From: a virus
Lineage: Duplodnaviria > Heunggongvirae > Uroviricota > Caudoviricetes
Length of the DNA stretch: 64,000 nucleotides
IMG/VR virus record: IMGVR_UViG_3300027509_000001
Span: 64,001-128,000 of that record
Strand: one strand, 5' to 3'
A model generated the notes under the pieces. It searched no databases. It was given only the letters and a program-made list of their open reading frames with translations, and was not told where the DNA came from. This document shows, one piece after another, positions 1-64,000 of the stretch; position 1 is the first letter of the stretch; every line of letters begins with the position of its first letter. Both the position numbers and the translations under genes were made by a program.

Positions 1-811
1 GTACCGGTTTATATAATTTTTCAGTGAATGCTTTTACATCTAACCTGTGAGGTTCGTATAAATTATTCCAATGCATGCCTACATATCTATGAGCACATCC
101 CATACATTTTCCACATGGTAGTTTAGTGTAATCAGTAATATAATGACAACTGACGGTAGAATGAAGCTCGTTAAGTGGATATTCTTGCGATATATACCAA
201 TGTATAATCTCTCCTTTAGTTAACTCTTTAAACGGGCTCGTAATACGAATTCTCTTATCAGTTAAATTAGACAAATGTTTGCTTCCTTCACTAAAAAATA
301 ATTCAGATTTGTCGCCCCATAATTCTTTTACTTCTCCACCTATTGCAGCCATCCAAATTTCTCCTCGATCTGTTATATATTGAGATGCAATAATACTAAG
401 GATCCAGTTCCTACCGGGAAATATTTCTCCCCATTTTTCTTCTCCTGCCTGTTGCTTACTTTTTAAGTAAGAATAATCTTCAAAAATTACTGGAGTTTCA
501 AACTTAAGGTTGTTAATTGCTTCCTTTTCTACCGATGCATATGGATATCCATAATCAATATAAATAGCTTTAACGTTATCAAATTTTGTTAGAGCATATT
601 TATACGCGATATAGCTATCTATGCCTCCAGACATTAGTACTACAACTTCATAATCTTTTTTCGGTAAAAATATTGGTGCTTCTGGATGATTATAAGAATA
701 ATATATTAGATCATTTAATTCGGGAAACGAAGAATCTGACATTTCTCCTTTGTAATAAGATGCTTGAATGTCCAAGGCGTCAAATAATACTTTTCTTGTT
801 TTAGAATTCAT
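1..811 (-). CDS. queC: QueC-family 7-cyano-7-deazaguanine synthase-like protein (3' end runs off the window)
   Basis: Not in the ORF track; translated by hand from ATG at 811: MNSKTRKVLF...VVVLMSGGIDSYIAY...IYIDYGYPYASVEKEA...EIFPGRNWIL...SPFKELTK...TVSCHY...KPCGKCMGCAHR. Has the SGGxDS PP-loop, PGRN motif and C-terminal Zn Cys cluster of QueC. Confidence 0.85.
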   Translation of the reverse strand, partial: MNSKTRKVLFDALDIQASYYKGEMSDSSFPELNDLIYYSYNHPEAPIFLPKKDYEVVVLMSGGIDSYIAYKYALTKFDNVKAIYIDYGYPYASVEKEAINNLKFETPVIFEDYSYLKSKQQAGEEKWGEIFPGRNWILSIIASQYITDRGEIWMAAIGGEVKELWGDKSELFFSEGSKHLSNLTDKRIRITSPFKELTKGEIIHWYISQEYPLNELHSTVSCHYITDYTKLPCGKCMGCAHRYVGMHWNNLYEPHRLDVKAFTEKLYKPV

Positions 812-1178
812 GTCGTACGTTTTCTTTTTCAGTTAATTCGTGATTAATATGGACAACTTCTACCCACGGACACGCTTTGTTGATTTCTAATATTTGAATT
901 GGGTCATCTTCAAAAAATCTTTTGACTTCTATTCCCATCCCAAATAGAGTTTTTATAGTTCTAGCCTTATGCTCTCCGGACGATTTTCTCGTTTTTTTAA
1001 AAAATGGTCGTGAATTAAAGAAGATTTGGTTATGTATTCCTCTTGACTCTAAATATTTTAATGTTTCTGGCATTTCTTCATATGATCTGCCTGTAATAAT
1101 TACCGCATTGTTAGGAGGATTTATCCCGACGGTAATTACACCGTCGCAATCATATCCATGAATTATCCTTCGCTCCAT
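801..1178 (-). CDS. Small cap-less HAD-superfamily phosphatase
   Basis: YDCDGVI (DxDG motif I), IITGR (motif II), HKA, FFEDD (motif IV); overlaps ino1 stop by 1 bp and queC start by 11 bp. Confidence 0.75.
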   Translation of the reverse strand: MERRIIHGYDCDGVITVGINPPNNAVIITGRSYEEMPETLKYLESRGIHNQIFFNSRPFFKKTRKSSGEHKARTIKTLFGMGIEVKRFFEDDPIQILEINKACPWVEVVHINHELTEKENVRHEF

Positions 1179-2302
1179 TAATTTATTTTTTGTTCTACTG
1201 TAATATCTGTTAACTGCCTATTAGCTAAGGATTCGCATTCAGATTTTGCATCCATTGAAGACATTTGCAATGGCGGAGTTTTCTGCGTCCATGCTGACGG
1301 TCCTCTTAAGGATCCAACTATACCCATCTCTTGAGCAGTTTTCAAATATCTAATTGCATCAATAACCACTCCTGCCGAATTTGGAGAATCTTGTACACTT
1401 AATTTAGCGTCTAGAGTTACTGGCGCACCTCCGAATCCTTCCATTTCAATTCTAAAATTAGCAATTTTATTATCTTTATAATATGCAATGTAATCACTTG
1501 GTCCAGCGAATAAAAATGCTTCGTCTTTAATGTCGTGAATATCGTTCTGCGATCTAATTACATTTTCTTTACTAATCTTCTTTGATTGCAATCTGTCATT
1601 GTCAGTCATATTTAAGAAATCTGTGTTTCCACCAAAATTCTGTTGAATATGACAATTAACTTTATGGCCTCTCGAAAATGCTAATTCTTGCAGTACCTGT
1701 GATAAGATACTTGCTCCAAACTGAGATTTCATATCGTCACCAATAAGTGGTATACCAGCTTCAATAAACCGCTTTTCCCAAACTGGATTAGATGCAATAA
1801 ATACTGGTATACAGTTTAAGAACGGTATCTTCAATTCAATACATAATTCTGCATAGAATTCGGTTGCCTTTTGCGAACCTACTGGTAAATAATTAATTAA
1901 CATGTCTGGTTGGGCTTTTCTTATTGCCTCTTTTACTGCAATAGATAAGGCTGGATGATCTTCAGCTGCCCTAAATGCTTCATCTTCTGGATAATTTGCC
2001 ATTACGTCAGTTATACCATCCAATCTAGGACCTTGCACTACTTTAAAATCCCATGGTAAGTCTTTTTGAAATACCATTGTACAATTAGGCTTGGCCCAAA
2101 TTGCTTCATTTACTGGCTTATTAACTTTTCTCGAATCAACATCAATTGCTAATACTGGCTCTATGTCTGTCATTGTGTAACCACCTATATCTGGTGACAT
2201 GATACCTTCTGGTGAAGGATTGTGTTTGTAGTATTCAATGCCTTGCAATAATGACGATGCACAATTACCTAAGCCAATGATACCAATTCTAATTTTTTTC
2301 AT
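1178..2302 (-). CDS. ino1: Myo-inositol-1-phosphate synthase (bacterial/archaeal type)
   Basis: IGIIGLGNCASSLLQG Rossmann start, LINYLPVGSQKAT, FLNCIPVFIAS, IGDDMKSQFGA, GGNTDFLNM, KKISK, DSPNSAGVVIDAIR are characteristic MIPS motifs. Confidence 0.95.
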   Translation of the reverse strand: MKKIRIGIIGLGNCASSLLQGIEYYKHNPSPEGIMSPDIGGYTMTDIEPVLAIDVDSRKVNKPVNEAIWAKPNCTMVFQKDLPWDFKVVQGPRLDGITDVMANYPEDEAFRAAEDHPALSIAVKEAIRKAQPDMLINYLPVGSQKATEFYAELCIELKIPFLNCIPVFIASNPVWEKRFIEAGIPLIGDDMKSQFGASILSQVLQELAFSRGHKVNCHIQQNFGGNTDFLNMTDNDRLQSKKISKENVIRSQNDIHDIKDEAFLFAGPSDYIAYYKDNKIANFRIEMEGFGGAPVTLDAKLSVQDSPNSAGVVIDAIRYLKTAQEMGIVGSLRGPSAWTQKTPPLQMSSMDAKSECESLANRQLTDITVEQKIN

Positions 2303-2363
2303 AAAATTCTTAAATTTATTGATGGTCGGGTATTTTTACGTATAGCCGTTAATACGATTTAAT

Positions 2364-2993
2364 TTATTTCAAATTGTTTATGCAATTAAAAAATTCGTTT
2401 CTAGTGTCAATATTCTCCTTGAATCCCCCAGACAATTTAGATGTCATCATTGTGGAGTTATGCTTTATGCCTCTCACACATGCACACAAATGGTTGGCGG
2501 ATATTTTTACTGCTACTCCACCATTCCCTTCGCAAATATCGTTTATATAATTGTGTATTTGCATCGTAAGATTTTCTTGGACTTGTGGCCTTCGAGCGAA
2601 GTAATCTACAACTCTATTTAATTTAGATAATCCAATTACCTTTTTTCCTGGTAAATACGCAACATGAGCATGTCCTAAAAAAGAGAGGTGATGGTGAGAA
2701 CAGAAAGAGTGTACTGTGATTTTTCCTTGAAAGACCATGCCGTCGTAGCCATCTAGATTATCAAATGCTGTAATTTTTGGGGGTTCGTTATAACACCCCT
2801 TTGCCAAATCGTTAACAAATGATTTTGCTACCCTTCTTGGTGTATCTGATGAATTTGGGTCGTCTCGCCAATTAATTTTCAAAGCATCCATAAAACCTTC
2901 ATAGGCTTTTGCTGCTTCTTTTATCATTTTGGCTTGATCATCTTTAGAAAGGATTATATTGGAATTAGCGTATTCTAATAGTTTATTAGACAT
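2364..2993 (-). CDS. folE: GTP cyclohydrolase I (type IA)
   Basis: DTPRRVAK, SFCSHHHLSF, VIGLSKLNRVVDYFARRPQVQENLT, HLCACVRG; start moved to ATG at 2993 (MSNKLLEY) because the track's longer start overlaps the promoter. Confidence 0.95.
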   Translation of the reverse strand: MSNKLLEYANSNIILSKDDQAKMIKEAAKAYEGFMDALKINWRDDPNSSDTPRRVAKSFVNDLAKGCYNEPPKITAFDNLDGYDGMVFQGKITVHSFCSHHHLSFLGHAHVAYLPGKKVIGLSKLNRVVDYFARRPQVQENLTMQIHNYINDICEGNGGVAVKISANHLCACVRGIKHNSTMMTSKLSGGFKENIDTRNEFFNCINNLK

Positions 2994-3013
2994 ATAGTTA
3001 TTTTTGTTGATTA

Positions 3014-3045
3014 TAAATATAATAAAAATATTTGACAATACCAAA
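3014..3045 (-). promoter_or_regulatory. Bacteroidota sigma70-type promoter upstream of folE-ino1-HAD-queC
   Basis: Minus strand TTTG-N20-TATATTTA; it also overlaps a TATTTATA element (3012-3019). Confidence 0.6.
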
Positions 3046-3047
3046 TA

Positions 3048-3521
3048 TTACACATTATTTAATTCAGATAATTTCATGTTTTCAATAAATTCAGATATGT
3101 TAGGTATTACTTCTCTTCCATATCTATAATAGCCTTGCCCAGGTTGCCCCTTTAATCGTGTTGTTAGCCTACTTTCTATTCTAGCTCTAATTAGTTCACT
3201 GTCTGCATTAGATGGGCTCCAATCATTTAAATAAGACTGTGGGGCTGCTTCTAATACATCATCTAGAGATGTACCAGGATTAAATCCACGTCTAGTCATT
3301 TCTGTATTAACTTCTTTCAATCTTTTGCTTAAATAGATTAATTTATTTTTAAAGAAAGTCATGTGTCCTTTGCCAGTAGGGAAAACTTTAGGTATATCAC
3401 TTTTAATTTGCCAGTTATGTTGTTTTAACTGCCCGGTAATCATTGTTATTTCAACAGATTCTGCAATAAGATGCTGATCAGCTAAAAATTGGGGATGTAT
3501 TCCTACGTTTACGCGAGCCAT
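3048..3521 (-). CDS. denV: Pyrimidine-dimer DNA glycosylase/AP lyase (T4 endonuclease V family)
   Basis: MARVNVG...LADQHLIAESVE matches T4 DenV MTRIN...LADQHLMAEYRE, including the catalytic Glu; GKGHMTFFKNKL..L.KR...V..EM..RGF. Confidence 0.9.
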   Translation of the reverse strand: MARVNVGIHPQFLADQHLIAESVEITMITGQLKQHNWQIKSDIPKVFPTGKGHMTFFKNKLIYLSKRLKEVNTEMTRRGFNPGTSLDDVLEAAPQSYLNDWSPSNADSELIRARIESRLTTRLKGQPGQGYYRYGREVIPNISEFIENMKLSELNNV

Positions 3522-3523
3522 AA

Positions 3524-3700
3524 TTAAATTTTGTCTAGATTATAATTTTTAAGTAAAGCTCTTCGTTTCTTCCCGTAAAATTTCTTAAAAAATCTTTTGC
3601 TTTTCCCAATAAAATTTTTATCAGTACTAAAGGAACCAGACATTTTGTCTGCTCTGCTAGTAGAACTTTCACTATGATGATTATTTAAATGCTTTGCCAT
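3524..3700 (-). CDS. Small basic hypothetical protein (58 aa, below the ORF-track cutoff)
   Basis: MAKHLNNHHSESSTSRADKMSGSFSTDKNFIGKSKRFFKKFYGKKRRALLKNYNLDKI; fills the gap exactly, stop 2 bp before denV start, has its own promoter. Confidence 0.7.
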   Translation of the reverse strand: MAKHLNNHHSESSTSRADKMSGSFSTDKNFIGKSKRFFKKFYGKKRRALLKNYNLDKI

Positions 3701-3717
3701 TTTGCTAATTTATATCC

Positions 3718-3748
3718 GTAATATAAAAGAAAGTTTTCTCTTTTCAAA
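3718..3748 (-). promoter_or_regulatory. Host-type promoter
   Basis: Minus strand TTTG-N19-TATATTAC, 17 bp before the ATG at 3700. Confidence 0.5.
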
Positions 3749-3750
3749 AT

Positions 3751-4254
3751 TTAGAGTATAAAATTAATCATATTTTTAACAAATCGTCTCCACACTTTCT
3801 TATCTTCTCGAGTTTCTCCATATTCATAAAAACTTTCAAAATATATTAAAAATGAATCCGATTCATATGGAGATGGATGAATATTATTATTATTTAAATT
3901 TCGCAATTTGTTGATAATTGCCGCATCAGTATATCCTATGTTTCTGAACTCGGCAACTGCCTCTGATGCAAACGCCTGTATTTCCATTTTATCAATTAAA
4001 TATCCTCTTTCACTATTATGTTTCCACTTAGCTTTATTCAATATAGATGTTGCACCATATCGACCAACCTTTGCTCTTAATTTTGCGAATTGTATTACAT
4101 GCACCATTTCATGGTTTAGTAGCTTTTTAATGACATTGAGAAATGTATTATAAATTTCTTCATCTACTGCAATTTCATAGAAATAATCCAAATAATGAAA
4201 ACTAATAGATCCATCAATTGATGTTGACGCTGACGAGATGCCTACTTGTTGTTG
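3751..4254 (-). CDS. HExxH zincin-like putative metallopeptidase; reading frame open from 4254 but no ATG (5' end probably lost)
   Basis: [10 protein letters not shown] plus downstream EIQAFASE; the frame extends upstream of the track's TTG as [22 protein letters not shown] up to a TAG at 4255-4257. Confidence 0.55.
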
Positions 4255-4360
4255 CTACATCTTCAATCTTTACGTTATTCCAAGTCCCGCTGGACCCTCG
4301 AAATGTTTCAATGCCAGATTCCTTTGATGTTCCAGCACCTGATAAAACTACTATTTTCAT
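4214..4360 (-). pseudogene. Truncated Sir2/CobB sirtuin (N-terminal 38 aa only)
   Basis: [37 protein letters not shown] is the sirtuin GAGxSxxSGIxTFR NAD-binding loop; homology stops abruptly and a stop follows within about 11 codons. Confidence 0.75.
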
Positions 4361-4362
4361 GA

Positions 4363-4689
4363 TTATGTATTTTTGGTAAAATTTGAAATAATTTCTTGGC
4401 ATGCATCTTTAAATGCATTTTTATTGAAAGGATTTCCCATTTCCCCCAAATATTTCCTAGGGGATAATTTCCGAAAATTCATACAGTTCTTCCTAAAATT
4501 TTTAGTTCTTAAATTTAAACCAAATAACCTAACATGATCTGGTTTATTTTTATTCTCTTCTAGGGAATTCATATGCCCTTCAACAAAATGATTATGTGCA
4601 GACAATGCTAAGAGTGCTAAATAACATTCTTCATGAGTTGGTATTATACCATCTTTAGCATCAACTATTATATCAATATATCTTCTCAT
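4363..4689 (-). CDS. Hypothetical protein
   Basis: 108 aa ORF closely packed between its neighbours. Confidence 0.65.
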
Positions 4690-4692
4690 AAC

Positions 4693-5115
4693 TTAAAAGT
4701 TTGTTTCTATTCTACCTGAAGGGTATATAATTATCAATTTTTTAGATTGTTTTTTTGCCTTTCTTAATGTCGCCCAAGTCCCACTTCTTAATAATTCAGA
4801 TTCTGTATTTGGTAATCCAATTAATATTTCACATTCGTCGATAATGTCTTGGTTTCTAACCATAAAAGGTTTGGCGTCATATTCAATATCAACTTTAAAA
4901 GAATTTGCTTGATTTGTAGAACCTGGTCTCCCTATTGTCTTATAACCCAAATCTCTAGCCATATTATTTGCCGTTTCATCTGCGCCACTACACATACCAG
5001 TTACCAACCATTTAAAATCTTCAGTTTCATAAAAATTAATTAACAATTCTTTTAACTCTTTTACCTGTTTTATTGTTAAAGATTTTCGCGTACCAGTTAT
5101 TCCTAATGTTTTCAT
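4693..5115 (-). CDS. SLOG-superfamily (DprA/YspA-like) nucleotide-binding protein
   Basis: LGITGTR, LVTGMCSGADETA, RNQDII, SGTWAT motifs. Confidence 0.75.
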   Translation of the reverse strand: MKTLGITGTRKSLTIKQVKELKELLINFYETEDFKWLVTGMCSGADETANNMARDLGYKTIGRPGSTNQANSFKVDIEYDAKPFMVRNQDIIDECEILIGLPNTESELLRSGTWATLRKAKKQSKKLIIIYPSGRIETNF

Positions 5116-5131
5116 AAAGTGTATTTAATTA

Positions 5132-5163
5132 CAAATATAACATTTTAAATTAGAAAAAGCAAA
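5132..5163 (-). promoter_or_regulatory. Bacteroidota sigma70-type promoter (perfect consensus)
   Basis: Minus strand TTTG-N20-TATATTTG, 16 bp upstream of the ATG at 5115. Confidence 0.7.
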
Positions 5164-5165
5164 TT

Positions 5166-5396
5166 TTAAATAACAATATCATAAGTTTCTAATATTTGGC
5201 CTGCTGTTAATATTTTATGATGAGTAAAATGAGGGTCTTCATATATAACATGATACTCTTCTGGACTAATTGAATGCCCTGTCGACCTTATCATTATAAT
5301 AAATGAATTGTCTTCTGGAGAAAAATAATCAAATTTAATTTGATTTCTTTTTGTTAATTGCGGTCTATACAATCTTTGCGAAATTTCATCTGTCAT
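5166..5396 (-). CDS. Hypothetical protein
   Basis: 76 aa ORF, co-oriented and tightly packed. Confidence 0.6.
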   Translation of the reverse strand: MTDEISQRLYRPQLTKRNQIKFDYFSPEDNSFIIMIRSTGHSISPEEYHVIYEDPHFTHHKILTAGQILETYDIVI

Positions 5397-5399
5397 TAT

Positions 5400-5687
5400 C
5401 TATCTATTATAATATTGCCACATAACACAATTGCATCTGGCATGAACTGCTCCTTCTGTTAATCCAGTAGAGTGATCATGCTGCAAATGAATTGGGTATT
5501 TAAGCATATTTGGTGGAAAAAGATTTAAATTAATTTCTGTACTTTGAATGTTAATTGGTGGTGGTAATTTTAATGATTCTTTACACCAAAAGCAATTACC
5601 ATCTTGTAATTTAATGTATTCTTCTCTAACTCGTATTTTTTGCAATCGAGTTAATTTATTATATATTGCTGGAAGTGTTACAGACAT
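5400..5687 (-). CDS. Endonuclease VII-like HNH/Zn nuclease
   Basis: QDGNCFWC...HLQHDHSTGLTEGAVHARCN matches the Endonuclease_7 pattern (CxxC, HDH, GxxxxxCN). Confidence 0.8.
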   Translation of the reverse strand: MSVTLPAIYNKLTRLQKIRVREEYIKLQDGNCFWCKESLKLPPPINIQSTEINLNLFPPNMLKYPIHLQHDHSTGLTEGAVHARCNCVMWQYYNR

Positions 5688-5944
5688 AATCTTAATGATT
5701 CTATATATTTCGGAGTATTAAATTTCTTTTTTAGCTTAAAATTATTTTCTACCAATTCGACGTAAGTATTACCAGTTACCAATTCACTTTCTGGATTTGG
5801 TATTTCCGCAAAATAAGTAAGTGCTAAAAATGTATCTTGGAATTGGATTTCCCGTATAACTTTAATACTATTACCATCAAATTTATTTATATATAAAATT
5901 CCCCTAGTTTCAGTATTAATTGTTTCCCCCAATAACGTTTTCAT
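5678..5944 (-). CDS. Hypothetical protein
   Basis: 88 aa ORF preceded by TATTTATA element. Confidence 0.6.
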   Translation of the reverse strand: MKTLLGETINTETRGILYINKFDGNSIKVIREIQFQDTFLALTYFAEIPNPESELVTGNTYVELVENNFKLKKKFNTPKYIESLRLCL

Positions 5945-5948
5945 TCCT

Positions 5949-6431
5949 TTATTTTTTGTTTATAAATAACGTGTCTCCAAATTCAAATATAAATTGATCT
6001 GTTGCTTTGATTTCGATTGCAAAGGCAAATACTCTAGAATTAATATACTTGTCACATACTCCATTATTATTGAATACGCCTTTATATGTTTCTCTTCCTT
6101 GCAAAAAATGATAAGTATTAATACTATCCATTTCAATTGAATCCATTACGTAAAATGCGTTTCCTATTTCTGGTTCAATTCCTAATGTCAATGTATCTGT
6201 TACTGTCAGAGAATCACAATCATATAAAAATTTTAAATTGCAATTCTTTACTCCGTTGTCTGCATAAAAATACCAACAAACATCATTTTCCATTGGTGCA
6301 AAGTCATCGTATACCCAATAATAAGTAGACAAGGCTTCTGTTTGAGTAGGTGGTGCCACTCTAGCTTGTGGTGTATCATTAGTGCATGAATTCAATACAA
6401 ATGCTAATAATATTATAATAAAATATCTCAT
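5949..6431 (-). CDS. Putative lipoprotein
   Basis: From ATG at 6431: MRYFIIILLAFVLNS-C, a hydrophobic stretch ending in a lipobox-like Cys. Confidence 0.6.
   Translation of the reverse strand: MRYFIIILLAFVLNSCTNDTPQARVAPPTQTEALSTYYWVYDDFAPMENDVCWYFYADNGVKNCNLKFLYDCDSLTVTDTLTLGIEPEIGNAFYVMDSIEMDSINTYHFLQGRETYKGVFNNNGVCDKYINSRVFAFAIEIKATDQFIFEFGDTLFINKK
5961..5968 (-). promoter_or_regulatory. Putative late promoter element TATTTATA
   Basis: Same octamer recurs upstream of several minus-strand genes. Confidence 0.4.
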
Positions 6432-6488
6432 AATTAAAACCCTTTTATTTATAAGTATCAAATTATTGCCAAAGTTCACCGTAATGAT

Positions 6489-6722
6489 TTACGACTGAGT
6501 CTTCTCTTCTGAAGTAATTGGTCTCCAGGCACCAAAATCAAATGTAGAAAAATCAAATTGATCTTTTTTTATATCAATATAATCTTCACTAATAACTTCG
6601 CCAGCAATCTCTAACCGAATTACAGAATGAGATCCATTAAAACCATATCCCTCTTCACTAACTGTTAAAGTCATATTTTCTTTTAACCATTTTTTAATTT
6701 CAATTATCTCTGGCTTATCCAT
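6489..6722 (-). CDS. Hypothetical protein
   Basis: 77 aa acidic ORF downstream of queE. Confidence 0.6.
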   Translation of the reverse strand: MDKPEIIEIKKWLKENMTLTVSEEGYGFNGSHSVIRLEIAGEVISEDYIDIKKDQFDFSTFDFGAWRPITSEEKTQS

Positions 6723-6735
6723 ACTGTTTTTTTAA

Positions 6736-8592
6736 TCAAACCCCTCTTAAATTATCGTATGCGATTATATGAGGCCTGCCTGTAAAATTATATCCTTCTC
6801 GAATACACATCTCAATAGTTGCTGGATATGTAAACAATAAAGATTGTCTATTATCTCCGGCCGGCATGACGTATGTTTTACTTTTTGGAATATTAAACTC
6901 TACCCTAAAGTCTTCTATTTCCTTTAATGCCTGTTCGCTTCCATCCCAGACTGGCTTGTAATGATAATCCTTAGATTGATAACCAGATATATTATGAAGA
7001 ATTGCTTCTTTATTCAACCGATATTTATTATGTTGTTTAATCATTTTCTCATCTACAATCTTTCCTTTAGGTGTTTTAATGCCTAACTTTGGTATTGTAT
7101 TTGAAAATTTAGGACTTAAACTATATAATCCTATTCTGCGGTCCAGTTCTAATTTATGGGAGCCTTCACTTTCAATTGTCATTACAATGCTGTTGGCAAT
7201 ACAGAAGTTATTTAATTCATTTACAATTTTCATATGCATTGTAGGCGAACCACCTGTTAGCATCATTTCTTTAATATATGGATATTTTTTGTATTCGTCA
7301 TATACATTCTGAATGCTAAATTTTCCTTTCTCTGGATGAATTGAAGTATACCAAGAATCGCAAAATCCGCCCTTTTCTCCGAACCAACAATTGTGAGAAA
7401 CTATAGATTGATGCCTACCAACTCTAACTAAATAATTATTGTATTCATTACAATGAAAATTATATGATTTATATAAAGACTTAGTTTTAATTCTCTTAAT
7501 AGATTCAATTTTAATACCATTTGTTAAAAATGTATTAACTTTCTTCAAAATAGTTTCATCATCGTGAGCAGCCATATTGATTGCCAAATATTTTGTATTT
7601 GGTAGACTTGATTTGGAATATATTTCATTTAATTCTTTATCATAATCATTCCAATTTGGTCTAAATGTTGAAACTTCTTCGCCTACTTCAATAAATTTAT
7701 TTTCGCCGTGAACCTTGAAATCTGGTACCTTTATTTTTCCCTTGCATTTCAAACTAAATTCTCCATCACCAGTAAACCATATTTGATCGTTCAGTCCTGC
7801 GGCTTTAATAATGTTCCAAAACCTCTTTTCGGGTCCGGACATGCCCTGTCCCATTTTCCATCCTAATCCATACCCGTTTTTATTTCTAGTTGAAATTGCT
7901 TTTTGAACAGTATTTGGGTTGAACATTGGATTATTCGCTTTCATATTGTCGGATATCCTGTCATATTTGTCTTTTATTTCAGTTTCCGATAATAAACCAT
8001 CCGGGTGTAACGTTCCTCTTTTTTCTAATCGTCTTTCATGCGTTAATTCCAATAATCCAGATTCGTCCCCAAAATGTCTCGTATTTGGATGCGAATGCGT
8101 TTTTTTAGCAATATCCGAATTAAACATTGGATTATATTTTCGCATGCGTCGAGAATTTCGCATTTTTCCAGAACAATGTACTAATTCATCAGTTTCTAGT
8201 AAATTTGCAGCCATTTTCCATCCACGAGTTGTAAGTACTGGATGCTCTGGTGTTACATTGAAATGTTGGTGGCCATTTTTTAATTTAACTACTACATATT
8301 CGCTTATGTCATTTATTTCTATGTCATTTATAGTGGTTTCTTGAATAGACGATGATAATTCATCCCAAGCTAAGATTCGATCTCCTACTTTTACATCCCA
8401 CATTTTTATACCTTTACCATTAGCATTAAATACTATTGGGTCCGCCCTGCCAGGAACTTTCACATGGCATCTATGTGTACATCCGGAAGTCCGAACTACG
8501 ATTGTGGGCATTCCTGCGCGGCTTCCTTCTCCCTGTACGGCTGGGTAAATTTCAACTATTGGCTGTATCTTGTTTAAATCCATTTTTTTCAT
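6736..8592 (-). CDS. queE: 7-carboxy-7-deazaguanine synthase (radical SAM) interrupted by an intein
   Basis: EIYPAVQGEG..AGMPTIVVRTSGC, after splicing CTHR-CWFGEKGGFCDSWYTS, LTGGSP, IESEGS, SLSPKF; about 258 aa mature. Confidence 0.9.
   Translation of the reverse strand: MKKMDLNKIQPIVEIYPAVQGEGSRAGMPTIVVRTSGCTHRCHVKVPGRADPIVFNANGKGIKMWDVKVGDRILAWDELSSSIQETTINDIEINDISEYVVVKLKNGHQHFNVTPEHPVLTTRGWKMAANLLETDELVHCSGKMRNSRRMRKYNPMFNSDIAKKTHSHPNTRHFGDESGLLELTHERRLEKRGTLHPDGLLSETEIKDKYDRISDNMKANNPMFNPNTVQKAISTRNKNGYGLGWKMGQGMSGPEKRFWNIIKAAGLNDQIWFTGDGEFSLKCKGKIKVPDFKVHGENKFIEVGEEVSTFRPNWNDYDKELNEIYSKSSLPNTKYLAINMAAHDDETILKKVNTFLTNGIKIESIKRIKTKSLYKSYNFHCNEYNNYLVRVGRHQSIVSHNCWFGEKGGFCDSWYTSIHPEKGKFSIQNVYDEYKKYPYIKEMMLTGGSPTMHMKIVNELNNFCIANSIVMTIESEGSHKLELDRRIGLYSLSPKFSNTIPKLGIKTPKGKIVDEKMIKQHNKYRLNKEAILHNISGYQSKDYHYKPVWDGSEQALKEIEDFRVEFNIPKSKTYVMPAGDNRQSLLFTYPATIEMCIREGYNFTGRPHIIAYDNLRGV
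7390..8469 (-). mobile_element. 360 aa intein in QueE with an internal Vsr/DUF559-like endonuclease
   Basis: Starts at Cys42 (CHVKVPG), block B VTPEHPVLT, ends IVSHN followed by Cys+1; internal SGPEKRF...VPDFKV..KFIEV nuclease-like segment and NPMFN repeats. Confidence 0.88.
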
Positions 8593-9187
8593 TTATAAGT
8601 GTCATTAATTTGTCCATAGATTCAGTTGCATTTTTCTTATCGATATTGCAAACTAATTGATCTATTTTTTCTCTTAAAGATAATGATTTACATACATCAT
8701 CAAATGATTCTACTAAATATGCTTGATATTGACTATTGCATTCTTGAGTTTCTTTGTCAAATGCAATAGTAATATTCTTTACCGCAATATATGCAGATGG
8801 TGGTATCATAAAATAAAAATACTTACCAGAAAATGGATTATAACAAATTACACGAAGTACTCCAATTTTTTTGTGACAATGTTTTACAACTGCTTGATAT
8901 CTTGGTACTCTTTCTTTTGTTTTTTTGCCATTTTTAACTCTAAAAAAAGACTTTTTCTGAACAGTAATTGTCTTTACATCTGTATCGTCAACTAAGTCTC
9001 GATAAATACCTTCGGGGCACAAATCAATTCCCGATTTTCTAGATATTGCAACCTCTGCTAAATTTGAGCCTGCTATTAATCCATCTCTAATTAAATCTTC
9101 AATTGTAGGTCCCTCCTTTCCATAGGCCTCTTTTAAGAGGTCCTGTACCAATCTATCGTTATGATGTTGGTCTTTTGCTAAATGCAT
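8552..9187 (-). CDS. Hypothetical protein, possibly PD-(D/E)XK-like nuclease
   Basis: 211 aa; E...RDLVDDTDVKT has D..D-x-K spacing, weak evidence only. Confidence 0.55.
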   Translation of the reverse strand: MHLAKDQHHNDRLVQDLLKEAYGKEGPTIEDLIRDGLIAGSNLAEVAISRKSGIDLCPEGIYRDLVDDTDVKTITVQKKSFFRVKNGKKTKERVPRYQAVVKHCHKKIGVLRVICYNPFSGKYFYFMIPPSAYIAVKNITIAFDKETQECNSQYQAYLVESFDDVCKSLSLREKIDQLVCNIDKKNATESMDKLMTLINEKNGFKQDTANS

Positions 9188-9207
9188 AAGTTAAGTTATT
9201 TTGTTGG

Positions 9208-9243
9208 AAAAGTTGCTAGGAATCAACCTAAAAAACAACTTTT
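9208..9243 (-). terminator. Bulged stem-loop between ORF 9275-9766 and ORF 8552-9187 (terminator or leader structure)
   Basis: Minus strand AAAAGTTG-ttttt-TAGG-ttgatt-CCTA-g-CAACTTTT. Confidence 0.4.
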
Positions 9244-9274
9244 AAAAGAAGACTTTCTCCTCTATGTAATTGAC

Positions 9275-9766
9275 TTAAAAATAAGTTATCTTAGTCTTTT
9301 TATTGCCTTCTACGTGAACAAATGTATTGCCGGATCCAGCTCGGTTTCCTTTTTGGACTTCCAATGCAACTGTTTTTCCGTCAGCCGATGTTCCAAATAT
9401 TGCTAATCCAAATTGCAATTTATTGCTTGCTCTGAAACCATTGCCCAATTGAATTATTGGTAATACATATATGTCTTTCCATTTTACATTTAACCTGCCA
9501 GAAATTGTTGCTAGGTTTTTTGTAGTTCTAGTAGAAAGTATACTTTGAGCCGCTGAATATTTTAGTTTATATCCTTTAGTTGTTTTTGGTCTCGCCGTTG
9601 GTGGAAATGGTATTGTAATAGATGGTAGTGAAGCTTCTAGTTCATCCCTTGCATCGCCGCCATTTTTTAATATTTCGGGAGTATACTTATTTCTAAGTTT
9701 TTGAAGTGCAGAAGTGCTTTCGTATAATCTTTCCTGCTTTACTTCGTTCCAAATTTTCTTGTCCAT
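9275..9766 (-). CDS. Hypothetical protein with MxKKIWNE leader (putative internal virion protein)
   Basis: MDKKIWNEVK start and AAAAGGA upstream, nearly identical to the leader cassettes at 34.5-38 kb. Confidence 0.7.
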   Translation of the reverse strand: MDKKIWNEVKQERLYESTSALQKLRNKYTPEILKNGGDARDELEASLPSITIPFPPTARPKTTKGYKLKYSAAQSILSTRTTKNLATISGRLNVKWKDIYVLPIIQLGNGFRASNKLQFGLAIFGTSADGKTVALEVQKGNRAGSGNTFVHVEGNKKTKITYF

Positions 9767-9780
9767 TTTAAATTCCTTTT

Positions 9781-10080
9781 TTAATAAATAGTCGTACTTA
9801 AAACAAGTTCACTATCTAATTGTTGAAGTATTATAGTTTCTATTAGATCGTTAGTAACATCGTTAGTATTTTCAACTTGTCTAAATTTCATCAAACCTTG
9901 TTTAGATAAATAATTGAAAATATCAAATGTTGGATCATTTTCAGATATTAATATTACGCCATTAAGTCCATCTATGGCCTCATCTAATTCTGGATTTGTT
10001 TTTTCTAATACAATCTTGCAGGATTTTAATATAACCGGTTTGTCTACGTCTTTATAACCAAATACTATTGTCGTTTCCAT
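9781..10080 (-). CDS. Hypothetical protein
   Basis: 99 aa ORF with its own promoter. Confidence 0.65.
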   Translation of the reverse strand: METTIVFGYKDVDKPVILKSCKIVLEKTNPELDEAIDGLNGVILISENDPTFDIFNYLSKQGLMKFRQVENTNDVTNDLIETIILQQLDSELVLSTTIY

Positions 10081-10103
10081 TTAATATTATTTTTAAGTTT
10101 TAA

Positions 10104-10135
10104 CGAATATAAGTAAAATAATTCACTTATCCAAA
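10104..10135 (-). promoter_or_regulatory. Host-type promoter
   Basis: Minus strand TTTG-N20-TATATTCG upstream of the ATG at 10080. Confidence 0.55.
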
Positions 10136-10143
10136 TTTATTTT

Positions 10144-11883
10144 TTAGCCATCACATGCAGAGCATTCCAATAAACTTCTATTAAATATTTGGGCACCATT
10201 AGTACTATGTTGATAATATAAAGTCTTTATCCCTTCTTCATGTGCCAATTTAATTAAATTGTGAATATCATTTGCAGTTGCGTGTGGCGATATCATTAAA
10301 TTTAGGGACTGGCCCTGATCGATAAATTTTTGCCTTTGCGCTGCCAATTTAATTATATCTACTTGCGAAACCTCTTCATATGTTTTAAACACATCCTTTT
10401 CATGCTTCGTCAATTGTGTTATATGCTGAACGCTTCCATTATTTTCTAAAATACTTTGCCATATAGCTCGATGATTTAAATCTTTTTTAGTTAACAATTC
10501 GACTAATAATGGATTTTTATAGGTTGTTTGATTTTTTGCGTTCGCCTTTTCATGGTAATTGCTCTTTATAACCCCAATTCCTTGCGATACGCCGCCCATT
10601 ATTTCCCCTGACGACTTGTTTGGTGCCACGGCCAATCTACTTGTAAAACGCTCTCCATAGCCTTTAAGAATTTCTGGTTCTCCTAGTTCTTTAGCTAGTT
10701 CTTTAGATGCTTTTAAAGATTCTACATCCATTCTTTTAAAAATTTTATGGTTTACTTGATAAGATTCTATCGACCCCCATGAAATCATATTTTTTTGCAA
10801 ATAACTATGAAATCCTAATAAGCCCAAACCTACTGCGCGGTGTTTATTTGCAAAATTCATAGCCTTTTTAAACCCTGGTAAATTTGTGGCTAATTTAATA
10901 TATTCTTCCATTACTGCATCTAACATAATCATTCCCAACCAAACTAAATCTTTTGGCCAATCGTCATAATGCAATGCATTCAAAGATAATAAAGCACATG
11001 CAAATTCAGTGTCCTTGTCACAATACTCTATTACTTCTGTACAGATATTACTGGTGAAGATATGCATGTTGTTGTCTTTATAAACTTGAGCCTTGCCCTT
11101 ATTGCAATTATCTTCAAATAAAATATAAGGAAATCCCTTTTCAGATCTGCGTTTTATTAATTTTGCATATGCCGACATAAGTTTTGTATCGTCAGCAGTC
11201 CATTCATTAGGTGATATCATTTTCAATTCTTCCATTCTTTCCATAACTCCAGCTGGAATTGTAACACCAGTTGTAATATTTTGAATTGAATATCCTATAT
11301 CTTCTTTAGGATCACCGTCCATTCCAATGTTTAAAAAACTATCTATGTCCGCATGAAGTATTGAATTCCAAGCTGTTAAAAACCCACGTCTCATTCCACC
11401 TTGTGACATCTTTGCTATTTTAGAAGCGTAACTTTGGATCCAACTAACTTGACCAGGCGATGTACCAGATTTATCTTTGCCATATTTTTCACCAAGACCT
11501 CTAATAGGTGTAAAATTTTTGGCTGTGCCTGCACCGTTCTTTGCTAACATCGACATTTCATATTCACCATAAGCGATATCGTTCATCGTATCTTCTACCA
11601 CTCCAAAATTACAAGATATTGGCAATCCTTTATTTGTTCCAAAATTACAAGATATTGGCAATCCTTTATTTGTTCCAAAATTACTTAATATTGGAGATGA
11701 AAACGATATTAAATTTCGACTACAATAGTCGTATATTTTATCAGATATTCCCTTTCTTTTTGTTACTGTTTCAAAATGATCTGCTATTTGCCTATACCTC
11801 TGCTCTACAGTTATTTCATTTCCTATATATCCACGAGACAATGTTGTTCGTATATCGTCTGTTACCCAATAAAATTTTTTCAC
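10144..11883 (-). CDS. nrdA: Class Ia ribonucleotide reductase alpha subunit (no ATP cone)
   Basis: FSSPIL, GLPISC, SQGGMRRG, TSNICTEV (thiyl-radical Cys), GLGLLG, LAVAPNKSS, DQGQSLN, KTLYY, C-terminal CSACDG. Confidence 0.95.
   Translation of the reverse strand: MKKFYWVTDDIRTTLSRGYIGNEITVEQRYRQIADHFETVTKRKGISDKIYDYCSRNLISFSSPILSNFGTNKGLPISCNFGTNKGLPISCNFGVVEDTMNDIAYGEYEMSMLAKNGAGTAKNFTPIRGLGEKYGKDKSGTSPGQVSWIQSYASKIAKMSQGGMRRGFLTAWNSILHADIDSFLNIGMDGDPKEDIGYSIQNITTGVTIPAGVMERMEELKMISPNEWTADDTKLMSAYAKLIKRRSEKGFPYILFEDNCNKGKAQVYKDNNMHIFTSNICTEVIEYCDKDTEFACALLSLNALHYDDWPKDLVWLGMIMLDAVMEEYIKLATNLPGFKKAMNFANKHRAVGLGLLGFHSYLQKNMISWGSIESYQVNHKIFKRMDVESLKASKELAKELGEPEILKGYGERFTSRLAVAPNKSSGEIMGGVSQGIGVIKSNYHEKANAKNQTTYKNPLLVELLTKKDLNHRAIWQSILENNGSVQHITQLTKHEKDVFKTYEEVSQVDIIKLAAQRQKFIDQGQSLNLMISPHATANDIHNLIKLAHEEGIKTLYYQHSTNGAQIFNRSLLECSACDG
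11603..11684. repeat. Perfect 36 bp tandem duplication (about 2.3 copies) inside nrdA
   Basis: ccaaaattacaagatattggcaatcctttatttgtt at 11603 and 11639 plus ccaaaattac; duplicates NFGTNKGLPISC in frame. Confidence 0.95.
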
Positions 11884-11888
11884 TTATA

Positions 11889-12887
11889 TTATACCTTTTT
11901 TATGTTAATGTTAAAAACCGCTTCTATACTACAATCTCTTCCAGTTGAATAATCTGACAACCGTTGATCGAAGAAGTCTGCATCCATAGTTGATTTTAAT
12001 TTGATGTCCAAAAATTCTGATTTTTTAAGTAATTTTTCATCTAGGTCATACTCTGGATCGTATCCCATTAAACCTAAACTGTCATTCAATCGCAGTTTTA
12101 AATATTCTGCAATTTCATTCCTTGTCAAGAAATCTAATTCTCCATTCTCAAAAATCCAATCTAGTACTTTCATTTCTGCTCGATATGATTTCCTAATACC
12201 ACGTCTTATCTTTGCTTCCATTTCATCATCAAACCAATCAGGATTTTCTTTTTTTATGATACCAACTAATGTCGCTCCAAATTTACCATGAAGTATTTCT
12301 TCTCTAGCTGTAGAGTCTATTATTCTACTTATTGTTTTTAATGAATTTTTATATTTTGTAAATGACGATATAATTAAAAATTGACTGAAAAGAGATACAT
12401 TCTCCACTAATAAGGTAAATAGTATTAATGACTTAGTAAATTCTTTATTTGATCGAGATGACATTCCACTAATGTATCTCTTAAGATATTTTGTTCTGTC
12501 TGCAATTGCTGGTATATTCATTAACTTAGCAAACTCGCCCTCTAGTCCTAAAAATGATAATAGTTCAGAATATGCAAATGAATGAACCACTTCATTGCCA
12601 GCAAATGTTGATCCTACAAATGCCACCTCTGGTTTAGGCATTCTCATATCTATTCTTCCCCAGAATGTTTTAACTGAATTTTCAACGTGCGATATAGCTA
12701 ACATCGTCTTTTGAATTACCTCCTTCTCAAGATCAGTTAATATTGTTTTAAATTCAAGTTCATCTGCCTTTAAAGAAACCATATGTTCTTCAACAGTCCA
12801 TGGGGTATGTTGTATAGCTTTTGAAAATGGTATAAGCTCTGGATATTCGTATGGCTTTACTGTATCTCTTGGTTCAAATATATTCAT
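11889..12887 (-). CDS. nrdB: Ribonucleotide reductase beta subunit
   Basis: VKPYEYP, WTVEE, ENSVK, NEVVHSFAYS (Fe ligand, radical Tyr), ENVSLFSQF, REEILH, DFFDQR. Confidence 0.95.
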   Translation of the reverse strand: MNIFEPRDTVKPYEYPELIPFSKAIQHTPWTVEEHMVSLKADELEFKTILTDLEKEVIQKTMLAISHVENSVKTFWGRIDMRMPKPEVAFVGSTFAGNEVVHSFAYSELLSFLGLEGEFAKLMNIPAIADRTKYLKRYISGMSSRSNKEFTKSLILFTLLVENVSLFSQFLIISSFTKYKNSLKTISRIIDSTAREEILHGKFGATLVGIIKKENPDWFDDEMEAKIRRGIRKSYRAEMKVLDWIFENGELDFLTRNEIAEYLKLRLNDSLGLMGYDPEYDLDEKLLKKSEFLDIKLKSTMDADFFDQRLSDYSTGRDCSIEAVFNINIKKV

Positions 12888-12912
12888 AGGTATGTAGTCC
12901 TTAATAATTTAC

Positions 12913-12940
12913 AAAAAAAGAGACCTAAATGATCTCTTTT
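12913..12940 (-). terminator. Intrinsic terminator
   Basis: Minus strand AAAAGAGAtc-attta-ggTCTCTTTT followed by more T. Confidence 0.65.
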
Positions 12941-12967
12941 AAATTAATTCATTAAAAAATCTTTTTC

Positions 12968-13528
12968 TTATTTAGATTTTTCTGCTTCGATAGCAACTAT
13001 AATGTCAGCTTTAGTGCGATAGTCATCTTCATCGAGACCTAATTTCTTAGCTACATCATTTAGTTCGCTTCGTTTCATTTCGTCTAGTGGCTTTTCGTCA
13101 ACAACTGGAACACTGTCTTCATCAGGTGTTGGGTTATCAACAGTTGGTGGAATGTCGTCTGCTGGAATAGAAGTGTCTGCTGGAGGAATAACATCTATTG
13201 TATCATCGACTAATTCTATTTTCTTATCTGCAATTGCTTCTGCAACAATGGCTTCGTCAACTTGAATAGATTCTACATCGATTGTAGAAATGAATGTTGG
13301 ATTCTTAATGTTTGCCGCATGTAATAATGACATTGCATTATTCATAGATTCTTTAACTCCATATTTTTTAAATGGAATTGTTATTACACTTTTACTTCCA
13401 TCTTCTGCTTCTTCTATTTCGAATTTATTTAATGGGTCCAATTGAGACTTTGCATTTTTCTTTATTCCAAAATATGGGCTATAATAAAATTTATTATTTT
13501 TTAAATTAATCGTTTTTAGTATGTGCAT
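12968..13528 (-). CDS. Hypothetical protein with C-terminal Rho-N/HeH-like helical domain
   Basis: C-terminal PLDEMKRSELNDVAKKLGL..YRTKADIIVAIE after an acidic Pro-rich linker; N-terminal domain paralogous to the adjacent ORF. Confidence 0.65.
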   Translation of the reverse strand: MHILKTINLKNNKFYYSPYFGIKKNAKSQLDPLNKFEIEEAEDGSKSVITIPFKKYGVKESMNNAMSLLHAANIKNPTFISTIDVESIQVDEAIVAEAIADKKIELVDDTIDVIPPADTSIPADDIPPTVDNPTPDEDSVPVVDEKPLDEMKRSELNDVAKKLGLDEDDYRTKADIIVAIEAEKSK

Positions 13529-13943
13529 CTTTTTTTGATTTTGATTTTTGAAATGGTTTTTTTGCTTCTTTAGGGGAAGTTTCTTTTTTTACTGGTTGAG
13601 TTGTTTCTTTTTTTGCTTCTTTAGGGGTAGGTGTAGAAGTTTCTTTTTTAACTTCTGCTTCTTTAGGTTTTTCAGTGACTTTTGCTTTTTGAGCCGTTGG
13701 CGTTGTATCTATGTGCTTTGGGTCTAATTTTGCTGCTAGCCTGGATTTGATTAAAATTGCTGCCGATCTTGGCATGCTCAGATTTCTTCCTATTACAGTT
13801 CTATCCACATTTGACATAGTTCCTCTGCCATTACTAACCAAGGCGTCGAATTTATTTAATGGGTCTCTTTTCCTATCCGAGTCTTCTACTCGAGTAAAAT
13901 AATATTCTCCAGTAGATAAATTTCTGATTTTAAGTACTTGCAT
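13506..13943 (-). CDS. Hypothetical protein with Lys/Thr/Pro-rich low-complexity tail
   Basis: N-terminus LKIRNLSTGEYY...RDPLNKF; tail repeats PKEAKK and KKET. Confidence 0.65.
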   Translation of the reverse strand: MQVLKIRNLSTGEYYFTRVEDSDRKRDPLNKFDALVSNGRGTMSNVDRTVIGRNLSMPRSAAILIKSRLAAKLDPKHIDTTPTAQKAKVTEKPKEAEVKKETSTPTPKEAKKETTQPVKKETSPKEAKKPFQKSKSKKDAHTKND

Positions 13944-13962
13944 TTATTTTCCTTTTTGTTTT

Positions 13963-13970
13963 TATAAATA
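13963..13970 (-). promoter_or_regulatory. Putative late promoter TATTTATA followed by AAAAAGGA RBS
   Basis: Minus strand CTATTTATAAAAACAAAAAGGAAAATAAATG. Confidence 0.55.
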
Positions 13971-13971
13971 G

Positions 13972-15345
13972 TTAAAATGATTTCTTATCACTAGAATCTT
14001 TAACATTCATTGCAAAATATTTATCTTTTAATATTTGCTTGTTATAACCTTCGTTGACAACCATTTGTTTTTTCTGTTCGTTCCCTTCCTTTGTTGTGGG
14101 TTCAAATACCTTAAGTATGCCACGGTTTGTATCCATTTTCATTGGCAAAGTCATACCATCTGGTCCCATCCTGTTTTTTATTATGTGCATCCTACCGGTT
14201 TGTGCTGCTTTGTCTGCATCTTTTCTTGATAAAGACATTACAAAATCACATGTAAATATCTTACCATACGATGCAGAAATTTTATCTGCACCAATTACAT
14301 TTTCTTCAAGGCCACTTCTATTTGCTTGAGATGCTGACCAGACTGGAATCATTAATTCGCCGGACATTCCTCTAATCTCTTCGTATAATTCTGCTAGAAC
14401 TTCGTGCTTATCTCTATTATTTGAATATTTTAATAAATCAACATAATCAATGATTATTAAATCTGGTTCAAAGTTTACTATTTTTAATTTATTAATATAA
14501 GCTATTAATCCTGACAGCGATATCGATTTTGTTGGAAACCATTTGATTCTTAATTTACCCTTTAATTTATCCAATGTAGTTTCTAATTCAGACATTGAAT
14601 TTTTTAGCATTTCACTAGACATACCAGTTATAATACTGTCATACCTTAAACCAGTATAGGCCTCAGATAATTCCAATGTCACATGTAATACATTTTTACC
14701 AGACTTTAATGCATTGGCTCCTAGGGCGCCAAGAACCCAACTTTTTCCAACCCCTGATGGTGCAACTACTATTCCAAGCTCTCCTGCTGACAGCCCTCCT
14801 GACATTAATTCGTCCAAAACTTCCCAACCTGTACTGACTGGGTTTCTAGTTTCTTCTTCATATCTGGAGGCAATGTCTTCTGTATAATCTAGGCCCAAAT
14901 CTGTATTAAGTCCTACATTCATGGCTTTATTGATGACTTCTCGAATTTCATCGAATTTTCCAAACTGCAAATGATCCACTGATTGCATTATTGCAATTTT
15001 AATTTCTTGCTTTTTACAAAAATCTAAAATTTGATCTTTTATGAAATCTAGATCATTTGCATCTGTTTGAATTACTGCCTTTTTAAGAGACTGTTTAATT
15101 TCAGTTCTAGTAACTTCGTCGTCAATTCTAGTAACAAGAACTTTGAATATATCTAAAGTTGGAACTTTCCGCTTTTCTTCAAAATATTTCAATATTTGTT
15201 TTACTATCCATTGAACTGACTCTGATTCAAAGTATTCTACTTTAAGTATATCATACACTTGCCCAACAAATGTTGAGTCCGAAAGCATTGCAGATACTGA
15301 CTTAATTTGAAAATTACTTCCAAAATCAGCGAAGTTTTTTAACAT
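13972..15345 (-). CDS. dnaB: Replicative DnaB/gp41-like helicase
   Basis: VAPSGVGKS Walker A, HVTLELSE, IIIDYVDLL, WSASQANR, KNRMG. Confidence 0.92.
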   Translation of the reverse strand: MLKNFADFGSNFQIKSVSAMLSDSTFVGQVYDILKVEYFESESVQWIVKQILKYFEEKRKVPTLDIFKVLVTRIDDEVTRTEIKQSLKKAVIQTDANDLDFIKDQILDFCKKQEIKIAIMQSVDHLQFGKFDEIREVINKAMNVGLNTDLGLDYTEDIASRYEEETRNPVSTGWEVLDELMSGGLSAGELGIVVAPSGVGKSWVLGALGANALKSGKNVLHVTLELSEAYTGLRYDSIITGMSSEMLKNSMSELETTLDKLKGKLRIKWFPTKSISLSGLIAYINKLKIVNFEPDLIIIDYVDLLKYSNNRDKHEVLAELYEEIRGMSGELMIPVWSASQANRSGLEENVIGADKISASYGKIFTCDFVMSLSRKDADKAAQTGRMHIIKNRMGPDGMTLPMKMDTNRGILKVFEPTTKEGNEQKKQMVVNEGYNKQILKDKYFAMNVKDSSDKKSF

Positions 15346-16384
15346 ACGAATTTAATTTAGTGAAAGTATTAAATAACCATCTATCAACATCCTTTATAAT
15401 CGTATACAATTTATCTTGCATAAACATTTTTTTAAATGCTACTATATCAAGAGTTTCTATTGGTCCATTTAATTTATTAATTATCTGCATTTTCTGATCT
15501 GCTGATATATCAACGTCTTCAAGTTGCATTAATTTATTATTCAATATTAAAGTTTCTTCGGCTGCTACCATATCTTTGTAAACTTTAATATTGGAGCCAT
15601 TATCTATTTCCTTTTTTGCATACTCTAGTAAATTTGTAATCTCAATATTCTTGTCATTGATAGTTGGAAATCTTTTTTGTAATGTTTTTAGTCCAACTCC
15701 CTTCACGCCAGGAATATTGTCAGAAGAATCTCCATCAATAACTCTATATAATAAATAATTTTTTGGATGCAATCCCCACTCCTTAACAATTCTATCTGGA
15801 GTATATAACTTCTTTTTAACTGGGCTCCAAATCCTTACTTGGTTATTGGCTAATTGTATAAAATCTCGATCAGATGAAACAATAGTAATTTTATTATCTA
15901 CTCCTTCATAATACTGCCTGGCAATATATGCAATAGTATCATCTGCCTCAATGTTGTCTAATGCAATAAAAGTGACTGGCAATACATTAATGTATTCTAA
16001 TATTCTTACTATTTGCCGACTCATTGAAGCTCTTTCATCTTCTAGATTTTTAAATTCGTCGTGCCTATTAAGGCTTTTTCTTACTTTTCTATTTGCTTTA
16101 TAGTCAGGATACAGTTTTCTTCTTCTTGCAGATCCACCTTTTCCATCAAATACAACAATACACCTAGTCGATGCAAATTGCCTAATATTAGCGCCTATAG
16201 AGCGTAGAAATCCTACGGTGCCTCCTACATGTTGCCCATCATCGTTTAATGCTGGTACAACTGCAAAAACCCGTATAAATGTATTCAAACCATCGATAAT
16301 AAGGACATGAGAGTCCCTATTATCTTCAGTTTTTCGGTCTGATATAAATGAACTAAAAAGATCTTGTATCGTTCTAGTTATCAT
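15326..16384 (-). CDS. 5'-3' exonuclease/flap endonuclease (T4 RNase H / PolA N-terminal family)
   Basis: LIIDGLNTF, VVFDGKG, YKANR, IEADDTIA, SSDRDF, GDSSDNIPGVKGVG. Confidence 0.92.
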   Translation of the reverse strand: MITRTIQDLFSSFISDRKTEDNRDSHVLIIDGLNTFIRVFAVVPALNDDGQHVGGTVGFLRSIGANIRQFASTRCIVVFDGKGGSARRRKLYPDYKANRKVRKSLNRHDEFKNLEDERASMSRQIVRILEYINVLPVTFIALDNIEADDTIAYIARQYYEGVDNKITIVSSDRDFIQLANNQVRIWSPVKKKLYTPDRIVKEWGLHPKNYLLYRVIDGDSSDNIPGVKGVGLKTLQKRFPTINDKNIEITNLLEYAKKEIDNGSNIKVYKDMVAAEETLILNNKLMQLEDVDISADQKMQIINKLNGPIETLDIVAFKKMFMQDKLYTIIKDVDRWLFNTFTKLNSYVKKLR

Positions 16385-18021
16385 CCTTCTTCGTTAATTG
16401 CTTCTTCATCAATAACAATATCGTCAATACCATAATCCTTATTAATTTCGTATTTCATAATATATTTTTCATGTACAATGTCAAGTATCTGCGATTTAAG
16501 CTCTGGGTTTCTATCGACGATTGTTGCAAAGTCTTTAGATTGAAATTTAAGCTCTAATTGCCCTTCTGTGACTTCTCCTTCTTCGTCAATAATGTCTAGT
16601 GGTGAAGATAACTTGTAAGTATACCACGCTCCAGAAGATTTGACAATCTTGTAATCCTTTAGTATACTAAGCCACGATCCATAATTATCAATTCCACTTG
16701 AATAATAAATGTCATATTTAACTTTTTTCATTGGAGGGCCCAACCTATTCTTGACAACGCTGCATTCAGTTTTTACCCCTACGATATTATCAATGCCATT
16801 CGATTTGACTTTAATTTTGCCCATAGATTTCAATCTAACTCGTACTGATGAGTGAAATGGTAATCCCTTTCCGCCAGATGTCGTGTTATGATTTAATCTA
16901 CCATTAGCTAAATACGTATGTGCATCAGCTACCTCAATGTCAACTACTGGCATTTTCTTCTCGACCCGCTTGAAATCTGGATGGTTTTGTAATTCGATTT
17001 GCTTTCCATCTTCTATAATTATATGATTGGCAGTTCCTTTTAATTTACCATCAGTATAATAATAATCTACTGGAGTTTTAATAATAAAATTAATAATCGG
17101 TTTATATACAAGTTCGCCATTAACAGAAGTTTCTATTTCTATATTTTCCGAAGTCAAATCGGCTATAATATATGGTTCTCCTTCCATTGCTGTCAAGTCT
17201 CCAGACTTTATTTCTTTGTATACGGATATCAAATCTGGAAGTCTAGTACTCATTAAATTAAATAAAGACTCTGTCCAAATATGTCCGGCAGTATTTCTCA
17301 ATTTTACTTCAGTTGTATGTGGATCAACACAATATTTGTCTCCAAACATTACTCCCATTCTAACCCGCAATTGATTTGTAAATATTAAACAAATCTTTTG
17401 TCTGGCTATTTTGTTTGTAATTTTTCGCAATGCTTTAGAAATGATAATTGCTTTAGCTGTTGCATATCCATCTTTACCATGTTCCGAAGCCTGTTCAACT
17501 TTTGTTGTGGCGCCCATCACTGAATCAACTACTATTGTAACTAACCTGTCTTTGTCCTTTTTTCGAACTTTTTCAATTATAATATCTATTGTCGTAAAGG
17601 CGTCTTCAATTGCTTCCAATGGAACATATAATAGTCTTTTTATGTCTACTCCAATTGCCTCTAAATATGCTTTTGATACTGCTGCTTCTGTATCAATGTA
17701 TACGGCTACTCCGCCTTTTTTCTGGGTATTTTTTAGAGCATAAGCTGCTAATAATGATTTACCCGATGCTTCCAATCCTGTAATTTCAGTTATTCTACCT
17801 ACTGGCCACCCGCCGTTTGGTCGGTTAGCAATTGCTAAATCCAGTATGTCTAATCCTGTTGGTACAAAATCTGTAACGTTGCTAACGTCATCTTCTGATA
17901 AAAAATAAGCTGATTTAAATTCGGTTGCTTTAAATTCTTTATCTAACGAGCTGGCAATATCCGCTGCCAGCTCTAAGATGTTATCAGTCTTTGCTTTAGT
18001 TTTTCTTTTGACTTTACTCAC
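16381..18021 (-). CDS. recA: RecA/UvsX recombinase with a mini-intein
   Basis: GRITEITGLEASGKS, YIDTE, IVVDSV, IFTNQLR, GVMFGDKY|TTSGGKGLPFHSSVR, VVKNRL. Confidence 0.92.
   Translation of the reverse strand: MSKVKRKTKAKTDNILELAADIASSLDKEFKATEFKSAYFLSEDDVSNVTDFVPTGLDILDLAIANRPNGGWPVGRITEITGLEASGKSLLAAYALKNTQKKGGVAVYIDTEAAVSKAYLEAIGVDIKRLLYVPLEAIEDAFTTIDIIIEKVRKKDKDRLVTIVVDSVMGATTKVEQASEHGKDGYATAKAIIISKALRKITNKIARQKICLIFTNQLRVRMGVMFGDKYCVDPHTTEVKLRNTAGHIWTESLFNLMSTRLPDLISVYKEIKSGDLTAMEGEPYIIADLTSENIEIETSVNGELVYKPIINFIIKTPVDYYYTDGKLKGTANHIIIEDGKQIELQNHPDFKRVEKKMPVVDIEVADAHTYLANGRLNHNTTSGGKGLPFHSSVRVRLKSMGKIKVKSNGIDNIVGVKTECSVVKNRLGPPMKKVKYDIYYSSGIDNYGSWLSILKDYKIVKSSGAWYTYKLSSPLDIIDEEGEVTEGQLELKFQSKDFATIVDRNPELKSQILDIVHEKYIMKYEINKDYGIDDIVIDEEAINEEG
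16885..17331 (-). mobile_element. 149 aa mini-intein (no endonuclease) in RecA
   Basis: CVDPHTTEV start, TANH block B, VVDIEVADAHTYLANGRLNHN end, Thr+1. Confidence 0.9.
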
Positions 18022-18024
18022 AAA

Positions 18025-18822
18025 TTAGTCGTTGAATATGTCGTCAAAATCGTCAGAAATTGTTTCAGTAGTTGTTGGAGTTTCACTCACTGCCTCTTGC
18101 TTTTCAGCAAATAGGTCGTCAACTGCACCAGCTGGGTCAGATTTAGAATCTGTTGGGGCTGCTGTTTCCGCTTCTGCTTCTTTTTCATTATTCATAAAGC
18201 TCATTAATGATGCTTCTAATGATTCGTAAGTTGGTGCTTGCCATATTTCTTCAACAGTTGGCATTTCTTTGATTAATCCCAAAACCTCTTTGTCAGATGT
18301 AACAACCGTTGGATTTGGCTTGACTCTGATAGTAGTTTTTGGATATCCACCTGCTTCTGCTTTTTTGTACTCGACGGTAATATCTCTTCCAGTTTTTGGA
18401 TTAGTAATATCACCATAATCATCATCAGACATTGTCGTTAACAATTCTTCATAAACTGTTTTACCAAAGCCCCATAATTTTACTCCTTCGCTTTCTTCTC
18501 CCCTTACTAAGATAGGAACATATGTTCTCATTTTAGGTTCAAGAGTTTTAGCTAATTTGTAACTTTCTGTGGTGCCTTCGTTTCTAAGTTGCTGTGAAAA
18601 TTCGTAAATTGGGTCTGGATCATTATTCGTTATCGGTGATAACGTCGTCTTTTTGGTAACGTCGTAGTAAAAATACAGTTCTAAAAAAGGATTTTCTGGT
18701 CTGTGTTTGTACGGAAGAATTCTGATTATCGAAGATCCCGGTTTTGGTTTCCATAATAAATTCTTTCTTTTGGTTTGCCCTTGGAGCTGAGCTAGCTTGT
18801 TTTTAATTAGATTAATATCCAT
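18025..18822 (-). CDS. gp32-like single-stranded DNA-binding protein
   Basis: IRILPY, NDPDPIYE, VRGEESEGVKLWGFGKTVYEEL, YGDITNPKTGRD, acidic C-terminal tail DDFDDIFND. Confidence 0.85.
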   Translation of the reverse strand: MDINLIKNKLAQLQGQTKRKNLLWKPKPGSSIIRILPYKHRPENPFLELYFYYDVTKKTTLSPITNNDPDPIYEFSQQLRNEGTTESYKLAKTLEPKMRTYVPILVRGEESEGVKLWGFGKTVYEELLTTMSDDDYGDITNPKTGRDITVEYKKAEAGGYPKTTIRVKPNPTVVTSDKEVLGLIKEMPTVEEIWQAPTYESLEASLMSFMNNEKEAEAETAAPTDSKSDPAGAVDDLFAEKQEAVSETPTTTETISDDFDDIFND

Positions 18823-18860
18823 TAGTTAAACTTTGTTTAAGTTATTAAATTGTTGAATTG

Positions 18861-18892
18861 TAAATATAATAAACTTTCTTCACTTATTCAAA
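18861..18892 (-). promoter_or_regulatory. Host-type promoter upstream of SSB-recA-exonuclease-helicase
   Basis: Minus strand TTTG-N20-TATATTTA. Confidence 0.6.
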
Positions 18893-18898
18893 TGATTT

Positions 18899-19273
18899 CT
18901 AGTTTAATTTTAATTTTTCTTTAAGATAAATGTTAATTCTGGAAACTTTCCTTTCCTTATATATAAGTATCATATTAGAATATAAATTCCAATCTAATTT
19001 AAACTTTTTATCTAAAATACCATTATTAATGTTCATTATAATTTGATTCATTGCATTGATGGTATAAAATGTATTAGTTTTAGATTTTTTATGTACTATA
19101 ATTGTTTTGGGAATCTGAATTTTTTGCTTTTCGATAATATATGCTAACATTAATTCATTATGATTGTCTGTTGTATATAGTATCACGTCTTTTACATTAT
19201 TATTCGATATTTTTTCTAAAGTTTGTTTCTTTGTCTTTTCTGTACAAAATGTACATGCTATTCGTTTTTTCAA
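18899..19273 (-). CDS. Hypothetical protein
   Basis: 124 aa ORF between polymerase and SSB (TTG start). Confidence 0.65.
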   Translation of the reverse strand: MKKRIACTFCTEKTKKQTLEKISNNNVKDVILYTTDNHNELMLAYIIEKQKIQIPKTIIVHKKSKTNTFYTINAMNQIIMNINNGILDKKFKLDWNLYSNMILIYKERKVSRINIYLKEKLKLN

Positions 19274-19278
19274 GTGTA

Positions 19279-20595
19279 TTAATTTCCCATACTTTTCATT
19301 TCGTGGTAATTCTTTCCATGTTTAGTACTAGTACTCATATTTCCCTGATTCATTATTTTCTTTATACCATTTAAAACATTAGTGGCTTCTTCTTTTTTCA
19401 AATGTATTAAGAATGAATCGTAGGTGAATAGTATTAAATTACTAACATACTCGTATATATAGTCTTGAATTTGTCGTAACATTAAAGAATTATACTCGGT
19501 TTCATACGCTTGTAAAATATAATTGAACAATTTAGTAGCAGACATTTTACCCAAATTTCCTTTTAACATGCGCCTCTTATATATTGGAGTTTCTATAAAA
19601 CTATCTGCTAAATATTTTTCGTATATTTTTTTTCTATAACTGTTTACCTTTGCAAAGAAATCAATGTGTTCATATTCTTCTTTAATCTGACCATATAACA
19701 TTTGAAAGCTAATTATCTTAGATTTTTCATAATCTTCATTATTTAGAAATGGAGTTTTAAAATACTGTCTACCAAAATAGTCATGCAGATTTCCTTTTGG
19801 CAATTGATAATCAATTAAATTAGCAATTAATCGTAAATGATAAGCATCAAAATCAAATTCAACCAATCTAAATCCATCATCTGCCTTTATTATTTTTCTA
19901 GATTCGTCTACTTTGTTCAATGCTGCTAAATTTATTCCAGAAAATGCATTAGATGGTCGTCCAGTTGACGTATATAACCTATAATTAGATTTTAGGGACA
20001 AACCCTTATATTCTAGATCTAATAGACTTTTATCCGTTGGTATATAATTACGCTCTAATCTTTTAAATTCTTTAAATACGTCGGTGCAATACCGCTTAAA
20101 TACGATTATATCTACAGATCCGTAGATTCCTATAAATTTATTTTTTATTTCTCTTGCATAATCAATATGAATTGCGAGTGGAATTGAATTTCCTACATTT
20201 GATATTCCTAAAAAATTTCTTTCATAGAAATTATATACTGATGGGTAATTAATTTCCAATTGATCATTAATTGCAAACCAATAATATAATTCCAAATCCA
20301 AAGATTGGCTTAAATATTTATCTAAATATTCTTGCCCATATACAAAATGATTGCCTAGATTTTTTGCAGATTTCAAACTGTTTAAATTAAAACGTTGCGC
20401 ATCATTGTGACATTGATTTAATATAAATTCTGATTTAGTCGATATATCATATAAATATAATACAGATATATCTGTATCAGTGTGATGCTTAGAAACATCT
20501 TGAGCTATCGGAATAATGACTAAATCTTTAGCCAGAATATCTTTTAATATTGTTAAGTTGTTAGAATTTATAAAAATCACTAAGACAATATACAA
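19279..20595 (-). CDS. polA: Divergent, short family A DNA polymerase
   Basis: TSTGRPS, INLAALNK, motif A LVEFDFDAYHLR, motif B KIISFQMLYG, FNYILQA, motif C FTYDSFL. Confidence 0.8.
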   Translation of the reverse strand: MYIVLVIFINSNNLTILKDILAKDLVIIPIAQDVSKHHTDTDISVLYLYDISTKSEFILNQCHNDAQRFNLNSLKSAKNLGNHFVYGQEYLDKYLSQSLDLELYYWFAINDQLEINYPSVYNFYERNFLGISNVGNSIPLAIHIDYAREIKNKFIGIYGSVDIIVFKRYCTDVFKEFKRLERNYIPTDKSLLDLEYKGLSLKSNYRLYTSTGRPSNAFSGINLAALNKVDESRKIIKADDGFRLVEFDFDAYHLRLIANLIDYQLPKGNLHDYFGRQYFKTPFLNNEDYEKSKIISFQMLYGQIKEEYEHIDFFAKVNSYRKKIYEKYLADSFIETPIYKRRMLKGNLGKMSATKLFNYILQAYETEYNSLMLRQIQDYIYEYVSNLILFTYDSFLIHLKKEEATNVLNGIKKIMNQGNMSTSTKHGKNYHEMKSMGN

Positions 20596-20598
20596 ATA

Positions 20599-21147
20599 TT
20601 ATTTCGTATATTCTAGAAAATTTGACAAATAATTTAAAATACCTGGAATTTTTTTACTTGCTTTATGAGTGGCCTGTTTGTTTTTGATTGGCGCCAAGTC
20701 TTTTGATAAATACCAAGTAACTAAAACTGGAATCCATAATAAACCATCTAGACCTAGGATATTTCTTATATTTATAGATTGATATTGTTCGATGTCTATT
20801 TCTATTATTATACTTGTACCAGTTTTTTGTACAAAATACCGTTCGATCGTGTCATACGAATAATCAATTTCAGAAATATTTATTTTATAAGGAACTGGAC
20901 TTATATAATTAGATTTTTTATTTTTAATGCCCCTTTTAAATCTAGCTACCTCTGGACTATATTCAAAGTCATCTTTTTTATATAAAAATTTAGATTTAGT
21001 TGTTTGAGTCGACCCCGTCCAATATGTCGAGTCTGGAAGTATATGATATTGCCCAACATAGTTGTTTCCATTCTCAAGAGTATATTCACCTCCCGAAGTA
21101 TATTGGCTGGTAATTATTTGCGCTTGTCTGTAATATCGTTTTCTCAT
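20599..21147 (-). CDS. Hypothetical protein (end of baseplate operon)
   Basis: 182 aa, overlaps the upstream stop by 4 bp. Confidence 0.65.
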   Translation of the reverse strand: MRKRYYRQAQIITSQYTSGGEYTLENGNNYVGQYHILPDSTYWTGSTQTTKSKFLYKKDDFEYSPEVARFKRGIKNKKSNYISPVPYKINISEIDYSYDTIERYFVQKTGTSIIIEIDIEQYQSINIRNILGLDGLLWIPVLVTWYLSKDLAPIKNKQATHKASKKIPGILNYLSNFLEYTK

Positions 21148-23138
21148 AATTTAATATAATTAGCATCTGCATAATAACAAAGTATTCCGGACAGGCTTGT
21201 TTCCCAGTCAGAGCCTTCTGCATTAAATTCGTGGGTCACACTTCTTACCATAAAATATGCCTTATTCCTTTCGTAGTTTTCTGGCAAATGTATAGATGAT
21301 ATTCCATTACCAACATGAAATCCATAAGTTCCATCTAACGTAACTGACAATTCTAGTCCTGGATATGTAGGCAAATCAAATCTACTAGTATGATCATTAG
21401 ACTTATTTTGATTTATTTGTGTTATAGCCGTTCTTAAAGATTCTTCTTGAGTATGATTGAATTTAGACTTTATCAAACTGGCTGGAGAATTAATCAACGT
21501 AAATATATTATCTTGTGCCTCGACGTATTTTGAATTTCTGTTGGAATCTATTTCTCCCATTTTTCCAGATAGATTATGAACGGCGTCTCCTTGCTTAGTT
21601 TGGCCAGCCATTATAGATGAAGCCATTTCTGGAGACCCAGCTCTGGATGCCAGGCTTAGAGTTCTAGTAGATCCATCTCCATCTATACTGTTAAATGATA
21701 TTACATTAAATTTATCTTTAGCTAAACCATTATTTTGATCTATTATTACTAATGAGTTTGGATTGTTTGGATTTTGAGAAAAGCCCAAAGTAATGGCATT
21801 TCCAGTAGCTTCCTTTATTACCTTGAAAATTTGCTTTAAAAATTCTAAAATATTTACTGATTCTTCTGTTTCGCTTTTATCATTAGTTTTGTCAGCATTG
21901 CTTACATCTTTATTTGCTGATTTTTCCATTGCGTCCAGTATTACAGATCTTTCTAACAATATATTGCCAATATCTACTTCGGATGTAACTGCACCTTGAT
22001 TTAATGCATATATTTCTGATAATCCAGCACCTCCTACATTTTCAAAATCTATTCCTAAATCATCATCTGAGCCATAAGTGCCTTTATAATTGCCCATCTG
22101 GCTTCCTGCAAGGACTACTTGAGTCGGAATTCCAGAACGTATATTTGAATCTATGTAACTTTTACTTAATACAGGATCTATATCAATTGTCAAAGGAGAA
22201 AAATGTTTTGTGTCTGTAATTTTTGTTGTATATGACAAGTGACATTGTCCCATTATAAGGCGATTTACTACATAACCTAAACTATAATAAACGGTATTAA
22301 CCGAAGATGTGGTTGAGTTTGCCCAATTAAATTTTTCCTTTATTCCTTGCCATGCCTTTGATATTCTACCAGAAAACATTGTTAAATGACTTGACTTATA
22401 AACAACCACAGCGCCTGGATCTTTTTTTATATCATGTTTGCTATTTGGTTTAAAAACCCAACCATCATTACCAGATAAATCTATATCATCAATTGCCGTT
22501 TGTCCATTATTCTGGGCATCGTGTGTCATTAATTCAACTAACCCTGTAACAGTTAATTGATCATCTCCTGACCTATATGGCAGTCCCTTTGCATGTATTC
22601 CTCCAAACAATTCTAATTTCTTTAGTGCCTCGGTTGCTCTAACTGCTGTTCCTTCAACCACCCAATATCCTTCTGAAGTCGTATTAAACGCAAATGAACA
22701 TAAAATAAAATTTGATAATGTTATGGATGATTGCTGTTGGACTTCTGACCAAGCATTTGGGTATCCAAATGTAACAGTGACATCAGACCCATGACGACAA
22801 GCTGCTGCTTCTACTGCTTTAAAATCCGATCTATTGTAACATTCTATAACCCAAGATACAGTTTCTTTGGAGCCATATTCTGTGCCATCTTCGCTTATTG
22901 TCAGAGACTTTAAACTTGGATTAGTTTTAAATGTACTCAACTGCCTAGATTGTAGGGTATCTTTATGATTAGGTAATGTTACGGACCCACCTGATCCTGA
23001 AATTGTTATCCTAGCATAAGATGGATTGGTCGTAGCCGCTTTATAGTGGGGTCCGTTTCTATATAGGCTTTTTCTTGCCTGTAATAAACCAATTGCATTA
23101 TGCGTTGGATTGTTTCTATATATATTTTTTACTGCCAT
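21144..23138 (-). CDS. Putative baseplate hub/tail protein
   Basis: Position after the LysM-like and tube-initiator genes; C-terminal LSVTLDGTYGFHVG...YFMVRSVTHEF...WETSL is typical of hub proteins. Confidence 0.55.
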   Translation of the reverse strand: MAVKNIYRNNPTHNAIGLLQARKSLYRNGPHYKAATTNPSYARITISGSGGSVTLPNHKDTLQSRQLSTFKTNPSLKSLTISEDGTEYGSKETVSWVIECYNRSDFKAVEAAACRHGSDVTVTFGYPNAWSEVQQQSSITLSNFILCSFAFNTTSEGYWVVEGTAVRATEALKKLELFGGIHAKGLPYRSGDDQLTVTGLVELMTHDAQNNGQTAIDDIDLSGNDGWVFKPNSKHDIKKDPGAVVVYKSSHLTMFSGRISKAWQGIKEKFNWANSTTSSVNTVYYSLGYVVNRLIMGQCHLSYTTKITDTKHFSPLTIDIDPVLSKSYIDSNIRSGIPTQVVLAGSQMGNYKGTYGSDDDLGIDFENVGGAGLSEIYALNQGAVTSEVDIGNILLERSVILDAMEKSANKDVSNADKTNDKSETEESVNILEFLKQIFKVIKEATGNAITLGFSQNPNNPNSLVIIDQNNGLAKDKFNVISFNSIDGDGSTRTLSLASRAGSPEMASSIMAGQTKQGDAVHNLSGKMGEIDSNRNSKYVEAQDNIFTLINSPASLIKSKFNHTQEESLRTAITQINQNKSNDHTSRFDLPTYPGLELSVTLDGTYGFHVGNGISSIHLPENYERNKAYFMVRSVTHEFNAEGSDWETSLSGILCYYADANYIKL

Positions 23139-23141
23139 TAA

Positions 23142-23441
23142 TTATTGTTGAGCTTCTATGATCTTATTTTGTATTTCATATATTATCTGTGGGTCTGGTA
23201 TTCTTATTCTAGTTCCAGCTGGAATTACTAATGTCCCGTTAGATAAATTGTTCGCCGTAGCAATTACAAACCAAAGGGTCTGATCATTATAATATTCATA
23301 CGCTAATAAATCTAATCTATCACCTTGCTTAGATATAATATATTGATCAGTATCCAATACTGTCATCACAGGATAATAAACAGTTTCCAAATATCTATTA
23401 TCTCCATCCGAAATTTGATTTACATTGTTATATCTTCTCAT
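23142..23441 (-). CDS. LysM-like baseplate wedge protein (gp53/tail X-like)
   Basis: GDRLDLLAYEYYNDQTLWFVIATANNL...IPAGTRIRIP. Confidence 0.8.
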   Translation of the reverse strand: MRRYNNVNQISDGDNRYLETVYYPVMTVLDTDQYIISKQGDRLDLLAYEYYNDQTLWFVIATANNLSNGTLVIPAGTRIRIPDPQIIYEIQNKIIEAQQ

Positions 23442-23974
23442 GATCCTGTTCCTTGTCCAAACCCTTTATAGTTGAATACTCGATTACCATTTCTATAATC
23501 TGGCTTCTTATTATCTAATACTTTAAAAGATACTGACACCTGGATTACCACTGGTACATCTTTTATCCATGGAGTTTCATTATCTATACTATATGAAACT
23601 GATGACAATATTCCATAAACGTCCAAGATTTGTCCAAGTTTCATATGACAAAATACACCATTATATCCCAATCCTCTTTTATATACAGGTTTTGTCATCT
23701 CTGCTAATGTATTTATTGCTTCCATCCACAAATCTTCTTCTCCAGGATTTAATGCAGCGGTTTTAAATGATAATGAAATAGTCCTGGAATACGAACTATA
23801 TAACATTTTGGGGTCTGCTCTTCCTATGTCGTTATTTTCTGACCAATTTGGAGATGAATCGTCAGACAAAGAATCTAATAAAGCTCTGAATTTAACTGTT
23901 GGTCCACTTCCTGTAGGTGGTACCATTGCTCTAAATGAGAAATTGGTTCCTCCCGGTCTAAATGTTGCACTCAT
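23438..23974 (-). CDS. Tail tube initiator/baseplate protein (gp48/gp54-like)
   Basis: FRALLDSLSD, IGRADP.MLYSSYSRTISLSF, SVSYSIDNETPW; directly follows the tape measure gene. Confidence 0.65.
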   Translation of the reverse strand: MSATFRPGGTNFSFRAMVPPTGSGPTVKFRALLDSLSDDSSPNWSENNDIGRADPKMLYSSYSRTISLSFKTAALNPGEEDLWMEAINTLAEMTKPVYKRGLGYNGVFCHMKLGQILDVYGILSSVSYSIDNETPWIKDVPVVIQVSVSFKVLDNKKPDYRNGNRVFNYKGFGQGTGS

Positions 23975-26900
23975 TAATTATTATTATTCCTTTTAATTTG
24001 CTTTCCGAGTTCTTTTACTGCCTTGTTCCCAATTACAACTGGAGCAGGATTATTTCCATATTTATGAATAGCATTTAATATATCCAAAACCAATTTCTCC
24101 ATTTTGCCATCAGATGCATTATTATATATACTAGATTTATTTGAACTAGAATTATAAGTTTCATTGTTATTATTTATTTTCGATATTGCTGCTTCATTTG
24201 CTGCTGCCGCTATTTTTAGACCAGCAGATTCTATTTTAGTTTCAAGCGATGAAGTAGACTTAATATTAGCATTGGAAGTGCTTGAAGTCTTAGATACTTC
24301 TGACATATTCCTTCTAATATTAACATCAGATAAACCTTTTATGTCTGATAACTTATTTAGTTGTCCAATATTTAAATCAGATAACGTCGATTTTAATTCT
24401 ATTAACGAATCAGATAACATTGACATTGATACTGCTAATAAATTTATCATTGGAGCGGTACTTGCTAAGGCTAAAATTTTAGCCAATGGATTACCAGCAA
24501 ATAATGCCATGATTCCACCTGCGCCGGCGGCAATTGTCATGGTTGCTAAACCTGTTCCAATAGCTGTTAGCCCAGCGGCGATTCCTATTAATTGCATTGG
24601 ACTTATTTCTTTTAAATCCCCAAGAGTTGTTAATATTTTAGTTCCAACATCTGCTAATTTATCTACTCCAATTGCAGTCATGGCAATACCTGCCCCAAAT
24701 ACTATTAATGATGCTCCAAGAGCTGCGATTGCCATCGAACCAACTAAAATTAATGGAGCAATGAATGATAGGCCTGCTGCGGCTGCTGCTAATCCAATTA
24801 GTGCCACTGCCGCCTTAGCTAATGAGCTCCACTCTACGTCGTTGAACATATTTAAAGCATATGCCGCAGGTATTAATGCAGCGCCCAATATTCCTATGGC
24901 TAACGCCCCTAATAACATTTGAGGAACCGCGGATCCCATTAACATAGCTATTCCAGCTAATCCAATTAAAGACACACCTGCCTTAGCTACTGATTCCCAC
25001 TCTACGTCGTTGAAATTCTGAAGTGCTTTCGATGTTATCCACAGAGCTCCAGATAATATTATTAAAGCTCCGGCTCCTATTAACGCTTTTGGTGAAAATT
25101 TACTTAATCCCTTTCCTAAAGAGCCAACTAAAGATTCAATCATTGATCCAACACCCGAAGCTACCTTTTTAAGTGGTTCCATTATTGCGTCTGCAATTCC
25201 TGTTCCTACGTCTTTTATAAATGTTAGACCAGATTTAATTGATTCTCCTAATGATTTTAAACCAGATTTAATTGCTTTAGATATTGATCCAAATCCTTTA
25301 CTGACTTTATCTTGCATTGATTTAAAATCGAAACCTTTAGTATCTACATTCGATGTTGCTGTAGTTGACGTCGTCGTGTTTTGTTTTTTAAATACACTAG
25401 ATATTTTTTCTTTAGAACTAGTGAATTTTTCTTTAACTTTATTTAATATAGTATTTGTTTTTTTACTATCGATTGAATTTCCAATTCCACCCATACCAGC
25501 TAGCTTTCCCATACCAGTAAATTTTTCAAATACCGAACCCAAGGCGCTCGTCCATTGTTTCTTAAATACTAAAGCCAATAGTCCAAGGCTTACAAATTGT
25601 CCGCCCAAACCTGAAAATGAACTTGTCAACTTTGCAACTACACCATTACCTTCAGTTAAACCACCTAGGAAATCGTCAAGTTTTTCGGTTAACCACTGGA
25701 TAACATCTCCAATACCAACTAAAACCGATGATATTAATTTTAATCCTGGTATAAATGGTTTTAAAGCTAAACCTATTAACTTAAATCCTAACCCTATGAT
25801 ATCCAATATTGGACTAATACCAACTAAAATATCACTGAATACTTCAACTAATGGCAATAAGGCCCTGGTAAATGTGGTTTTTATTTTTGTCCACGCCATA
25901 TTCATTGCGTCTGCTGCTGCGAATTCTTTTGCTCTAGATTTTAATGCTTCCTTACTCATTCCACTAATGTCTCCCATCGTGGACAAATTTTCATTTAATA
26001 ACTTTTGTTCTTCAGCAGTTAAATTTAATGATTCTTCGTTCAATTTCATCATATTAGCTATCTGTGTAACTGACATTCCCAAGGTGTCTGCTAACTTTGA
26101 TTTAGCTTGTGGCATTAAATCATTAAAATAATCTAACGAGCCAATTGAATCAACCAACGCTTTTTGGGTCTTAACCATGTCGCCAGAAATTCCTGCATCA
26201 AATACTGGTGACAGATCTATTCCTGTCAACGACCCCAGCTCAGCCATATCTCCCATGAAGCTTTCTACACTCCATGTCTTTTTCATAAGTTCGCCAACGT
26301 CCTTAACATTGCTACCCATTCTTCGAACTTCTATTGCCGCTTTTGCTGCTGCTTCTGGCATATTTCCGAAGAATGTAGCTACATCTTCTGCGCCATCTAT
26401 TAAGTCTTGGGCTATTATGTCTGGAGCTATATTAGCTAATGTTGCCGCTTCTAATACCGATGCTGCTAAATTATTTGCCAGTGCATCATCTGCCCCTAAC
26501 TCTTGAAATATATCTATTAATTCATACCCAGATTTAACGCCCACTCCATATACATTTTCAATTAAAGAAGCATATTCAGATAATTCTTTTCCAGATTTCT
26601 TTGTTAAATCTAATAATTGTCCCGAATCTTGCAATGAGGCTTCTTGAATCGATAATAATTTCCCTTGAGTCAATGTTAGATTTCCTGCGGCTCCTTGCAT
26701 TTTTAACATTGACTCATATAATTCAGATGATTGACTTTTTGCTATTCCAAGTTGAGAACTAAATTCTTTAATATTAGAAGATGCACTATATGCCATTGCT
26801 CCAATTGCCACAACAGATGCTAGAATTATAGTAAGAGGAGATATTGCTGCAATTAACGTTGAAGAAAATGTTTGAGCGTATGCTGCCAGTCCTTCAAGAG

Positions 26901-28425
26901 TTGAAGCTCCATTTGCAATAGAATCTTTAAATGTATCAAAAGATGCACTAAAGGCAGTTGATAACTCATCTTCTAATTGGTCCATTCCTGTTATATTTTT
27001 TATCCAATCTGGCATTTCTATTAATGCTGATGATACGGTACTTTGTATACTTTTTCCAATTCCATCAACTGCAATTAATGCTTCCTTATATTTTTTCATT
27101 GCCGCTAGCTCTTTTAGCCTAACTGACATTGCATATTCTTGGGTTCTTAACGTGGATATGGCAGCTGCATCTATTGCCATGATAAGTTTGTGCTTGTCTG
27201 ACAGAGTACTAACGTAAGATCTAGCCATTTCGGACTCAGAATCTAAATAACCGAGGAGTTCTTCTTTAGATTTTAAAGAATTTTCATTTAGCCTTCCTTC
27301 TGTAACATGTGCGGCATGCAATTTCTGCGCTAATTGTAATCTACGTTCCTCGTGAACTCCAATATTTTTTGTCTTAGTCAAATTTATGGCATTTAATTCT
27401 CCAATTAAATTGAAATAATCTGCCATTTTTTTGGTTTTTGTTAGAATTTTAGTTTCTACAGACCCCGAGATCCTATTAAACCCATCTTCTGTTAACTTAT
27501 ATAATTCCGCTAATCCAGAGTCTCCTATTTCTATTTTATAACCCGATACGTCTAATAGCCTCTGATATACATCATTTTGCAAATCTTCCATTGACTTGCC
27601 AATTAAATTCTTTTCTGTTTCAAAAGCAGACGATAATTTAGTAAATGCTTTATCAAATGAAACATCTTCCAAATCAAAGATGCTAAATTTAGCATCCCCA
27701 AAAGACCCTCTTAATTTTTCCGCTTCTCTAAGTACATTGTCAGCCGATTCTGATGGTATTATAGCGCTTGATAAAATATCACTATATTGACTAGCCAATA
27801 TCATTGTTTCTGCTAACATTGCTTTATTATCTGAGAAACCTAGGCTGCTAATATCTTGCAAATGATTATGATTTTCATATTCTTTGCCTAAAGATTCTAA
27901 CTGCCTATTAAATTCAGACATTCGACTTAAAGTTTCGTCGTATTTTTCTAGGGATTCGTCTAAATAATTTAACTGTTCTTTATATTCATCGGTAACTTTT
28001 AATTGATTTAGCCGAATTTCTTCTAAAGTTTTAAATAAATCTTGATATTCAGTAGAACCTTCCAACTGAACTTTAAAATCTCCACTTAAATCCGAATCAA
28101 ATGATTTCTTAAATTCTTCAATTTGGTCTTCAGTACTTTTAATTAATACTTTATTATCAGTCAGTACTTTTAAAATAGCATCTGAATTAGATGATGTTAA
28201 ATCGGAAAGATTTATTAGTACTGACTCCAGCTTTGTTCTGGACATGTTAGATTTTACTAGCCCCGATTGAAAAGCCTTTATTAATCCAACGAAATTTTTA
28301 GACGAATCTTCTACATTCGATTTGAATCCTTGCAATGATTCTGCTAATTTATCTCTTTCAGAAGATTTCATAGCTATTATTGCATCTTTTATTTCATCTA
28401 TAATCTTAGCAGTATACTCATTCAT
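23974..28425 (-). CDS. Tape measure protein
   Basis: 1483 aa helical protein with Ala/Gly/Leu-rich hydrophobic repeats (FNDVEW twice), located after the tube and chaperone genes. Confidence 0.85.
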   Translation of the reverse strand: MNEYTAKIIDEIKDAIIAMKSSERDKLAESLQGFKSNVEDSSKNFVGLIKAFQSGLVKSNMSRTKLESVLINLSDLTSSNSDAILKVLTDNKVLIKSTEDQIEEFKKSFDSDLSGDFKVQLEGSTEYQDLFKTLEEIRLNQLKVTDEYKEQLNYLDESLEKYDETLSRMSEFNRQLESLGKEYENHNHLQDISSLGFSDNKAMLAETMILASQYSDILSSAIIPSESADNVLREAEKLRGSFGDAKFSIFDLEDVSFDKAFTKLSSAFETEKNLIGKSMEDLQNDVYQRLLDVSGYKIEIGDSGLAELYKLTEDGFNRISGSVETKILTKTKKMADYFNLIGELNAINLTKTKNIGVHEERRLQLAQKLHAAHVTEGRLNENSLKSKEELLGYLDSESEMARSYVSTLSDKHKLIMAIDAAAISTLRTQEYAMSVRLKELAAMKKYKEALIAVDGIGKSIQSTVSSALIEMPDWIKNITGMDQLEDELSTAFSASFDTFKDSIANGASTLEGLAAYAQTFSSTLIAAISPLTIILASVVAIGAMAYSASSNIKEFSSQLGIAKSQSSELYESMLKMQGAAGNLTLTQGKLLSIQEASLQDSGQLLDLTKKSGKELSEYASLIENVYGVGVKSGYELIDIFQELGADDALANNLAASVLEAATLANIAPDIIAQDLIDGAEDVATFFGNMPEAAAKAAIEVRRMGSNVKDVGELMKKTWSVESFMGDMAELGSLTGIDLSPVFDAGISGDMVKTQKALVDSIGSLDYFNDLMPQAKSKLADTLGMSVTQIANMMKLNEESLNLTAEEQKLLNENLSTMGDISGMSKEALKSRAKEFAAADAMNMAWTKIKTTFTRALLPLVEVFSDILVGISPILDIIGLGFKLIGLALKPFIPGLKLISSVLVGIGDVIQWLTEKLDDFLGGLTEGNGVVAKLTSSFSGLGGQFVSLGLLALVFKKQWTSALGSVFEKFTGMGKLAGMGGIGNSIDSKKTNTILNKVKEKFTSSKEKISSVFKKQNTTTSTTATSNVDTKGFDFKSMQDKVSKGFGSISKAIKSGLKSLGESIKSGLTFIKDVGTGIADAIMEPLKKVASGVGSMIESLVGSLGKGLSKFSPKALIGAGALIILSGALWITSKALQNFNDVEWESVAKAGVSLIGLAGIAMLMGSAVPQMLLGALAIGILGAALIPAAYALNMFNDVEWSSLAKAAVALIGLAAAAAGLSFIAPLILVGSMAIAALGASLIVFGAGIAMTAIGVDKLADVGTKILTTLGDLKEISPMQLIGIAAGLTAIGTGLATMTIAAGAGGIMALFAGNPLAKILALASTAPMINLLAVSMSMLSDSLIELKSTLSDLNIGQLNKLSDIKGLSDVNIRRNMSEVSKTSSTSNANIKSTSSLETKIESAGLKIAAAANEAAISKINNNNETYNSSSNKSSIYNNASDGKMEKLVLDILNAIHKYGNNPAPVVIGNKAVKELGKQIKRNNNN

Positions 28426-28430
28426 TTAGC

Positions 28431-28652
28431 TTAGTACTTCATTTTCTTTGGAGATCTGCATAGTGGAGAATCTGGCCACATCTTGCAATAAACTTCTAGC
28501 TCGGATTCTAATTGATCATAAGCTACTTCTAAGTCACCAGTTAATTTTTCTAATGTTGGGGCATCATTTTTAAACTTCTCTTTGACTTTTCTAATTTCTT
28601 TTTTTGTTTTAGATATTGCTAATTTTTTCAATATCGCTTGCATTACATTCAT
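28431..28652 (-). CDS. Small hypothetical protein upstream of tape measure
   Basis: 73 aa, preceded by TATTTATA (28674-28681) and AAGGA. Confidence 0.65.
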   Translation of the reverse strand: MNVMQAILKKLAISKTKKEIRKVKEKFKNDAPTLEKLTGDLEVAYDQLESELEVYCKMWPDSPLCRSPKKMKY

Positions 28653-28700
28653 AATATCCTTACTAATTACGTTTATAAATATAACAAAAGGCCACTTATT

Positions 28701-29012
28701 TTATCGTGACCTTCTGGATTTAGTTGCTTGAGCTGCTTTTTTTTCTTCTTCTAAATGATATAATAACCTCTTTATATAAAATGTCCTTAAAGCTATGGGC
28801 ATGTTGTATATATCTGAATGATTAAAAGATCCCTTAGAACAATAAAGCAAATCAAAAATTTCAGTATGTAACTTTTGTTTATATTCTGCAGTTATTCCGA
28901 AAAATTTATAATTTAATGGAATATAAATACCATTATTTCGTGGATTTAAAGTCTGGATAAAATAAGTCAATTCCGATTGAAATCTTACCACGAAAGGGAT
29001 CAGCAAATTCAT
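28701..29012 (-). CDS. Tail/baseplate assembly chaperone second domain (gp51- or gpT-like); start uncertain
   Basis: FFGITAEYKQKLHTEIFDLLY..KGSFNHSDIYNMPIALRTFYIKRL; no ATG before the conserved-looking part; overlaps the upstream gene in the +1 frame. Confidence 0.6.
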   Translation of the reverse strand: MNLLIPFVVRFQSELTYFIQTLNPRNNGIYIPLNYKFFGITAEYKQKLHTEIFDLLYCSKGSFNHSDIYNMPIALRTFYIKRLLYHLEEEKKAAQATKSRRSR

Positions 29013-29802
29013 CCTCCAATTCCATGTTTAAGTCCAAATCGGGTTGAATTTCTCCTATATAAGATCTAAAGGCCCTGGAATCTCTAGATAGCATATTATC
29101 GACATATTTTTTAATCACTCCTGCTTCAGCTGAACCATTTACCGATGTTATCATATATCTTAAACGAGTGGTCATTTGTTTATCCATCCCATTTTTTATT
29201 TTCTGATAACCTTTTAATGCCTTTTCTAAGTCATTAAACCTTCCAATTGTCAATAGGCTAAATGTTATACTATCTTTACCGATTGGCGTAGTAAATTCGA
29301 ATTCGTTTTTGCCTGATGTAATTTTTGTTTCATCAATTTCAGTATATCCAATCTTAGATAAATCTACCGTTATGTTATTAGTGTCGCCGTTTTCTCTAGT
29401 AACAGTAGTTTCATATTCATCTCCATATCCATACCTCCTTGCTGCTATCATAATGGCGTTTTTATCTCCTAATAAAATAGTACCATAGTCCACATCGGGA
29501 ACGATTAATGATTGCAATAGTTTATCTAGGACAATTCCTTTTTGCATGTAACTTTTTGTAGATAAAATATCTTCCTCTTTAGCTGTCATGTATTTTATTT
29601 CAACCGATCCAATTGAGAATGGATGATCTTTTGGATACAGTAAACCTTTAGATGGCAATTCGACAATTTCAGTTGGAAATGTCTTTGCTTCCTTTACTGG
29701 AACTGGATTTGGAGGCAATGATGGAATTGGTTTATTCTTTAATTCCCCTTTATTAATTGGAGCTTCTTTAGCGTCCGATGGTTTTACTATTATTGGATCC
29801 AT
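28933..29802 (-). CDS. Baseplate hub/tail assembly chaperone (gp26-like)
   Basis: TEIVELPSKGLLYP, EIKYMTAKEEDILS, GDKNAIMIAARRYGYG, MLSRDSRAFR. Confidence 0.75.
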   Translation of the reverse strand: MDPIIVKPSDAKEAPINKGELKNKPIPSLPPNPVPVKEAKTFPTEIVELPSKGLLYPKDHPFSIGSVEIKYMTAKEEDILSTKSYMQKGIVLDKLLQSLIVPDVDYGTILLGDKNAIMIAARRYGYGDEYETTVTRENGDTNNITVDLSKIGYTEIDETKITSGKNEFEFTTPIGKDSITFSLLTIGRFNDLEKALKGYQKIKNGMDKQMTTRLRYMITSVNGSAEAGVIKKYVDNMLSRDSRAFRSYIGEIQPDLDLNMELEDEFADPFRGKISIGIDLFYPDFKSTK

Positions 29803-29872
29803 TTATAACTTTTTAATTTAAAAATTTGTTTTTCTATTAATATATATCTATAGATATTGTATTTTCATAAGA

Positions 29873-29894
29873 AAAGGGAGCCTAAACTCCCTTT
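29873..29894 (-). terminator. Stem-loop/terminator after tail tube gene
   Basis: Minus strand AAAGGGAG-tttagg-CTCCCTTT. Confidence 0.6.
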
Positions 29895-29917
29895 GCCTCT
29901 ATTTTCTAAATTAAAGT

Positions 29918-30379
29918 TTATCCTAAAACCGCGTAGTCATAAGATAATGTTACTTCAATTTGCTTCGCTTCGTCACTTGACCAATCCATTTGTCCAAAAT
30001 TGGAATCTTTAACATAAGCACCGTATAATGTCCAAATTTCAACCGGAGCTGTTTTTGGATCTAGTGCTTCAAATGTAATGTCTTTTTTGTATCCAGAGAA
30101 TGCATAACCATCAATACCTGACTCTGAGTTATGATGGTCTAGTAACCAATTGTGTACCGCTTTTGCTGAATCTGGCTCAATACCATCGTATAATGTAATA
30201 GAGATATCTTGCCATCTACTTTTACCTTTTACTTTGAAATCGGTATTTATGTGATCAATTACAATCTGCGAATTATCTACCACTGGCATTGCTGCTGCTT
30301 TGATTACATATGATGGAATCCCATCAATTATCATTTGAAATCTAAAAGCTACTTTTGGTTCGAATGGTGTAAATATCAT
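29918..30379 (-). CDS. Tail tube protein (gp19-like)
   Basis: FEPKVAFRF, VKGKSRWQDISITLYD, WTLYGAY, DWSSD..IEVTLSYDYA. Confidence 0.9.
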   Translation of the reverse strand: MIFTPFEPKVAFRFQMIIDGIPSYVIKAAAMPVVDNSQIVIDHINTDFKVKGKSRWQDISITLYDGIEPDSAKAVHNWLLDHHNSESGIDGYAFSGYKKDITFEALDPKTAPVEIWTLYGAYVKDSNFGQMDWSSDEAKQIEVTLSYDYAVLG

Positions 30380-30432
30380 TTTATTTTCTTCCTTTAAATC
30401 TTTTTATAGTAATATATATTATCTAAAATAGA

Positions 30433-32862
30433 TTATCCTTGTGGATTACCTGTTTCATTACTATTTTCAACCGGGAATACTGCACCAGTAGGTAACACCA
30501 TAAAGTCAACAATTATAAATTCAGCTGTCTTAGCTGGTTTTAAGTATATTTGTGCTCGCATTTCATTTCTATCAATTACATCTGGAGTATTATTGTCCAT
30601 ATCAATTTTAATTCTGAAATCGTATATACCTTGCTTTCTTCTAGCATCCTCAAACCATGGTCGAGTTATGTTAATAAATCTTGTTCTTGTTTCTCTTGTA
30701 TTTTGCTCAAACACTAAATATTTAGAAGTTGTAGCTACATGTCTTTTTGCTGCAATTAACAATCTTCTTACATTAATTCTATCTAATGCAGATCTTTTCT
30801 TCTGTAAAGTTTTTTGTCCCCAAACAACTACGCCCTCTCTAGGAAAAGTTGCAATTGGATTTACATTCTTTCTATATAAACTATCTCTGTCATTTTGCGT
30901 CATGATTCTTTCAGTTTGTATAGCTAAGTCTAGCCCACCTCTATTTAAACCTGCTGGAGCATTCCATTTTTCTCCAACTGCATCATTAAAAGCAAATGCT
31001 CCTGTAATTACTGCTGATGGTGGCAACCAAACATTTTCACCTAAATCTGGGTCTTGTACTTGTATCCATGGGTAATATATACCAGCATGGTTTGAATTCC
31101 TTGCTTCTGCGGCTCTTTCTGCATCCCCTACTGATTTTCCAAATTCTGTTGGATCAATAATGTAAAATGCATCCCCTCTTTCTTCTACCATACTAATTGC
31201 CTGCGTGATAATTTTTGCATGGTCTGGTAATTGGTCAACTAGTCCAGGTGTAACTAACAAATCATAGTCAAATTCATCTTTATTAGAAAGCATGTCAATA
31301 GCATCTAAATAATTAGATTTACCATAATCATCAACTGAAAGATTTAATCCTTGAGTATTTGATTCCCAAATATTGTCATACATTGCTCTTGGATGCGCCA
31401 CGTTTCCGTCGCTACCAAATGCAAAGATGCCTTCTAAATTACTTGCAACGGTTCCTGATATATCAGTTATGTTCAAGAAATGATCTACATTTGTTGATTC
31501 TCCACTAGTAGTGGTTATCAATTGTACAACTGCCCCAGTTATGTCTTCGTCTGCGGAATTATCAGATACTACTAAATTAGTATCGTCTGCAATAGAAAGT
31601 ACTTGATAAACATGCGATGATATTGTAATAAAATCACCTGCAGTCAATTCGGTTGTAAATGCTGTTCCTGTGCCAACTACCGCGCCAGTCGCCTGTGTTA
31701 AAGCAACGGTTCCAGTGACAGCTGATGTGTCAAGTGAGCTTAATGCAGTTAAACCAGCTTCATTATAATTTCCAGCAAATGTAGAAGTAAATGCTCCAGG
31801 AAGTTTTGCTATCTGTGAATAATCTCTAACAAACCCGTCATTAGTTAAATAGTTTATAGTTTTTTTATGAACTTTACATCTAACAAATCTTGATCTATTT
31901 GGATATGTCCCTATTTTTTGTAAATATGGAACTCCACTTGAATCCGCTCTTAATGCATAATATTGATTTCCAATTACCTTTTCTATATAATTAGAAGCTC
32001 TTGGGTCTAAAGTTACTCCAGTAAATGATTCTAGTATTATTTTTCTAGTATTAGAATCGTCTCCTCTTCTAATGTATAAATCAAATGTTCCTCGCTTTGG
32101 ATCTACGTTTGCAACTTCCCATCTAATATTATATCGACTACCGTCTCTTAATTCTCCTGTACCCTCGATATCTCCAGTTGGATTACTAATTGCATTGTAT
32201 TCTGTAGAAAAACCTTTTAATGCAGATGTTTTATTACCTGAGTTTGCTGCTTCTCCGTCTGTTAATGTAATTAACTCGAAAGACATTTCATCTATTACAG
32301 ATTCAAAAGCTGTTGCCCAAGCGGCATCGAATAATACATCTACAATTTCATTTATTGCACTGAACTCTTCTGCTGTTAATGCATTGACGTCATCACTTAA
32401 CATTGTATCATAGTCTGCGCGAGTATGTGTAGTTGTATTTTCAGTATTATACTGAGTAATTGCATCGTCAATATAATCTTCTTTTTCTTGACCTGCTGGT
32501 GGAGTTGCACTTGAAGTGTCTCCAGCTTGTGATATTACAGTAGATTTTGCTGGAGAATATCTATTCCCCAAAATTCTAGTTACTGTACACATCTCTCCCC
32601 ATCTTAAATATTCTTGTACTGCATATGTTGTCATGTACTTGAATTCTTGCTCATTTCCATCTGATCCTGAAACGAATATGTCTCCAAACCATCTAGTATA
32701 TTCTCTATATGATGATACTGGCGTAGGAACTAATCCAGGCCCTCTTACTGTTGGACCAACAACTGCTAATCCTACCGCTGGAAACGGTTCAGTTAAAAAT
32801 GATAAATCGAATTCACGAGTGTACACACCTGCTGACAAGAAAGTATTCTTTACGTTTGGCAT
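30433..32862 (-). CDS. Contractile tail sheath protein (gp18-like)
   Basis: SAGVYTREFDLS, VGPTVRGP, YYPW, WLPPS, WNAPAGLNRG, NVNPIATFP, VWGQKTLQ, LDRINVRRLL. Confidence 0.95.
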   Translation of the reverse strand: MPNVKNTFLSAGVYTREFDLSFLTEPFPAVGLAVVGPTVRGPGLVPTPVSSYREYTRWFGDIFVSGSDGNEQEFKYMTTYAVQEYLRWGEMCTVTRILGNRYSPAKSTVISQAGDTSSATPPAGQEKEDYIDDAITQYNTENTTTHTRADYDTMLSDDVNALTAEEFSAINEIVDVLFDAAWATAFESVIDEMSFELITLTDGEAANSGNKTSALKGFSTEYNAISNPTGDIEGTGELRDGSRYNIRWEVANVDPKRGTFDLYIRRGDDSNTRKIILESFTGVTLDPRASNYIEKVIGNQYYALRADSSGVPYLQKIGTYPNRSRFVRCKVHKKTINYLTNDGFVRDYSQIAKLPGAFTSTFAGNYNEAGLTALSSLDTSAVTGTVALTQATGAVVGTGTAFTTELTAGDFITISSHVYQVLSIADDTNLVVSDNSADEDITGAVVQLITTTSGESTNVDHFLNITDISGTVASNLEGIFAFGSDGNVAHPRAMYDNIWESNTQGLNLSVDDYGKSNYLDAIDMLSNKDEFDYDLLVTPGLVDQLPDHAKIITQAISMVEERGDAFYIIDPTEFGKSVGDAERAAEARNSNHAGIYYPWIQVQDPDLGENVWLPPSAVITGAFAFNDAVGEKWNAPAGLNRGGLDLAIQTERIMTQNDRDSLYRKNVNPIATFPREGVVVWGQKTLQKKRSALDRINVRRLLIAAKRHVATTSKYLVFEQNTRETRTRFINITRPWFEDARRKQGIYDFRIKIDMDNNTPDVIDRNEMRAQIYLKPAKTAEFIIVDFMVLPTGAVFPVENSNETGNPQG

Positions 32863-32945
32863 TTATATGTTTCCTTTAAAATTATCGTGTATTACAAAAT
32901 TTTTTGTATATTATTAAATAGTAGGTAAAATCCCGAAACATGAAT

Positions 32946-32953
32946 TATAAATA
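32946..32953 (-). promoter_or_regulatory. Putative late promoter TATTTATA upstream of sheath
   Basis: Octamer in the 99 bp intergenic gap, followed by AAAGGA RBS. Confidence 0.45.
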
Positions 32954-32961
32954 TCTATTTT

Positions 32962-33798
32962 CTATAATTTATGTACTGGTTTAATTTTTCTATTTCTAAG
33001 TTTGATTATTTTTGGCATATAATCGACTATTATTTCGGGCTCTTCATATGCATTTTTAAAATCTACTCTTTTAATTCCAAACGCCTTGGTAACGTCTGCT
33101 TTGTCAACTGTATGTTCATTTCTTAGCATACCATCTACAGTTAATGTCGTCGTGGCCCTTACTACTCTATCGTCTCCTACTGAATTAAGTGTTTCAAATG
33201 CCCATGGGCCAATAACAGTATTGAATTGAAATTGATCTCCCCAAACTTCGTTGTCAAATGGTTGAATTTGTTCTACTAAATGATTCATCTGTGTTTGCAA
33301 ATTTGTCCATAACAATAATTCATATTCTACCTTTACAGGAACTGGAATTACCGACACTAATATTTCATTTGACTGATTGACATTTTGGGCAGTATTTAAA
33401 TTGTTAAATCGATCTGCATTATTTCTTGGAGCAATATATACTAACTTTTGCCCAATTGGTCCGTCTAAAGCTGCAAATCTACTATCTCTTTCCATAGAGG
33501 TTCTTTTGATAACGATAACTGGAGCTGTCAATTGTCTGGATTTTCCTCTTAGTGCACCATATCGTTGTATTTGCGCCCACTTTTCAGCGTTCGCAATAAC
33601 TACTGGCACTTCAATCGAGTTTCCACTTTGGTCGATTCGCAATTTGAAACCCTTTTGCAATTGCCATAAAATAGCATAATCAATATCATATATTTTTATT
33701 GCTGGTATTAATTTAGTATCACCATTTTCATCCTTAATATCAAGAGCTCGATTTGTTGGAGTGGATTCTCTAAATTGAAATGATTTATCATCTTTCAA
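32962..33798 (-). CDS. Neck/tail terminator protein (gp15-like)
   Basis: IDYAIL, VPVVIANAEKW, APVIVIKRTSMERD, VEYELLLWT; lies between head-closure and sheath genes. Confidence 0.65.
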   Translation of the reverse strand: MKDDKSFQFRESTPTNRALDIKDENGDTKLIPAIKIYDIDYAILWQLQKGFKLRIDQSGNSIEVPVVIANAEKWAQIQRYGALRGKSRQLTAPVIVIKRTSMERDSRFAALDGPIGQKLVYIAPRNNADRFNNLNTAQNVNQSNEILVSVIPVPVKVEYELLLWTNLQTQMNHLVEQIQPFDNEVWGDQFQFNTVIGPWAFETLNSVGDDRVVRATTTLTVDGMLRNEHTVDKADVTKAFGIKRVDFKNAYEEPEIIVDYMPKIIKLRNRKIKPVHKL

Positions 33799-33803
33799 AA
33801 CTT

Positions 33804-34328
33804 TTACTCCTTGCTAGTTGATTTAATATCTAATAGTTCAAAACTATTTCTATCGGGTAAAAAATCTGGTGTATTTGTTTGATGGGCTTGTGCTTCTATG
33901 CTATAATCATACCCATATAAAGAGCTATTGGTTAAACCTAAATGATTTGGGTTTCTTCCTGACCAATAATTAGTGTCTGAAACTTGGTCTACTTCAAAGT
34001 ATTTATTATCATAATAAATGAAGTCTCCTTCTTCAACTGCAATTTCTTTTTCTTCTAACTCTTGCTTTATAAATGAAAATTTAAAAGTTTTAGTATACTC
34101 TATAATATCCATGTCAGTATTTGATTGTTTATCTCCAGGTCTAATTACACAATACAATCGAACTGGTTGATAGAATACTTTTTTCTCGGTTTCACCATAT
34201 ATGCTGGTTTGAGTTTCTTCTATTGAAATTTTAAACAATGCAACTTCCATTGAAATTATCTTTTGGACAATTTCTTTATTAATCCCCTTAAGGAAACCTG
34301 AATCTTTATGTGTATTAAATAATGCCAT
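33804..34328 (-). CDS. Head closure/neck protein (gp14-like)
   Basis: SIYGET.KK, EGDFIYYDNKYFEV, synteny with gp13-like and sheath genes. Confidence 0.7.
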   Translation of the reverse strand: MALFNTHKDSGFLKGINKEIVQKIISMEVALFKISIEETQTSIYGETEKKVFYQPVRLYCVIRPGDKQSNTDMDIIEYTKTFKFSFIKQELEEKEIAVEEGDFIYYDNKYFEVDQVSDTNYWSGRNPNHLGLTNSSLYGYDYSIEAQAHQTNTPDFLPDRNSFELLDIKSTSKE

Positions 34329-34547
34329 TTAGTTAAATCCAGATGCTACCTCGAACTTTGAGCCTTTATATTTAATTTTTACAATTAACTCTTCACCTTC
34401 GTCTAATAGATCTTCATTTTTTCGTACTTGATTGGCTACGAATTTTCCCAACTTATCAAAGTCAGAAAATTTACCTATATCCCAGAAACCTTCTGTAATA
34501 ATCTTTGATAGCCCAACCTTTGCTTCATTCCAAATTTTCTTATTCAT
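34329..34547 (-). CDS. Small protein with MNKKIWNE leader
   Basis: Leader cassette shared with 34829-35044 and 37659-37973. Confidence 0.75.
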   Translation of the reverse strand: MNKKIWNEAKVGLSKIITEGFWDIGKFSDFDKLGKFVANQVRKNEDLLDEGEELIVKIKYKGSKFEVASGFN

Positions 34548-34560
34548 TTTATTCCTTTAT
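34522..34560. repeat. 39 bp dispersed repeat: RBS + ATG + leader cassette (copy 1)
   Basis: gcttcattccaaattttcttattcattttattcctttat; identical copy at 35019-35057, near-identical at 37949-37985, degenerate copies near 9745, 37071 and 37625. Confidence 0.85.
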
Positions 34561-34578
34561 ATTTTTCATAGTGATTCC

Positions 34579-34836
34579 TTAAAATATGTTTCTTACTGCA
34601 TATGCTATTAAATCCCATGACGCAACCTCAACTGTCAATTTCTTTTCATCTACATGAACAGTATTGGTCTTCAAAGCTCGTTTAACCCATGCTTCTACTT
34701 TCTTCGGGTTATTCTTTGCTTCTGATCCTACGTTTATCGTCACGTATTTTCCATCAACTTTAAATGAGCTATTTTCATTTAATGATTTTGCGACCGCTTC
34801 GTGTATTATATTCTTTAATTGCATATTATTATCCAT
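34579..34836 (-). CDS. Small hypothetical protein (IIHE and LNE motifs near N-terminus)
   Basis: MQLKNIIHEAVAKSLNENS; TATTTATA at 34844-34851 upstream. Confidence 0.65.
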   Translation of the reverse strand: MDNNMQLKNIIHEAVAKSLNENSSFKVDGKYVTINVGSEAKNNPKKVEAWVKRALKTNTVHVDEKKLTVEVASWDLIAYAVRNIF

Positions 34837-35044
34837 GTTTGTTTATAAATAAATCTACTTTAACTTCGATGTAATCGACTATGTCCTTTTCATCGAATCC
34901 TTCGCTTTCAAATGTTTTAAATATCCCTTTAATTGAATTGTCAAGGCCTGCCAAATCTTTACTGCTGACCATTCCATTCATTCTACTAATAACATTCATC
35001 GAAACTTCTGTAGTTAATGCTTCATTCCAAATTTTCTTATTCAT
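34829..35044 (-). CDS. Small protein with MNKKIWNE leader
   Basis: MNKKIWNEALTTE. Confidence 0.75.
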   Translation of the reverse strand: MNKKIWNEALTTEVSMNVISRMNGMVSSKDLAGLDNSIKGIFKTFESEGFDEKDIVDYIEVKVDLFINKHG

Positions 35045-35053
35045 TTTATTCCT

Positions 35054-35266
35054 TTATTTTCTAAAATTCCAAGTCACTTCTGTTTTCATTTCAATTAAGC
35101 GATCTCTTATGGTTCTAAGTTCATTTTCTATCTTTCTATCCTCTTTACTGCTAGTTAATGAAAATGGCGCTTGTCTGTGAGCTGCGGAGAGGGCCTTTAT
35201 TGCTTCATTGATTTTTTGAATTGGATATGGTTCTGCTGCTTCGTTTAAAATGTCTATTAATTTCAT
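35054..35266 (-). CDS. Small protein with MKLIDILNE leader
   Basis: MKLIDILNEAAE; leader shared with the next gene. Confidence 0.75.
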   Translation of the reverse strand: MKLIDILNEAAEPYPIQKINEAIKALSAAHRQAPFSLTSSKEDRKIENELRTIRDRLIEMKTEVTWNFRK

Positions 35267-35275
35267 TATTTATTC

Positions 35276-35563
35276 CTATTTTTTTTCAAATCTATCAGCA
35301 TTTACGCTAAATGAATCTGTATTTTTGTTTCCACCTTTTGGATACACTCTTGCGTTTGACCCATAATAGTTTTGAAATATATATATTTCACTCTCAGAGT
35401 TTCTTGTTAGATATGGAAGACTAGATCCATAATGTTCTTTTCCAGTAGATCTCATTTTTTTAATTTCAGCCCGAGTTGCTTTATTGAATACTAATTCAGT
35501 ACCTGGCTCATAATCATATTTATGTTCATTAATACTTTCGTTTAAAATATCTATTAATTTCAT
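35276..35563 (-). CDS. Small protein with MKLIDILNE leader
   Basis: MKLIDILNESINE. Confidence 0.75.
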   Translation of the reverse strand: MKLIDILNESINEHKYDYEPGTELVFNKATRAEIKKMRSTGKEHYGSSLPYLTRNSESEIYIFQNYYGSNARVYPKGGNKNTDSFSVNADRFEKK

Positions 35564-35566
35564 AAT

Positions 35567-36721
35567 TTACTTTATATACATTTTCATTGGTACTCCAGCC
35601 AAATGCTGTTCTAAATATTCAGCTTCTGCTGCTTTCTTTTCGAGTTGGGCTTTTGAACCAAATGAGTCTAAAAATTCTTTTATTTCTTCAATTAACGATT
35701 CTTGTTCTGCGGCTGCCTGTGTTAACAGATCGTCCGAATTCAATGTTATTTCTGTATCGGGAATTGGTATTTGCGAATATTTGCCCCGTACAAAACCTAA
35801 CATCTCTTTACAAAGTGCTAAGGCATATCTTTGCATCCAATTTCTAGCGATTGAATTCGTTGCACTATATTTTAAATTATCATATGGTATATTGCTAATA
35901 TCAGAAATCAATGATTCGCTTTGGTCAATATTAATATCTTCTGATTCTAATGTGTAATCGAAGTATATTTTTGTTGCATGAGTTGGAACTGGAAAAATTC
36001 GTATTTTATCTCCAGTTAATTTAAAACCATAATGACTTTTTCTTATCTGATCGTTTAATTCAACCGCTTGAATTCGTTGCACATCACTATTTAATGGCGT
36101 CAATAAGTAATCAGAACCTACTCCATTCATTCCAAATTCATCTATTAGAGCTTGATTGGTGCCTGCGCCTGCTGCTTGGGTTATATATCTACTTGAGGCT
36201 GGACTTGGAGAATGATATACTTTTCTTATTGTAAATTCGTCAGATGTTGGATCACCAAGTTCTAATTCAGTATCTGTGTCATCAGTTAAATTATAAACTT
36301 GCTTACCAGCTGTGGTGTTTATAAATCCCTGATATTGATTTTGGGAACCGCCTGATGGAGCTGCTACTCCATATTGTTCTGCTACTTTAAAAACCCCAGA
36401 TAAACTTGCCTGTACATAATTACCTGTAAAGTTTAAAGCTCCAATTGGAGACCCTTGAACGTCCATTAGTAGATCTCTCGCTGCATACATATGAAGATAA
36501 TATCCATACTTCATAACAGACTCTTCATAAGCTGCATAAAAATTATCAGATATCAATTCTACATCAACTATTGGATATCCTAATCTTCTAGCTGCCCACT
36601 TGGAAAACTTATCTATGTCAGTTGCAAAATCACCGTCAGCGTCAAAATGCCCATATGGTGTTTCTCCAGCTGCGAATGTACTTGATCCTGTCCATGTATT
36701 TATTACTGGTTCATCTGCCAT
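35567..36721 (-). CDS. Neck/head-tail adaptor protein (gp13-like)
   Basis: RRLGYPIVDVEL, YALALCKEMLGFVRGKY..IPIP, ITLN, MKMYIK C-terminus. Confidence 0.8.
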   Translation of the reverse strand: MADEPVINTWTGSSTFAAGETPYGHFDADGDFATDIDKFSKWAARRLGYPIVDVELISDNFYAAYEESVMKYGYYLHMYAARDLLMDVQGSPIGALNFTGNYVQASLSGVFKVAEQYGVAAPSGGSQNQYQGFINTTAGKQVYNLTDDTDTELELGDPTSDEFTIRKVYHSPSPASSRYITQAAGAGTNQALIDEFGMNGVGSDYLLTPLNSDVQRIQAVELNDQIRKSHYGFKLTGDKIRIFPVPTHATKIYFDYTLESEDINIDQSESLISDISNIPYDNLKYSATNSIARNWMQRYALALCKEMLGFVRGKYSQIPIPDTEITLNSDDLLTQAAAEQESLIEEIKEFLDSFGSKAQLEKKAAEAEYLEQHLAGVPMKMYIK

Positions 36722-37086
36722 TAGTAGTTTAACCTAATTTCAATCTTTTTAATTGCCACCTGTGTTTTTTCAATTGACATGTTTACTTTGTTTAGTTTTT
36801 CGCCGTAATTATTTGCATCGTTGTCTGTCCATTCTAAACCCTTTTGACCAGATTCTGAGTCCATATCTGAGAATATTTCTCTTTTTTCTATATATAAGTT
36901 TTTTAGTTGGCGTTGCATGTTCCACAAGTTGTTTTCTAAAGACTCCCTCTGTTTACCATACACTCTTTTCTTAAGGTTGGAATTCGATTGAGATTTTAAT
37001 TTATCATGGACCATTTGTCTGGCGCGAACCCTTATAAGGACAGGGTCATTTGCATGTAAAGCTTCGTTCCAAATTTGTCTGTTCAT
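36721..37086 (-). CDS. Coiled-coil protein with MNRQIWNE leader
   Basis: MNRQIWNEALHAN. Confidence 0.7.
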   Translation of the reverse strand: MNRQIWNEALHANDPVLIRVRARQMVHDKLKSQSNSNLKKRVYGKQRESLENNLWNMQRQLKNLYIEKREIFSDMDSESGQKGLEWTDNDANNYGEKLNKVNMSIEKTQVAIKKIEIRLNY

Positions 37087-37398
37087 TTAGCCCATATCCT
37101 TCATGTCCTCTTCAACTTCCATCATATTATTTAATACTTTATCAATAGTAACATCAAAGTCTCTACCAGATTGCTTAGTAAGTAAATTTCTTACGATTCT
37201 ATAACAATTTTCAGTATCATTAGTAAACATTTTATATTTACCTGTTTCTCTAGATAATGTACGTAAATCACTTTCAGCACTTTCTAAAGTCTTTTGAATT
37301 TTCTCTAAAGATTTAATCCATGTTTGTAATGTCGAAAGTTTAAGATCGTTGCGCTCATTTAATCTTTGAGCTGCTTCTTTTAATTCTATTAATTTCAT
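37087..37398 (-). CDS. Helical protein with MKLIELKE...LNE leader
   Basis: Start moved to ATG at 37398, preceded by AAAAAGGA. Confidence 0.7.
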   Translation of the reverse strand: MKLIELKEAAQRLNERNDLKLSTLQTWIKSLEKIQKTLESAESDLRTLSRETGKYKMFTNDTENCYRIVRNLLTKQSGRDFDVTIDKVLNNMMEVEEDMKDMG

Positions 37399-37399
37399 T

Positions 37400-37645
37400 T
37401 TAAGTCCTTTTTCCATGATCCCACAATAAAGTAGAAATTATATCTAATAATTTTTTATCTGAAGGAGATGATTTAACATTCATGATTCCAGATCCGCCTA
37501 CTGTGAAACTGGCTATTTGTTTTGTTCCCTCATAAAACCCACCTTCGTTTGTGTTAACGTCTACTTTCATTACATACTTTCCTAATTTAGTATTCTGAAC
37601 GTTTTCGCTATCTTTTAAGGCTTGATTCCATATCTTACTATTCAT
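37400..37645 (-). CDS. Small protein with MNSKIWNQ leader
   Basis: Start moved to ATG at 37645, preceded by AAAAGGA. Confidence 0.7.
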   Translation of the reverse strand: MNSKIWNQALKDSENVQNTKLGKYVMKVDVNTNEGGFYEGTKQIASFTVGGSGIMNVKSSPSDKKLLDIISTLLWDHGKRT

Positions 37646-37658
37646 TTTATTTTTCCTT

Positions 37659-37973
37659 TTATAATTTAAATGCAATATAGGAATCGTCTCCGTCTCCGTT
37701 TAATTCATCCCAGAAATATTCTGCTGCTTCTTCTGGGGTGTCGTAATCTTCAATTGAACCATCTTTAGTAACCTTTCGGATAACCATTTGTTTTAATTGC
37801 TTACCAGTTCCTTTATAAAATTCTTCTTGGCCCTGATATTTGCTAATAAATAGCATATACTTAGTTCCGTCTTTAAGGTCTTTCCATTGGTAATTTTTAT
37901 CATTCAATGATTGCATTGATTCTAATATTACATTTGATTCGTTTAGAACTTCATTCCAAATTTTCTTATTCAT
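37659..37973 (-). CDS. Small acidic protein with MNKKIWNE leader
   Basis: MNKKIWNEVLNESNVILES. Confidence 0.75.
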   Translation of the reverse strand: MNKKIWNEVLNESNVILESMQSLNDKNYQWKDLKDGTKYMLFISKYQGQEEFYKGTGKQLKQMVIRKVTKDGSIEDYDTPEEAAEYFWDELNGDGDDSYIAFKL

Positions 37974-37984
37974 TTTATTTCCTT

Positions 37985-38314
37985 TTAAATATCTTTAAAT
38001 TCAATATTAGCTAATTTTTCAGTTTTTTTAAGAGCTTCATATGCTGATTTCCATGGGGACTCTTTTTCATTGTGATCGAAAAATATTCCAAACTGATTTA
38101 TTGGTCTTGCATTTGCTTTTCTAGCTTCGTGATCTGCATATATAAATACAAACGCCACATTTTCATTAGTCGTCTCAATAACAGTTTCTTGATGCCCGTC
38201 CGGTCTATCTATTAATTTATCATCATCTGACCTAGCTAATGTTATTTTTTTGATTCGATAGTATGCATTTTCTATGATATCATTTTGAAATGTATAATTT
38301 GCTATTATTGCCAT
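37985..38314 (-). CDS. Hypothetical protein
   Basis: 109 aa ORF. Confidence 0.65.
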   Translation of the reverse strand: MAIIANYTFQNDIIENAYYRIKKITLARSDDDKLIDRPDGHQETVIETTNENVAFVFIYADHEARKANARPINQFGIFFDHNEKESPWKSAYEALKKTEKLANIEFKDI

Positions 38315-38408
38315 ATTAAAATATTAGATTTAACGTAATTTAAATTAGATGTAAGCGACTTTATGTCGTTATGTATATAAGTATGCCAGATGATTTAAAT
38401 TGCTTAAA

Positions 38409-38639
38409 TTAAATGCTTCTTTGCAAGTCCTTTAATATCATCCTATATATTGTGTTTTGATCACTTTGGGAAACATCTTCTATGTTTAGGCCTGCATCAT
38501 CCAGTGCCGTTTCCCAATTATCGTCTATAAGATTATAAATACTTATCGAATCTACAATAGTTTTCATTTCAGCCTTAGATAATTTGCCCGGTTGCGATTC
38601 GTTTATACCAGCTATTTTTAATTGTTGCTCGTTTAACAT
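38409..38639 (-). CDS. Small acidic hypothetical protein (MLNE...GINES)
   Basis: Start moved to ATG at 38639, preceded by CAAAGGA. Confidence 0.65.
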   Translation of the reverse strand: MLNEQQLKIAGINESQPGKLSKAEMKTIVDSISIYNLIDDNWETALDDAGLNIEDVSQSDQNTIYRMILKDLQRSI

Positions 38640-38671
38640 TTTATTTCCTTTGTTGTGTTTATAATTAGCAA

Positions 38672-40180
38672 TTAAATATTCATTTCGTATTTTAAACTTC
38701 CGCAATCCCAAATTCTATCATAACCCAAATTTAACATGTTCTGATATTCAGTTAATTCTTTATTTGCAGTTGGAAATTTTTGTAAAATATTTGACTTAGT
38801 AAAATTAAATCTATGCCGTCTAGTTTTATGATCTAATATATACCAATAATTTGGAGCTCCATCTGATATTTTAGTAAATCCTATCTGTTCATATAAATTT
38901 CCATTACTATATCTTCTATCAGCATACGAGATGATTTTTTCTGGAGAGTAACAACGAATAAAATAGTTTAATAATTTTGATGCTCCTCCGATTACACTAC
39001 AATTTATCTTATTACAAAATCTTAATAATTCCCATTGAGGATTGTTCGATCCAGTAATTTTTCTTTTAGTAAAATTCATAACTGAAACTAATTCATTATT
39101 ATAATACAATCCAATGTGAACTTTTGCTCCAATACTGCCCTGTAAATGATTTAATTTTAAGAATTGCATGGAATCTTTAGAGTTAAGCAATTTAATTTGA
39201 CATTTCCTAGCATATATTCTAGTCTTTACGTCTCCTAGCATCGAATCAATTCTGGACAAAACTATATTTTTATGGTTTAACCATTCATCCTCAAATATAT
39301 GAATCAATTGTATATTATTTTTAATTGCAAGATTTGTTTTGTCCAAATGGTAATTTTTATGTTTTCCAGATCCTTCTTTGTGCCAATATAAACCATTATA
39401 TTCAATCGCAATATTTTTTATAGGAATATAAAGATCGAATTCAGTTCCTAATTTTCTATAATTTGGAATTACTTCTAGATTTTTTCTAGATATATAAGAT
39501 TCAAGTTCTAATTCTGGTTTTGATCTCCATGTGTTTTTTTGCAATTCAATATTTTCATGCCATAACTTACTTAATTTATCACTGGTTTTATTTGACACTA
39601 TTGGCCCATATAATTCTTTATAAGTAGCCTGTGTCATATTATGCTTCTTAAGATGACTATTCGTTATAGTTTTAAGTCGGTCTCCACAAATTTGACATTC
39701 AACTCCACCAGATTCTGTATTAATTAATGACGTTCTCGTTGATTCTCTATTATGCATTACGTATAATGGTTTGAATTCTGGAAAATTAGAAATTATATCA
39801 GTTACAGATTTTCCATGTTTCTTTTTACAATGAGATGTAAACATTCCTGATTTATTATTGACGTCAATTGTTGTCCAGTTACAATATGGGCATTTAATAG
39901 TTGGTCTCGTATCTTTTGGTTTATCGATAATTTCCCAGTCATCCCAATTCAATTCGTAACCTAAAACATTTCTGCTATATTTTCCTAGAGCCCCGGATTT
40001 ATTTAAAATGTCTGTAGAAGTTTTTCCTGTCGCAACATGTTTAATTAATTTATCTTTGGGGTTTTTAATATTAGATTGGCGTTTGGCGTTTAATTCTTTG
40101 TCATTGAATTTACATTCATTCGAACAATAGTATTTACCAGTTTTTAAAATTTCATTTCCACAAATTTTACAAATTTTCAT
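38672..40180 (-). CDS. Zn-finger + Vsr/PD-(D/E)XK-like endonuclease + GNAT-like C-terminal domain (Hef-like putative homing endonuclease)
   Basis: CxxC and C2H2-like motifs (CKICG, CPYC...HCKKKH, CQICG...HLKKH), SKPELEL...FDLYIP.KNIAIEYNGLYWH, then RIYARKC...NHLQG...WELLRFC...IGGASKLL...ISYADRRYS.G.LY. Confidence 0.7.
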   Translation of the reverse strand: MKICKICGNEILKTGKYYCSNECKFNDKELNAKRQSNIKNPKDKLIKHVATGKTSTDILNKSGALGKYSRNVLGYELNWDDWEIIDKPKDTRPTIKCPYCNWTTIDVNNKSGMFTSHCKKKHGKSVTDIISNFPEFKPLYVMHNRESTRTSLINTESGGVECQICGDRLKTITNSHLKKHNMTQATYKELYGPIVSNKTSDKLSKLWHENIELQKNTWRSKPELELESYISRKNLEVIPNYRKLGTEFDLYIPIKNIAIEYNGLYWHKEGSGKHKNYHLDKTNLAIKNNIQLIHIFEDEWLNHKNIVLSRIDSMLGDVKTRIYARKCQIKLLNSKDSMQFLKLNHLQGSIGAKVHIGLYYNNELVSVMNFTKRKITGSNNPQWELLRFCNKINCSVIGGASKLLNYFIRCYSPEKIISYADRRYSNGNLYEQIGFTKISDGAPNYWYILDHKTRRHRFNFTKSNILQKFPTANKELTEYQNMLNLGYDRIWDCGSLKYEMNI

Positions 40181-40254
40181 AGTTTTTAATTTTACTCCTA
40201 TTAAAGGTCTGCTATTATAACTATTAACGCAAAAGATCGGAATATAGTTTAATC

Positions 40255-40283
40255 AAAAAAAGAGTGGATATTTCTACCCACTC
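40255..40283 (-). terminator. Intrinsic terminator after major capsid gene
   Basis: Minus strand GAGTGGgTA-GAAA-TAtCCACTC followed by T7. Confidence 0.8.
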
Positions 40284-40315
40284 AATCATTACTTTAAAAT
40301 ATAAATTTTAGAATC

Positions 40316-41944
40316 TTATACTGTATCCAAACCGTCAATTTGAATAGTACCATAAAATTCAGGTCTTAATATCTTCTTAGCATATCTTGTCATTACGCCT
40401 TTACGTGGTGTAAAGTTGTCTGGATCAAGTACTAGAGGAGTCGTAATCAATGGAATATATGGAGCATATACTGCACCTGTTTCCAAATACTCAGAACCTC
40501 TGTATCCCATAAGAATTAAATTCTCTGTCATGTAAGGATTTTTATAAACAGTAAATCTGTTATTTAAAGCCCCTACCTTTCTAACACCCATTGCAAATTG
40601 TGACTTGTCACCATCTGTACTAGCTGCATAACCAGGAATTGATTCAATGATTGTAGCTACTTCTGGGCTAGTTACCATAAAGTTTGCACCACCTCTCATT
40701 GTCAATTTGTTAATTTGATTCGATACACTTTGCAATTTAGTACCTAACGTTTGGAACCATGTTCCTTGGTTATAAGCACTTGCATTTGCAGAAGTTTGTG
40801 AGAATTGTTTTGTCCCTGCATCATATTCAAAACCAATTTTTGCAGACCATCTGTTTGTAGTTTGCGCATTAGTAATTAACATGTCCAATAATTCAAAATC
40901 AATTTCCTGAGAAATATATTCACCTAACATTGCAGTTAATTCTGCTTCTGCATCAATTGAATGATATGCATTAATGTCTTGGCTAAATTCTGGAGTCCAG
41001 ATTGCTTTTAACTTTCTTGTCTTAGCAACAATAGTCTCTTGTCTCATTTGTAGATCTAAAGTAGGAATATCTAACGGATCTTCTCCAGTCTTTCCTTCTT
41101 CAAAATCACCTCTAGTAATATCTGTTGGTTGCTTGTGATAAGCTACGGTTGGAGTAGCTGCTGCCATGTTAGTAGCATTTGTTCCACTTTCTCCTACAAT
41201 AATAAATGTAATCTCAGTTTGGTCAGATGATACTCTAGTATACTGGCTCAATTGAGTTTTAATTAATGGATCTGTGATTGTAAACGCTCTTACACCTTCT
41301 AGGTCTGGAGTAGTTAAGTCTGCTACTGGAACAACTACTTTAAGTACTCTATCTGCGGTAATATCTGCGTCTAATAACGCTAATACTTCACTGTTGTATT
41401 GTAAATCAAATTCTTTAGTTGCTTGAACTGAAGTCGCTGAATCTACACTTGCTACAACATCTACATCGTTTACTGAATATCCAAATCTACCAACACCATA
41501 TAATCCACCAGTACCAACTGCATCTCCACGTCTTGCGTCTGTAACACCAAATACACTATCTTCTTGAGAGTCTCTAGCTGAGCCTGTTTTATAACCTGCT
41601 TGTCCAGTTGCGTATTTATGTTCTAGCCAGAATACTAAACCGTTAGGTAAGTTCATTGGTTGAGTAGAAACAAATTCTTTAGAAGATATACTTGAAAAGA
41701 TTCTTCTAATTAATGGTAATGCAATTCCTGCCCACTCTTCTGCGCCTTTTTCAGTTGAAGTTGAGTTTGCTTCATTTAAAATTTGACCTGCTTGATTTTC
41801 TAACAAGCGAGCCAATTGATTTGCTTCTGATTCATTTAAACCAGTTAACAATTTAGTTGGTGCCCATTTTTCTACCAACCTTTTCATTTCCGCTGCTCTA
41901 TCTGCTCTTTTATTTGCAGTCGGGAATAATGATTTAACGTTCAT
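40316..41944 (-). CDS. Major capsid protein (T4 gp23-like)
   Basis: LVEKW...LLENQ, LPLIRRIF, VSTQPMNLPNGLVF, TRKLKAIWTPE..QD..AYHSIDAEAELT, YAPYIPL, FTPRKGVMTRYA. Confidence 0.97.
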   Translation of the reverse strand: MNVKSLFPTANKRADRAAEMKRLVEKWAPTKLLTGLNESEANQLARLLENQAGQILNEANSTSTEKGAEEWAGIALPLIRRIFSSISSKEFVSTQPMNLPNGLVFWLEHKYATGQAGYKTGSARDSQEDSVFGVTDARRGDAVGTGGLYGVGRFGYSVNDVDVVASVDSATSVQATKEFDLQYNSEVLALLDADITADRVLKVVVPVADLTTPDLEGVRAFTITDPLIKTQLSQYTRVSSDQTEITFIIVGESGTNATNMAAATPTVAYHKQPTDITRGDFEEGKTGEDPLDIPTLDLQMRQETIVAKTRKLKAIWTPEFSQDINAYHSIDAEAELTAMLGEYISQEIDFELLDMLITNAQTTNRWSAKIGFEYDAGTKQFSQTSANASAYNQGTWFQTLGTKLQSVSNQINKLTMRGGANFMVTSPEVATIIESIPGYAASTDGDKSQFAMGVRKVGALNNRFTVYKNPYMTENLILMGYRGSEYLETGAVYAPYIPLITTPLVLDPDNFTPRKGVMTRYAKKILRPEFYGTIQIDGLDTV

Positions 41945-41987
41945 GTTTATTTTCCTTGTAATCTTTTTTAATTAATAATGAATGATT

Positions 41988-42932
41988 TTATCCATTCAAT
42001 GGTGTAATACCAGCAATTTTCATCATTCTTTCTGAAACAATGTCTTTAACTGGGTCGGCTGTTTTAGCTCCAATGGCTTTTATATCCTGTGAAGCAGTTT
42101 CTGCTAATCTAGCTTTTGCTTTTGATCCAGAATTTTGTAATGTTTCTGCGATTGTTGCATATACTAATTTAGCATCTTTAACAGTAGAAGTTCTGTCAAA
42201 CGCTTCTAAAACTTTAAGTTTTGCTGATTCGCTTAATTCAAAATTCTTAATCAATTTATGTGAATACATTAATTTTGCATTTAGCAAGTTAACTTCCCCA
42301 TTAGTTTCTCTAAGAGTTTGAATTGCTTTATAAGCTTCTTTAAGGTCTGCTGTCATTTTCTCATTTGCTCTACTTTCGTTAGACTGAATGATTTGATAAG
42401 CTTCTTTAAGGTCTGCTTTTAATTCCGCAATTTCTTTTTTCATGTCTTCTTCAGTTTCATCCTCAACACTTTCATCAACATCTTCGCCTTTTTTCTTAGC
42501 GATTGCTTTTTTAAGTGCTGGTGGTAATTCACCTTCTTGCATGTCTTCTTCGTCTTCCATTTCCATTTCTTTAGTAACTTCAGAAATAATTTCATCTAAA
42601 TCGCTTTCAGTAATCTCTTTATCATCGTCCTTTAAATCGGATTCTAATTCAGCAATTACAGCTTCTAGATTTAAATCATCTTCATCTTCAGAAGATTCTT
42701 CTTTTAATTTTTCATCGTCACATCCCTCACCTTCTTTCATGTCACTTGCTGGAGTTGCGTCTTTACCGTCGTCCATATAGTCTTCGTCAGCCGCTTCTGT
42801 TGCTAGTTTTGCTTCGATCATTGTTTTAATCGTTGGTTGAAATGTTTCGTTGATTGTATCCATTGCATTTTTGTAAGCTGTTTCTTTTAAAAGTTTAGCT
42901 TCTGCAATAACATCTTTCAATAAGTTGTCCAT
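41988..42932 (-). CDS. Prohead core scaffold protein (gp22-like)
   Basis: Highly acidic coiled coil, EVNLLNAKL.YS.KL, FDRTSTVKDAKLVY, ERMMKIAGI; directly upstream of MCP. Confidence 0.85.
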   Translation of the reverse strand: MDNLLKDVIAEAKLLKETAYKNAMDTINETFQPTIKTMIEAKLATEAADEDYMDDGKDATPASDMKEGEGCDDEKLKEESSEDEDDLNLEAVIAELESDLKDDDKEITESDLDEIISEVTKEMEMEDEEDMQEGELPPALKKAIAKKKGEDVDESVEDETEEDMKKEIAELKADLKEAYQIIQSNESRANEKMTADLKEAYKAIQTLRETNGEVNLLNAKLMYSHKLIKNFELSESAKLKVLEAFDRTSTVKDAKLVYATIAETLQNSGSKAKARLAETASQDIKAIGAKTADPVKDIVSERMMKIAGITPLNG

Positions 42933-42955
42933 AACAAATATTGTCCTTTTGTATC

Positions 42956-43066
42956 TAAGATTATTTGAATCTTAATGTCTTATGTTTTAATTGAATTTAA
43001 ATAAGGATTTAGTATTGAGCACTAAATAAACACATGTAGAAATTCATGTGAGTTACCTATATATAG
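42956..43066 (-). promoter_or_regulatory. Late-type element plus three-hairpin 5' leader of the scaffold-MCP transcript
   Basis: CTATATATAG (43057-43066), then CACATG-N8-CATGTG, ATTTAGT-N7-ACTAAAT and TAAGATT-N5-AATCTTA, then AAAAGGA. Confidence 0.5.
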
Positions 43067-43093
43067 TAAGATTATATATAAAACAGTATAAAT

Positions 43094-43309
43094 CTAGGAA
43101 AATTGTTGGCGATATCTCGCTGATTCTACTGTTTTCCTACGCTTTACTGATTTTTTTGTAAAATGCCTATTTTCGAAAATTGTTTTTAATTTTCCAGATT
43201 TACTTACTTCTTCTTTCCATGTTTTTATGGCAAGTCGCAAATCTTTGTCTATAACTTTGGCACCTGTACCTTGGATTGTGCCTAAAAACTGTTTATCTTT
43301 TTTTCGCAT
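43094..43309 (-). CDS. rpsU: Phage-encoded ribosomal protein bS21
   Basis: KVIDKDLRLAIKTWKEEVSKSGKLKTIFENRHFTKKSVKRRK follows the bS21 pattern (V..nie.Al..fK..v.k.G.l.....r..f.KpS.krr); head-gene location is the known context of phage bS21. Confidence 0.8.
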   Translation of the reverse strand: MRKKDKQFLGTIQGTGAKVIDKDLRLAIKTWKEEVSKSGKLKTIFENRHFTKKSVKRRKTVESARYRQQFS

Positions 43310-43342
43310 ATAAAATATATATCTGAAATATTTGGATTTAAT

Positions 43343-44338
43343 TTATTTTTTTGTTAAAATGGCATTAATCGTTGTCATTATAGTTTGATAGTATCTAACT
43401 AGATTTCGAAAGTGGTAATCGATTTGTTTGCCATCATTATAATCTTTTATTGCGCTCGATAATTCATCTACTACGTTAATATATGTTGGAAGTAATTCTT
43501 TAGGACCTTTGCTCCAAGAAAAAAGTTCTGGGTTATCTAGCATATATTTAAAAGCCTTATCAGTTTGTGCCTTAAGGTTATGAACTTTTACAACATATTT
43601 TGCCAACTTAGGATCCATTTTACCTTTCCTCTTTTCTTTCTTCATTTGAGCAATTTTTTTGGCATAATTCAAATGCTTATCTCTTAAAATATCCCAATCA
43701 CTTCTTACAGAGTTTGCAAAATCTTTATTGTGCTCTTTAGAGACATTAACATCAGAATTTGATTTTATAACATACGCCGTGTATTTATTGGACATTAAAT
43801 CAGAATTTTTAATAACTGAAATCGATGATATTCCTGTTTTATTTGATTTTGCATTGCCTCTTCCAGTACTTACGTATACGTTATTCTGCTTTCCTATGCT
43901 TTTTCCTTTAGATGTACCATAACTATGCCTCGAACCAGACATATGGACATGCTTTCCACCTCTCATTATTCCCGCTATTTCTTTGTATCGTTCATCAACA
44001 AAAATGACCACATCTAATTTATTTTGAGTCATATGACTCTTGGCCTTGTCGCCTGGAATTATTAATATCATATCATCAGTTACATCCGATGATTTAATGC
44101 CCAATTTCGAGAGTCCATTGAACATATTAAATGCAGATCTTCGGTTCCAACCAGAATTTGCATCATTAGATGTATATACGTTGTATTTAGATATTTTTTG
44201 CATTTTAGATGATTTAAATGCTTCCTTTATTAAATACCTATTAATTGCTTCTTTTACAATTCTTTTAACTTGTGGTTTTGTATACGTTTTCATTTGCATT
44301 TGCATTATTTTAAACAACAATTTCCTGCCAATTCGCAA
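43343..44338 (-). CDS. Basic hypothetical protein (possible internal head protein)
   Basis: 331 aa, N-terminal IVKEAINRYLIKEA; located in the head operon. Confidence 0.6.
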   Translation of the reverse strand: MRIGRKLLFKIMQMQMKTYTKPQVKRIVKEAINRYLIKEAFKSSKMQKISKYNVYTSNDANSGWNRRSAFNMFNGLSKLGIKSSDVTDDMILIIPGDKAKSHMTQNKLDVVIFVDERYKEIAGIMRGGKHVHMSGSRHSYGTSKGKSIGKQNNVYVSTGRGNAKSNKTGISSISVIKNSDLMSNKYTAYVIKSNSDVNVSKEHNKDFANSVRSDWDILRDKHLNYAKKIAQMKKEKRKGKMDPKLAKYVVKVHNLKAQTDKAFKYMLDNPELFSWSKGPKELLPTYINVVDELSSAIKDYNDGKQIDYHFRNLVRYYQTIMTTINAILTKK

Positions 44339-44949
44339 ATAATATCTCTAATTATTATTTCAGCATATTGTTCTTGTGTTAATTCATTTTTATTGACCGA
44401 TTCGCTTATAGGAGCTAAGAATGCTTGATGTGTAGATGGATTAGAAACAAAATCCCAACAAACCAAATTATAATCTTCTGATACTGCGACTGTTTCTTCG
44501 TCTACTTGTGTTACCGATCCCATTCCCCTTGAACTTATACCAACTGTCAAACCAGCTAATATTAATTCCTTTAATATATTTCCAGAAGGCGTATTCAATA
44601 TTTCGACAGTTCCAACAACATCATTTCCTTCCCACCATATTTTTCTTATTACGTGCGATACGTTTCTGAAATTTACTACACTTGAATCTGGATGATCTAA
44701 TTCTCCATATGCTCTATTTTCTGCTATAAAAACCTTTTCATAGTTTTTAACTTCTCTTTCTAAAATATTTCTTGGATAAATTCGTTTATTTTGATTCTTA
44801 GCTTCAGCTCTTTGTAATACTCCAGTTACTAATAAACTACCACCATTCTTTTTGATAGATTCTTCTAGCCTAGTTCTGACTTGTGATGGATTTAAACCCT
44901 TTATTTCATTAATAAGAAATGGCTGAGATGTTAATATTGGTTGTTTCAT
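44305..44949 (-). CDS. Prohead core protease (gp21-like)
   Basis: GVLQRAEAKNQNKRIYP, AYGELDHPDS, VGISSRGMGSV, WDFVSNPST. Confidence 0.95.
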   Translation of the reverse strand: MKQPILTSQPFLINEIKGLNPSQVRTRLEESIKKNGGSLLVTGVLQRAEAKNQNKRIYPRNILEREVKNYEKVFIAENRAYGELDHPDSSVVNFRNVSHVIRKIWWEGNDVVGTVEILNTPSGNILKELILAGLTVGISSRGMGSVTQVDEETVAVSEDYNLVCWDFVSNPSTHQAFLAPISESVNKNELTQEQYAEIIIRDIICELAGNCCLK

Positions 44950-45383
44950 TATTTCATTTGCCTTAATTGTTTGCTAATGGTAAGCAACCTCTTTTCTATT
45001 TTTGTAAATTTATCAAATGTTCCTTTCCAGTAAAATACGTCTTGTTTACTATTCGATTTTAATTTCAAACAATGTTTTAACGCTCTTTCCATTGAAATTA
45101 AATCTGAATTTATTTCTTTGATTTTAATATTAATTGTTTGTCGATCGTTTTTTGTCGGGTCATTGGTAAAATCTTTATATGTAGCTTCCGACATAAGCGA
45201 AGGATCTACTTTATTCATTGTCCTAATAAACATCTCTTCCATCTTATCTTCATAAGGTGTAGATTCTTTGCTAGGCTCTGTTTCCTCATCGCTAAAGGCT
45301 TTTTTACTAGATTCGAAGTCATTATTGCCCGTGTCATTATTTTCTAGTAACAAGGCATCTATTTGATTAAATAACTTGTTCAT
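44949..45383 (-). CDS. Hypothetical prohead core protein
   Basis: Between portal and protease; acidic N-terminus with LLLE motif. Confidence 0.6.
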   Translation of the reverse strand: MNKLFNQIDALLLENNDTGNNDFESSKKAFSDEETEPSKESTPYEDKMEEMFIRTMNKVDPSLMSEATYKDFTNDPTKNDRQTINIKIKEINSDLISMERALKHCLKLKSNSKQDVFYWKGTFDKFTKIEKRLLTISKQLRQMK

Positions 45384-46210
45384 TTATTACTTTTTAAAAC
45401 ATCCAACAATTCATAATATTTTAACATTGACGAAACATGATTTTCTTTAATAATATTACTTGTCAGAATTAATTTTGTCATAGACGATATTTCGTTTAAT
45501 TTAATTTCTAACGATTTATTTTTCGAGGTATCAATTTTATCAATATTATTTTTAATATTAGCGACTTCACTATAAATATATTCTTTAAAAGAAGTAGACT
45601 GGGTGTTTTCGTTTATATATTTACTAAGTAGAGTTTTTTGCTTAGTATTTAGATTTTTATATTTGTTATTAAATTTTTCAATTAATAACTTTAACGCAAT
45701 TTTCTTGACTGCTGGATCTTGACTTTCCCAAAGTTGGTCTGATTTTTCATCTCCCGAAGTAGTATTTTTTATTTGTTCCACTAAAGTTGCATGGCATTCT
45801 GCATATAATACTGGGGCTTTACTGCTATTATTTTCAAATAGTTTATATATATTGCCCAATTTTTTATATGAAGATATTCTATTACTAAAGAAGGAATCGT
45901 CGTAATTCTCTTTAATTTCTTTAATTAAGTTGTACTTCTCATGGCTTAATTTTCTATTATTAATTGTAGCTCTTTCCGCTAAAACAATATCGATTAGCTT
46001 TCCTACTGCATTATGGGCTAAATTGGTAGTTTCTGCTAATGCCTTGTACAAACTTAATTCTTTATGCAATAATGTATTCTTATTAAAATACTTTTTAATA
46101 AAATTGGCGCTGTGGGCTGTTTTATTTTCTACAACATCTGTCACTAATTGTCTAGACAATAGTTCAAATATTAATCCAGTATTTTTATACTTAGAGTTTT
46201 TTAATTTCAT
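45380..46210 (-). CDS. Hypothetical head-associated protein
   Basis: KNSKYKNTGLIFELLSRQ; helical; directly downstream of portal. Confidence 0.65.
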   Translation of the reverse strand: MKLKNSKYKNTGLIFELLSRQLVTDVVENKTAHSANFIKKYFNKNTLLHKELSLYKALAETTNLAHNAVGKLIDIVLAERATINNRKLSHEKYNLIKEIKENYDDSFFSNRISSYKKLGNIYKLFENNSSKAPVLYAECHATLVEQIKNTTSGDEKSDQLWESQDPAVKKIALKLLIEKFNNKYKNLNTKQKTLLSKYINENTQSTSFKEYIYSEVANIKNNIDKIDTSKNKSLEIKLNEISSMTKLILTSNIIKENHVSSMLKYYELLDVLKSNK

Positions 46211-46244
46211 GTATTACCGATTCCTGTTTAAAGAAAGTATAATA

Positions 46245-49200
46245 TTATATATCAGTGTCGTCGGATAAAACCAAAGATTCTTCATTTAACATACTTATTC
46301 CATGCAAATCTTTTAATGGAGTTTCAGTAATAAATGTAGATTTAATTGCATTTGATTTTGCAGATACGTATGTTTGTGGTATCGATTTAATGGCTTCCTT
46401 TTTCATTTTCAATCCACGTTGTAGTGTTTTGGAACCATCTGGATCTTCTCCGTTTATATCGTCTTGCTTTCTTCCAAATTTAGTTTTTTTAGTTGGACGT
46501 CCTGGATTATCTTCTCTTTTATCTCCTTTGTATAAATTCTTAATATTACTCGGATCGTGGGGTTTTGCCAATTTATCTACATCTCCTTTTTGAGCGTCCT
46601 TTTTTGCTTCTTCGTTTTCTTTATTCTCTTGACCCTGAGTCCAGGCTGCATATGCCATGTCGTGTGGTGTTCCGAAGGATCTACCTGTTTTTTCTGGATC
46701 ATTCCCTTCGGCTTCAATTTGCGCTTCTCTAAATCCGCGTTTAAGATCTTCTATTACTGCACTTTCTTCTTTTTCAATTTCTTCTGGATCCAGACTAAAT
46801 AAGTTAGTATAGACATATTCTCTAGAGAATAATTTACTTTCTAACATTTGGGTTACTAATGACATTTTCTCATTAAGCATATCTATTTTCTGTCTTTCAT
46901 AGATTATGCTAGGCGGGGTTAATGATATAGTAAAACTTAATAAATCTTCGTCTTTAAATCCTTGAGTATATAAATGTACATATGCCATCTTATATAACTC
47001 TCCAACAATCACTTTTTGAATTCTTTCTACTGTTCTAGCGAACCTAATATCTTCTGCTGCGAGAACTGAATTATGTATTATAACTCCAGCTGACGTTCCG
47101 AAGTTATGATATTTGTCAACAGTTATATCGCATGTATCAATTGAATTCGACTGCCATTCAACTCTAACCACTTTATGATTTAAATATCTTGGCTCGTATT
47201 TTCTGTAATTTTGCATAAATGCTTTATTCTCTAATGCCAATGGCATGCAATTGAATATGAATTCAATTTTATCTACATTTAAATAATTCCATAATTTATT
47301 TAATACATTTCGAGTAATTCCTAATGATTTCTCTAAATGAGAAAATGAATTACAAGATTCGGCTGTTTCAATTAATTGTTTATAGCTTATATTTTTATAC
47401 TTTGATTTACTTGGAGTTTGGTACGACTCCGGATGATTTTTCTGATATTCAATTCTACATGACGATGTGCAAAATCGTGTTATATCTTTACGATAATGAT
47501 GAATTTGGTAGTTAATTGAACAATTATCACATGTAGAAAATAGATCCGGTTTTTTATTGGCTGGTCCGTTGTCTTTTACCCATTGACCAAGTTTAGGACC
47601 AGATATCTTTCCACCGATTAATCCACCCATTCTACAATGTATCTTCTTTAATGGAGATTTATTATATGCGATCATGTTTGGATTTTTCTGCATATCAGCA
47701 GCATGAGTGGCATGAAATTGTCTATGCTCCCAAAAAGACATTGTACCATCTAAATTTTCTGGATTGTTGTTTCTGCCATTGTAATCAATATGGTGGAGTA
47801 CATTTGTTCCCTCCTTTATATTAAATTGATCTCCTACAATTCGATGTACTAATTTATATTTTCCATCGCATGGTTGATAAACTGTCGTGTAATGGTCTTT
47901 ATAACCGCCATTACTTAGATATAAGGGCATCAATGATAGATTTGGAGTTAAGTTTTGCGCTTCTACCCAAAGTCCATCACGGGTAAGGAATTTGTGGTCT
48001 GGTGTACATTCTATAAACTTATCATTATCTAACCAAACCTTTACAGTTTGAGTATTCATTCTAGTGAAGCCAGCCCATGTTATTTTGCCCGCTTTAATTG
48101 TATTATCTGATTCGTCAAGTGAGTAAGTGTAGTTAATTATTCCATTTTTATAATCTTCAATTAACTCTCGTACCGTTTTAGTTTCTCCACTAATTAACGG
48201 TATTTCAGTATCCGGGCTTATACATTTCCCTTCCACATCGGCATCGTATCCGAGGTATGCTTTTGGTATTTTAAGATACGCCATCATTTTATTTCGAAGA
48301 TACTCAATATCGGTTATTGCACCATCATTACTTAATCCATCTAATGTATTTATTTCTGTACTCGATTTTCCACCTCTAACCGGCAAATAAAAATCTTCCA
48401 TTGCATTCATTAGATTATATCTTAAGTTATACGATCCATCGTCATTAACATGTGGTATTTTTTTATTAGCATTAATTATTTCTTCGATGTGAGAGTCTAC
48501 TTCTTCTGGTGGAATAAGCCCTACGTCAATCTTAAATACCCTTCGTTCTGGCGCTCTCATTATTCTATGTAATAACATTGCATCTTCCATTAATAATAAC
48601 TGCTTAAATGTTTTCCTAGAACCTTCTACCATTGATTTACCATAAGGCAAATAATTAGTATCACTTAATAATCTAAAATGTGAAACTTCGTATCTTTCAA
48701 AAATATTTTTATTTAACTGAGTATATCCTTCGCCCTCATACACAAATACAGTTCGCAGATCTTCTCCGTGATTCTCTCTTCTTCTCATTAAAGATGGATG
48801 GACTGGTAACGCATCCACTAATCCAACTTTTGGTTGAACATCATGCAATAAAAACATGTCTCCGTTTTTACATAAAGCTCTTGCCCAATGCCATAAATTA
48901 AATTCAATATTAAGTACGTCGTAAAATAAGTTATTGAGTATTTTCTTTATATTTTCATTCTTAGTAGTAATACTCAATAATTCCCCATGAACATTCTTAG
49001 TAGTGGATTCATCTGCATATACATCTAATGCACCAGATAGAATTGCATCAGAGTCCATTAATTCATAATCAGAATACAATTGCATTCTAACTGCCTCTAT
49101 ATGCTCTTGAGTAGAATTTATAGAAGACCATCCAGATTGATTGTATGCTTTTCTTAAGCGTCGATATCTACTATATCGGGTTTGCTTATTACCGACAGCC

Positions 49201-49301
49201 TGTGTTTTGTCTAGGTCAATAAGTTTTAATCGATTTCCAGATGTCTTTGTTAATACAAGTTTTCTAGAAAACAAATTTATTAAAGTGTCGCGTAATGCCA
49301 T
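46245..49301 (-). CDS. Portal protein (gp20-like) interrupted by an intein
   Basis: DYELMDSDAILSGALDVYADE, LMEDAMLLHRIMRAPERRVFKIDVG, EDFYLPVRG, YLKIPKAYL, AEDIRFARTVERIQ; about 633 aa mature. Confidence 0.95.
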   Translation of the reverse strand: MALRDTLINLFSRKLVLTKTSGNRLKLIDLDKTQAVGNKQTRYSRYRRLRKAYNQSGWSSINSTQEHIEAVRMQLYSDYELMDSDAILSGALDVYADESTTKNVHGELLSITTKNENIKKILNNLFYDVLNIEFNLWHWARALCKNGDMFLLHDVQPKVGLVDALPVHPSLMRRRENHGEDLRTVFVYEGEGYTQLNKNIFERYEVSHFRLLSDTNYLPYGKSMVEGSRKTFKQLLLMEDAMLLHRIMRAPERRVFKIDVGLIPPEEVDSHIEEIINANKKIPHVNDDGSYNLRYNLMNAMEDFYLPVRGGKSSTEINTLDGLSNDGAITDIEYLRNKMMAYLKIPKAYLGYDADVEGKCISPDTEIPLISGETKTVRELIEDYKNGIINYTYSLDESDNTIKAGKITWAGFTRMNTQTVKVWLDNDKFIECTPDHKFLTRDGLWVEAQNLTPNLSLMPLYLSNGGYKDHYTTVYQPCDGKYKLVHRIVGDQFNIKEGTNVLHHIDYNGRNNNPENLDGTMSFWEHRQFHATHAADMQKNPNMIAYNKSPLKKIHCRMGGLIGGKISGPKLGQWVKDNGPANKKPDLFSTCDNCSINYQIHHYRKDITRFCTSSCRIEYQKNHPESYQTPSKSKYKNISYKQLIETAESCNSFSHLEKSLGITRNVLNKLWNYLNVDKIEFIFNCMPLALENKAFMQNYRKYEPRYLNHKVVRVEWQSNSIDTCDITVDKYHNFGTSAGVIIHNSVLAAEDIRFARTVERIQKVIVGELYKMAYVHLYTQGFKDEDLLSFTISLTPPSIIYERQKIDMLNEKMSLVTQMLESKLFSREYVYTNLFSLDPEEIEKEESAVIEDLKRGFREAQIEAEGNDPEKTGRSFGTPHDMAYAAWTQGQENKENEEAKKDAQKGDVDKLAKPHDPSNIKNLYKGDKREDNPGRPTKKTKFGRKQDDINGEDPDGSKTLQRGLKMKKEAIKSIPQTYVSAKSNAIKSTFITETPLKDLHGISMLNEESLVLSDDTDI
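47070..48224 (-). mobile_element. 385 aa intein with HNH endonuclease in portal
   Basis: CISPDTEIP start, CTPDHKFLT block B, VHRIV...LHHIDYNGRNNNPENL HNH, TCDITVDKYHNF...IIHN end, Ser+1. Confidence 0.92.
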
Positions 49302-49327
49302 AGATTAATGTTTCTTTTATACTATAA

Positions 49328-50917
49328 TTATAATAGCCAACGGAAAGAAACGGTTTCTTTGCCTACTTTTCTTGAATATGGGTCGTTTTTAATTGAATTA
49401 GGCTTATGAACGCCTTTAAATGTTTTCCGTAACGTCTTTCGATGTACATCTATTCCTATTTGCCTTAAACGCAATGCCGTATCTTTAATAAACAAAAATA
49501 TACCCAATGCCATAACTAAATCATCATTATATCCTGGTGAAGCTTGAGCTTTTCCATTTCTCCATTTAAATACAAATAACTCTCCAATAGTTCTAGAAGA
49601 TTTAATTATTACTGCTCTGTCTCGCATATGTATTTCTATCTTGGATATCATAATTGGACGGGTTCTGCTATTTGTACTAAATCCAGGGATCATGTCTTCT
49701 TTAGATTTTAGATCATACATTTTAGCTAAATGAATATTGGAATCTAAGAAAGGATCTAATCTATAACTATAATATAAATTATCATAACCAGAGTCAAGTA
49801 CCGTTTGAACTGTGCTCCAGCCTATATTTAAATTTTCTATTACTAATAATGCATTATTCCATTCAGTGGCGGCTGCTACTAACATTTTACCAAATACGTC
49901 TGTTGGTACCTTTCCTTTATATTCTGCAACTTGCTCTAGTTTTTCAACATCAAATACATGAAATGTAGAATAATCAGTTCCGTCTCCCCTTGATACATCT
50001 GCCACAATTACGTAACTTATTGAATAATCTGGATAATTCCACATCCAATAATTATTATCTATACCCCGCATTTCCTTTGGAGGTTCTACCATATTAGTTT
50101 TATAATATTTAAGGATATCTCCTTCTACGACAGTATGTCCAGATGAAATGAAGTCACAATCGCATTCCTGGGCTGCTTGTTTTTCTCCCAATAACACCGT
50201 CTGCTGGTTTCTCCACGTTTGATCTCTGTCAGGATGTAGGTCCCATTTAAGGTTTATTGGATTGAATACTTCTAGACCTTCTGGAGCTTCTTGAGATTCT
50301 GCTTGTTCCCATAACTTATGAAACAAATTACCTACACCATTTGGAGTAGACAATACTATTGCGGATCCACCTGTTGAAAGTGTCATTTGCGCACCTGTCC
50401 AAATATGATCTATATTATCGACGAAAGCTGCTTCATCTATTATTAACAATGAAAGTGCCTCAGAACGTCCAGCTGTTTTTGATGCAGATACTGCTTTTAT
50501 TGAAGACCCGTTTGCAAATGAAATTGACATCTCATTATTTTTAACCAATTCAGTTGTTTCTTTTAACCAACTTGGTAAATTGGCAAACATTACTTTAACC
50601 TTTTGTACCAAGTTAATTGCCACTGATTGGTTGGTTGCAATTACAAGTATTTTAAAATTTTCAGCCGAAAGCATTTTATATAAAGAATATCCAGCAGTTA
50701 AGGTTGATATACCCATTTGTCTAGATTTTAAGATTATATTAAATCGATTATCTAGAAATTCAGACAAGGTACGTTCTTGAAATGGATATAAATTAAAATT
50801 AATCTTACCTTTCATTGGATGTTCAATTTTACAATACTTCTTCATAAAATGAACTGGGTCAGTCATTGATCTTGACTTTTCTGCCCTTATAATATCCTTA
50901 ATGCTTTTTTGTGCCAC
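49328..50917 (-). CDS. terL: Terminase large subunit (gp17-like)
   Basis: LKSRQMGISTL, GRSEALSLLIIDEAAF, LSTPNG, QECDCDF, ADVSRGDGTDYS, LVIENL, NDDLVMAL; GTG start. Confidence 0.95.
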   Translation of the reverse strand: MAQKSIKDIIRAEKSRSMTDPVHFMKKYCKIEHPMKGKINFNLYPFQERTLSEFLDNRFNIILKSRQMGISTLTAGYSLYKMLSAENFKILVIATNQSVAINLVQKVKVMFANLPSWLKETTELVKNNEMSISFANGSSIKAVSASKTAGRSEALSLLIIDEAAFVDNIDHIWTGAQMTLSTGGSAIVLSTPNGVGNLFHKLWEQAESQEAPEGLEVFNPINLKWDLHPDRDQTWRNQQTVLLGEKQAAQECDCDFISSGHTVVEGDILKYYKTNMVEPPKEMRGIDNNYWMWNYPDYSISYVIVADVSRGDGTDYSTFHVFDVEKLEQVAEYKGKVPTDVFGKMLVAAATEWNNALLVIENLNIGWSTVQTVLDSGYDNLYYSYRLDPFLDSNIHLAKMYDLKSKEDMIPGFSTNSRTRPIMISKIEIHMRDRAVIIKSSRTIGELFVFKWRNGKAQASPGYNDDLVMALGIFLFIKDTALRLRQIGIDVHRKTLRKTFKGVHKPNSIKNDPYSRKVGKETVSFRWLL

Positions 50918-50925
50918 CTAAACCC

Positions 50926-51273
50926 CTACCTAATATTACCTAAGGCAAAACCTAATCCCAAAAAGAACCATGGCTGCTCGTAGAATTTTTTATTGCCATT
51001 TATATTTAATGATTTGAGATCTAATGCAATGCCTTTGTACATTTCCAATTGCCTCTCTTTGAGAAATTCTATTTTATCTCGCTGATCTCCTAATAGTATA
51101 TAATTTTGTATTTGCCGTTCTTGAGAAGATATAATTTCAGATTGCAATTTAGATTTCTTCTCTAAATAAATAATATATTGCGCTGCAAACCTTATATCTC
51201 TGTCTGATAATGGTTGTGAATTAATATATAATGGGATCAGAAATAATAATATTAATATTACTATCCTTTTCAT
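50926..51273 (-). CDS. Membrane/coiled-coil protein (possible lysis/spanin-like component)
   Basis: N-terminal hydrophobic signal, coiled coil, C-terminal PWFFLGLGFALG. Confidence 0.5.
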   Translation of the reverse strand: MKRIVILILLFLIPLYINSQPLSDRDIRFAAQYIIYLEKKSKLQSEIISSQERQIQNYILLGDQRDKIEFLKERQLEMYKGIALDLKSLNINGNKKFYEQPWFFLGLGFALGNIR

Positions 51274-51556
51274 ATTGTTGTGCCCTTCTTTTTATTATCT
51301 GTATTGCTTCATCTAAAGGTAACGAGTCGATGCCGATCGAATTCATGCTATCCTTTAAAATCTGAATATTTTCTTTTTGTTGTTCAATTTTATCTAATGT
51401 TATAATTAGATTATTTTCATTATTTTTTATGACAGGTGACAATTCTTCTGCTTTGTCTATATCAGCTTGAATTCTTTTTGCATTCATCTTTTGCCATATA
51501 GTGTAAACTGAAAGGGCAATTAATAAACCAAATAAAAACATTATAATATATTTCAT
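51221..51556 (-). CDS. N-terminally anchored coiled-coil membrane protein
   Basis: MKYIIMFLFGLLIALSVYTIW then coiled coil; overlaps the next gene by 53 bp. Confidence 0.55.
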   Translation of the reverse strand: MKYIIMFLFGLLIALSVYTIWQKMNAKRIQADIDKAEELSPVIKNNENNLIITLDKIEQQKENIQILKDSMNSIGIDSLPLDEAIQIIKRRAQQYEKDSNINIIISDPIIY

Positions 51557-52161
51557 AAATTTTCTAATTCCTCGAATACGTATTCTTTGTATTCTTTGTA
51601 TTCTTTGATTATCTTTTTAGCTAATATTTCATTGCCAGCCCAATCTTCGGTTACTCCAGCTTTTCCACTATACGTCGTTTTAGTAGAAATATCCTTTTCT
51701 AATTCCGCTATATACTCGTCCGATTCTTTAAAAAATGAAATTGCGTTGTCTGTTAAAGATGTTTTTTGAAAATCATCCCAAGTTCCATTCAATTTCATTA
51801 GATCTTCTTGTTCAATAGAACATTGATGACACATGCCCCTATAGGCTCTAAATTTCCTATCAATCCACGTTTTCTTTTTTAACTTACATGTGGGTTTACA
51901 ATTTGGATATGAATTAAGAAATTCTCTGGCCTTGTCTATTGCCGCATAGTTTGGAGAGCGTTTGACCCGATATCCCTGCCTTTGTTCCCAGATTGCAGTC
52001 ACCTTTCCGTCTGCATCTTTCTGTTCCCATTTTTCTCCTACTTCTCTAACTTTGCTTTTTTCGGCTGCATCTTCTACACCTTGGTAACTAATAGATGTTT
52101 TATTTTGCGATACGTGCTTTCCAGACTTTATTTTTTGTAATCTTTCTAAATTAAATCCCAT
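51553..52161 (-). CDS. Hypothetical protein with Cys cluster
   Basis: WEQRQGYRVK, CKPTC...GMCHQC. Confidence 0.65.
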   Translation of the reverse strand: MGFNLERLQKIKSGKHVSQNKTSISYQGVEDAAEKSKVREVGEKWEQKDADGKVTAIWEQRQGYRVKRSPNYAAIDKAREFLNSYPNCKPTCKLKKKTWIDRKFRAYRGMCHQCSIEQEDLMKLNGTWDDFQKTSLTDNAISFFKESDEYIAELEKDISTKTTYSGKAGVTEDWAGNEILAKKIIKEYKEYKEYVFEELENL

Positions 52162-52203
52162 ATAAAATTCTTTGTTATATATAGGATTCTTTAAAGGAAT
52201 TTA

Positions 52204-55032
52204 TTAATTTCTTGAGTATCTGTCATATCCCAAGATGAAATTAACAGGGGCAAATAATCCAGTATATTTATATAAATTATTATTCCATTCAAATACTACT
52301 CCTTCAGTTGGTTGCATATTTTGTGGTCCGCCTATTGTATTTATTCTGGCTATTTCCCTTTGGATTTTAGGATCAGAAGTGTCTTCGCTTAAGCGATTTA
52401 TATTATCCATAACATTTTGTTTAGAACCTTCTCCAAACGCCCCTAGGAACCCTGTACAATTTGATAAATATTCATTGGCTAATTCTAAAAATATTGGTTC
52501 AATTGAATCTTTTAATTTATGCATTATAGCACTAATCATCGTTTTATCCATTTCCGATATTAATGGGGTATATTCTCCAAAATTCTTATTAGTTAATCTC
52601 GTTGATTTATCTTCGTATACCCATCTATTAACCAATGCCTGTTTAAGCATGTTATTAAGAGGTTTGAGCGATTCTTCTACTACTGCCTTCATATAGTATT
52701 CATAATATTCTCCAAGTGTATTAGAGTCGCTTAAATTAGCGTCTTTCATTTTAGAATTTACTAAAGATTCATAATATGATAATCTTTCAGTTAAATTATC
52801 TGGGGTAATATATTCAATAACATTTGGAGTAATAATTTCATAATGCATTCCAAGTGAATTATATTTCGGTATTTGAATTGGAGTATTTGATATCATATTC
52901 CATGATGCATCATACTCTACTAAACCTAAAGCCACTATATATGGTTTGGTATATTCAATAACGTTTTGCGTTGAAGGATTTAATATTTCGACATTTAAAT
53001 ATTTACTGCCATTCTCAAATAGATTACTATCTTTAAAAGCATGTTCAAGTTGAAGTGCTGCGCTTTTAAATGAGTTTTGCAACCAGTCCCTATCTGAAAA
53101 TTTGTCTGCTAACTCTTCTATTGTCATGGGGGTTTTCAAAGTACTTTTATTTCTGGCTGCATATAATTTATTCTCTTTAATCGTTACCATTAAATTCTGT
53201 CCATCTAGTTTTTCGTACGTCTTTGCTTCTAAGTTACCAGACAAAGAACTAGAAAACAATTCTTTAATTTTACCAAAAGTTAATGATAAATTATTATATG
53301 GATGATTTAATCTTCCAAATGCTCCTCCCATGAGTAATAGATTTTGACTGTTATTAATATTTTCTTTAAATTCAACGTTTGGGTATGTATTGCACAAAGT
53401 TAACAATTTTTTAATCAACAAACTAATTTTTAACACTTTTATTTTATCTGTAGGGCTTTTGTCTTGTCTAGCTACTACTCGGTGATGACCATCCAAAATA
53501 TAATAATCTTTGGAGCATATAATAGGTTTATTAAACACATCGTTGCCAGAATCTGAGATTGATACTACCTTATCAACATTAATTTCTTTTTGTGTTAATT
53601 TTAATTGACTTATTTCTATTTCTTCTATTTTATATTCTATTTTTTCAGTGTCTAACCACTCTTTAAATTTATCTAAATCTTCAATTTGAGGCATTTTAAT
53701 TCTTTTAATACCAAGAGATTGTTTGACATTAATAGTATCTTCTACATAAATCTTAGGCGTTGCTGAACTAAAATTCTTTTTTCGCATTATAGTTTTCGCA
53801 ATTAAATCATATTCCAATGTATTTGGGTCCCATTCAATTACAAATGGTATATTTAATGCACTAGATTTATCAACTAAAACTGCTTCGTCGCCGGGGTCTA
53901 ACCTGTCTAATTGACCTTTTTTGTTTTTTAAAGCCTTTTTAAATAAATTTCGAATTTCCTCTATATCTATTTCTGGAGTATTTCGGTTATCGTTTGACCT
54001 ATCTAAAAAATGTGTCTTCATAAGGTTAATGTCAAGTCCTATGCTCCCATATATTTGATCTAAATATTTTTCAACATTATAAAGTTGACTTCTTGATATC
54101 TTTTCAACAAGTTGATATCCACTGTTATTGGATAATTTAGTAACATGATCTGACCATTTTAGTTCCGAATCAATTTTTGATACAAATTTGTCATAATCAG
54201 TACCCGATCCTGTATTATTATCTCCAGTTGGAAAGTAAGATGTTGTTGTTGGTGGGCCATGAGGATAATCAGTTTCTGGGGCATGCGCTTCTATAGAATC
54301 TATATCCCCTATTAACCAATTCATAACTTTCCAATTTGCGACATTTTTTGATTTATTGTCAATCGATATGTAATACGATTTTAAATCATTGTAAAATGCC
54401 CTTGGTCCGTCATCTGGCGCTGTATAATTTCCTTCTACTATATTCCTAGCTATTTTTTCTTGTATAGCAAATTTTTTTTTAATTATATTATGTGCTAATT
54501 CTTCGTACCAACCAAATATTTCTAAAAATTTATCTTTAGTAATTCCAGGCAAATTTTCCCTAATATAAGTTCCTGAATAATTTTCTACTGATTCTATTTG
54601 TATATGAGGAGCCACAATAACGTATCCATGTTTGTCGTAAGATTCCAATTTAATATCTTCTGAATATGGCTGGAAATAAGACAATGAACCATCTGCCTTT
54701 GTCCATTTGAATCGAGAAGAGTCTTTTTCTCCTATCATAAAAATAGCAGATATATTTGGATCATATTTTTCTAAAAATGTTGGACGATATGGAATCCTCT
54801 CTTCTTTTATATAATTTGAATTAATTCCGTATCCATTCATGAATACTGCTTTTTCTTCGAATGCAAATGGAGAATTTGGAAATTCAATTTTATTTGACGT
54901 AACTAAGTACGAATTTTCTTTTCCAAATTTATTCTGCATCCATTTAAATGCCTCATTATGATGTTTACCAAACAATTGGAAACGTCCTGGATATATAGCG
55001 ACTATTTTATTATTTTTATTCATTAGGTACAA
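52204..55032 (-). CDS. Multidomain protein: HIGH-type nucleotidyltransferase + unknown domains + ParB/Srx-like + ATP-dependent ligase-like
   Basis: YPGRFQLFGKHH...SGTYIR; HFLDRSND..N...KTIMRK; LKLTQ...PII...ILDGHHR; YEKLDGQN...ARNK...EGVVF...YKYTG (KxDG, EG and K motifs). Confidence 0.7.
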   Translation of the reverse strand: MYLMNKNNKIVAIYPGRFQLFGKHHNEAFKWMQNKFGKENSYLVTSNKIEFPNSPFAFEEKAVFMNGYGINSNYIKEERIPYRPTFLEKYDPNISAIFMIGEKDSSRFKWTKADGSLSYFQPYSEDIKLESYDKHGYVIVAPHIQIESVENYSGTYIRENLPGITKDKFLEIFGWYEELAHNIIKKKFAIQEKIARNIVEGNYTAPDDGPRAFYNDLKSYYISIDNKSKNVANWKVMNWLIGDIDSIEAHAPETDYPHGPPTTTSYFPTGDNNTGSGTDYDKFVSKIDSELKWSDHVTKLSNNSGYQLVEKISRSQLYNVEKYLDQIYGSIGLDINLMKTHFLDRSNDNRNTPEIDIEEIRNLFKKALKNKKGQLDRLDPGDEAVLVDKSSALNIPFVIEWDPNTLEYDLIAKTIMRKKNFSSATPKIYVEDTINVKQSLGIKRIKMPQIEDLDKFKEWLDTEKIEYKIEEIEISQLKLTQKEINVDKVVSISDSGNDVFNKPIICSKDYYILDGHHRVVARQDKSPTDKIKVLKISLLIKKLLTLCNTYPNVEFKENINNSQNLLLMGGAFGRLNHPYNNLSLTFGKIKELFSSSLSGNLEAKTYEKLDGQNLMVTIKENKLYAARNKSTLKTPMTIEELADKFSDRDWLQNSFKSAALQLEHAFKDSNLFENGSKYLNVEILNPSTQNVIEYTKPYIVALGLVEYDASWNMISNTPIQIPKYNSLGMHYEIITPNVIEYITPDNLTERLSYYESLVNSKMKDANLSDSNTLGEYYEYYMKAVVEESLKPLNNMLKQALVNRWVYEDKSTRLTNKNFGEYTPLISEMDKTMISAIMHKLKDSIEPIFLELANEYLSNCTGFLGAFGEGSKQNVMDNINRLSEDTSDPKIQREIARINTIGGPQNMQPTEGVVFEWNNNLYKYTGLFAPVNFILGYDRYSRN

Positions 55033-55063
55033 TTTAATTTTTTTTATTTAAAAATCCAAACTC

Positions 55064-58000
55064 TTAAGAAGTTTTTATTATTGTTAATCCACCACCATTC
55101 TCTGCGGATCCTGAAATGGTGTCAGCGGTTGAACCCGACCAAGTTATTTTTATTTCGTCTTCAGCTGATAATTCCACCATATGCTTTAATTTCATATATT
55201 TTGATCCATTGATAGAATCGGCCGATTTAATTGTTGTAAAACCTGCGCCAGTGTCTACTTTTATGTTGTATGTAGTATCTCCTAAAAATGTTCCGAATGC
55301 ATCAAAGTCAATTAAATAATCGCCATCAAATGGAACTACATGAACATCTCCATTTAAAAATGATATATTTGCTTCTGTTCCAGTTGATGATTGCGATGAC
55401 GTATCGTACCCATCATTAAATAAAGATGATCCTACAATTCTAAGAATAGATGGCTCTCTAACATATAACCTATTTTGTCCCAGTCCAGTCCAATTCCAAA
55501 CGGTTATGGCGGCCCATACGGCTGTAGAAGTTGGAGTATAAGTATATGTATGTATTTCCCAATCTGTGTCTACTGCGCCATTTTCATACCAATTTGTTTT
55601 AACTCTTGTATACCCTTGCACTTCCACTGGCTTATCTCCATTACCAAGTCCAACTTTATTTGCCGGAAGCTCAGAGTCATATTCTGCCATTCTTAAATAA
55701 ACACCATTTCCAGAGGTTATATTTGATTTTATTGCGATTGATATTTTCCATGAATTGACACTATCTTCGTTAACTCTAAATACTGGAAATGATGCACAAT
55801 GTTTATTATCAGTGGAACCATTAATTGTTAATGCCCTTTCATTTACATCGTAATATACATTCGTATATACAGTGGTTTGAAATGGTAAAACATCATATGG
55901 CAATGTAATAAGTCCAATTGGCGCTCTAGAGAACGAGAACGTAACTGGATTATTTGCTGTAGTGGGTATAGTTGAATTAAAATCTTCTACAAAATTAATT
56001 AACTCTAAACCCCATGTGTATTTATTGACTCCTTGATTAACTACTTCATCTATCTTATATTTATACCATCTGTCTTCAGATACTTTGAACATTATTTCGT
56101 CACCTTCTTGAACTTGATGATAATAATTTGATCTATTGACGCCATCTGTATCATTTACATATAAAAGTAATCCATCGGCTAATGAAAAATTATTTGCGTC
56201 ACCACTAGTAGTGACAGTCCTGTCTGTCAATAATGCATATCTTCCTTCCCCAGAGGCTTCGCCAGTTGTATCTAAATCGTCGTATGTAAACGAAATACTA
56301 AATCCGCTAATAGCGTCAGGACCCGAGCTTCCATCTGCTCCGTTAGTTCCATTTATACCGTCGGTTCCGTCCTCTCCTACAAATTTTGACCATTCATAAT
56401 CAGCGGCAGTTGTTCCTTCAGTACCAGTAGATTTATTATATGCTATTCCTATATATTTTCTTGTTCCTGGATCTCCGGTTGTGAAATTTGTTGCACCTGC
56501 TATGTCGTCTGCATATGCTATCCATGTATATTTTTCTGGGGCGTCGGCACCGTCGTTTCCATCCGTTCCATTAGTGCCATCTGTTCCGTCTGACCCTTTG
56601 ATTAATTTCCACGTATAGTCTGCTTCAGTTGATGACTCAGTTAATCCAACATATACACCAAGATAATCTCCTGGTGTTGATCCATTGCTTGAAGTGAAAT
56701 TTGCTCCATTGTCATCTGAATATCTAATCCATATACTATTTCCATCGGCGCCATCGTTTCCATCATTACCCTCGTCTCCAGCCAACGAAGCAACCCATTG
56801 TTCTTCAGTACCAACAAATCCATTTAGAACCGCCAATTCATACGCGGATTTTCCTGCTGTTTGTACGTCATCTAATGCAATGTCACCATTAAAATTTAAC
56901 CCATATATCTGAGATTCTTGTGTGGCCTTTTTATTATTTTCATTTAAATAATTTATTTGGAGCGACAATTCGTTGTCCTTTTTAAACGAACTAATTGGTA
57001 TTTTTAAATTAACATGATTTGAAGAATATCCCAATTCATTACGAGGACTTAATCTTAAATTAGAAAGTGACCAATTACTAGTATTTCTGGATTGGAATTT
57101 AATTTTAATATTTGCATCTTCTAATAATTTAAAATACAATTTAATATTTTTTAACAATGCACCCGTCGAATGTTGAATAGAACCTATATAAGTCCAGCCC
57201 GCTATTTTTAAAGGAGCTACCATATTCCTAGGATATTCAATATCAACTTGTACATCAGTCGATGAAACATATACATCAACTTGAGATGTTTTTGGATTTG
57301 GGTCTAGATCATATGCATCGAATTCTATTTTATATTCTGTATTTTTATGTCCCTCAATGGCAAATTGGTCTTTTAATGAAAGAGTCCAAGAATCTAATGC
57401 CTTTTCTTCTGTATTTTTAAATGTAACACCAGTAGGAAATTTTTCTGACATTACATGGCTTGAATTGGATTCATGGGCTATATCCCAATAAGTATTATAA
57501 TCTTCAATTGTTGCTAGATCCCATAAGGGCTTTTCTTCTATTTGCAATTTAGTCGATATAAGACTTTGAGGATCGACTAATAAATTTTGCGAAGGTATTT
57601 TAAATTTTCCTAAATTTACAGATTCTCCAAATGAACCATATAATTTATATGACAATTCAACTTGAGTGACATTACCAGCTAATGGTTCAATGTCTAATAA
57701 ATCAATTTCTATAAAGGACTCTTCCGATCTTTCTTCTAGTGTTACATCTGATCTGTAATACGTTATTTCGTAACTTCCATGGGTTAGCTTTGAATAATTT
57801 CGAGTCGATTTTTCTCCACGAGTATTTATGTATTCTAGCTCATATGTAAAAGGCTTATCTAATATAAAAGTTTTAGTATCTAAAATATCTATAACTCCAG
57901 CTTCAAAAACAATTCCAGTTGGTGATATATAATCTGGATGAAAATCTGGAAACTCCAACGACTGTTCAATGTTACTTAATGATATCCTTGCACCTATCCA

Positions 58001-58765
58001 ATCCTTCGTAACAGTATGACCAACAATTTGAACGGTTGTTCTAGCAGATGTAGAAGAGCTAGATGTTGATTTTACTTTAAGTCCATCAATTATTGGATCG
58101 ATTATTACCTTTGGACTAGAATCTAATTCGTATTTATCTTTATTATTATTATAATTAATTAAATTAGTAGTAGATAACGAAATTGTATTGGAACTGGAAG
58201 ACTCTGTAATAGTATTTATCCTATTTTGGTTTTCTGCAATTTTCGAGTATTTTTCGGTTCTCTCTTGAATTATAATAGATGGTTCTCTCTCAAATATTAT
58301 TTCATTGTTATTTACTTCATTTGGAATAATATTTATTTCATGTTTCCACATTACATTTGGAATGTCTAGATTATCCCAACCACCCTTTTTAATACTATAT
58401 TGGATATTTTGAGCAGTCTTAGTATTATAACTCATTCTACCAGCAATATAAATCGTAGCAATACCTGGAGGTGTGTTTGCATAGATATTGGCAACTATTA
58501 ATCTAGATCTGTCTTTTCCTATTATCGAAGATATTTCATGATATATTGGATTTCCATTTGCATCGATAATATCAATGTATATAGTAGAACCAGAGACTAA
58601 ATTTTTATTATTTGCATTTAATCTGATGCTATTTTTTCCTAATAGGAATTTATCTGGTAGATTATATATCCTAAAATAAGATTGAGAGTTTCTAGAAGTA
58701 TCGTGTAACTGTATATACTTTTGGAATTCTTGCAATCCAGTATCAAATCTAAAATTTTGTAACAT
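55064..58765 (-). CDS. Large virion protein with collagen-like repeats (tail fibre/baseplate-associated)
   Basis: GKSAYELAVLNGFVGTEEQW motif, three G-X-X runs (GNDGNDGADG, GTDGTNGTDG, GTDGINGTNG), YTWIAYADD/WIRYSDD modules, beta-rich carbohydrate-binding-like C-terminus. Confidence 0.7.
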   Translation of the reverse strand: MLQNFRFDTGLQEFQKYIQLHDTSRNSQSYFRIYNLPDKFLLGKNSIRLNANNKNLVSGSTIYIDIIDANGNPIYHEISSIIGKDRSRLIVANIYANTPPGIATIYIAGRMSYNTKTAQNIQYSIKKGGWDNLDIPNVMWKHEINIIPNEVNNNEIIFEREPSIIIQERTEKYSKIAENQNRINTITESSSSNTISLSTTNLINYNNNKDKYELDSSPKVIIDPIIDGLKVKSTSSSSTSARTTVQIVGHTVTKDWIGARISLSNIEQSLEFPDFHPDYISPTGIVFEAGVIDILDTKTFILDKPFTYELEYINTRGEKSTRNYSKLTHGSYEITYYRSDVTLEERSEESFIEIDLLDIEPLAGNVTQVELSYKLYGSFGESVNLGKFKIPSQNLLVDPQSLISTKLQIEEKPLWDLATIEDYNTYWDIAHESNSSHVMSEKFPTGVTFKNTEEKALDSWTLSLKDQFAIEGHKNTEYKIEFDAYDLDPNPKTSQVDVYVSSTDVQVDIEYPRNMVAPLKIAGWTYIGSIQHSTGALLKNIKLYFKLLEDANIKIKFQSRNTSNWSLSNLRLSPRNELGYSSNHVNLKIPISSFKKDNELSLQINYLNENNKKATQESQIYGLNFNGDIALDDVQTAGKSAYELAVLNGFVGTEEQWVASLAGDEGNDGNDGADGNSIWIRYSDDNGANFTSSNGSTPGDYLGVYVGLTESSTEADYTWKLIKGSDGTDGTNGTDGNDGADAPEKYTWIAYADDIAGATNFTTGDPGTRKYIGIAYNKSTGTEGTTAADYEWSKFVGEDGTDGINGTNGADGSSGPDAISGFSISFTYDDLDTTGEASGEGRYALLTDRTVTTSGDANNFSLADGLLLYVNDTDGVNRSNYYHQVQEGDEIMFKVSEDRWYKYKIDEVVNQGVNKYTWGLELINFVEDFNSTIPTTANNPVTFSFSRAPIGLITLPYDVLPFQTTVYTNVYYDVNERALTINGSTDNKHCASFPVFRVNEDSVNSWKISIAIKSNITSGNGVYLRMAEYDSELPANKVGLGNGDKPVEVQGYTRVKTNWYENGAVDTDWEIHTYTYTPTSTAVWAAITVWNWTGLGQNRLYVREPSILRIVGSSLFNDGYDTSSQSSTGTEANISFLNGDVHVVPFDGDYLIDFDAFGTFLGDTTYNIKVDTGAGFTTIKSADSINGSKYMKLKHMVELSAEDEIKITWSGSTADTISGSAENGGGLTIIKTS

Positions 58766-58779
58766 TTAAGGACCCTGTT

Positions 58780-58787
58780 TATAAATA
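58780..58787 (-). promoter_or_regulatory. Putative late promoter TATTTATA
   Basis: 14 bp upstream of the ATG at 58765. Confidence 0.5.
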
Positions 58788-58793
58788 AGTATT

Positions 58794-61700
58794 CTATTGA
58801 ATGTTATTTACATAAGAGAAATCTTTTCCCTTTCTAGATATTTCTATTTTCGAATCTGCTAAATCTTTTAATGTATTTAGGTGTGTAATACACAAAATAA
58901 AATCAAATTTAGTTTTAATCTTATTAAATAATAAGTATATGTTATTTACATTATCTGCGTCTAATACTCCAAATCCTTCGTCTATAGCTATGAAATTTGG
59001 TCTAGGTAGTGAAGTAACTTCTACTAAAGAAGATCTAATAGCTAAAGAAGTTATAAATTTCTCCATTCCGGACGCCAGTTCTATTGGCCAGGATTTACCA
59101 TCATTATAATTTATATAACATAATATATTATGTTTTTCATCTGTCTTTAATTCTACATTAAAATCGACTATATCTAATAATAGTTTATTAACTTCAGATT
59201 CGAGTACTGGTAATATCTTTGTCAATAGCATATATGGTATACCTTTTGGTGAAATTGTTTTCACATATAATTGATATACTTCATACTCTGCAATTAACTT
59301 ATTTAAAGATTCTTTCCTTAAATTTAATTGTTCAATATTATTAGTTACTACTATTAAAGATGTCTCACTATCTTTTAATAATACTAACGTCGAATCTAAT
59401 GATTTTATAACATCCCTTCCTAAAGCCTTTAGGTTTTTTACCTTTTCATCTATATTATTATTCTCTAATAGAATTGTTTTATATTCCTCTAGTGAATCTT
59501 TCTCAGATGCAAGATCTTTTAGTTTAGAATGGCATTCATTAAATTTTAATTTTTGTACTTCAATTTTTTGCAATATACCATCTATAACTAATTTATATCT
59601 TACGATATTATTTTCTATTTCTTGAGATTTTAAATAACGATTATATATTAACTGCAATTCTTGGACTTTGATATTTAACGTCTTCCTAAATAACTTGTCT
59701 TCTTCTAGTGCCTTTATATAGAAAGATATTTGACCAACTTCTCTATTTGCAGTTTTTACAATTTCATTATCTACACAATATTTGCATTCTGGGTCATATT
59801 CGTATGATTCTAATAGCTTTTCTTTTGTTCTTGCATTAATTAATAAATTCTCTCTTTTATTTATTTTATTGTTTAATTCAGTTAATTCTAATTTAAATTT
59901 CTTAAGTTCAGATTCTAATTCGATTGAATTAAAATTTTCTTCAGATATATTATTTTTTGCTTCTTCATATTGATCTTTAGCAGTTTGCATTTCATTTTTT
60001 AATTGATTAGCAGATGCTATAATTTTTTTCAAATTTAAATTATTACTTTCTATATCACCTTCTATAATAGATAATGGCCGCATTACTGGAATTCGCTGCT
60101 TCGATTCTATTAAATTGGATATTTCAGTAGCCAATTCTGTTTGTTGTATTTTATAATGATCGACAGTTCCTTTATATTGCGTTATCAGTGCCTGTAATGC
60201 CCGCTGCTGCTCGTAATATTCAGACTCGTTAACTTGGTTAATACTTTCGGTAGAAGCCTTAATTACTGCCTTCTTTTCCTTTAATTTTATTTTACCATAA
60301 TTCCATAATTGAGTAAACAATGAAATGTCTAGAAATGAATATAATAAGTCCTTTCGTTCTCGTTGAGTTTTAAATACAAAGTTTCTATTGTCATTCTGAG
60401 TACTTAATGCAGTTAATAAGAAATCGTCATATGTTCCAATATATTCTCGAATATGCTTGTTTGTAGTATCTCTATCCTTGCCCTTTAAAGATTCGACCTT
60501 TTTGCCATTTTCTTGCCTATAGAAATCAACTTCAACTCTTACATGGCCATGTTTATCTGCTTTTCCATTTCTAACAACTACATATTCTTCTCCCGCCATT
60601 TGAAATACAAACTTTGATTTAAATAAAGTCTTATGTATATTAAGTACTTCAGAAGCTTTCCATGTCCTAGAGCATTTATCAAATAGACAATATGTTAACG
60701 CATCTAACAACGTTGACTTGCCAGCTGCATTTGGAGCAAACAAGCCTTGTAAACCATGCAATTCTAAATTAAATTTATTATTAGGTCCATATGAAAACAT
60801 ATTAGAAAATTCTAGTTGTATTGGTTTCCATATAACATTTCTAACAACCTTTTTATTTGAATTTACTTCGCTGTTTGCCATTCTATTCATGTGTCGGATT
60901 TGATCAACTACCTTTTCACTTGGCAAGTCTATCTGCTTTAAATATTGCTCAATTAATGTGTTTTGGTACTCTATATCTCTTACGTCGCCTATTGTCATGT
61001 CTGCATTTGATATATTGTAATCTAATGCATTTGATCTTATTGCAATGTATTCCTTAAATACGTGCTTTTGTTTCAATGTTTTAACATATGATTCTATGAC
61101 TTCTTTGTCAGTTGCCTCATGCTTAATTCGCAACCTCAAATATTTTGGTAATTGCTCAATATAGCTTTTGGGTGTCATTAATTGATTTTGCTTAAATGAT
61201 AGAGTTGCATATGCTATATCATTTTTTATAGGGACAAATTCATGTGTTTCATTTTCTAGATCCCAAACCACTAAGCCATGATTGTCTACTGATTCTCCGT
61301 AATTTTGTTGAATTAAAGATGAAGCGTAGCATATTCTCTTTTTTTCATCTAAATATTGAAATTTATGAATGTCTCCCAATAAAGCGTAATCATATCCTCT
61401 GAAAATACTAGATTTTACATGATCATTTGTAATCTGATAGTTTAATTCAGTCGTGGCTCCGGTAACTGCGCCATGGTGAAATGCAATTTTTATATCGTTA
61501 TTTTTGATATCTTTAGCTGGTATCCAGTCTTCTGGAGATCCAAATACTGAAAATACTGAATAACTAACGTTATCTTCTGGATGTATTTTATACACTCCTG
61601 TATCTTTCCAGTAGTATATATTATCATGGTCCAATGCATTTATAATAGGGCTTAATGCATCTAGTCTAGAATTATTATTTAAATTAGTATCATGATTTCC

Positions 61701-61952
61701 AGTTATAACAATTGTTGGTAATAGATCTGCGCAAGATTTAAACAACCAACTAGTTAACTCTATCAATTCCGGAGTCATGTCGGTTTTCTGGTGAACTATA
61801 TCTCCTGCCAAATAAATAACTGAATTTTTAGTTTTTACCGATTTAATATATTTTAGCATTTTTTTGAATACTGCTCGGTATTCAGAGTGCCTTTTATAAT
61901 TCCTAATATGTATATCGGCAACATGAAAAATTTTGTCTGTTTTATATTCCAT
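58794..61952 (-). CDS. Fused SbcD/Mre11 phosphoesterase - SbcC/Rad50 ATPase (gp47-gp46-like)
   Basis: ADIH, AGDIVH, GNHD, HHG, LGDIH; then APNAAGKS Walker A, coiled coil with CKYC hook, ASGMEKF signature, IAIDEGFG. Confidence 0.92.
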   Translation of the reverse strand: MEYKTDKIFHVADIHIRNYKRHSEYRAVFKKMLKYIKSVKTKNSVIYLAGDIVHQKTDMTPELIELTSWLFKSCADLLPTIVITGNHDTNLNNNSRLDALSPIINALDHDNIYYWKDTGVYKIHPEDNVSYSVFSVFGSPEDWIPAKDIKNNDIKIAFHHGAVTGATTELNYQITNDHVKSSIFRGYDYALLGDIHKFQYLDEKKRICYASSLIQQNYGESVDNHGLVVWDLENETHEFVPIKNDIAYATLSFKQNQLMTPKSYIEQLPKYLRLRIKHEATDKEVIESYVKTLKQKHVFKEYIAIRSNALDYNISNADMTIGDVRDIEYQNTLIEQYLKQIDLPSEKVVDQIRHMNRMANSEVNSNKKVVRNVIWKPIQLEFSNMFSYGPNNKFNLELHGLQGLFAPNAAGKSTLLDALTYCLFDKCSRTWKASEVLNIHKTLFKSKFVFQMAGEEYVVVRNGKADKHGHVRVEVDFYRQENGKKVESLKGKDRDTTNKHIREYIGTYDDFLLTALSTQNDNRNFVFKTQRERKDLLYSFLDISLFTQLWNYGKIKLKEKKAVIKASTESINQVNESEYYEQQRALQALITQYKGTVDHYKIQQTELATEISNLIESKQRIPVMRPLSIIEGDIESNNLNLKKIIASANQLKNEMQTAKDQYEEAKNNISEENFNSIELESELKKFKLELTELNNKINKRENLLINARTKEKLLESYEYDPECKYCVDNEIVKTANREVGQISFYIKALEEDKLFRKTLNIKVQELQLIYNRYLKSQEIENNIVRYKLVIDGILQKIEVQKLKFNECHSKLKDLASEKDSLEEYKTILLENNNIDEKVKNLKALGRDVIKSLDSTLVLLKDSETSLIVVTNNIEQLNLRKESLNKLIAEYEVYQLYVKTISPKGIPYMLLTKILPVLESEVNKLLLDIVDFNVELKTDEKHNILCYINYNDGKSWPIELASGMEKFITSLAIRSSLVEVTSLPRPNFIAIDEGFGVLDADNVNNIYLLFNKIKTKFDFILCITHLNTLKDLADSKIEISRKGKDFSYVNNIQ

Positions 61953-62883
61953 TTAATCCTCTTTGTATTTCTAATTCAAAAAATGAATTTTCATTCATTG
62001 GTAAAGTCGAGTTTATTAAATCCCAACTAAGTTTATATCCTAATTTATTTACATCACTATTTTCTGGGTATTTTACGTGGTATACTTTTATACCTAAACC
62101 AAGTAAATATTTAATATATTTCATCTGTTGTTTAAGTGCATCTGGATCTAGGCATAGATATATCTCAGATACTTCATTTTCTAAAATTGCAAGTTTTAAT
62201 GATTTGGACATGGTTTTACCATACATTGGAGTCGAATTAATTCTTAATGTAATTGCATCTAATGCCGACTCGCATATTAATAATGGTAAATTCCAATTCA
62301 ATTGCATTTCAAAGCCTATTACATTTCTATCATATGGTGCATTAACGAATTTAGTGCTTGACCCATTCATAAATGATCTAGTTGTATAAAAATTTAAATT
62401 ACCATTCTGATCGTAATTTGGAAAGATTAATAAATTTTTATATTGTCCAGAATCCGAATAACCAATATTATATTTTATAATATCTAGTTCTGTACATCCT
62501 CTTTGTGTTATTAAGTATTCGTGGGCTTTGTCATAGAAAAATCCAGATTGTTTATAATAAAGAGGAATGAATGATTCAGGTAGCTCAATTTTTTGAGTTA
62601 TAGATTGGCTTGTATTTTTTAATAGATATTTAGTGCGATCGTCTTTAGGATATACTTCTTTTAATTTCTCAAAATACCTAGGAGCGGCTTTCATTTTTCG
62701 AAGAAGGGAATATATAGATTTACCTTTTACGTCGCATACCCAACAATGATAGGTTTGATTAGTTGGATGTATTTCAAGTTTACGTTTCCGATGATTACAA
62801 AACGGGCAATGAAAAGCAATGTTAGTTTTACTTTTTTCATATCCAATACCTAAAAAAGATTCTAAGAATTCTTTAACCACCAA
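61942..62883 (-). CDS. DNA primase (Zn finger + TOPRIM)
   Basis: CPFCNH...YHCWVC, ICESALDA, LDPDA. Confidence 0.9.
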   Translation of the reverse strand: MVVKEFLESFLGIGYEKSKTNIAFHCPFCNHRKRKLEIHPTNQTYHCWVCDVKGKSIYSLLRKMKAAPRYFEKLKEVYPKDDRTKYLLKNTSQSITQKIELPESFIPLYYKQSGFFYDKAHEYLITQRGCTELDIIKYNIGYSDSGQYKNLLIFPNYDQNGNLNFYTTRSFMNGSSTKFVNAPYDRNVIGFEMQLNWNLPLLICESALDAITLRINSTPMYGKTMSKSLKLAILENEVSEIYLCLDPDALKQQMKYIKYLLGLGIKVYHVKYPENSDVNKLGYKLSWDLINSTLPMNENSFFELEIQRGLNGI

Positions 62884-62905
62884 GTTAGTTGTTTGTTGAG
62901 TTAAG

Positions 62906-62937
62906 CTAATATAATAAAAAAATAGCGAATATCCAAA
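62906..62937 (-). promoter_or_regulatory. Host-type promoter upstream of primase-sbcDC
   Basis: Minus strand TTTG-N20-TATATTAG. Confidence 0.55.
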
Positions 62938-62940
62938 TTT

Positions 62941-63525
62941 TTACAAAGATAAAATAATATTGATGTACATCCTATTATGTCGCAATTCTACATAAAAATG
63001 ATAATCATTATACGATCCAAACATTGAATTGCACATTTCTCCTATTGTTTCTAAATTATATTTCAGTGATTCGGAAATATAAATTTCTATTTGACTGGTA
63101 AGGGTTTCTTTGATTTTATTTTTTAAAAATATATTAGCAATTTGGTATTTTAATTTAGTAGATTCTAACTGTATATCTGTATCAGTGAATAATATTTCAT
63201 TATTATAGCTATAAAAATATGTTTTAAATTTAACTCTTCCTTTGAACATTCCATCTACATGCACTGTTCCGAGAATATTACTATTTTGTATAGAAACTTC
63301 TATTGAGTCAATTTGTACATAATCATCTTTAATTGCATACCTTAAATCATCAAGGGATAACGAATTGAAATAGTATGATACTATTGATTGCAATTGATTA
63401 GAGTTCAATAATACATTAAAATTTATAAAAGTTTCTTTATTATTTTGATTATTCGTGTGAATTACATTTGTGGTGGTTCTAGAACAACTTAACAAGCAAA
63501 AAATAAATATAAAGATAAATCTCAT
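62941..63525 (-). CDS. Putative lipoprotein
   Basis: MRFIFIFIFCLLS-C lipobox-like N-terminus. Confidence 0.55.
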   Translation of the reverse strand: MRFIFIFIFCLLSCSRTTTNVIHTNNQNNKETFINFNVLLNSNQLQSIVSYYFNSLSLDDLRYAIKDDYVQIDSIEVSIQNSNILGTVHVDGMFKGRVKFKTYFYSYNNEILFTDTDIQLESTKLKYQIANIFLKNKIKETLTSQIEIYISESLKYNLETIGEMCNSMFGSYNDYHFYVELRHNRMYINIILSL

Positions 63526-63992
63526 ATTATTACTTCCTTTAATGATTTCAAGAAAGCTTCGCTAGTTTTCACATTTCTAAATTTTCCACTTCCAACTGCA
63601 TCATTATAATACTGTGTATTTAATATTACATTTTCAGTCATTTGGAAATATTCTTCAATATAATTGCATTGTCCTTTAGTTTTTCCAAATATTAAAATCT
63701 CAAATTTGAATTTATCTTTACCACTCTTTTTAATATCCGCATTTACTTCTTTTGAGGATGATGTGTATGTTTTCCAATTTGATTCTGAGTATACAACTGT
63801 TCTTCTTTTTCTACCTGCTTTTTTTTGTGCTTTGGTTAATGCTTTTCTCCTACGTGATCCTAATTGCTTTTTCCCAATATATTTCATATCAGTTTCAATA
63901 TTAGTAATCATGTACACAAACCCAAACATTCCTTTTGGTAAATCTTCAATTGAATTTATCTGCTTCCCTTTATATGTCCAATGACTAGTCAT
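63522..63992 (-). CDS. GIY-YIG endonuclease (T4 endonuclease II/Seg-like)
   Basis: GFVYMITN...KYIGKK, WKTYTSSS, FKFEIL, YIEE, YYND. Confidence 0.85.
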   Translation of the reverse strand: MTSHWTYKGKQINSIEDLPKGMFGFVYMITNIETDMKYIGKKQLGSRRRKALTKAQKKAGRKRRTVVYSESNWKTYTSSSKEVNADIKKSGKDKFKFEILIFGKTKGQCNYIEEYFQMTENVILNTQYYNDAVGSGKFRNVKTSEAFLKSLKEVII

Positions 63993-64000
63993 AATTATTT

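Follow-up and report, generated by a model that had tools for sequence, protein, structure and literature searches.

The window, a stretch of 64,000 nucleotides (positions 64,001 to 128,000 of IMG/VR record IMGVR_UViG_3300027509_000001), comes from a large T4-like phage. The genes and sites discussed here lie near its left end, in window coordinates:

1..811 (cut by the window start), minus strand: QueC-like PP-loop ATPase (PF06508)
801..1178, minus strand: predicted capless (C0) HAD-fold phosphatase of 125 aa (HAD motifs, fold model)
1178..2302, minus strand: MIPS, a predicted Ino1-type inositol-3-phosphate synthase (PF01658, alignment with 1gr0)
2364..2993, minus strand: FolE, GTP cyclohydrolase I (PF01227, 2e-49)
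3010..3045, minus strand: promoter-like site (motif match only), within the 54-bp gap that separates folE from the denV-like gene
3048..3521, minus strand: denV-like pyrimidine-dimer DNA glycosylase (PF03013, 2.3e-13; phrog_1183, 4e-29)
6736..8592, minus strand: QueE, 7-carboxy-7-deazaguanine synthase, with a HINT-type intein (phrog_2076, PF07591/PF01079)

The four minus-strand genes reported by the first-pass annotation (folE, ino1, HAD, and queC-like) are present where it placed them, and reading of the sequence confirmed both of its overlaps: 1 bp between MIPS and HAD (MIPS stop codon TAA at 1180-1178, HAD ATG at 1178-1176) and 11 bp between HAD and the QueC-like gene (QueC-like ATG at 811, HAD end at 801). 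queE, described as 4 kb away, lies 3.7 kb past folE. The whole QueC-like gene encodes 291 aa (genome positions 63936-64811) and overlaps by 23 bp a DpdA/TGT-family ORF of 422 aa to the left of the window; QueD is encoded about 9 kb beyond that ORF (genome positions 54190-54648), flanked by two HGPRT-like genes. Both genes that the annotation had advised seeking to the left, dpdA and queD, are there, and the pathway set is complete, with FolE, QueE, and the QueC-like enzyme encoded in the window and QueD and the DpdA-like protein outside it.

The sole gap upstream of folE contains a sigma70-like motif (TTGTCA-17-TATAAT, 11 of 12 matches, 3038-3010) and a Bacteroidota-type pattern (TTTG-N20-TATATTT, of the form TTTG..TAnnTTT, 3045-3015). 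A host-type promoter had been proposed at 3014-3045; neither pattern is in excess in this region relative to shuffled sequences, and the site is therefore regarded as no more than a plausible promoter. The denV-like gene lies directly upstream of folE; its family recurs near QueC-type clusters in five loci, and its membership of the cluster is putative.

The folE ORF spans 2364-3044 from a TTG codon, with ATG 2993 as the likely start; its product is 51.5% identical to FolE of Cellulophaga phage phiST and scores 181 bits against the NCBIfam FolE models, slightly below their 202-bit cut-off. QueE matches phrog_2076 (1.9e-37) and is interrupted by the HINT domain at residues 53-148 (PF07591/PF01079), with residues 4-51 and 399-618 aligning with phiST QueE. 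Homology supports placement of the 422-aa ORF in the TGT/DpdA superfamily: the TGT motif DSGGFQ (D84, S85, G86, G87, Q89) is invariant, 18 of the 55 members of its family match PF01702 (best E 3.7e-11), and hhalign against the TGT-like gp042 of Stenotrophomonas phage Moby gives 97.4%. The 422-aa protein itself has no Pfam match and falls below the cut-off of the DpdA model NF041059 (18.5 bits vs 200); the absence of DpdA from the genome indicated by the Pfam TGT model was a false negative, the superfamily being visible through the family alignment only. Assignment to DpdA3 was rejected (hhalign to phiST DpdA3, 19%), and the only cultured relatives of the protein are hypothetical proteins of jumbo phages. 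As judged by family, FolE, QueD, and QueE would together make 7-carboxy-7-deazaguanine (CDG), and the DpdA/TGT-family enzyme would exchange guanine in DNA for a deazaguanine.

The QueC-like enzyme belongs to PF06508 (65.5 bits, cut-off 22) and scores 51.8 bits against the QueC equivalog model TIGR00364, below the cut-off of 150.3. Its SGGxDS motif (S61, G62, G63, D65, S66) and C-terminal four-cysteine zinc site (C222, C233, C236, C239) are invariant across nine relatives. The structure model is about equally near to Cap9 (9nto; TM by target 0.74) and to QueC (3bl5; 0.70); at the sequence level the protein resembles Cap9 weakly, in the C-terminal part only. Cap9, of type IV CBASS, does not use ammonia but delivers its CDG adenylate to another nucleophile (bioRxiv 10.1101/2025.04.06.647259). 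The genome has no QueC-family gene besides the QueC-like one, whose product may be the ordinary QueC of the pathway, making ADG or preQ0. MIPS is encoded directly upstream in 17 of 22 viral relatives of the QueC-like gene; one clade of the family occurs in clusters lacking MIPS (loci L106, L112, and L115), where the QueC-like gene is preceded by a PRT-like gene.

MIPS covers the whole of profile PF01658 (positions 1-107; 85.3 bits, cut-off 27, E 4e-24), matches phrog_33138 (1.9e-151), and aligns over residues 3-357 with Ino1 of M. tuberculosis (1gr0; 284 bits), with conservation of the N-terminal Gly motif for NAD binding and of the motifs bearing Lys and Asp (GxGNCASS, GDDxKSQxGA, GGNxDFLN, SKKISK, and DSPNSAG). 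The second-best solved relative is Ari2 (6k96; 170 bits), a five-membered cyclitol-phosphate synthase. Identity to named Bacteroidota MIPS proteins (automatic annotation) is 60-62%, and the score against the mycothiol-type INO1 model TIGR03450, which represents the actinobacterial branch, is 311.7 bits, below the 638 cut-off. Homology thus supports an orthodox inositol-3-phosphate synthase that would convert glucose-6-phosphate to inositol-3-phosphate. On its structure model (pLDDT 94), the 125-aa protein is a phosphatase of the Rossmannoid HAD fold that lacks a cap domain; the motifs DxDGV, T/S, K, and EDD (D10, D12, T29, S32, K71, E90, D91, D92) are invariant across 30 relatives. It has no Pfam or NCBIfam match, and its only match to a curated model is PHROG 415 (polynucleotide kinase, Pnk; 1.4e-6). 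A profile search of solved structures gave nothing meaningful, and HAD-fold relatives were recovered by fold search, the best being the 3'-phosphatase of T4 Pnkp, Nir2 LNS2, and lipin Pah2 (TM ~0.6, E ~1e-3).

The distribution of the pair was examined in the 80 best matches to this HAD among 368 HAD-carrying viral contigs, a non-random sample; a scan of viral contigs with the single MIPS sequence gave no match, and the search with a HAD alignment succeeded. MIPS lies directly upstream of HAD in all 80 of these loci, and the two genes are an obligate phage pair. A DNA-base-modification family is encoded within two genes of the cassette in 76 of the 80, in most cases a 5-hmdU-kinase, amino-acid:DNA-transferase, or TET module and in about one in eight the QueC-like/DpdA type. 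Directly after the cassette, 60 of 78 loci encode an activating enzyme that uses ATP (5-hmdU DNA kinase, 35; P-loop kinase3, 17; QueC-like, 8), and directly before it, 49 of 72 encode a transferase-type enzyme (fam3, 27; amino-acid:DNA transferase, 19; DpdA, 3). At the same spot, relatives carry additional genes for three classes of SAM methyltransferase and for a GT1/GT4 glycosyltransferase, which is what tailoring of a small cyclitol would call for. On the MIPS tree, within whose phage clade the named cellular Bacteroidota MIPS nest, the three cluster contexts are interspersed (the deazaguanine label changes at least 13 times among 20 rows), which indicates that the association has arisen repeatedly and is not a single inherited accident.

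The order folE-MIPS-HAD-QueC-like-DpdA-QueE recurs in phage Moby, whose host belongs to another phylum, and the MIPS-HAD-QueC-like-DpdA block is carried by cultured Stenotrophomonas Menderavirus phages (such as Moby, IME-SM1, YB07, and Ps15) and by viral contigs. This retention of synteny in distant phages bears out one part of the linkage of ino1 to deazaguanine genes proposed in the first-pass annotation; however, most copies lie in pyrimidine clusters (5-hmdU/5-hmC type), and phages Cr30 (Caulobacter) and RP13 (Ralstonia) encode the pair in its pyrimidine form with no FolE or QueC, so that the link is to DNA hypermodification in general. The present genome has no PF18724 and no blastp match to the HMUDK, ADDT, PNK3, TET, fam3, or thymidylate-synthase-like families; by these searches, no pyrimidine hypermodification module that the cassette might serve was found elsewhere in the genome.

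Homology supports reading the left end of the window as the core of a 7-deazaguanine cluster for phage DNA modification, into which a conserved inositol cassette is built. Everything past the assignment of enzymes to families is guilt by association. We consider the chances about evenly balanced that MIPS and HAD work as part of DNA hypermodification. Gene association suggests that the pair would supply a cyclitol, either as free myo-inositol or as inositol phosphate dephosphorylated later, possibly on DNA, and that this cyclitol would become part of the modified base. We tentatively propose that the DNA may contain a 7-deazaguanine with a cyclitol on the 7-substituent, such as an inositol ester of CDG made by the QueC-like enzyme from MIPS/HAD-derived inositol. 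In the least certain step, the QueC-like enzyme would adenylate the carboxylate of CDG, and the attack would come from a hydroxyl of the cyclitol in place of ammonia; the inositol ester of CDG would form before insertion by DpdA or afterwards on DNA. A route through a QueC acyl-adenylate would be chemically reasonable, and Cap9 offers a precedent for a nucleophile other than ammonia, yet this specific ester route seems unlikely. An ester to a secondary alcohol would be an unusual and labile decoration for DNA, which counts against it. The inositol-decorated deazaguanine put forward in the first-pass annotation gains from the presence of dpdA and queD, from the synteny, and from the lack of a CDP-alcohol phosphotransferase, but the pair is not specific to deazaguanine clusters, and a dedicated inositol transferase was not identified in deazaguanine-type clusters, this one included.

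The two modules may instead be independent, with the deazaguanine genes making a known base (dPreQ0, dADG, or similar), the QueC-like enzyme acting as an ordinary QueC, and the inositol put to use away from DNA, in host lipid, surface, or osmolyte metabolism or as small-molecule counter-defence; we judge this somewhat unlikely. Replication and nucleotide-metabolism genes cluster in T4-like phages, which many of the carriers appear to be, so some of the adjacency could reflect a single early, plastic region shared with auxiliary genes. An orthodox MIPS about 60% identical to cellular enzymes that nest in the phage clade could also serve host-like inositol metabolism. The existence of the pair in Cr30 and RP13 without FolE or QueC favors independence, as do the single QueC-family gene of this genome, the related clade that works without MIPS, and the lack of an identified inositol transferase in the cluster. 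Against this, proximity to DNA-modification genes in nearly all loci sampled extends over three unrelated chemistries, the usual position of the cassette is between a transferase-type gene and an activating enzyme, the MIPS tree shows many switches of context, and the genes here overlap by 1, 11, and 23 bp. Capless C0 HADs, of which this is one, typically act on large substrates, and among solved structures the T4 polynucleotide 3'-phosphatase is the nearest to it. Remodeling of host inositol lipids, the alternative offered in the first-pass annotation, finds no support in gene content: a CDP-alcohol phosphotransferase (PF01066) was not detected in the four complete genomes searched (this phage, Moby, Cr30, and RP13), whereas the search was positive in 13 of 14 control genomes, and the lipid route was rejected.

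A variant of the cyclitol-on-base proposal, which we rate as improbable, would have inositol phosphate joined to the base and then dephosphorylated on DNA by the HAD, such that free inositol is never made; as a sub-option, the HAD would edit a phosphorylated intermediate. The absence of a cap from this 125-aa protein, its sole PHROG match to Pnk, and the activity of its closest solved folds on polynucleotides (T4 Pnkp) or membrane lipids (Nir2/lipin) are in keeping with such a role. However, these fold matches are modest, and small capless HADs that act on small phosphomonoesters also exist. Very improbable is a MIPS-like enzyme that makes a different carbocycle (five-membered, as with Ari2 in aristeromycin synthesis) and that, together with the HGPRT-like phosphoribosyltransferases (PRTs) beside QueD, feeds a deazapurine nucleotide of carbocyclic or other unusual type: the rank of 6k96 among solved relatives, the HGPRT-like genes beside QueD, and the PRT-like gene of the MIPS-less clade would fit, but MIPS resembles true Ino1 far more strongly (284 vs 170 bits), shares a clade with named cellular MIPS, and is not adjacent to the PRT genes, which are found also where MIPS is absent.

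The groups that phages are known to attach in DNA hypermodification are sugars, amino acids, polyamines, and small one-carbon units. If the cyclitol-on-base proposal is true, this would be the first cyclitol-bearing nucleobase and a new chemical class on DNA, and the cassette would be a portable "nucleophile supply" common to purine and pyrimidine hypermodification systems. The comparative pattern across loci suggests a general design rule, in which a base-activating enzyme and a transferase are combined with an exchangeable supply cassette for the attached group. A cyclitol on DNA would bear on restriction evasion, sequencing artefacts, and DNA-labelling enzymes, and cultured carriers exist for both forms: the Menderavirus phages of Stenotrophomonas for the deazaguanine form, and Cr30 and RP13 for the pyrimidine form. 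A literature search on inositol with deazaguanine or hypermodification turned up no account of the cassette; the one paper in which MIPS is listed next to these genes regards it as a bacterial stray.

In cells, Ino1/MIPS serves routes such as the inositol lipids of Bacteroidota and the mycothiol of actinobacteria. The phage cassette shares with cellular inositol synthesis (Ino1/MIPS plus inositol monophosphatase) an orthodox MIPS followed by a phosphatase; it differs in its phosphatase, a 125-aa capless HAD and not an IMPase-family enzyme, and in its neighbors, which are DNA-modification genes, with no CDP-alcohol phosphotransferase or other lipid-route gene. With phage 7-deazaguanine systems (Hutinet et al., 2019, PMC6884629; Cui et al., 2023, PMC10516641), the cluster shares the full gene set, including a TGT/DpdA-family gene adjoining a QueC-family gene, and FolE, QueE, and QueD share 51-55% identity with their phiST counterparts. 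In contrast to those systems, folE is separated here from the QueC-like gene by MIPS and HAD, the protein encoded by the latter gene falls below the QueC equivalog cut-off, and the DpdA-like protein lies outside DpdA3. Cui et al. (2023) list eight deazaguanine bases, none of which involves a cyclitol, and make no mention of inositol. Cap9 combines the QueC family, CDG adenylation, and a non-ammonia nucleophile (bioRxiv 10.1101/2025.04.06.647259), but that nucleophile is a protein N-terminal amine in a bacterial defence system, whereas here a cyclitol hydroxyl would act, in a phage. In thymidine hypermodification (5-hmdU DNA kinase plus amino-acid:DNA transferase), the appended groups named in the abstracts of Lee et al. 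(2018, PMC5889632; 2021, PMC8989533) are amino acids, polyamines, and sugars, and literature searches found no cyclitol among them. It is in such clusters, between transferase and kinase, that the MIPS-HAD pair of most phages sits. The logic of those pathways, in which ATP activates a substituent of the base and a small nucleophile then takes its place, is the one proposed here; the thymidine-type genes are absent from this genome, and the activator would instead be a PP-loop adenylating enzyme acting on the carboxylate of a purine analogue.

The window is part of a viral genome record of 188,518 bp that has direct terminal repeats and a completeness rating of 100%; nearly all genes of the window lie on the minus strand. 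At the left end of the window, genes for an Ino1-type inositol-3-phosphate synthase (MIPS) and a small HAD protein (together, the cassette) are embedded among genes of 7-deazaguanine synthesis:

6736–8592, minus strand: QueE with an intein (QueE and HINT matches)
2364–3044, minus strand: FolE, open reading frame (ORF) from TTG, likely start ATG at 2993 (PF01227, 2e-49)
1178–2302, minus strand: MIPS (PF01658, 4e-24)
801–1178, minus strand: 125-aa predicted HAD phosphatase, no Pfam match
2–811, minus strand: QueC-like PP-loop protein, continuing past the window edge (whole gene, 291 aa)

The gene overlaps described in the first-pass annotation are visible in the sequence: by direct reading, the MIPS stop and the following ATG have base 1178 in common, and the HAD and QueC-like genes overlap by 11 bp. 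The promoter proposed for folE (3010–3045) fits the consensus well and occupies the sole gap upstream of that gene; as such matches are no more frequent here than in shuffled sequence, the site is at most a plausible promoter. Directly upstream of folE is a denV-like pyrimidine-dimer DNA glycosylase (3048–3521, minus strand; PF03013), a family also found beside QueC-type clusters in four further viral loci (L107, L110, L111, and L118). A 140-aa protein encoded between folE and QueE (4693–5115, minus strand) matches phrog_289 (4e-11) and, weakly, a DprA-type Rossmann fold (PF02481, 0.005). The QueE intein is of the HINT type (~350 aa; HINT models match residues 53–148), and the flanking residues 4–51 and 399–618 match QueE of Cellulophaga phage phiST.

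Further deazaguanine genes lie left of the window, where the first-pass annotation had proposed to look for dpdA and queD. The final 23 bp of the QueC-like gene overlap a 422-aa ORF, the own sequence of which has no Pfam or PHROG match. Searching 1.8 billion representative proteins yielded 662 relatives, and in their alignment the TGT signature GDSGGFQ is invariant; the Pfam TGT model matches 18 of 55 family members, and profile comparison gives 97.4% probability against the TGT-like gp042 of Stenotrophomonas phage Moby. Assignment to the DpdA3 type of phiST was ruled out by comparison. QueD is encoded ~9 kb further left, adjoining two HGPRT-like phosphoribosyltransferase genes (minus strand; genome positions 54649–55176 and 55461–56120, or 10649–11176 and 11461–12120 of L002, the stretch left of the window). 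With this family placement and QueD, the phage thus encodes the full set of FolE, QueD, and QueE together with a QueC-family enzyme and a transglycosylase of the DpdA family; such gene sets are known from systems that install 7-deazaguanines in phage DNA (PMC6884629; PMC10516641).

The phage MIPS is predicted to be an orthodox inositol-3-phosphate synthase: its full-length alignment with Mycobacterium tuberculosis Ino1 (1gr0) scores 284 bits and retains the nucleotide-binding and catalytic motifs, versus a far lower 170 bits for the five-membered cyclitol synthase Ari2, and it shares 60–62% identity with named MIPS from Chitinophagaceae, Pedobacter, and Olivibacter. MIPS relatives that are 64–65% identical and lack the HAD gene (L013:10001–13285 and L015:10001–13090) adjoin a 646-aa radical SAM protein; their contigs carry PARP-like, Pol X-ligase, and tRNA-synthetase genes, and seem to come from large viruses of another kind. 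Sequence and structural model alike identify the 125-aa protein as a capless HAD phosphatase, with four HAD motifs invariant in 30 relatives and a model (pLDDT 94) that comprises a capless HAD domain; the best solved matches are T4 polynucleotide 3′-phosphatase and lipin/Nir2-type domains. The QueC-like protein is a genuine, though divergent, QueC-family protein: it retains the PP-loop and four-cysteine zinc site and scores above the Pfam threshold, but lies far below the QueC equivalog threshold (51.8 vs. 150.3 bits).

A scan of viral contigs with the HAD alignment recovered 368 contigs, of which the best 80, picked by similarity, were analyzed; cluster architectures were defined by clustering neighbor genes and scanning representatives. 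MIPS is directly upstream of HAD in all of these 80 loci, 76 of which also have a DNA-modification family no more than two genes away from the cassette. In 60 of 78 loci, the next gene after the cassette encodes an activating enzyme that uses ATP; in 49 of 72, the last gene before it encodes an enzyme of transferase type. The association of ino1 with queC and dpdA raised in the first-pass annotation holds for ~10 of the best 80 loci, which encode QueC-like, DpdA, and FolE proteins; the others are mostly of pyrimidine type, with a 5-hmdU DNA kinase homolog and the uncharacterized family fam3, often accompanied by a thymidylate-synthase-like gene and dUTPase (~44 loci), or with a TET/JBP oxygenase, an amino-acid:DNA transferase, and the P-loop kinase3 (~20 loci). 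In the pyrimidine-type clusters, fam3 (e.g., L064:7633–8703) is the commonest upstream neighbor; it has no Pfam match, and an invariant GDSH motif of the kind usual in SGNH/GDSL-type esterases makes it a candidate transferase. No pyrimidine hypermodification genes were found in the genome of this phage; thus, the only possible partner of the cassette here is the deazaguanine module.

Three groups of cultured phages have homologs of both MIPS and the small HAD, namely Menderavirus phages of Stenotrophomonas, Caulobacter phage Cr30, and Ralstonia phage RP13. Moby, the host of which belongs to a different phylum from that of this phage, has the same block in the order folE, MIPS, HAD, QueC-like, TGT-like, QueE. 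The Cr30 and RP13 genomes encode neither FolE nor QueC anywhere; Cr30 has an amino-acid:DNA transferase two genes upstream of MIPS (PF18724, 1.3e-52), and RP13 encodes a homolog of it.

In a maximum-likelihood phylogeny of 85 MIPS sequences, the three cluster contexts are thoroughly mixed, with at least 13 changes of the deazaguanine label among 20 rows, so either the cassette or its neighbors have been swapped many times while remaining adjacent. Five of the six named Bacteroidota MIPS fall within phage diversity, as a clade next to a kinase-type phage cassette clade (support 99/97); this nesting suggests MIPS gene exchange between phages and Bacteroidota. Reciprocally, MIPS is directly upstream in 17 of the 22 viral relatives of the QueC-like gene, the exceptions being the outlier L119 and one clade of three lineages (four loci: L106, L108, L112, and L115), where a PRT-like gene fills the preceding slot in L106, L108, and L112. 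These PRT-like genes, and the HGPRT-like genes flanking QueD, hint that a deazapurine base may be converted to a nucleotide. In related deazaguanine clusters, SAM methyltransferases of three Pfam classes (Methyltransf_11, Methyltransf_24, and FkbM) lie between MIPS and HAD or QueC-like, and glycosyltransferases adjoin QueC-like or DpdA:

L101:7605–8201, SAM methyltransferase
L104:6983–7597, SAM methyltransferase
L109:6945–7607, SAM methyltransferase
L110:7384–8007, SAM methyltransferase
L100:8789–10186, GT1/GT4 glycosyltransferase
L114:5066–6394, GT1/GT4 glycosyltransferase

These are possible cyclitol tailoring steps; this phage lacks such genes.

Solid homology or comparison supports three elements of a predicted pathway: enzymes for synthesis of 7-carboxy-7-deazaguanine (CDG) and base exchange, a true MIPS, and a HAD phosphatase tied to MIPS throughout evolution. 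The gene association suggests that the cyclitol they produce would end up on a DNA base. How the cyclitol would be attached is the least secure part; deazaguanine-type clusters share no conserved separate inositol transferase, which leaves the QueC-like protein as the candidate. It would adenylate the CDG carboxylate, as QueC does, and a cyclitol hydroxyl acting as nucleophile would yield an ester of CDG, which would be labile; for Cap9, a QueC-like enzyme, a nucleophile different from ammonia can accept the CDG acyl group (bioRxiv 10.1101/2025.04.06.647259). Alternatively, HAD may act after attachment, on DNA, given that it is capless and its nearest solved relative acts on polynucleotide ends. 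As the sole QueC-family gene of the genome, the QueC-like gene may instead encode the ordinary QueC of the pathway, and the same family is present in the clade without MIPS.

The main rival reading, a non-DNA role for MIPS and HAD, which would then merely be carried in this genome region, is less likely than a role in DNA modification. Many cassette carriers, including cultured ones, appear to be T4-like phages with clustered replication and nucleotide genes, and host enzymes could use phage-made inositol. Against a phage-encoded route to lipids, the alternative offered in the first-pass annotation, ino1 occurs without a CDP-alcohol phosphotransferase in four complete phage genomes.

Returning to a cyclitol-bearing base, the deazaguanine literature describes eight bases and their enzymes without mention of inositol (PMC10516641), and the phage Ps15 paper, which lists MIPS next to the que genes, regards it as a stray gene acquired from bacteria; our literature searches pairing inositol with deazaguanine or with hypermodification turned up no account of this cassette. 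That the phage DNA carries such a base, which would be categorically new, is a tentative proposal, which we hold to be possible rather than probable. In its FolE, QueD, QueE, QueC-family, and DpdA-family genes, this phage has the same kind of gene set as known phage 7-deazaguanine systems, and the model of its QueC-like protein is equally close to Cap9, the conjugating enzyme of CBASS, and to Bacillus subtilis QueC.

Follow-up and report, generated by a model that had tools for sequence, protein, structure and literature searches.

Around 16–18 small proteins of a T4-like phage, otherwise unrelated to each other, each begin with one of two N-terminal tags. These leaders are probably T4-type capsid-targeting propeptides, which the prohead protease would remove from internal proteins packaged in the head. 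The stretch of DNA analysed (64,000 nucleotides, here called the window) belongs to a complete 188.5-kb T4-like phage record that encodes a Gp23 capsid protein and an S77 prohead protease. Coordinates are those of the window unless stated otherwise, and an arrow marks a predicted cut.

Two leaders at the start of unrelated small proteins

The A-type leader (M-N-x-x-I-W-N-E) starts 11 genes and the B-type leader (MKLxD-I/L-L-x-E) starts three to five. An earlier note on this DNA had described small, unrelated genes with a common leader around the neck gene, and this is confirmed: eight clear and two weaker members flank the gp13-like neck (head-tail adaptor) gene at 35567..36721 (PHROG 211, 6e-13; Pfam Phage_T4_gp13 for an identical gene), which is itself outside the leader family and is given for context only. 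All genes at the locus are carried on the minus strand. B2 (35276..35563, 95 aa, MKLIDILNE↓S followed by INE↓H) fills the slot immediately behind the neck gene. It is followed by B1 (35054..35266, 70 aa, MKLIDILNE↓A), A4 (34829..35044, 71 aa, MNKKIWNE↓A), p85 (34579..34836, 85 aa), whose candidate leader, MDNNMQLKNIIHE↓A, is weaker and comes with another site, SLNE↓N, and A3 (34329..34547, 72 aa, MNKKIWNE↓A, mature part ∼ 64 aa). On the other side lie A5 (36721..37086, 121 aa, MNRQIWNE↓A), B3 (37087..37398, 103 aa, MKLIELKE↓A, second site RLNE↓R), A6 (37400..37645, 81 aa, MNSKIWNQ↓A) and A7 (37659..37973, 104 aa, MNKKIWNE↓V, then LNE↓S). MNKKIWNE-A/V thus starts at 34547, 35044 and 37973. A5 lacks a Shine-Dalgarno sequence of its own and starts directly behind the upstream stop codon. 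Cleavage of A6 is doubtful, because Gln takes the place of Glu, and this counts against a capsid tag. The 76-residue p76 (38409..38639) has the ribosome site AAAGGAAATAAA-ATG, begins with MLNE↓QQ and reads GINE↓S at residue 14; it is a weak candidate for a truncated leader.

The family reaches beyond this array. An A-type copy at 9766 starts A2 (9275..9766, minus strand, 163 aa, MDKKIWNE↓V), and further copies start at genome positions 12189, 152816, 155773, 156108 and 158470. Five A-type genes are far from the structural module, amid tRNA-like and accessory genes, which we count against the capsid-tag reading.

The leader motif is specific to these starts. I-[W/L]-N-E occurs 13 times in a proteome of ∼ 55,600 residues, 12 times at the N-termini of small ORFs (11 at residues 5–6 of small proteins, one at residue 3 of a 40-aa ORF); the remaining copy is residues 55–58 of the capsid protein. 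The DNA pattern of the A leader has 11 matches on the coding strand, none on the other strand and none in a reversed control. De novo clustering of N-termini yielded one 12-member cluster, 11 of them real, and control clustering on residues 13–21 gave no cluster larger than two. Among the 11 copies the I-W-N-E codons show six synonymous and two non-synonymous changes. The core is kept at the protein level while its codons vary synonymously, the signature of selection acting on the leader peptide. Behind the leader the proteins diverge, as the earlier note had it: the mature parts (61–155 aa) have no significant similarity to each other.

The leaders end in W-N-E↓A/V (A type) or in L-N-E↓A/S and L-K-E↓A (B type). 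Thirteen of 18 leader proteins have a second hydrophobic-x-Glu at most 10 residues from the first (background 15%; p = 8e-8). Genome-wide, hydrophobic-hydrophobic-x-Glu ends at residues 6–16 in 15% of genes, compared with 4–6% for later intervals, and scaffold and protease are among the proteins with this N-terminal motif, as are two conserved proteins of the core region.

The exact A-leader coding pattern has no match in IMG/VR and two in JGI metagenome contigs, both inside unrelated ORFs. The looser M-N-x-x-I-W-N-E gave > 115 single matches in IMG/VR, none with several copies per contig; as leaders these were rejected, almost all being an internal terminase motif or chance.

A prohead protease and a matching site in the capsid protein

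The major capsid protein (40316..41944, minus strand) belongs to the Gp23 family (Pfam Gp23, 2.7e-70; T4 gp23 structures, 1e-27). QILNEA is found at its residues 54–59, as had been reported, and the codons of residues 55–59 (ILNE↓A; 41768..41782, minus strand) encode a predicted maturation cleavage site. The claim that this is the position at which T4 gp23 is cut agrees roughly; alignment to mature gp23* places the site ∼ 12 residues inside the extrapolated T4 N-terminus. ILNE precedes the mature fold at a conserved hydrophobic-x-Glu site, which reads Q-[LI]-[VLI]-x-E↓[A/V/S] in 78 relatives. Nine residues upstream there is another candidate, LLE↓N. Since the first 60 capsid residues contain four hydrophobic-x-Glu motifs, the match of ILNE to the leaders may partly be an after-the-fact choice; estimated from the variation in relatives, its chance occurrence is roughly 1 in 60.

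The prohead protease (44305..44949, minus strand) is of the S77/T4 gp21 type (Pfam Peptidase_S77, 9.7e-34; T4 gp21 structure 5JBL, 8e-23), with the catalytic His86 and Ser140 invariant in 10 relatives. It has candidate sites of its own, FLINE↓I at the N-terminus and ISE↓S at the C-terminus. An acidic scaffold-like protein (41988..42932, minus strand) contains many hydrophobic-x-Glu motifs and starts MDNLLKDVIAE↓A. A predicted complex of protease and leader scored 0.02, which weighs neither for nor against cleavage of the leader.

[quoted passage not shown] Leader proteins would be produced together with the head proteins and brought by the leader into the prohead scaffolding core. The S77 (gp21-type) protease would then cleave behind the Glu of I-[W/L]-N-E, often with a second cut at a hydrophobic-x-Glu a few residues further on, and would cut the capsid protein likewise at ILNE↓A. 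The freed mature proteins (7–17 kDa) would remain with the DNA in the head and pass into the host upon infection. From the leaders, the protease and the capsid site we infer that the leader proteins are targeted, cleaved, retained in the head and injected.

Cargo proteins and their counterparts in relatives

Fourteen cargos were compared with 81 related head/neck loci, and none was matched. A search for A5 and A9 among 5.8 billion proteins returned only the queries, which are thus ORFans. Against Pfam and PHROGs nothing was significant (one PHROG of unknown function at E = 0.0027 and a few sub-threshold Pfam matches); in the protein Atlas the matches of A2 and A7 were limited to viral clusters without a name or had TM scores under 0.5, and these three resources gave no functional lead. 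Neither Pfam nor PHROG matches link the cargos to T4 IPI, IPII or IPIII.

In other phages, homologues of the A2 mature domain (36% identity, E = 2e-12) follow MKLIEIVKKILNE↓G and MNKFINKILKE↓A as leaders. In 7 of 44 relatives the place of B2 behind the neck gene is taken by another protein, a conserved one of 99 aa with the same leader type (MKLTDIILE or MKLSQIISE), and hhalign aligns B2 with this protein over residues 1–10 only. Relatives have leader families of their own, of three to eight genes each. The variability of cargo that the earlier note had expected is therefore found, in the unmatched cargos, the neck slot and the A2 domain alike, among relatives that include no near one: at the DNA level the array had no megablast match among 50,697 phage records, and a single-sequence query with the neck protein found no relative in IMG/VR. 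The locus was also assembled in a Logan contig, which is 100% identical and adds no variation. Across the phages compared, leader and cargo are separable modules that combine independently, and by the same comparison the cargos are poorly conserved accessory genes.

The genes between protease and scaffold in T4 encode the prohead core, and many leader genes of relatives lie in this very place. This would suit an alternative in which the tag does target the prohead and is cleaved, and the proteins help in assembly or belong to the core (as accessory scaffold or DNA-condensing proteins, some of them degraded on maturation) instead of being effectors. Nine of the 14 mature parts are basic (pI above 8), which fits such a role, and one leader family after the neck gene is kept across distant relatives, as a structural part would be. 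However, the other five mature parts are acidic or neutral, and with isoelectric points spanning 4.5–10.1 the cargos are not uniformly DNA-binding basic proteins, a point that we also count against the capsid-tag reading. The ORFan cargos have no counterpart in the 81 loci, unlike assembly parts, and the array is an insertion at the neck gene, where 37 of 44 relatives have a junction of just 3–50 nt. We regard a purely structural role as unlikely. The propeptide reading of the earlier note has indirect support as far as a T4-type capsid-targeting propeptide on exchangeable cargo is concerned, from the S77 protease, the capsid-site match, the tandem sites, the leaders of relatives and the independent combination of leader and cargo. 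An anti-defence or takeover function of the cargos is speculative, a minority possibility.

The leader DNA as a repeat

A 43-nt repeat at 34521..34563 comprises Shine-Dalgarno sequence, ATG and leader codons. Its copies at 35018–35060 and 37947–37989 are 98% and 84% identical to it over 43 nt, which bears out the earlier observation of leader DNA repeated at three sites. The ribosome-binding site had been counted as part of a special cassette; this did not hold, as AAAGGAA is a generic Shine-Dalgarno sequence that also precedes the capsid, sheath and tube genes, and several leader genes are without it. DNA similarity between members consists of at most 20 nt of generic Shine-Dalgarno sequence and 25–39 nt of coding sequence. 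Promoter-like sites numbered 42, with 43 expected by shuffling, and neither T4-type late promoter nor sigma-70 signals exceeded expectation near the genes. A role of the leader DNA as a recombination anchor for cargo exchange is plausible but unproven; peptide selection alone suffices for the repeat, because the leader core is conserved as protein with synonymous changes.

Clustering of the members, together with the ease with which small proteins diverge beyond recognition, raises the possibility of fast-diverging paralogues from tandem duplications, whose start was kept for translation efficiency or for some common contact other than with the capsid, the protease playing no part. Indeed, A-rich codons occupy the first four positions and AAAGGAA stands before most members, as before other abundant virion genes; A-rich early codons (AAT AAG AAA) and a strong Shine-Dalgarno sequence would also suit high expression, and are counted against the capsid tag. 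Yet initiation explains neither the Trp nor the Glu of I-W-N-E, which is invariant while residues 3–4 vary. The capsid maturation site bears the same type of tetrapeptide, tandem second Glu sites are enriched, the mature parts range over more than a twofold span of length without detectable similarity, and the A2 domain stands behind unrelated leaders elsewhere. Common descent of this kind seems to us improbable. A tag for another enzyme or pathway (a RiPP-like modifying enzyme, a degradation or a secretion signal) can be put aside as very improbable, since the genome lacks a SPASM domain and its single radical-SAM match, in a QueE-like ORF, is below threshold, a hydrophobic signal-peptide core is missing from the leader, and the tag ends in exactly the protease-type motif that it has in common with the capsid protein.

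Comparison with known systems

In T4 the capsid targeting sequence (CTS), a propeptide ∼ 10 residues long, is enough for packaging and is cut off by gp21; it is carried by IPI, IPII, IPIII and Alt (Mullaney and Black 1996, as cited in PMC9026906 and PMC3012670). The capsid-targeting leaders proposed here resemble it as short N-terminal sequences common to otherwise unrelated small proteins, ending in hydrophobic-x-Glu before a small residue, in a phage that likewise has a gp21-type S77 protease and a Gp23 capsid protein with a similar predicted cut motif. As with the T4 internal proteins, the cargos are non-conserved accessory proteins of 7–17 kDa, and the phage DNA is probably modified, a premise of the earlier note that is backed by FolE and QueC genes inside the window. 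In contrast to T4, the leaders are 8–9 residues long and, on direct reading, unrelated to MKTYQEFIAE; P3 is Trp in the A type and Leu or Ile in the T4 motif, a departure that counts against the capsid-tag reading; two leader classes coexist; many leaders have a second tandem Glu site; and ∼ 16–18 genes are involved compared with three. The main cluster surrounds the neck gene in the late structural block, whereas T4 has two IP loci with early promoters. The present phage is known from metagenome assemblies alone. Missing homology to the T4 CTS and internal proteins counts against homology and not against the mechanism, because the kind is defined by function. The system is of a known kind; its tag is new and its repertoire unusually large.

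Nor is the recombination-anchor concept new. T-even internal proteins have only the CTS leader in common, and recombination at their loci is published, the anchor having been proposed there already (PMC3012670, PMC2839356, PMC12373910). At the polymorphic T-even IP loci, short conserved repeats beside accessory ORFs act as homologous-recombination sites (Repoila et al. 1994, as cited in PMC2839356 and PMC3012670), and T4-type recombination needs < 50 bp of homology (PMC2839356, PMC3012670). The PeSL cassettes of RB49 and phi1 are intergenic blocks of 70–100 bp with promoter and stem-loop (Arbiol et al. 2010, PMC2839356). The idea of short repeats that shuffle neighbouring ORFs is the same here; the repeat differs from PeSLs in being at most ∼ 43 nt long and mostly within the coding leader, and no conserved 70–100-bp block with promoter and stem-loop was found at the leader genes.

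Inner-body and ejection proteins of phiKZ, 201phi2-1 and SPN3US (PMC5694885, PMC9026906) offer a second comparison, with a gp21-related protease cutting after Glu, identical N-terminal stretches among paralogues and redundant motifs in the propeptides; those of phiKZ and SPN3US hold several redundant cleavage motifs (PMC5694885). Their motifs, however, are A/S/G-x-E, their propeptides often exceed 100 residues and the proteins are large, and in capsid and protease the present phage resembles T4 far more closely.

If the head is indeed loaded by means of the tags, the list of tagged genes names the proteins that the phage delivers to the cell at the very start of infection. All three such proteins of T4, Ip1–3, are specific inhibitors of type IV restriction, each blocking a GmrSD enzyme (PMC12373910), and the same logic would operate in a distant environmental T4-like lineage with a 7-deazaguanine pathway and a repertoire five to six times that of T4. 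We speculate further, and as a whole this is doubtful, that a private Trp-containing capsid-loading tag has co-adapted with the protease, I-[W/L]-N-E being common to tags and capsid protein, and delivers ∼ 16–20 injected effectors, perhaps including a Zeta-toxin-like P-loop kinase. In-frame leader repeats of ∼ 40 nt would serve as crossover points that swap cargos with the frame kept, and for a phage with 7-deazaguanine DNA the set could be a catalogue of inhibitors of modification-dependent defences. For uncultured T4-like phages this suggests an annotation rule, to search for the capsid maturation motif at the N-termini of small ORFs.

We also considered the MKLKNLILE↓GMYD protein of a relative as a homologue of the kinase (B4); this proved wrong, as there was no tblastn match. 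B4 itself has thousands of homologues in marine phages, all with Leu/Ile-x-Glu directly before the conserved domain, and this very widespread family is a candidate for a virion-packaged enzyme.

Genome context of the head genes

The virus record (188,518 bp, of which the window covers bases 64001-128000) has direct terminal repeats and is rated complete, with a GC content of ∼ 31% and essentially all genes on the minus strand. The phage is distantly placed within the T4 superfamily. Among cultured phages the nearest is Microcystis phage Mel-JY01, with 55% capsid identity, followed by Flavobacterium phage immuto with 51%, and IMG/VR holds hundreds of relatives, all with ≤ 60% capsid identity. 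The minus strand encodes a Gp23-family major capsid protein (window 40316-41944; Pfam 2.7e-70, T4 gp23 structures 1e-27) and a gp13-like neck adaptor (window 35567-36721; PHROG 211, with Pfam Phage_T4_gp13 on an identical gene), together with an annotated acidic scaffold-like protein (window 41988-42932) and S77 prohead protease (window 44305-44949). A T4-type portal with an intein (window 46245-49301), a large terminase, a gp15-like protein and the sheath are also annotated. The portal gene product has 1018 aa, and its intein (Pfam Intein_splicing, 1e-13) contains a weak HNH match. Between the scaffold gene and the genes on the protease side, window 43094-43309 encodes a homologue of ribosomal protein bS21 (Pfam 2.9e-07). 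A free-standing 502-aa homing endonuclease (window 38672-40180; PHROG 3339, 1e-105), preceded by a terminator-like hairpin at window 40262-40283, separates the capsid gene from the array of small leader-bearing ORFs.

Members and extent of the leader family

The earlier note described small ORFs on both sides of the neck gene that share short N-terminal leaders; all those named are present with the starts reported. Upstream of the neck gene are A7 (MNKKIWNEV), A6 (MNSKIWNQA), B3 (MKLIELKEA) and A5 (MNRQIWNEA), and downstream B2 and B1 (MKLIDILNE followed by S or A) and A4 and A3 (both MNKKIWNEA). Two weaker candidates are a 76-aa ORF (MLNE..GINE, with the same ribosome site in front) and an 85-aa ORF (MDNNMQLKNIIHEA). 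The family is larger than originally described. A degenerate DNA pattern of the A leader (M-N-x-x-I-W-N-E) has 11 matches in the genome, every one on the coding strand; across the whole genome there were none on the opposite strand and none for a reversed control. Beyond the array there is a copy at window 9766, and there are others at genome positions 12189, 152816, 155773, 156108 and 158470. The last four have tRNA-like sequences, accessory genes and a GIY-YIG endonuclease around them. When all N-terminal nonamers were clustered without bias, the A family formed the largest cluster and a four-member B-type cluster also emerged, and the same clustering on residues 13-21 gave no cluster larger than pairs.

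Relatives have leader families of their own. In 80 loci surrounding the capsid genes of relatives, small ORFs in twos or threes lie between protease and scaffold and share lineage-specific leaders ending in hydrophobic-x-Glu (for example MKKTTKNLLRKIIKEE, MKLRQFISNVINE, MIKLKDLLGE and MKIADLILE). The B type (MKLxD-I/L-L-x-E) is thus one form of a widespread class. IMG/VR and the JGI metagenome contigs yielded no further case of the A type. Three fully fetched relatives carry 3 to 8 leader genes each, in one or two classes; among the four genomes compared, the repertoire is largest in the present one.

The shared element is the peptide

The repeated DNA reported around the leaders was confirmed: 43 nt are 98% identical between 34521 and 35018, and the copy at 37947 is 84% identical. 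Ile5, Trp6 and Glu8 hardly change across the 11 A copies, residues 3 and 4 are variable, and the I-W-N-E codons show six synonymous versus two non-synonymous differences. Thus, selection acts on the peptide. Upstream similarity extends over ≤ 20 nt and corresponds to a ribosome site, AAAGGAA(A)TAAA, that is also present in front of the genes for capsid, sheath and tube. The description of the repeat as a joint ribosome-site and leader cassette is fair for A3, A4 and A7 but not for the rest of the family. Since the ribosome site is generic and is missing from A5, A9 and A11, the peptide is what the family has in common.

Use of the leader repeats as recombination anchors would make sense mechanistically: homology of < 50 bp is enough for T4-type recombination (PMC2839356), and a crossover between two leader copies would preserve the reading frame. 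We regard this as an idea only; the repeat is short and is mostly accounted for by selection on the peptide plus the ribosome site. Promoter or stem-loop blocks of the T-even IP-locus type were not found at the leader genes. A second assembly of the locus (a Logan contig of run SRR5754787) is 100% identical to window 35028-37978 and stops exactly inside leader copies at both ends, which indicates only that the repeats exceed the assembler word length (k=31).

The prohead protease and its predicted sites

The S77 protease aligns to T4 gp21 (5JBL) and retains the catalytic His (GELDHP) and Ser (GISSRG), both invariant in 10 of 10 relatives. It has a candidate self-cleavage site close to each terminus, as T4 gp21 does (PMC9026906): FLINE↓I and, where Glu-Ser is invariant, ISE↓S (arrows denote predicted cleavage after Glu). 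Cutting after Glu at a short motif is a general rule (PMC5694885, PMC9026906).

In ∼ 55,600 residues of minus-strand ORFs, I-[W/L]-N-E occurs 13 times: 11 times at residues 5-6 of leader proteins, once at residue 3 of a 40-aa ORF and once at residues 55-58 of the capsid protein. In the capsid proteins of 78 relatives the aligned residues are Q-[LI]-[VLI]-x-E with A, V or S next, immediately ahead of the fold's conserved start. The T4 gp23 site, F-L-T-E↓A, has the same pattern. The capsid ILNE corresponds to the T4 cut position only approximately: extrapolated from the alignment, the mature gp23* N-terminus falls ∼ 12 residues earlier. An alternative candidate, LLE↓N, lies nine residues upstream of ILNE↓A. 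Asn at P2 of the capsid site is confined to the present phage, whose leaders also have Asn at P2, a suggestive single case of apparent co-variation.

A second hydrophobic-x-Glu follows within ≤ 10 residues of the first in 13 of the 18 leader proteins, against a proteome background of 15% (p = 8e-8); examples are ..WNE↓ALNE↓S, ..WNE↓AINE↓L and ..LNE↓SINE↓H. Redundant propeptide sites are documented in phiKZ and SPN3US (PMC5694885). Genome-wide, 15% of genes have hydrophobic-hydrophobic-x-Glu ending at residues 6-16, and stretches further along the proteins give 4-6%. Both the tandem sites and this N-terminal enrichment are further signs that the leaders may be protease substrates. Among the genes with the N-terminal motif are those of the scaffold and the protease, and also two that lie between portal and protease and encode conserved proteins. 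That the leader proteins are cleaved core proteins with a structural or assembly role is a less likely reading.

Cargo proteins and their modularity

The predicted mature parts (61-155 residues, pI 4.5 to 10.1) show no significant similarity to one another, as the earlier note had claimed. They match no Pfam or PHROG family, nor anything in 1.06 Mb of related head/neck loci, where conserved neighbour genes do match, and among 5.8 billion proteins A5 and A9 found only themselves. There is no functional lead for any cargo.

The half of the array downstream of the neck gene is inserted sequence. In 37 of 44 relatives 3-50 nt separate the neck gene from the core gene that follows, and in the other seven ∼ 300 nt do so; here the distance is 1,238 nt, with five genes in between. 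In the seven, the single junction ORF belongs to a conserved 99-aa family without a PHROG match. It starts MKLTDIILE, MKLSQIISE, MRKLVNE or MKIKKILKE, the leader ending in hydrophobic-x-Glu in every case. Examples are L087:6294-6590, L076:5812-6108, L009:18059-18355 and L058:14132-14491, and Flavobacterium phage immuto is among the carriers. The slot is occupied here by B2 (MKLIDILNE), and profile comparison with the 99-aa family aligns residues 1-10 only. This result and the A2 homologues below bear on cargo turnover among relatives, which the earlier note proposed as a test. In the slot, leader type and position are kept and the protein differs, but extreme divergence could give the same picture at this evolutionary distance.

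A2, a 163-aa ORF outside the array (window 9275-9766), starts MDKKIWNE↓V. Exhaustive search with A2 gave homologues of its mature domain, one 36% identical to residues 41-163 (E = 2e-12) and the other weaker (2.6e-7); their N-termini are MKLIEIVKKILNE↓G and MNKFINKILKE↓A. The first is on a phage-like contig and adjoins another gene starting MKLAQLARKIIKE↓A. That the leader genes are diverged paralogues keeping a translation-optimised start is improbable; such an origin would not readily explain why Trp and Glu are invariant, why the capsid protein shares the motif or why A2 has homologues behind other leaders.

Comparison with T-even internal proteins

In T4, the ∼ 10 N-terminal residues of IPIII are enough to direct packaging, and gp21 cleaves them off. 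The internal proteins of T-even phages are highly diverse with the leader alone in common, and Ip1, Ip2 and Ip3 are inhibitors of GmrSD type IV nucleases, a different one in each case (PMC9026906, PMC3012670, PMC12373910). Our data are a close fit to this paradigm, and the leaders are probably targeting propeptides cut by the S77 protease. That the cargos are injected anti-defence or takeover proteins is a more speculative proposal and is less likely than not. Its premise of modified DNA is supported by FolE and QueC in the window and by a QueE-like ORF. The FolE (GTP cyclohydrolase I) and QueC-like genes flank a myo-inositol-1-phosphate synthase homologue (window 1178-3044), an unusual insertion within the deazaguanine operon. 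The 618-aa QueE-like ORF (window 6736-8592) resembles QueE at its N-terminus and carries a Hint / pretoxin-HINT domain as well as a radical-SAM match below threshold; it is probably a 7-deazaguanine pathway enzyme split by an intein. The leader is very unlikely to be a tag for another enzyme, as the genome has no SPASM domain and its radical-SAM match is only the sub-threshold one in the QueE-like gene.

This kind of system is already published for T-even phages. New are the Trp-containing A leader, absent from both contig collections searched; the co-occurrence of two leader classes, each with the motif of the capsid protein itself; the tandem second sites; and the size of the repertoire and its location around the neck gene.

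A candidate packaged kinase and a possible further leader class

B4, a B-type candidate, is a 229-aa P-loop kinase of the Zeta-toxin/AAA_33 type (genome 31026-31715, minus strand; L236:1026-1715) with the N-terminus MKLNDILIE↓EILKE↓G. At least 7,900 homologues exist, many of them from marine metagenomes, and some lie on contigs the size of a phage genome (150-170 kb). In the forms observed among the best 120, Leu/Ile-x-Glu with a variable middle residue immediately precedes the conserved G-V/L-Y-D-P core (GVYDP..GGPGSGKS in the family). Because Leu/Ile-x-Glu could belong to the kinase domain, B4 is a lead only, a candidate virion-packaged kinase. N-terminal extensions in the family are of various lengths and classes, and one is of the MKKSELRRLIREE type, the leader family of the relative G003. 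A 106-aa ORF (genome 143374-143694) starting MKTATEKFKDIIRE↓VIRE↓E resembles the MK.SEL..IIREE leader class of the same relative and may represent a third leader class of the genome.
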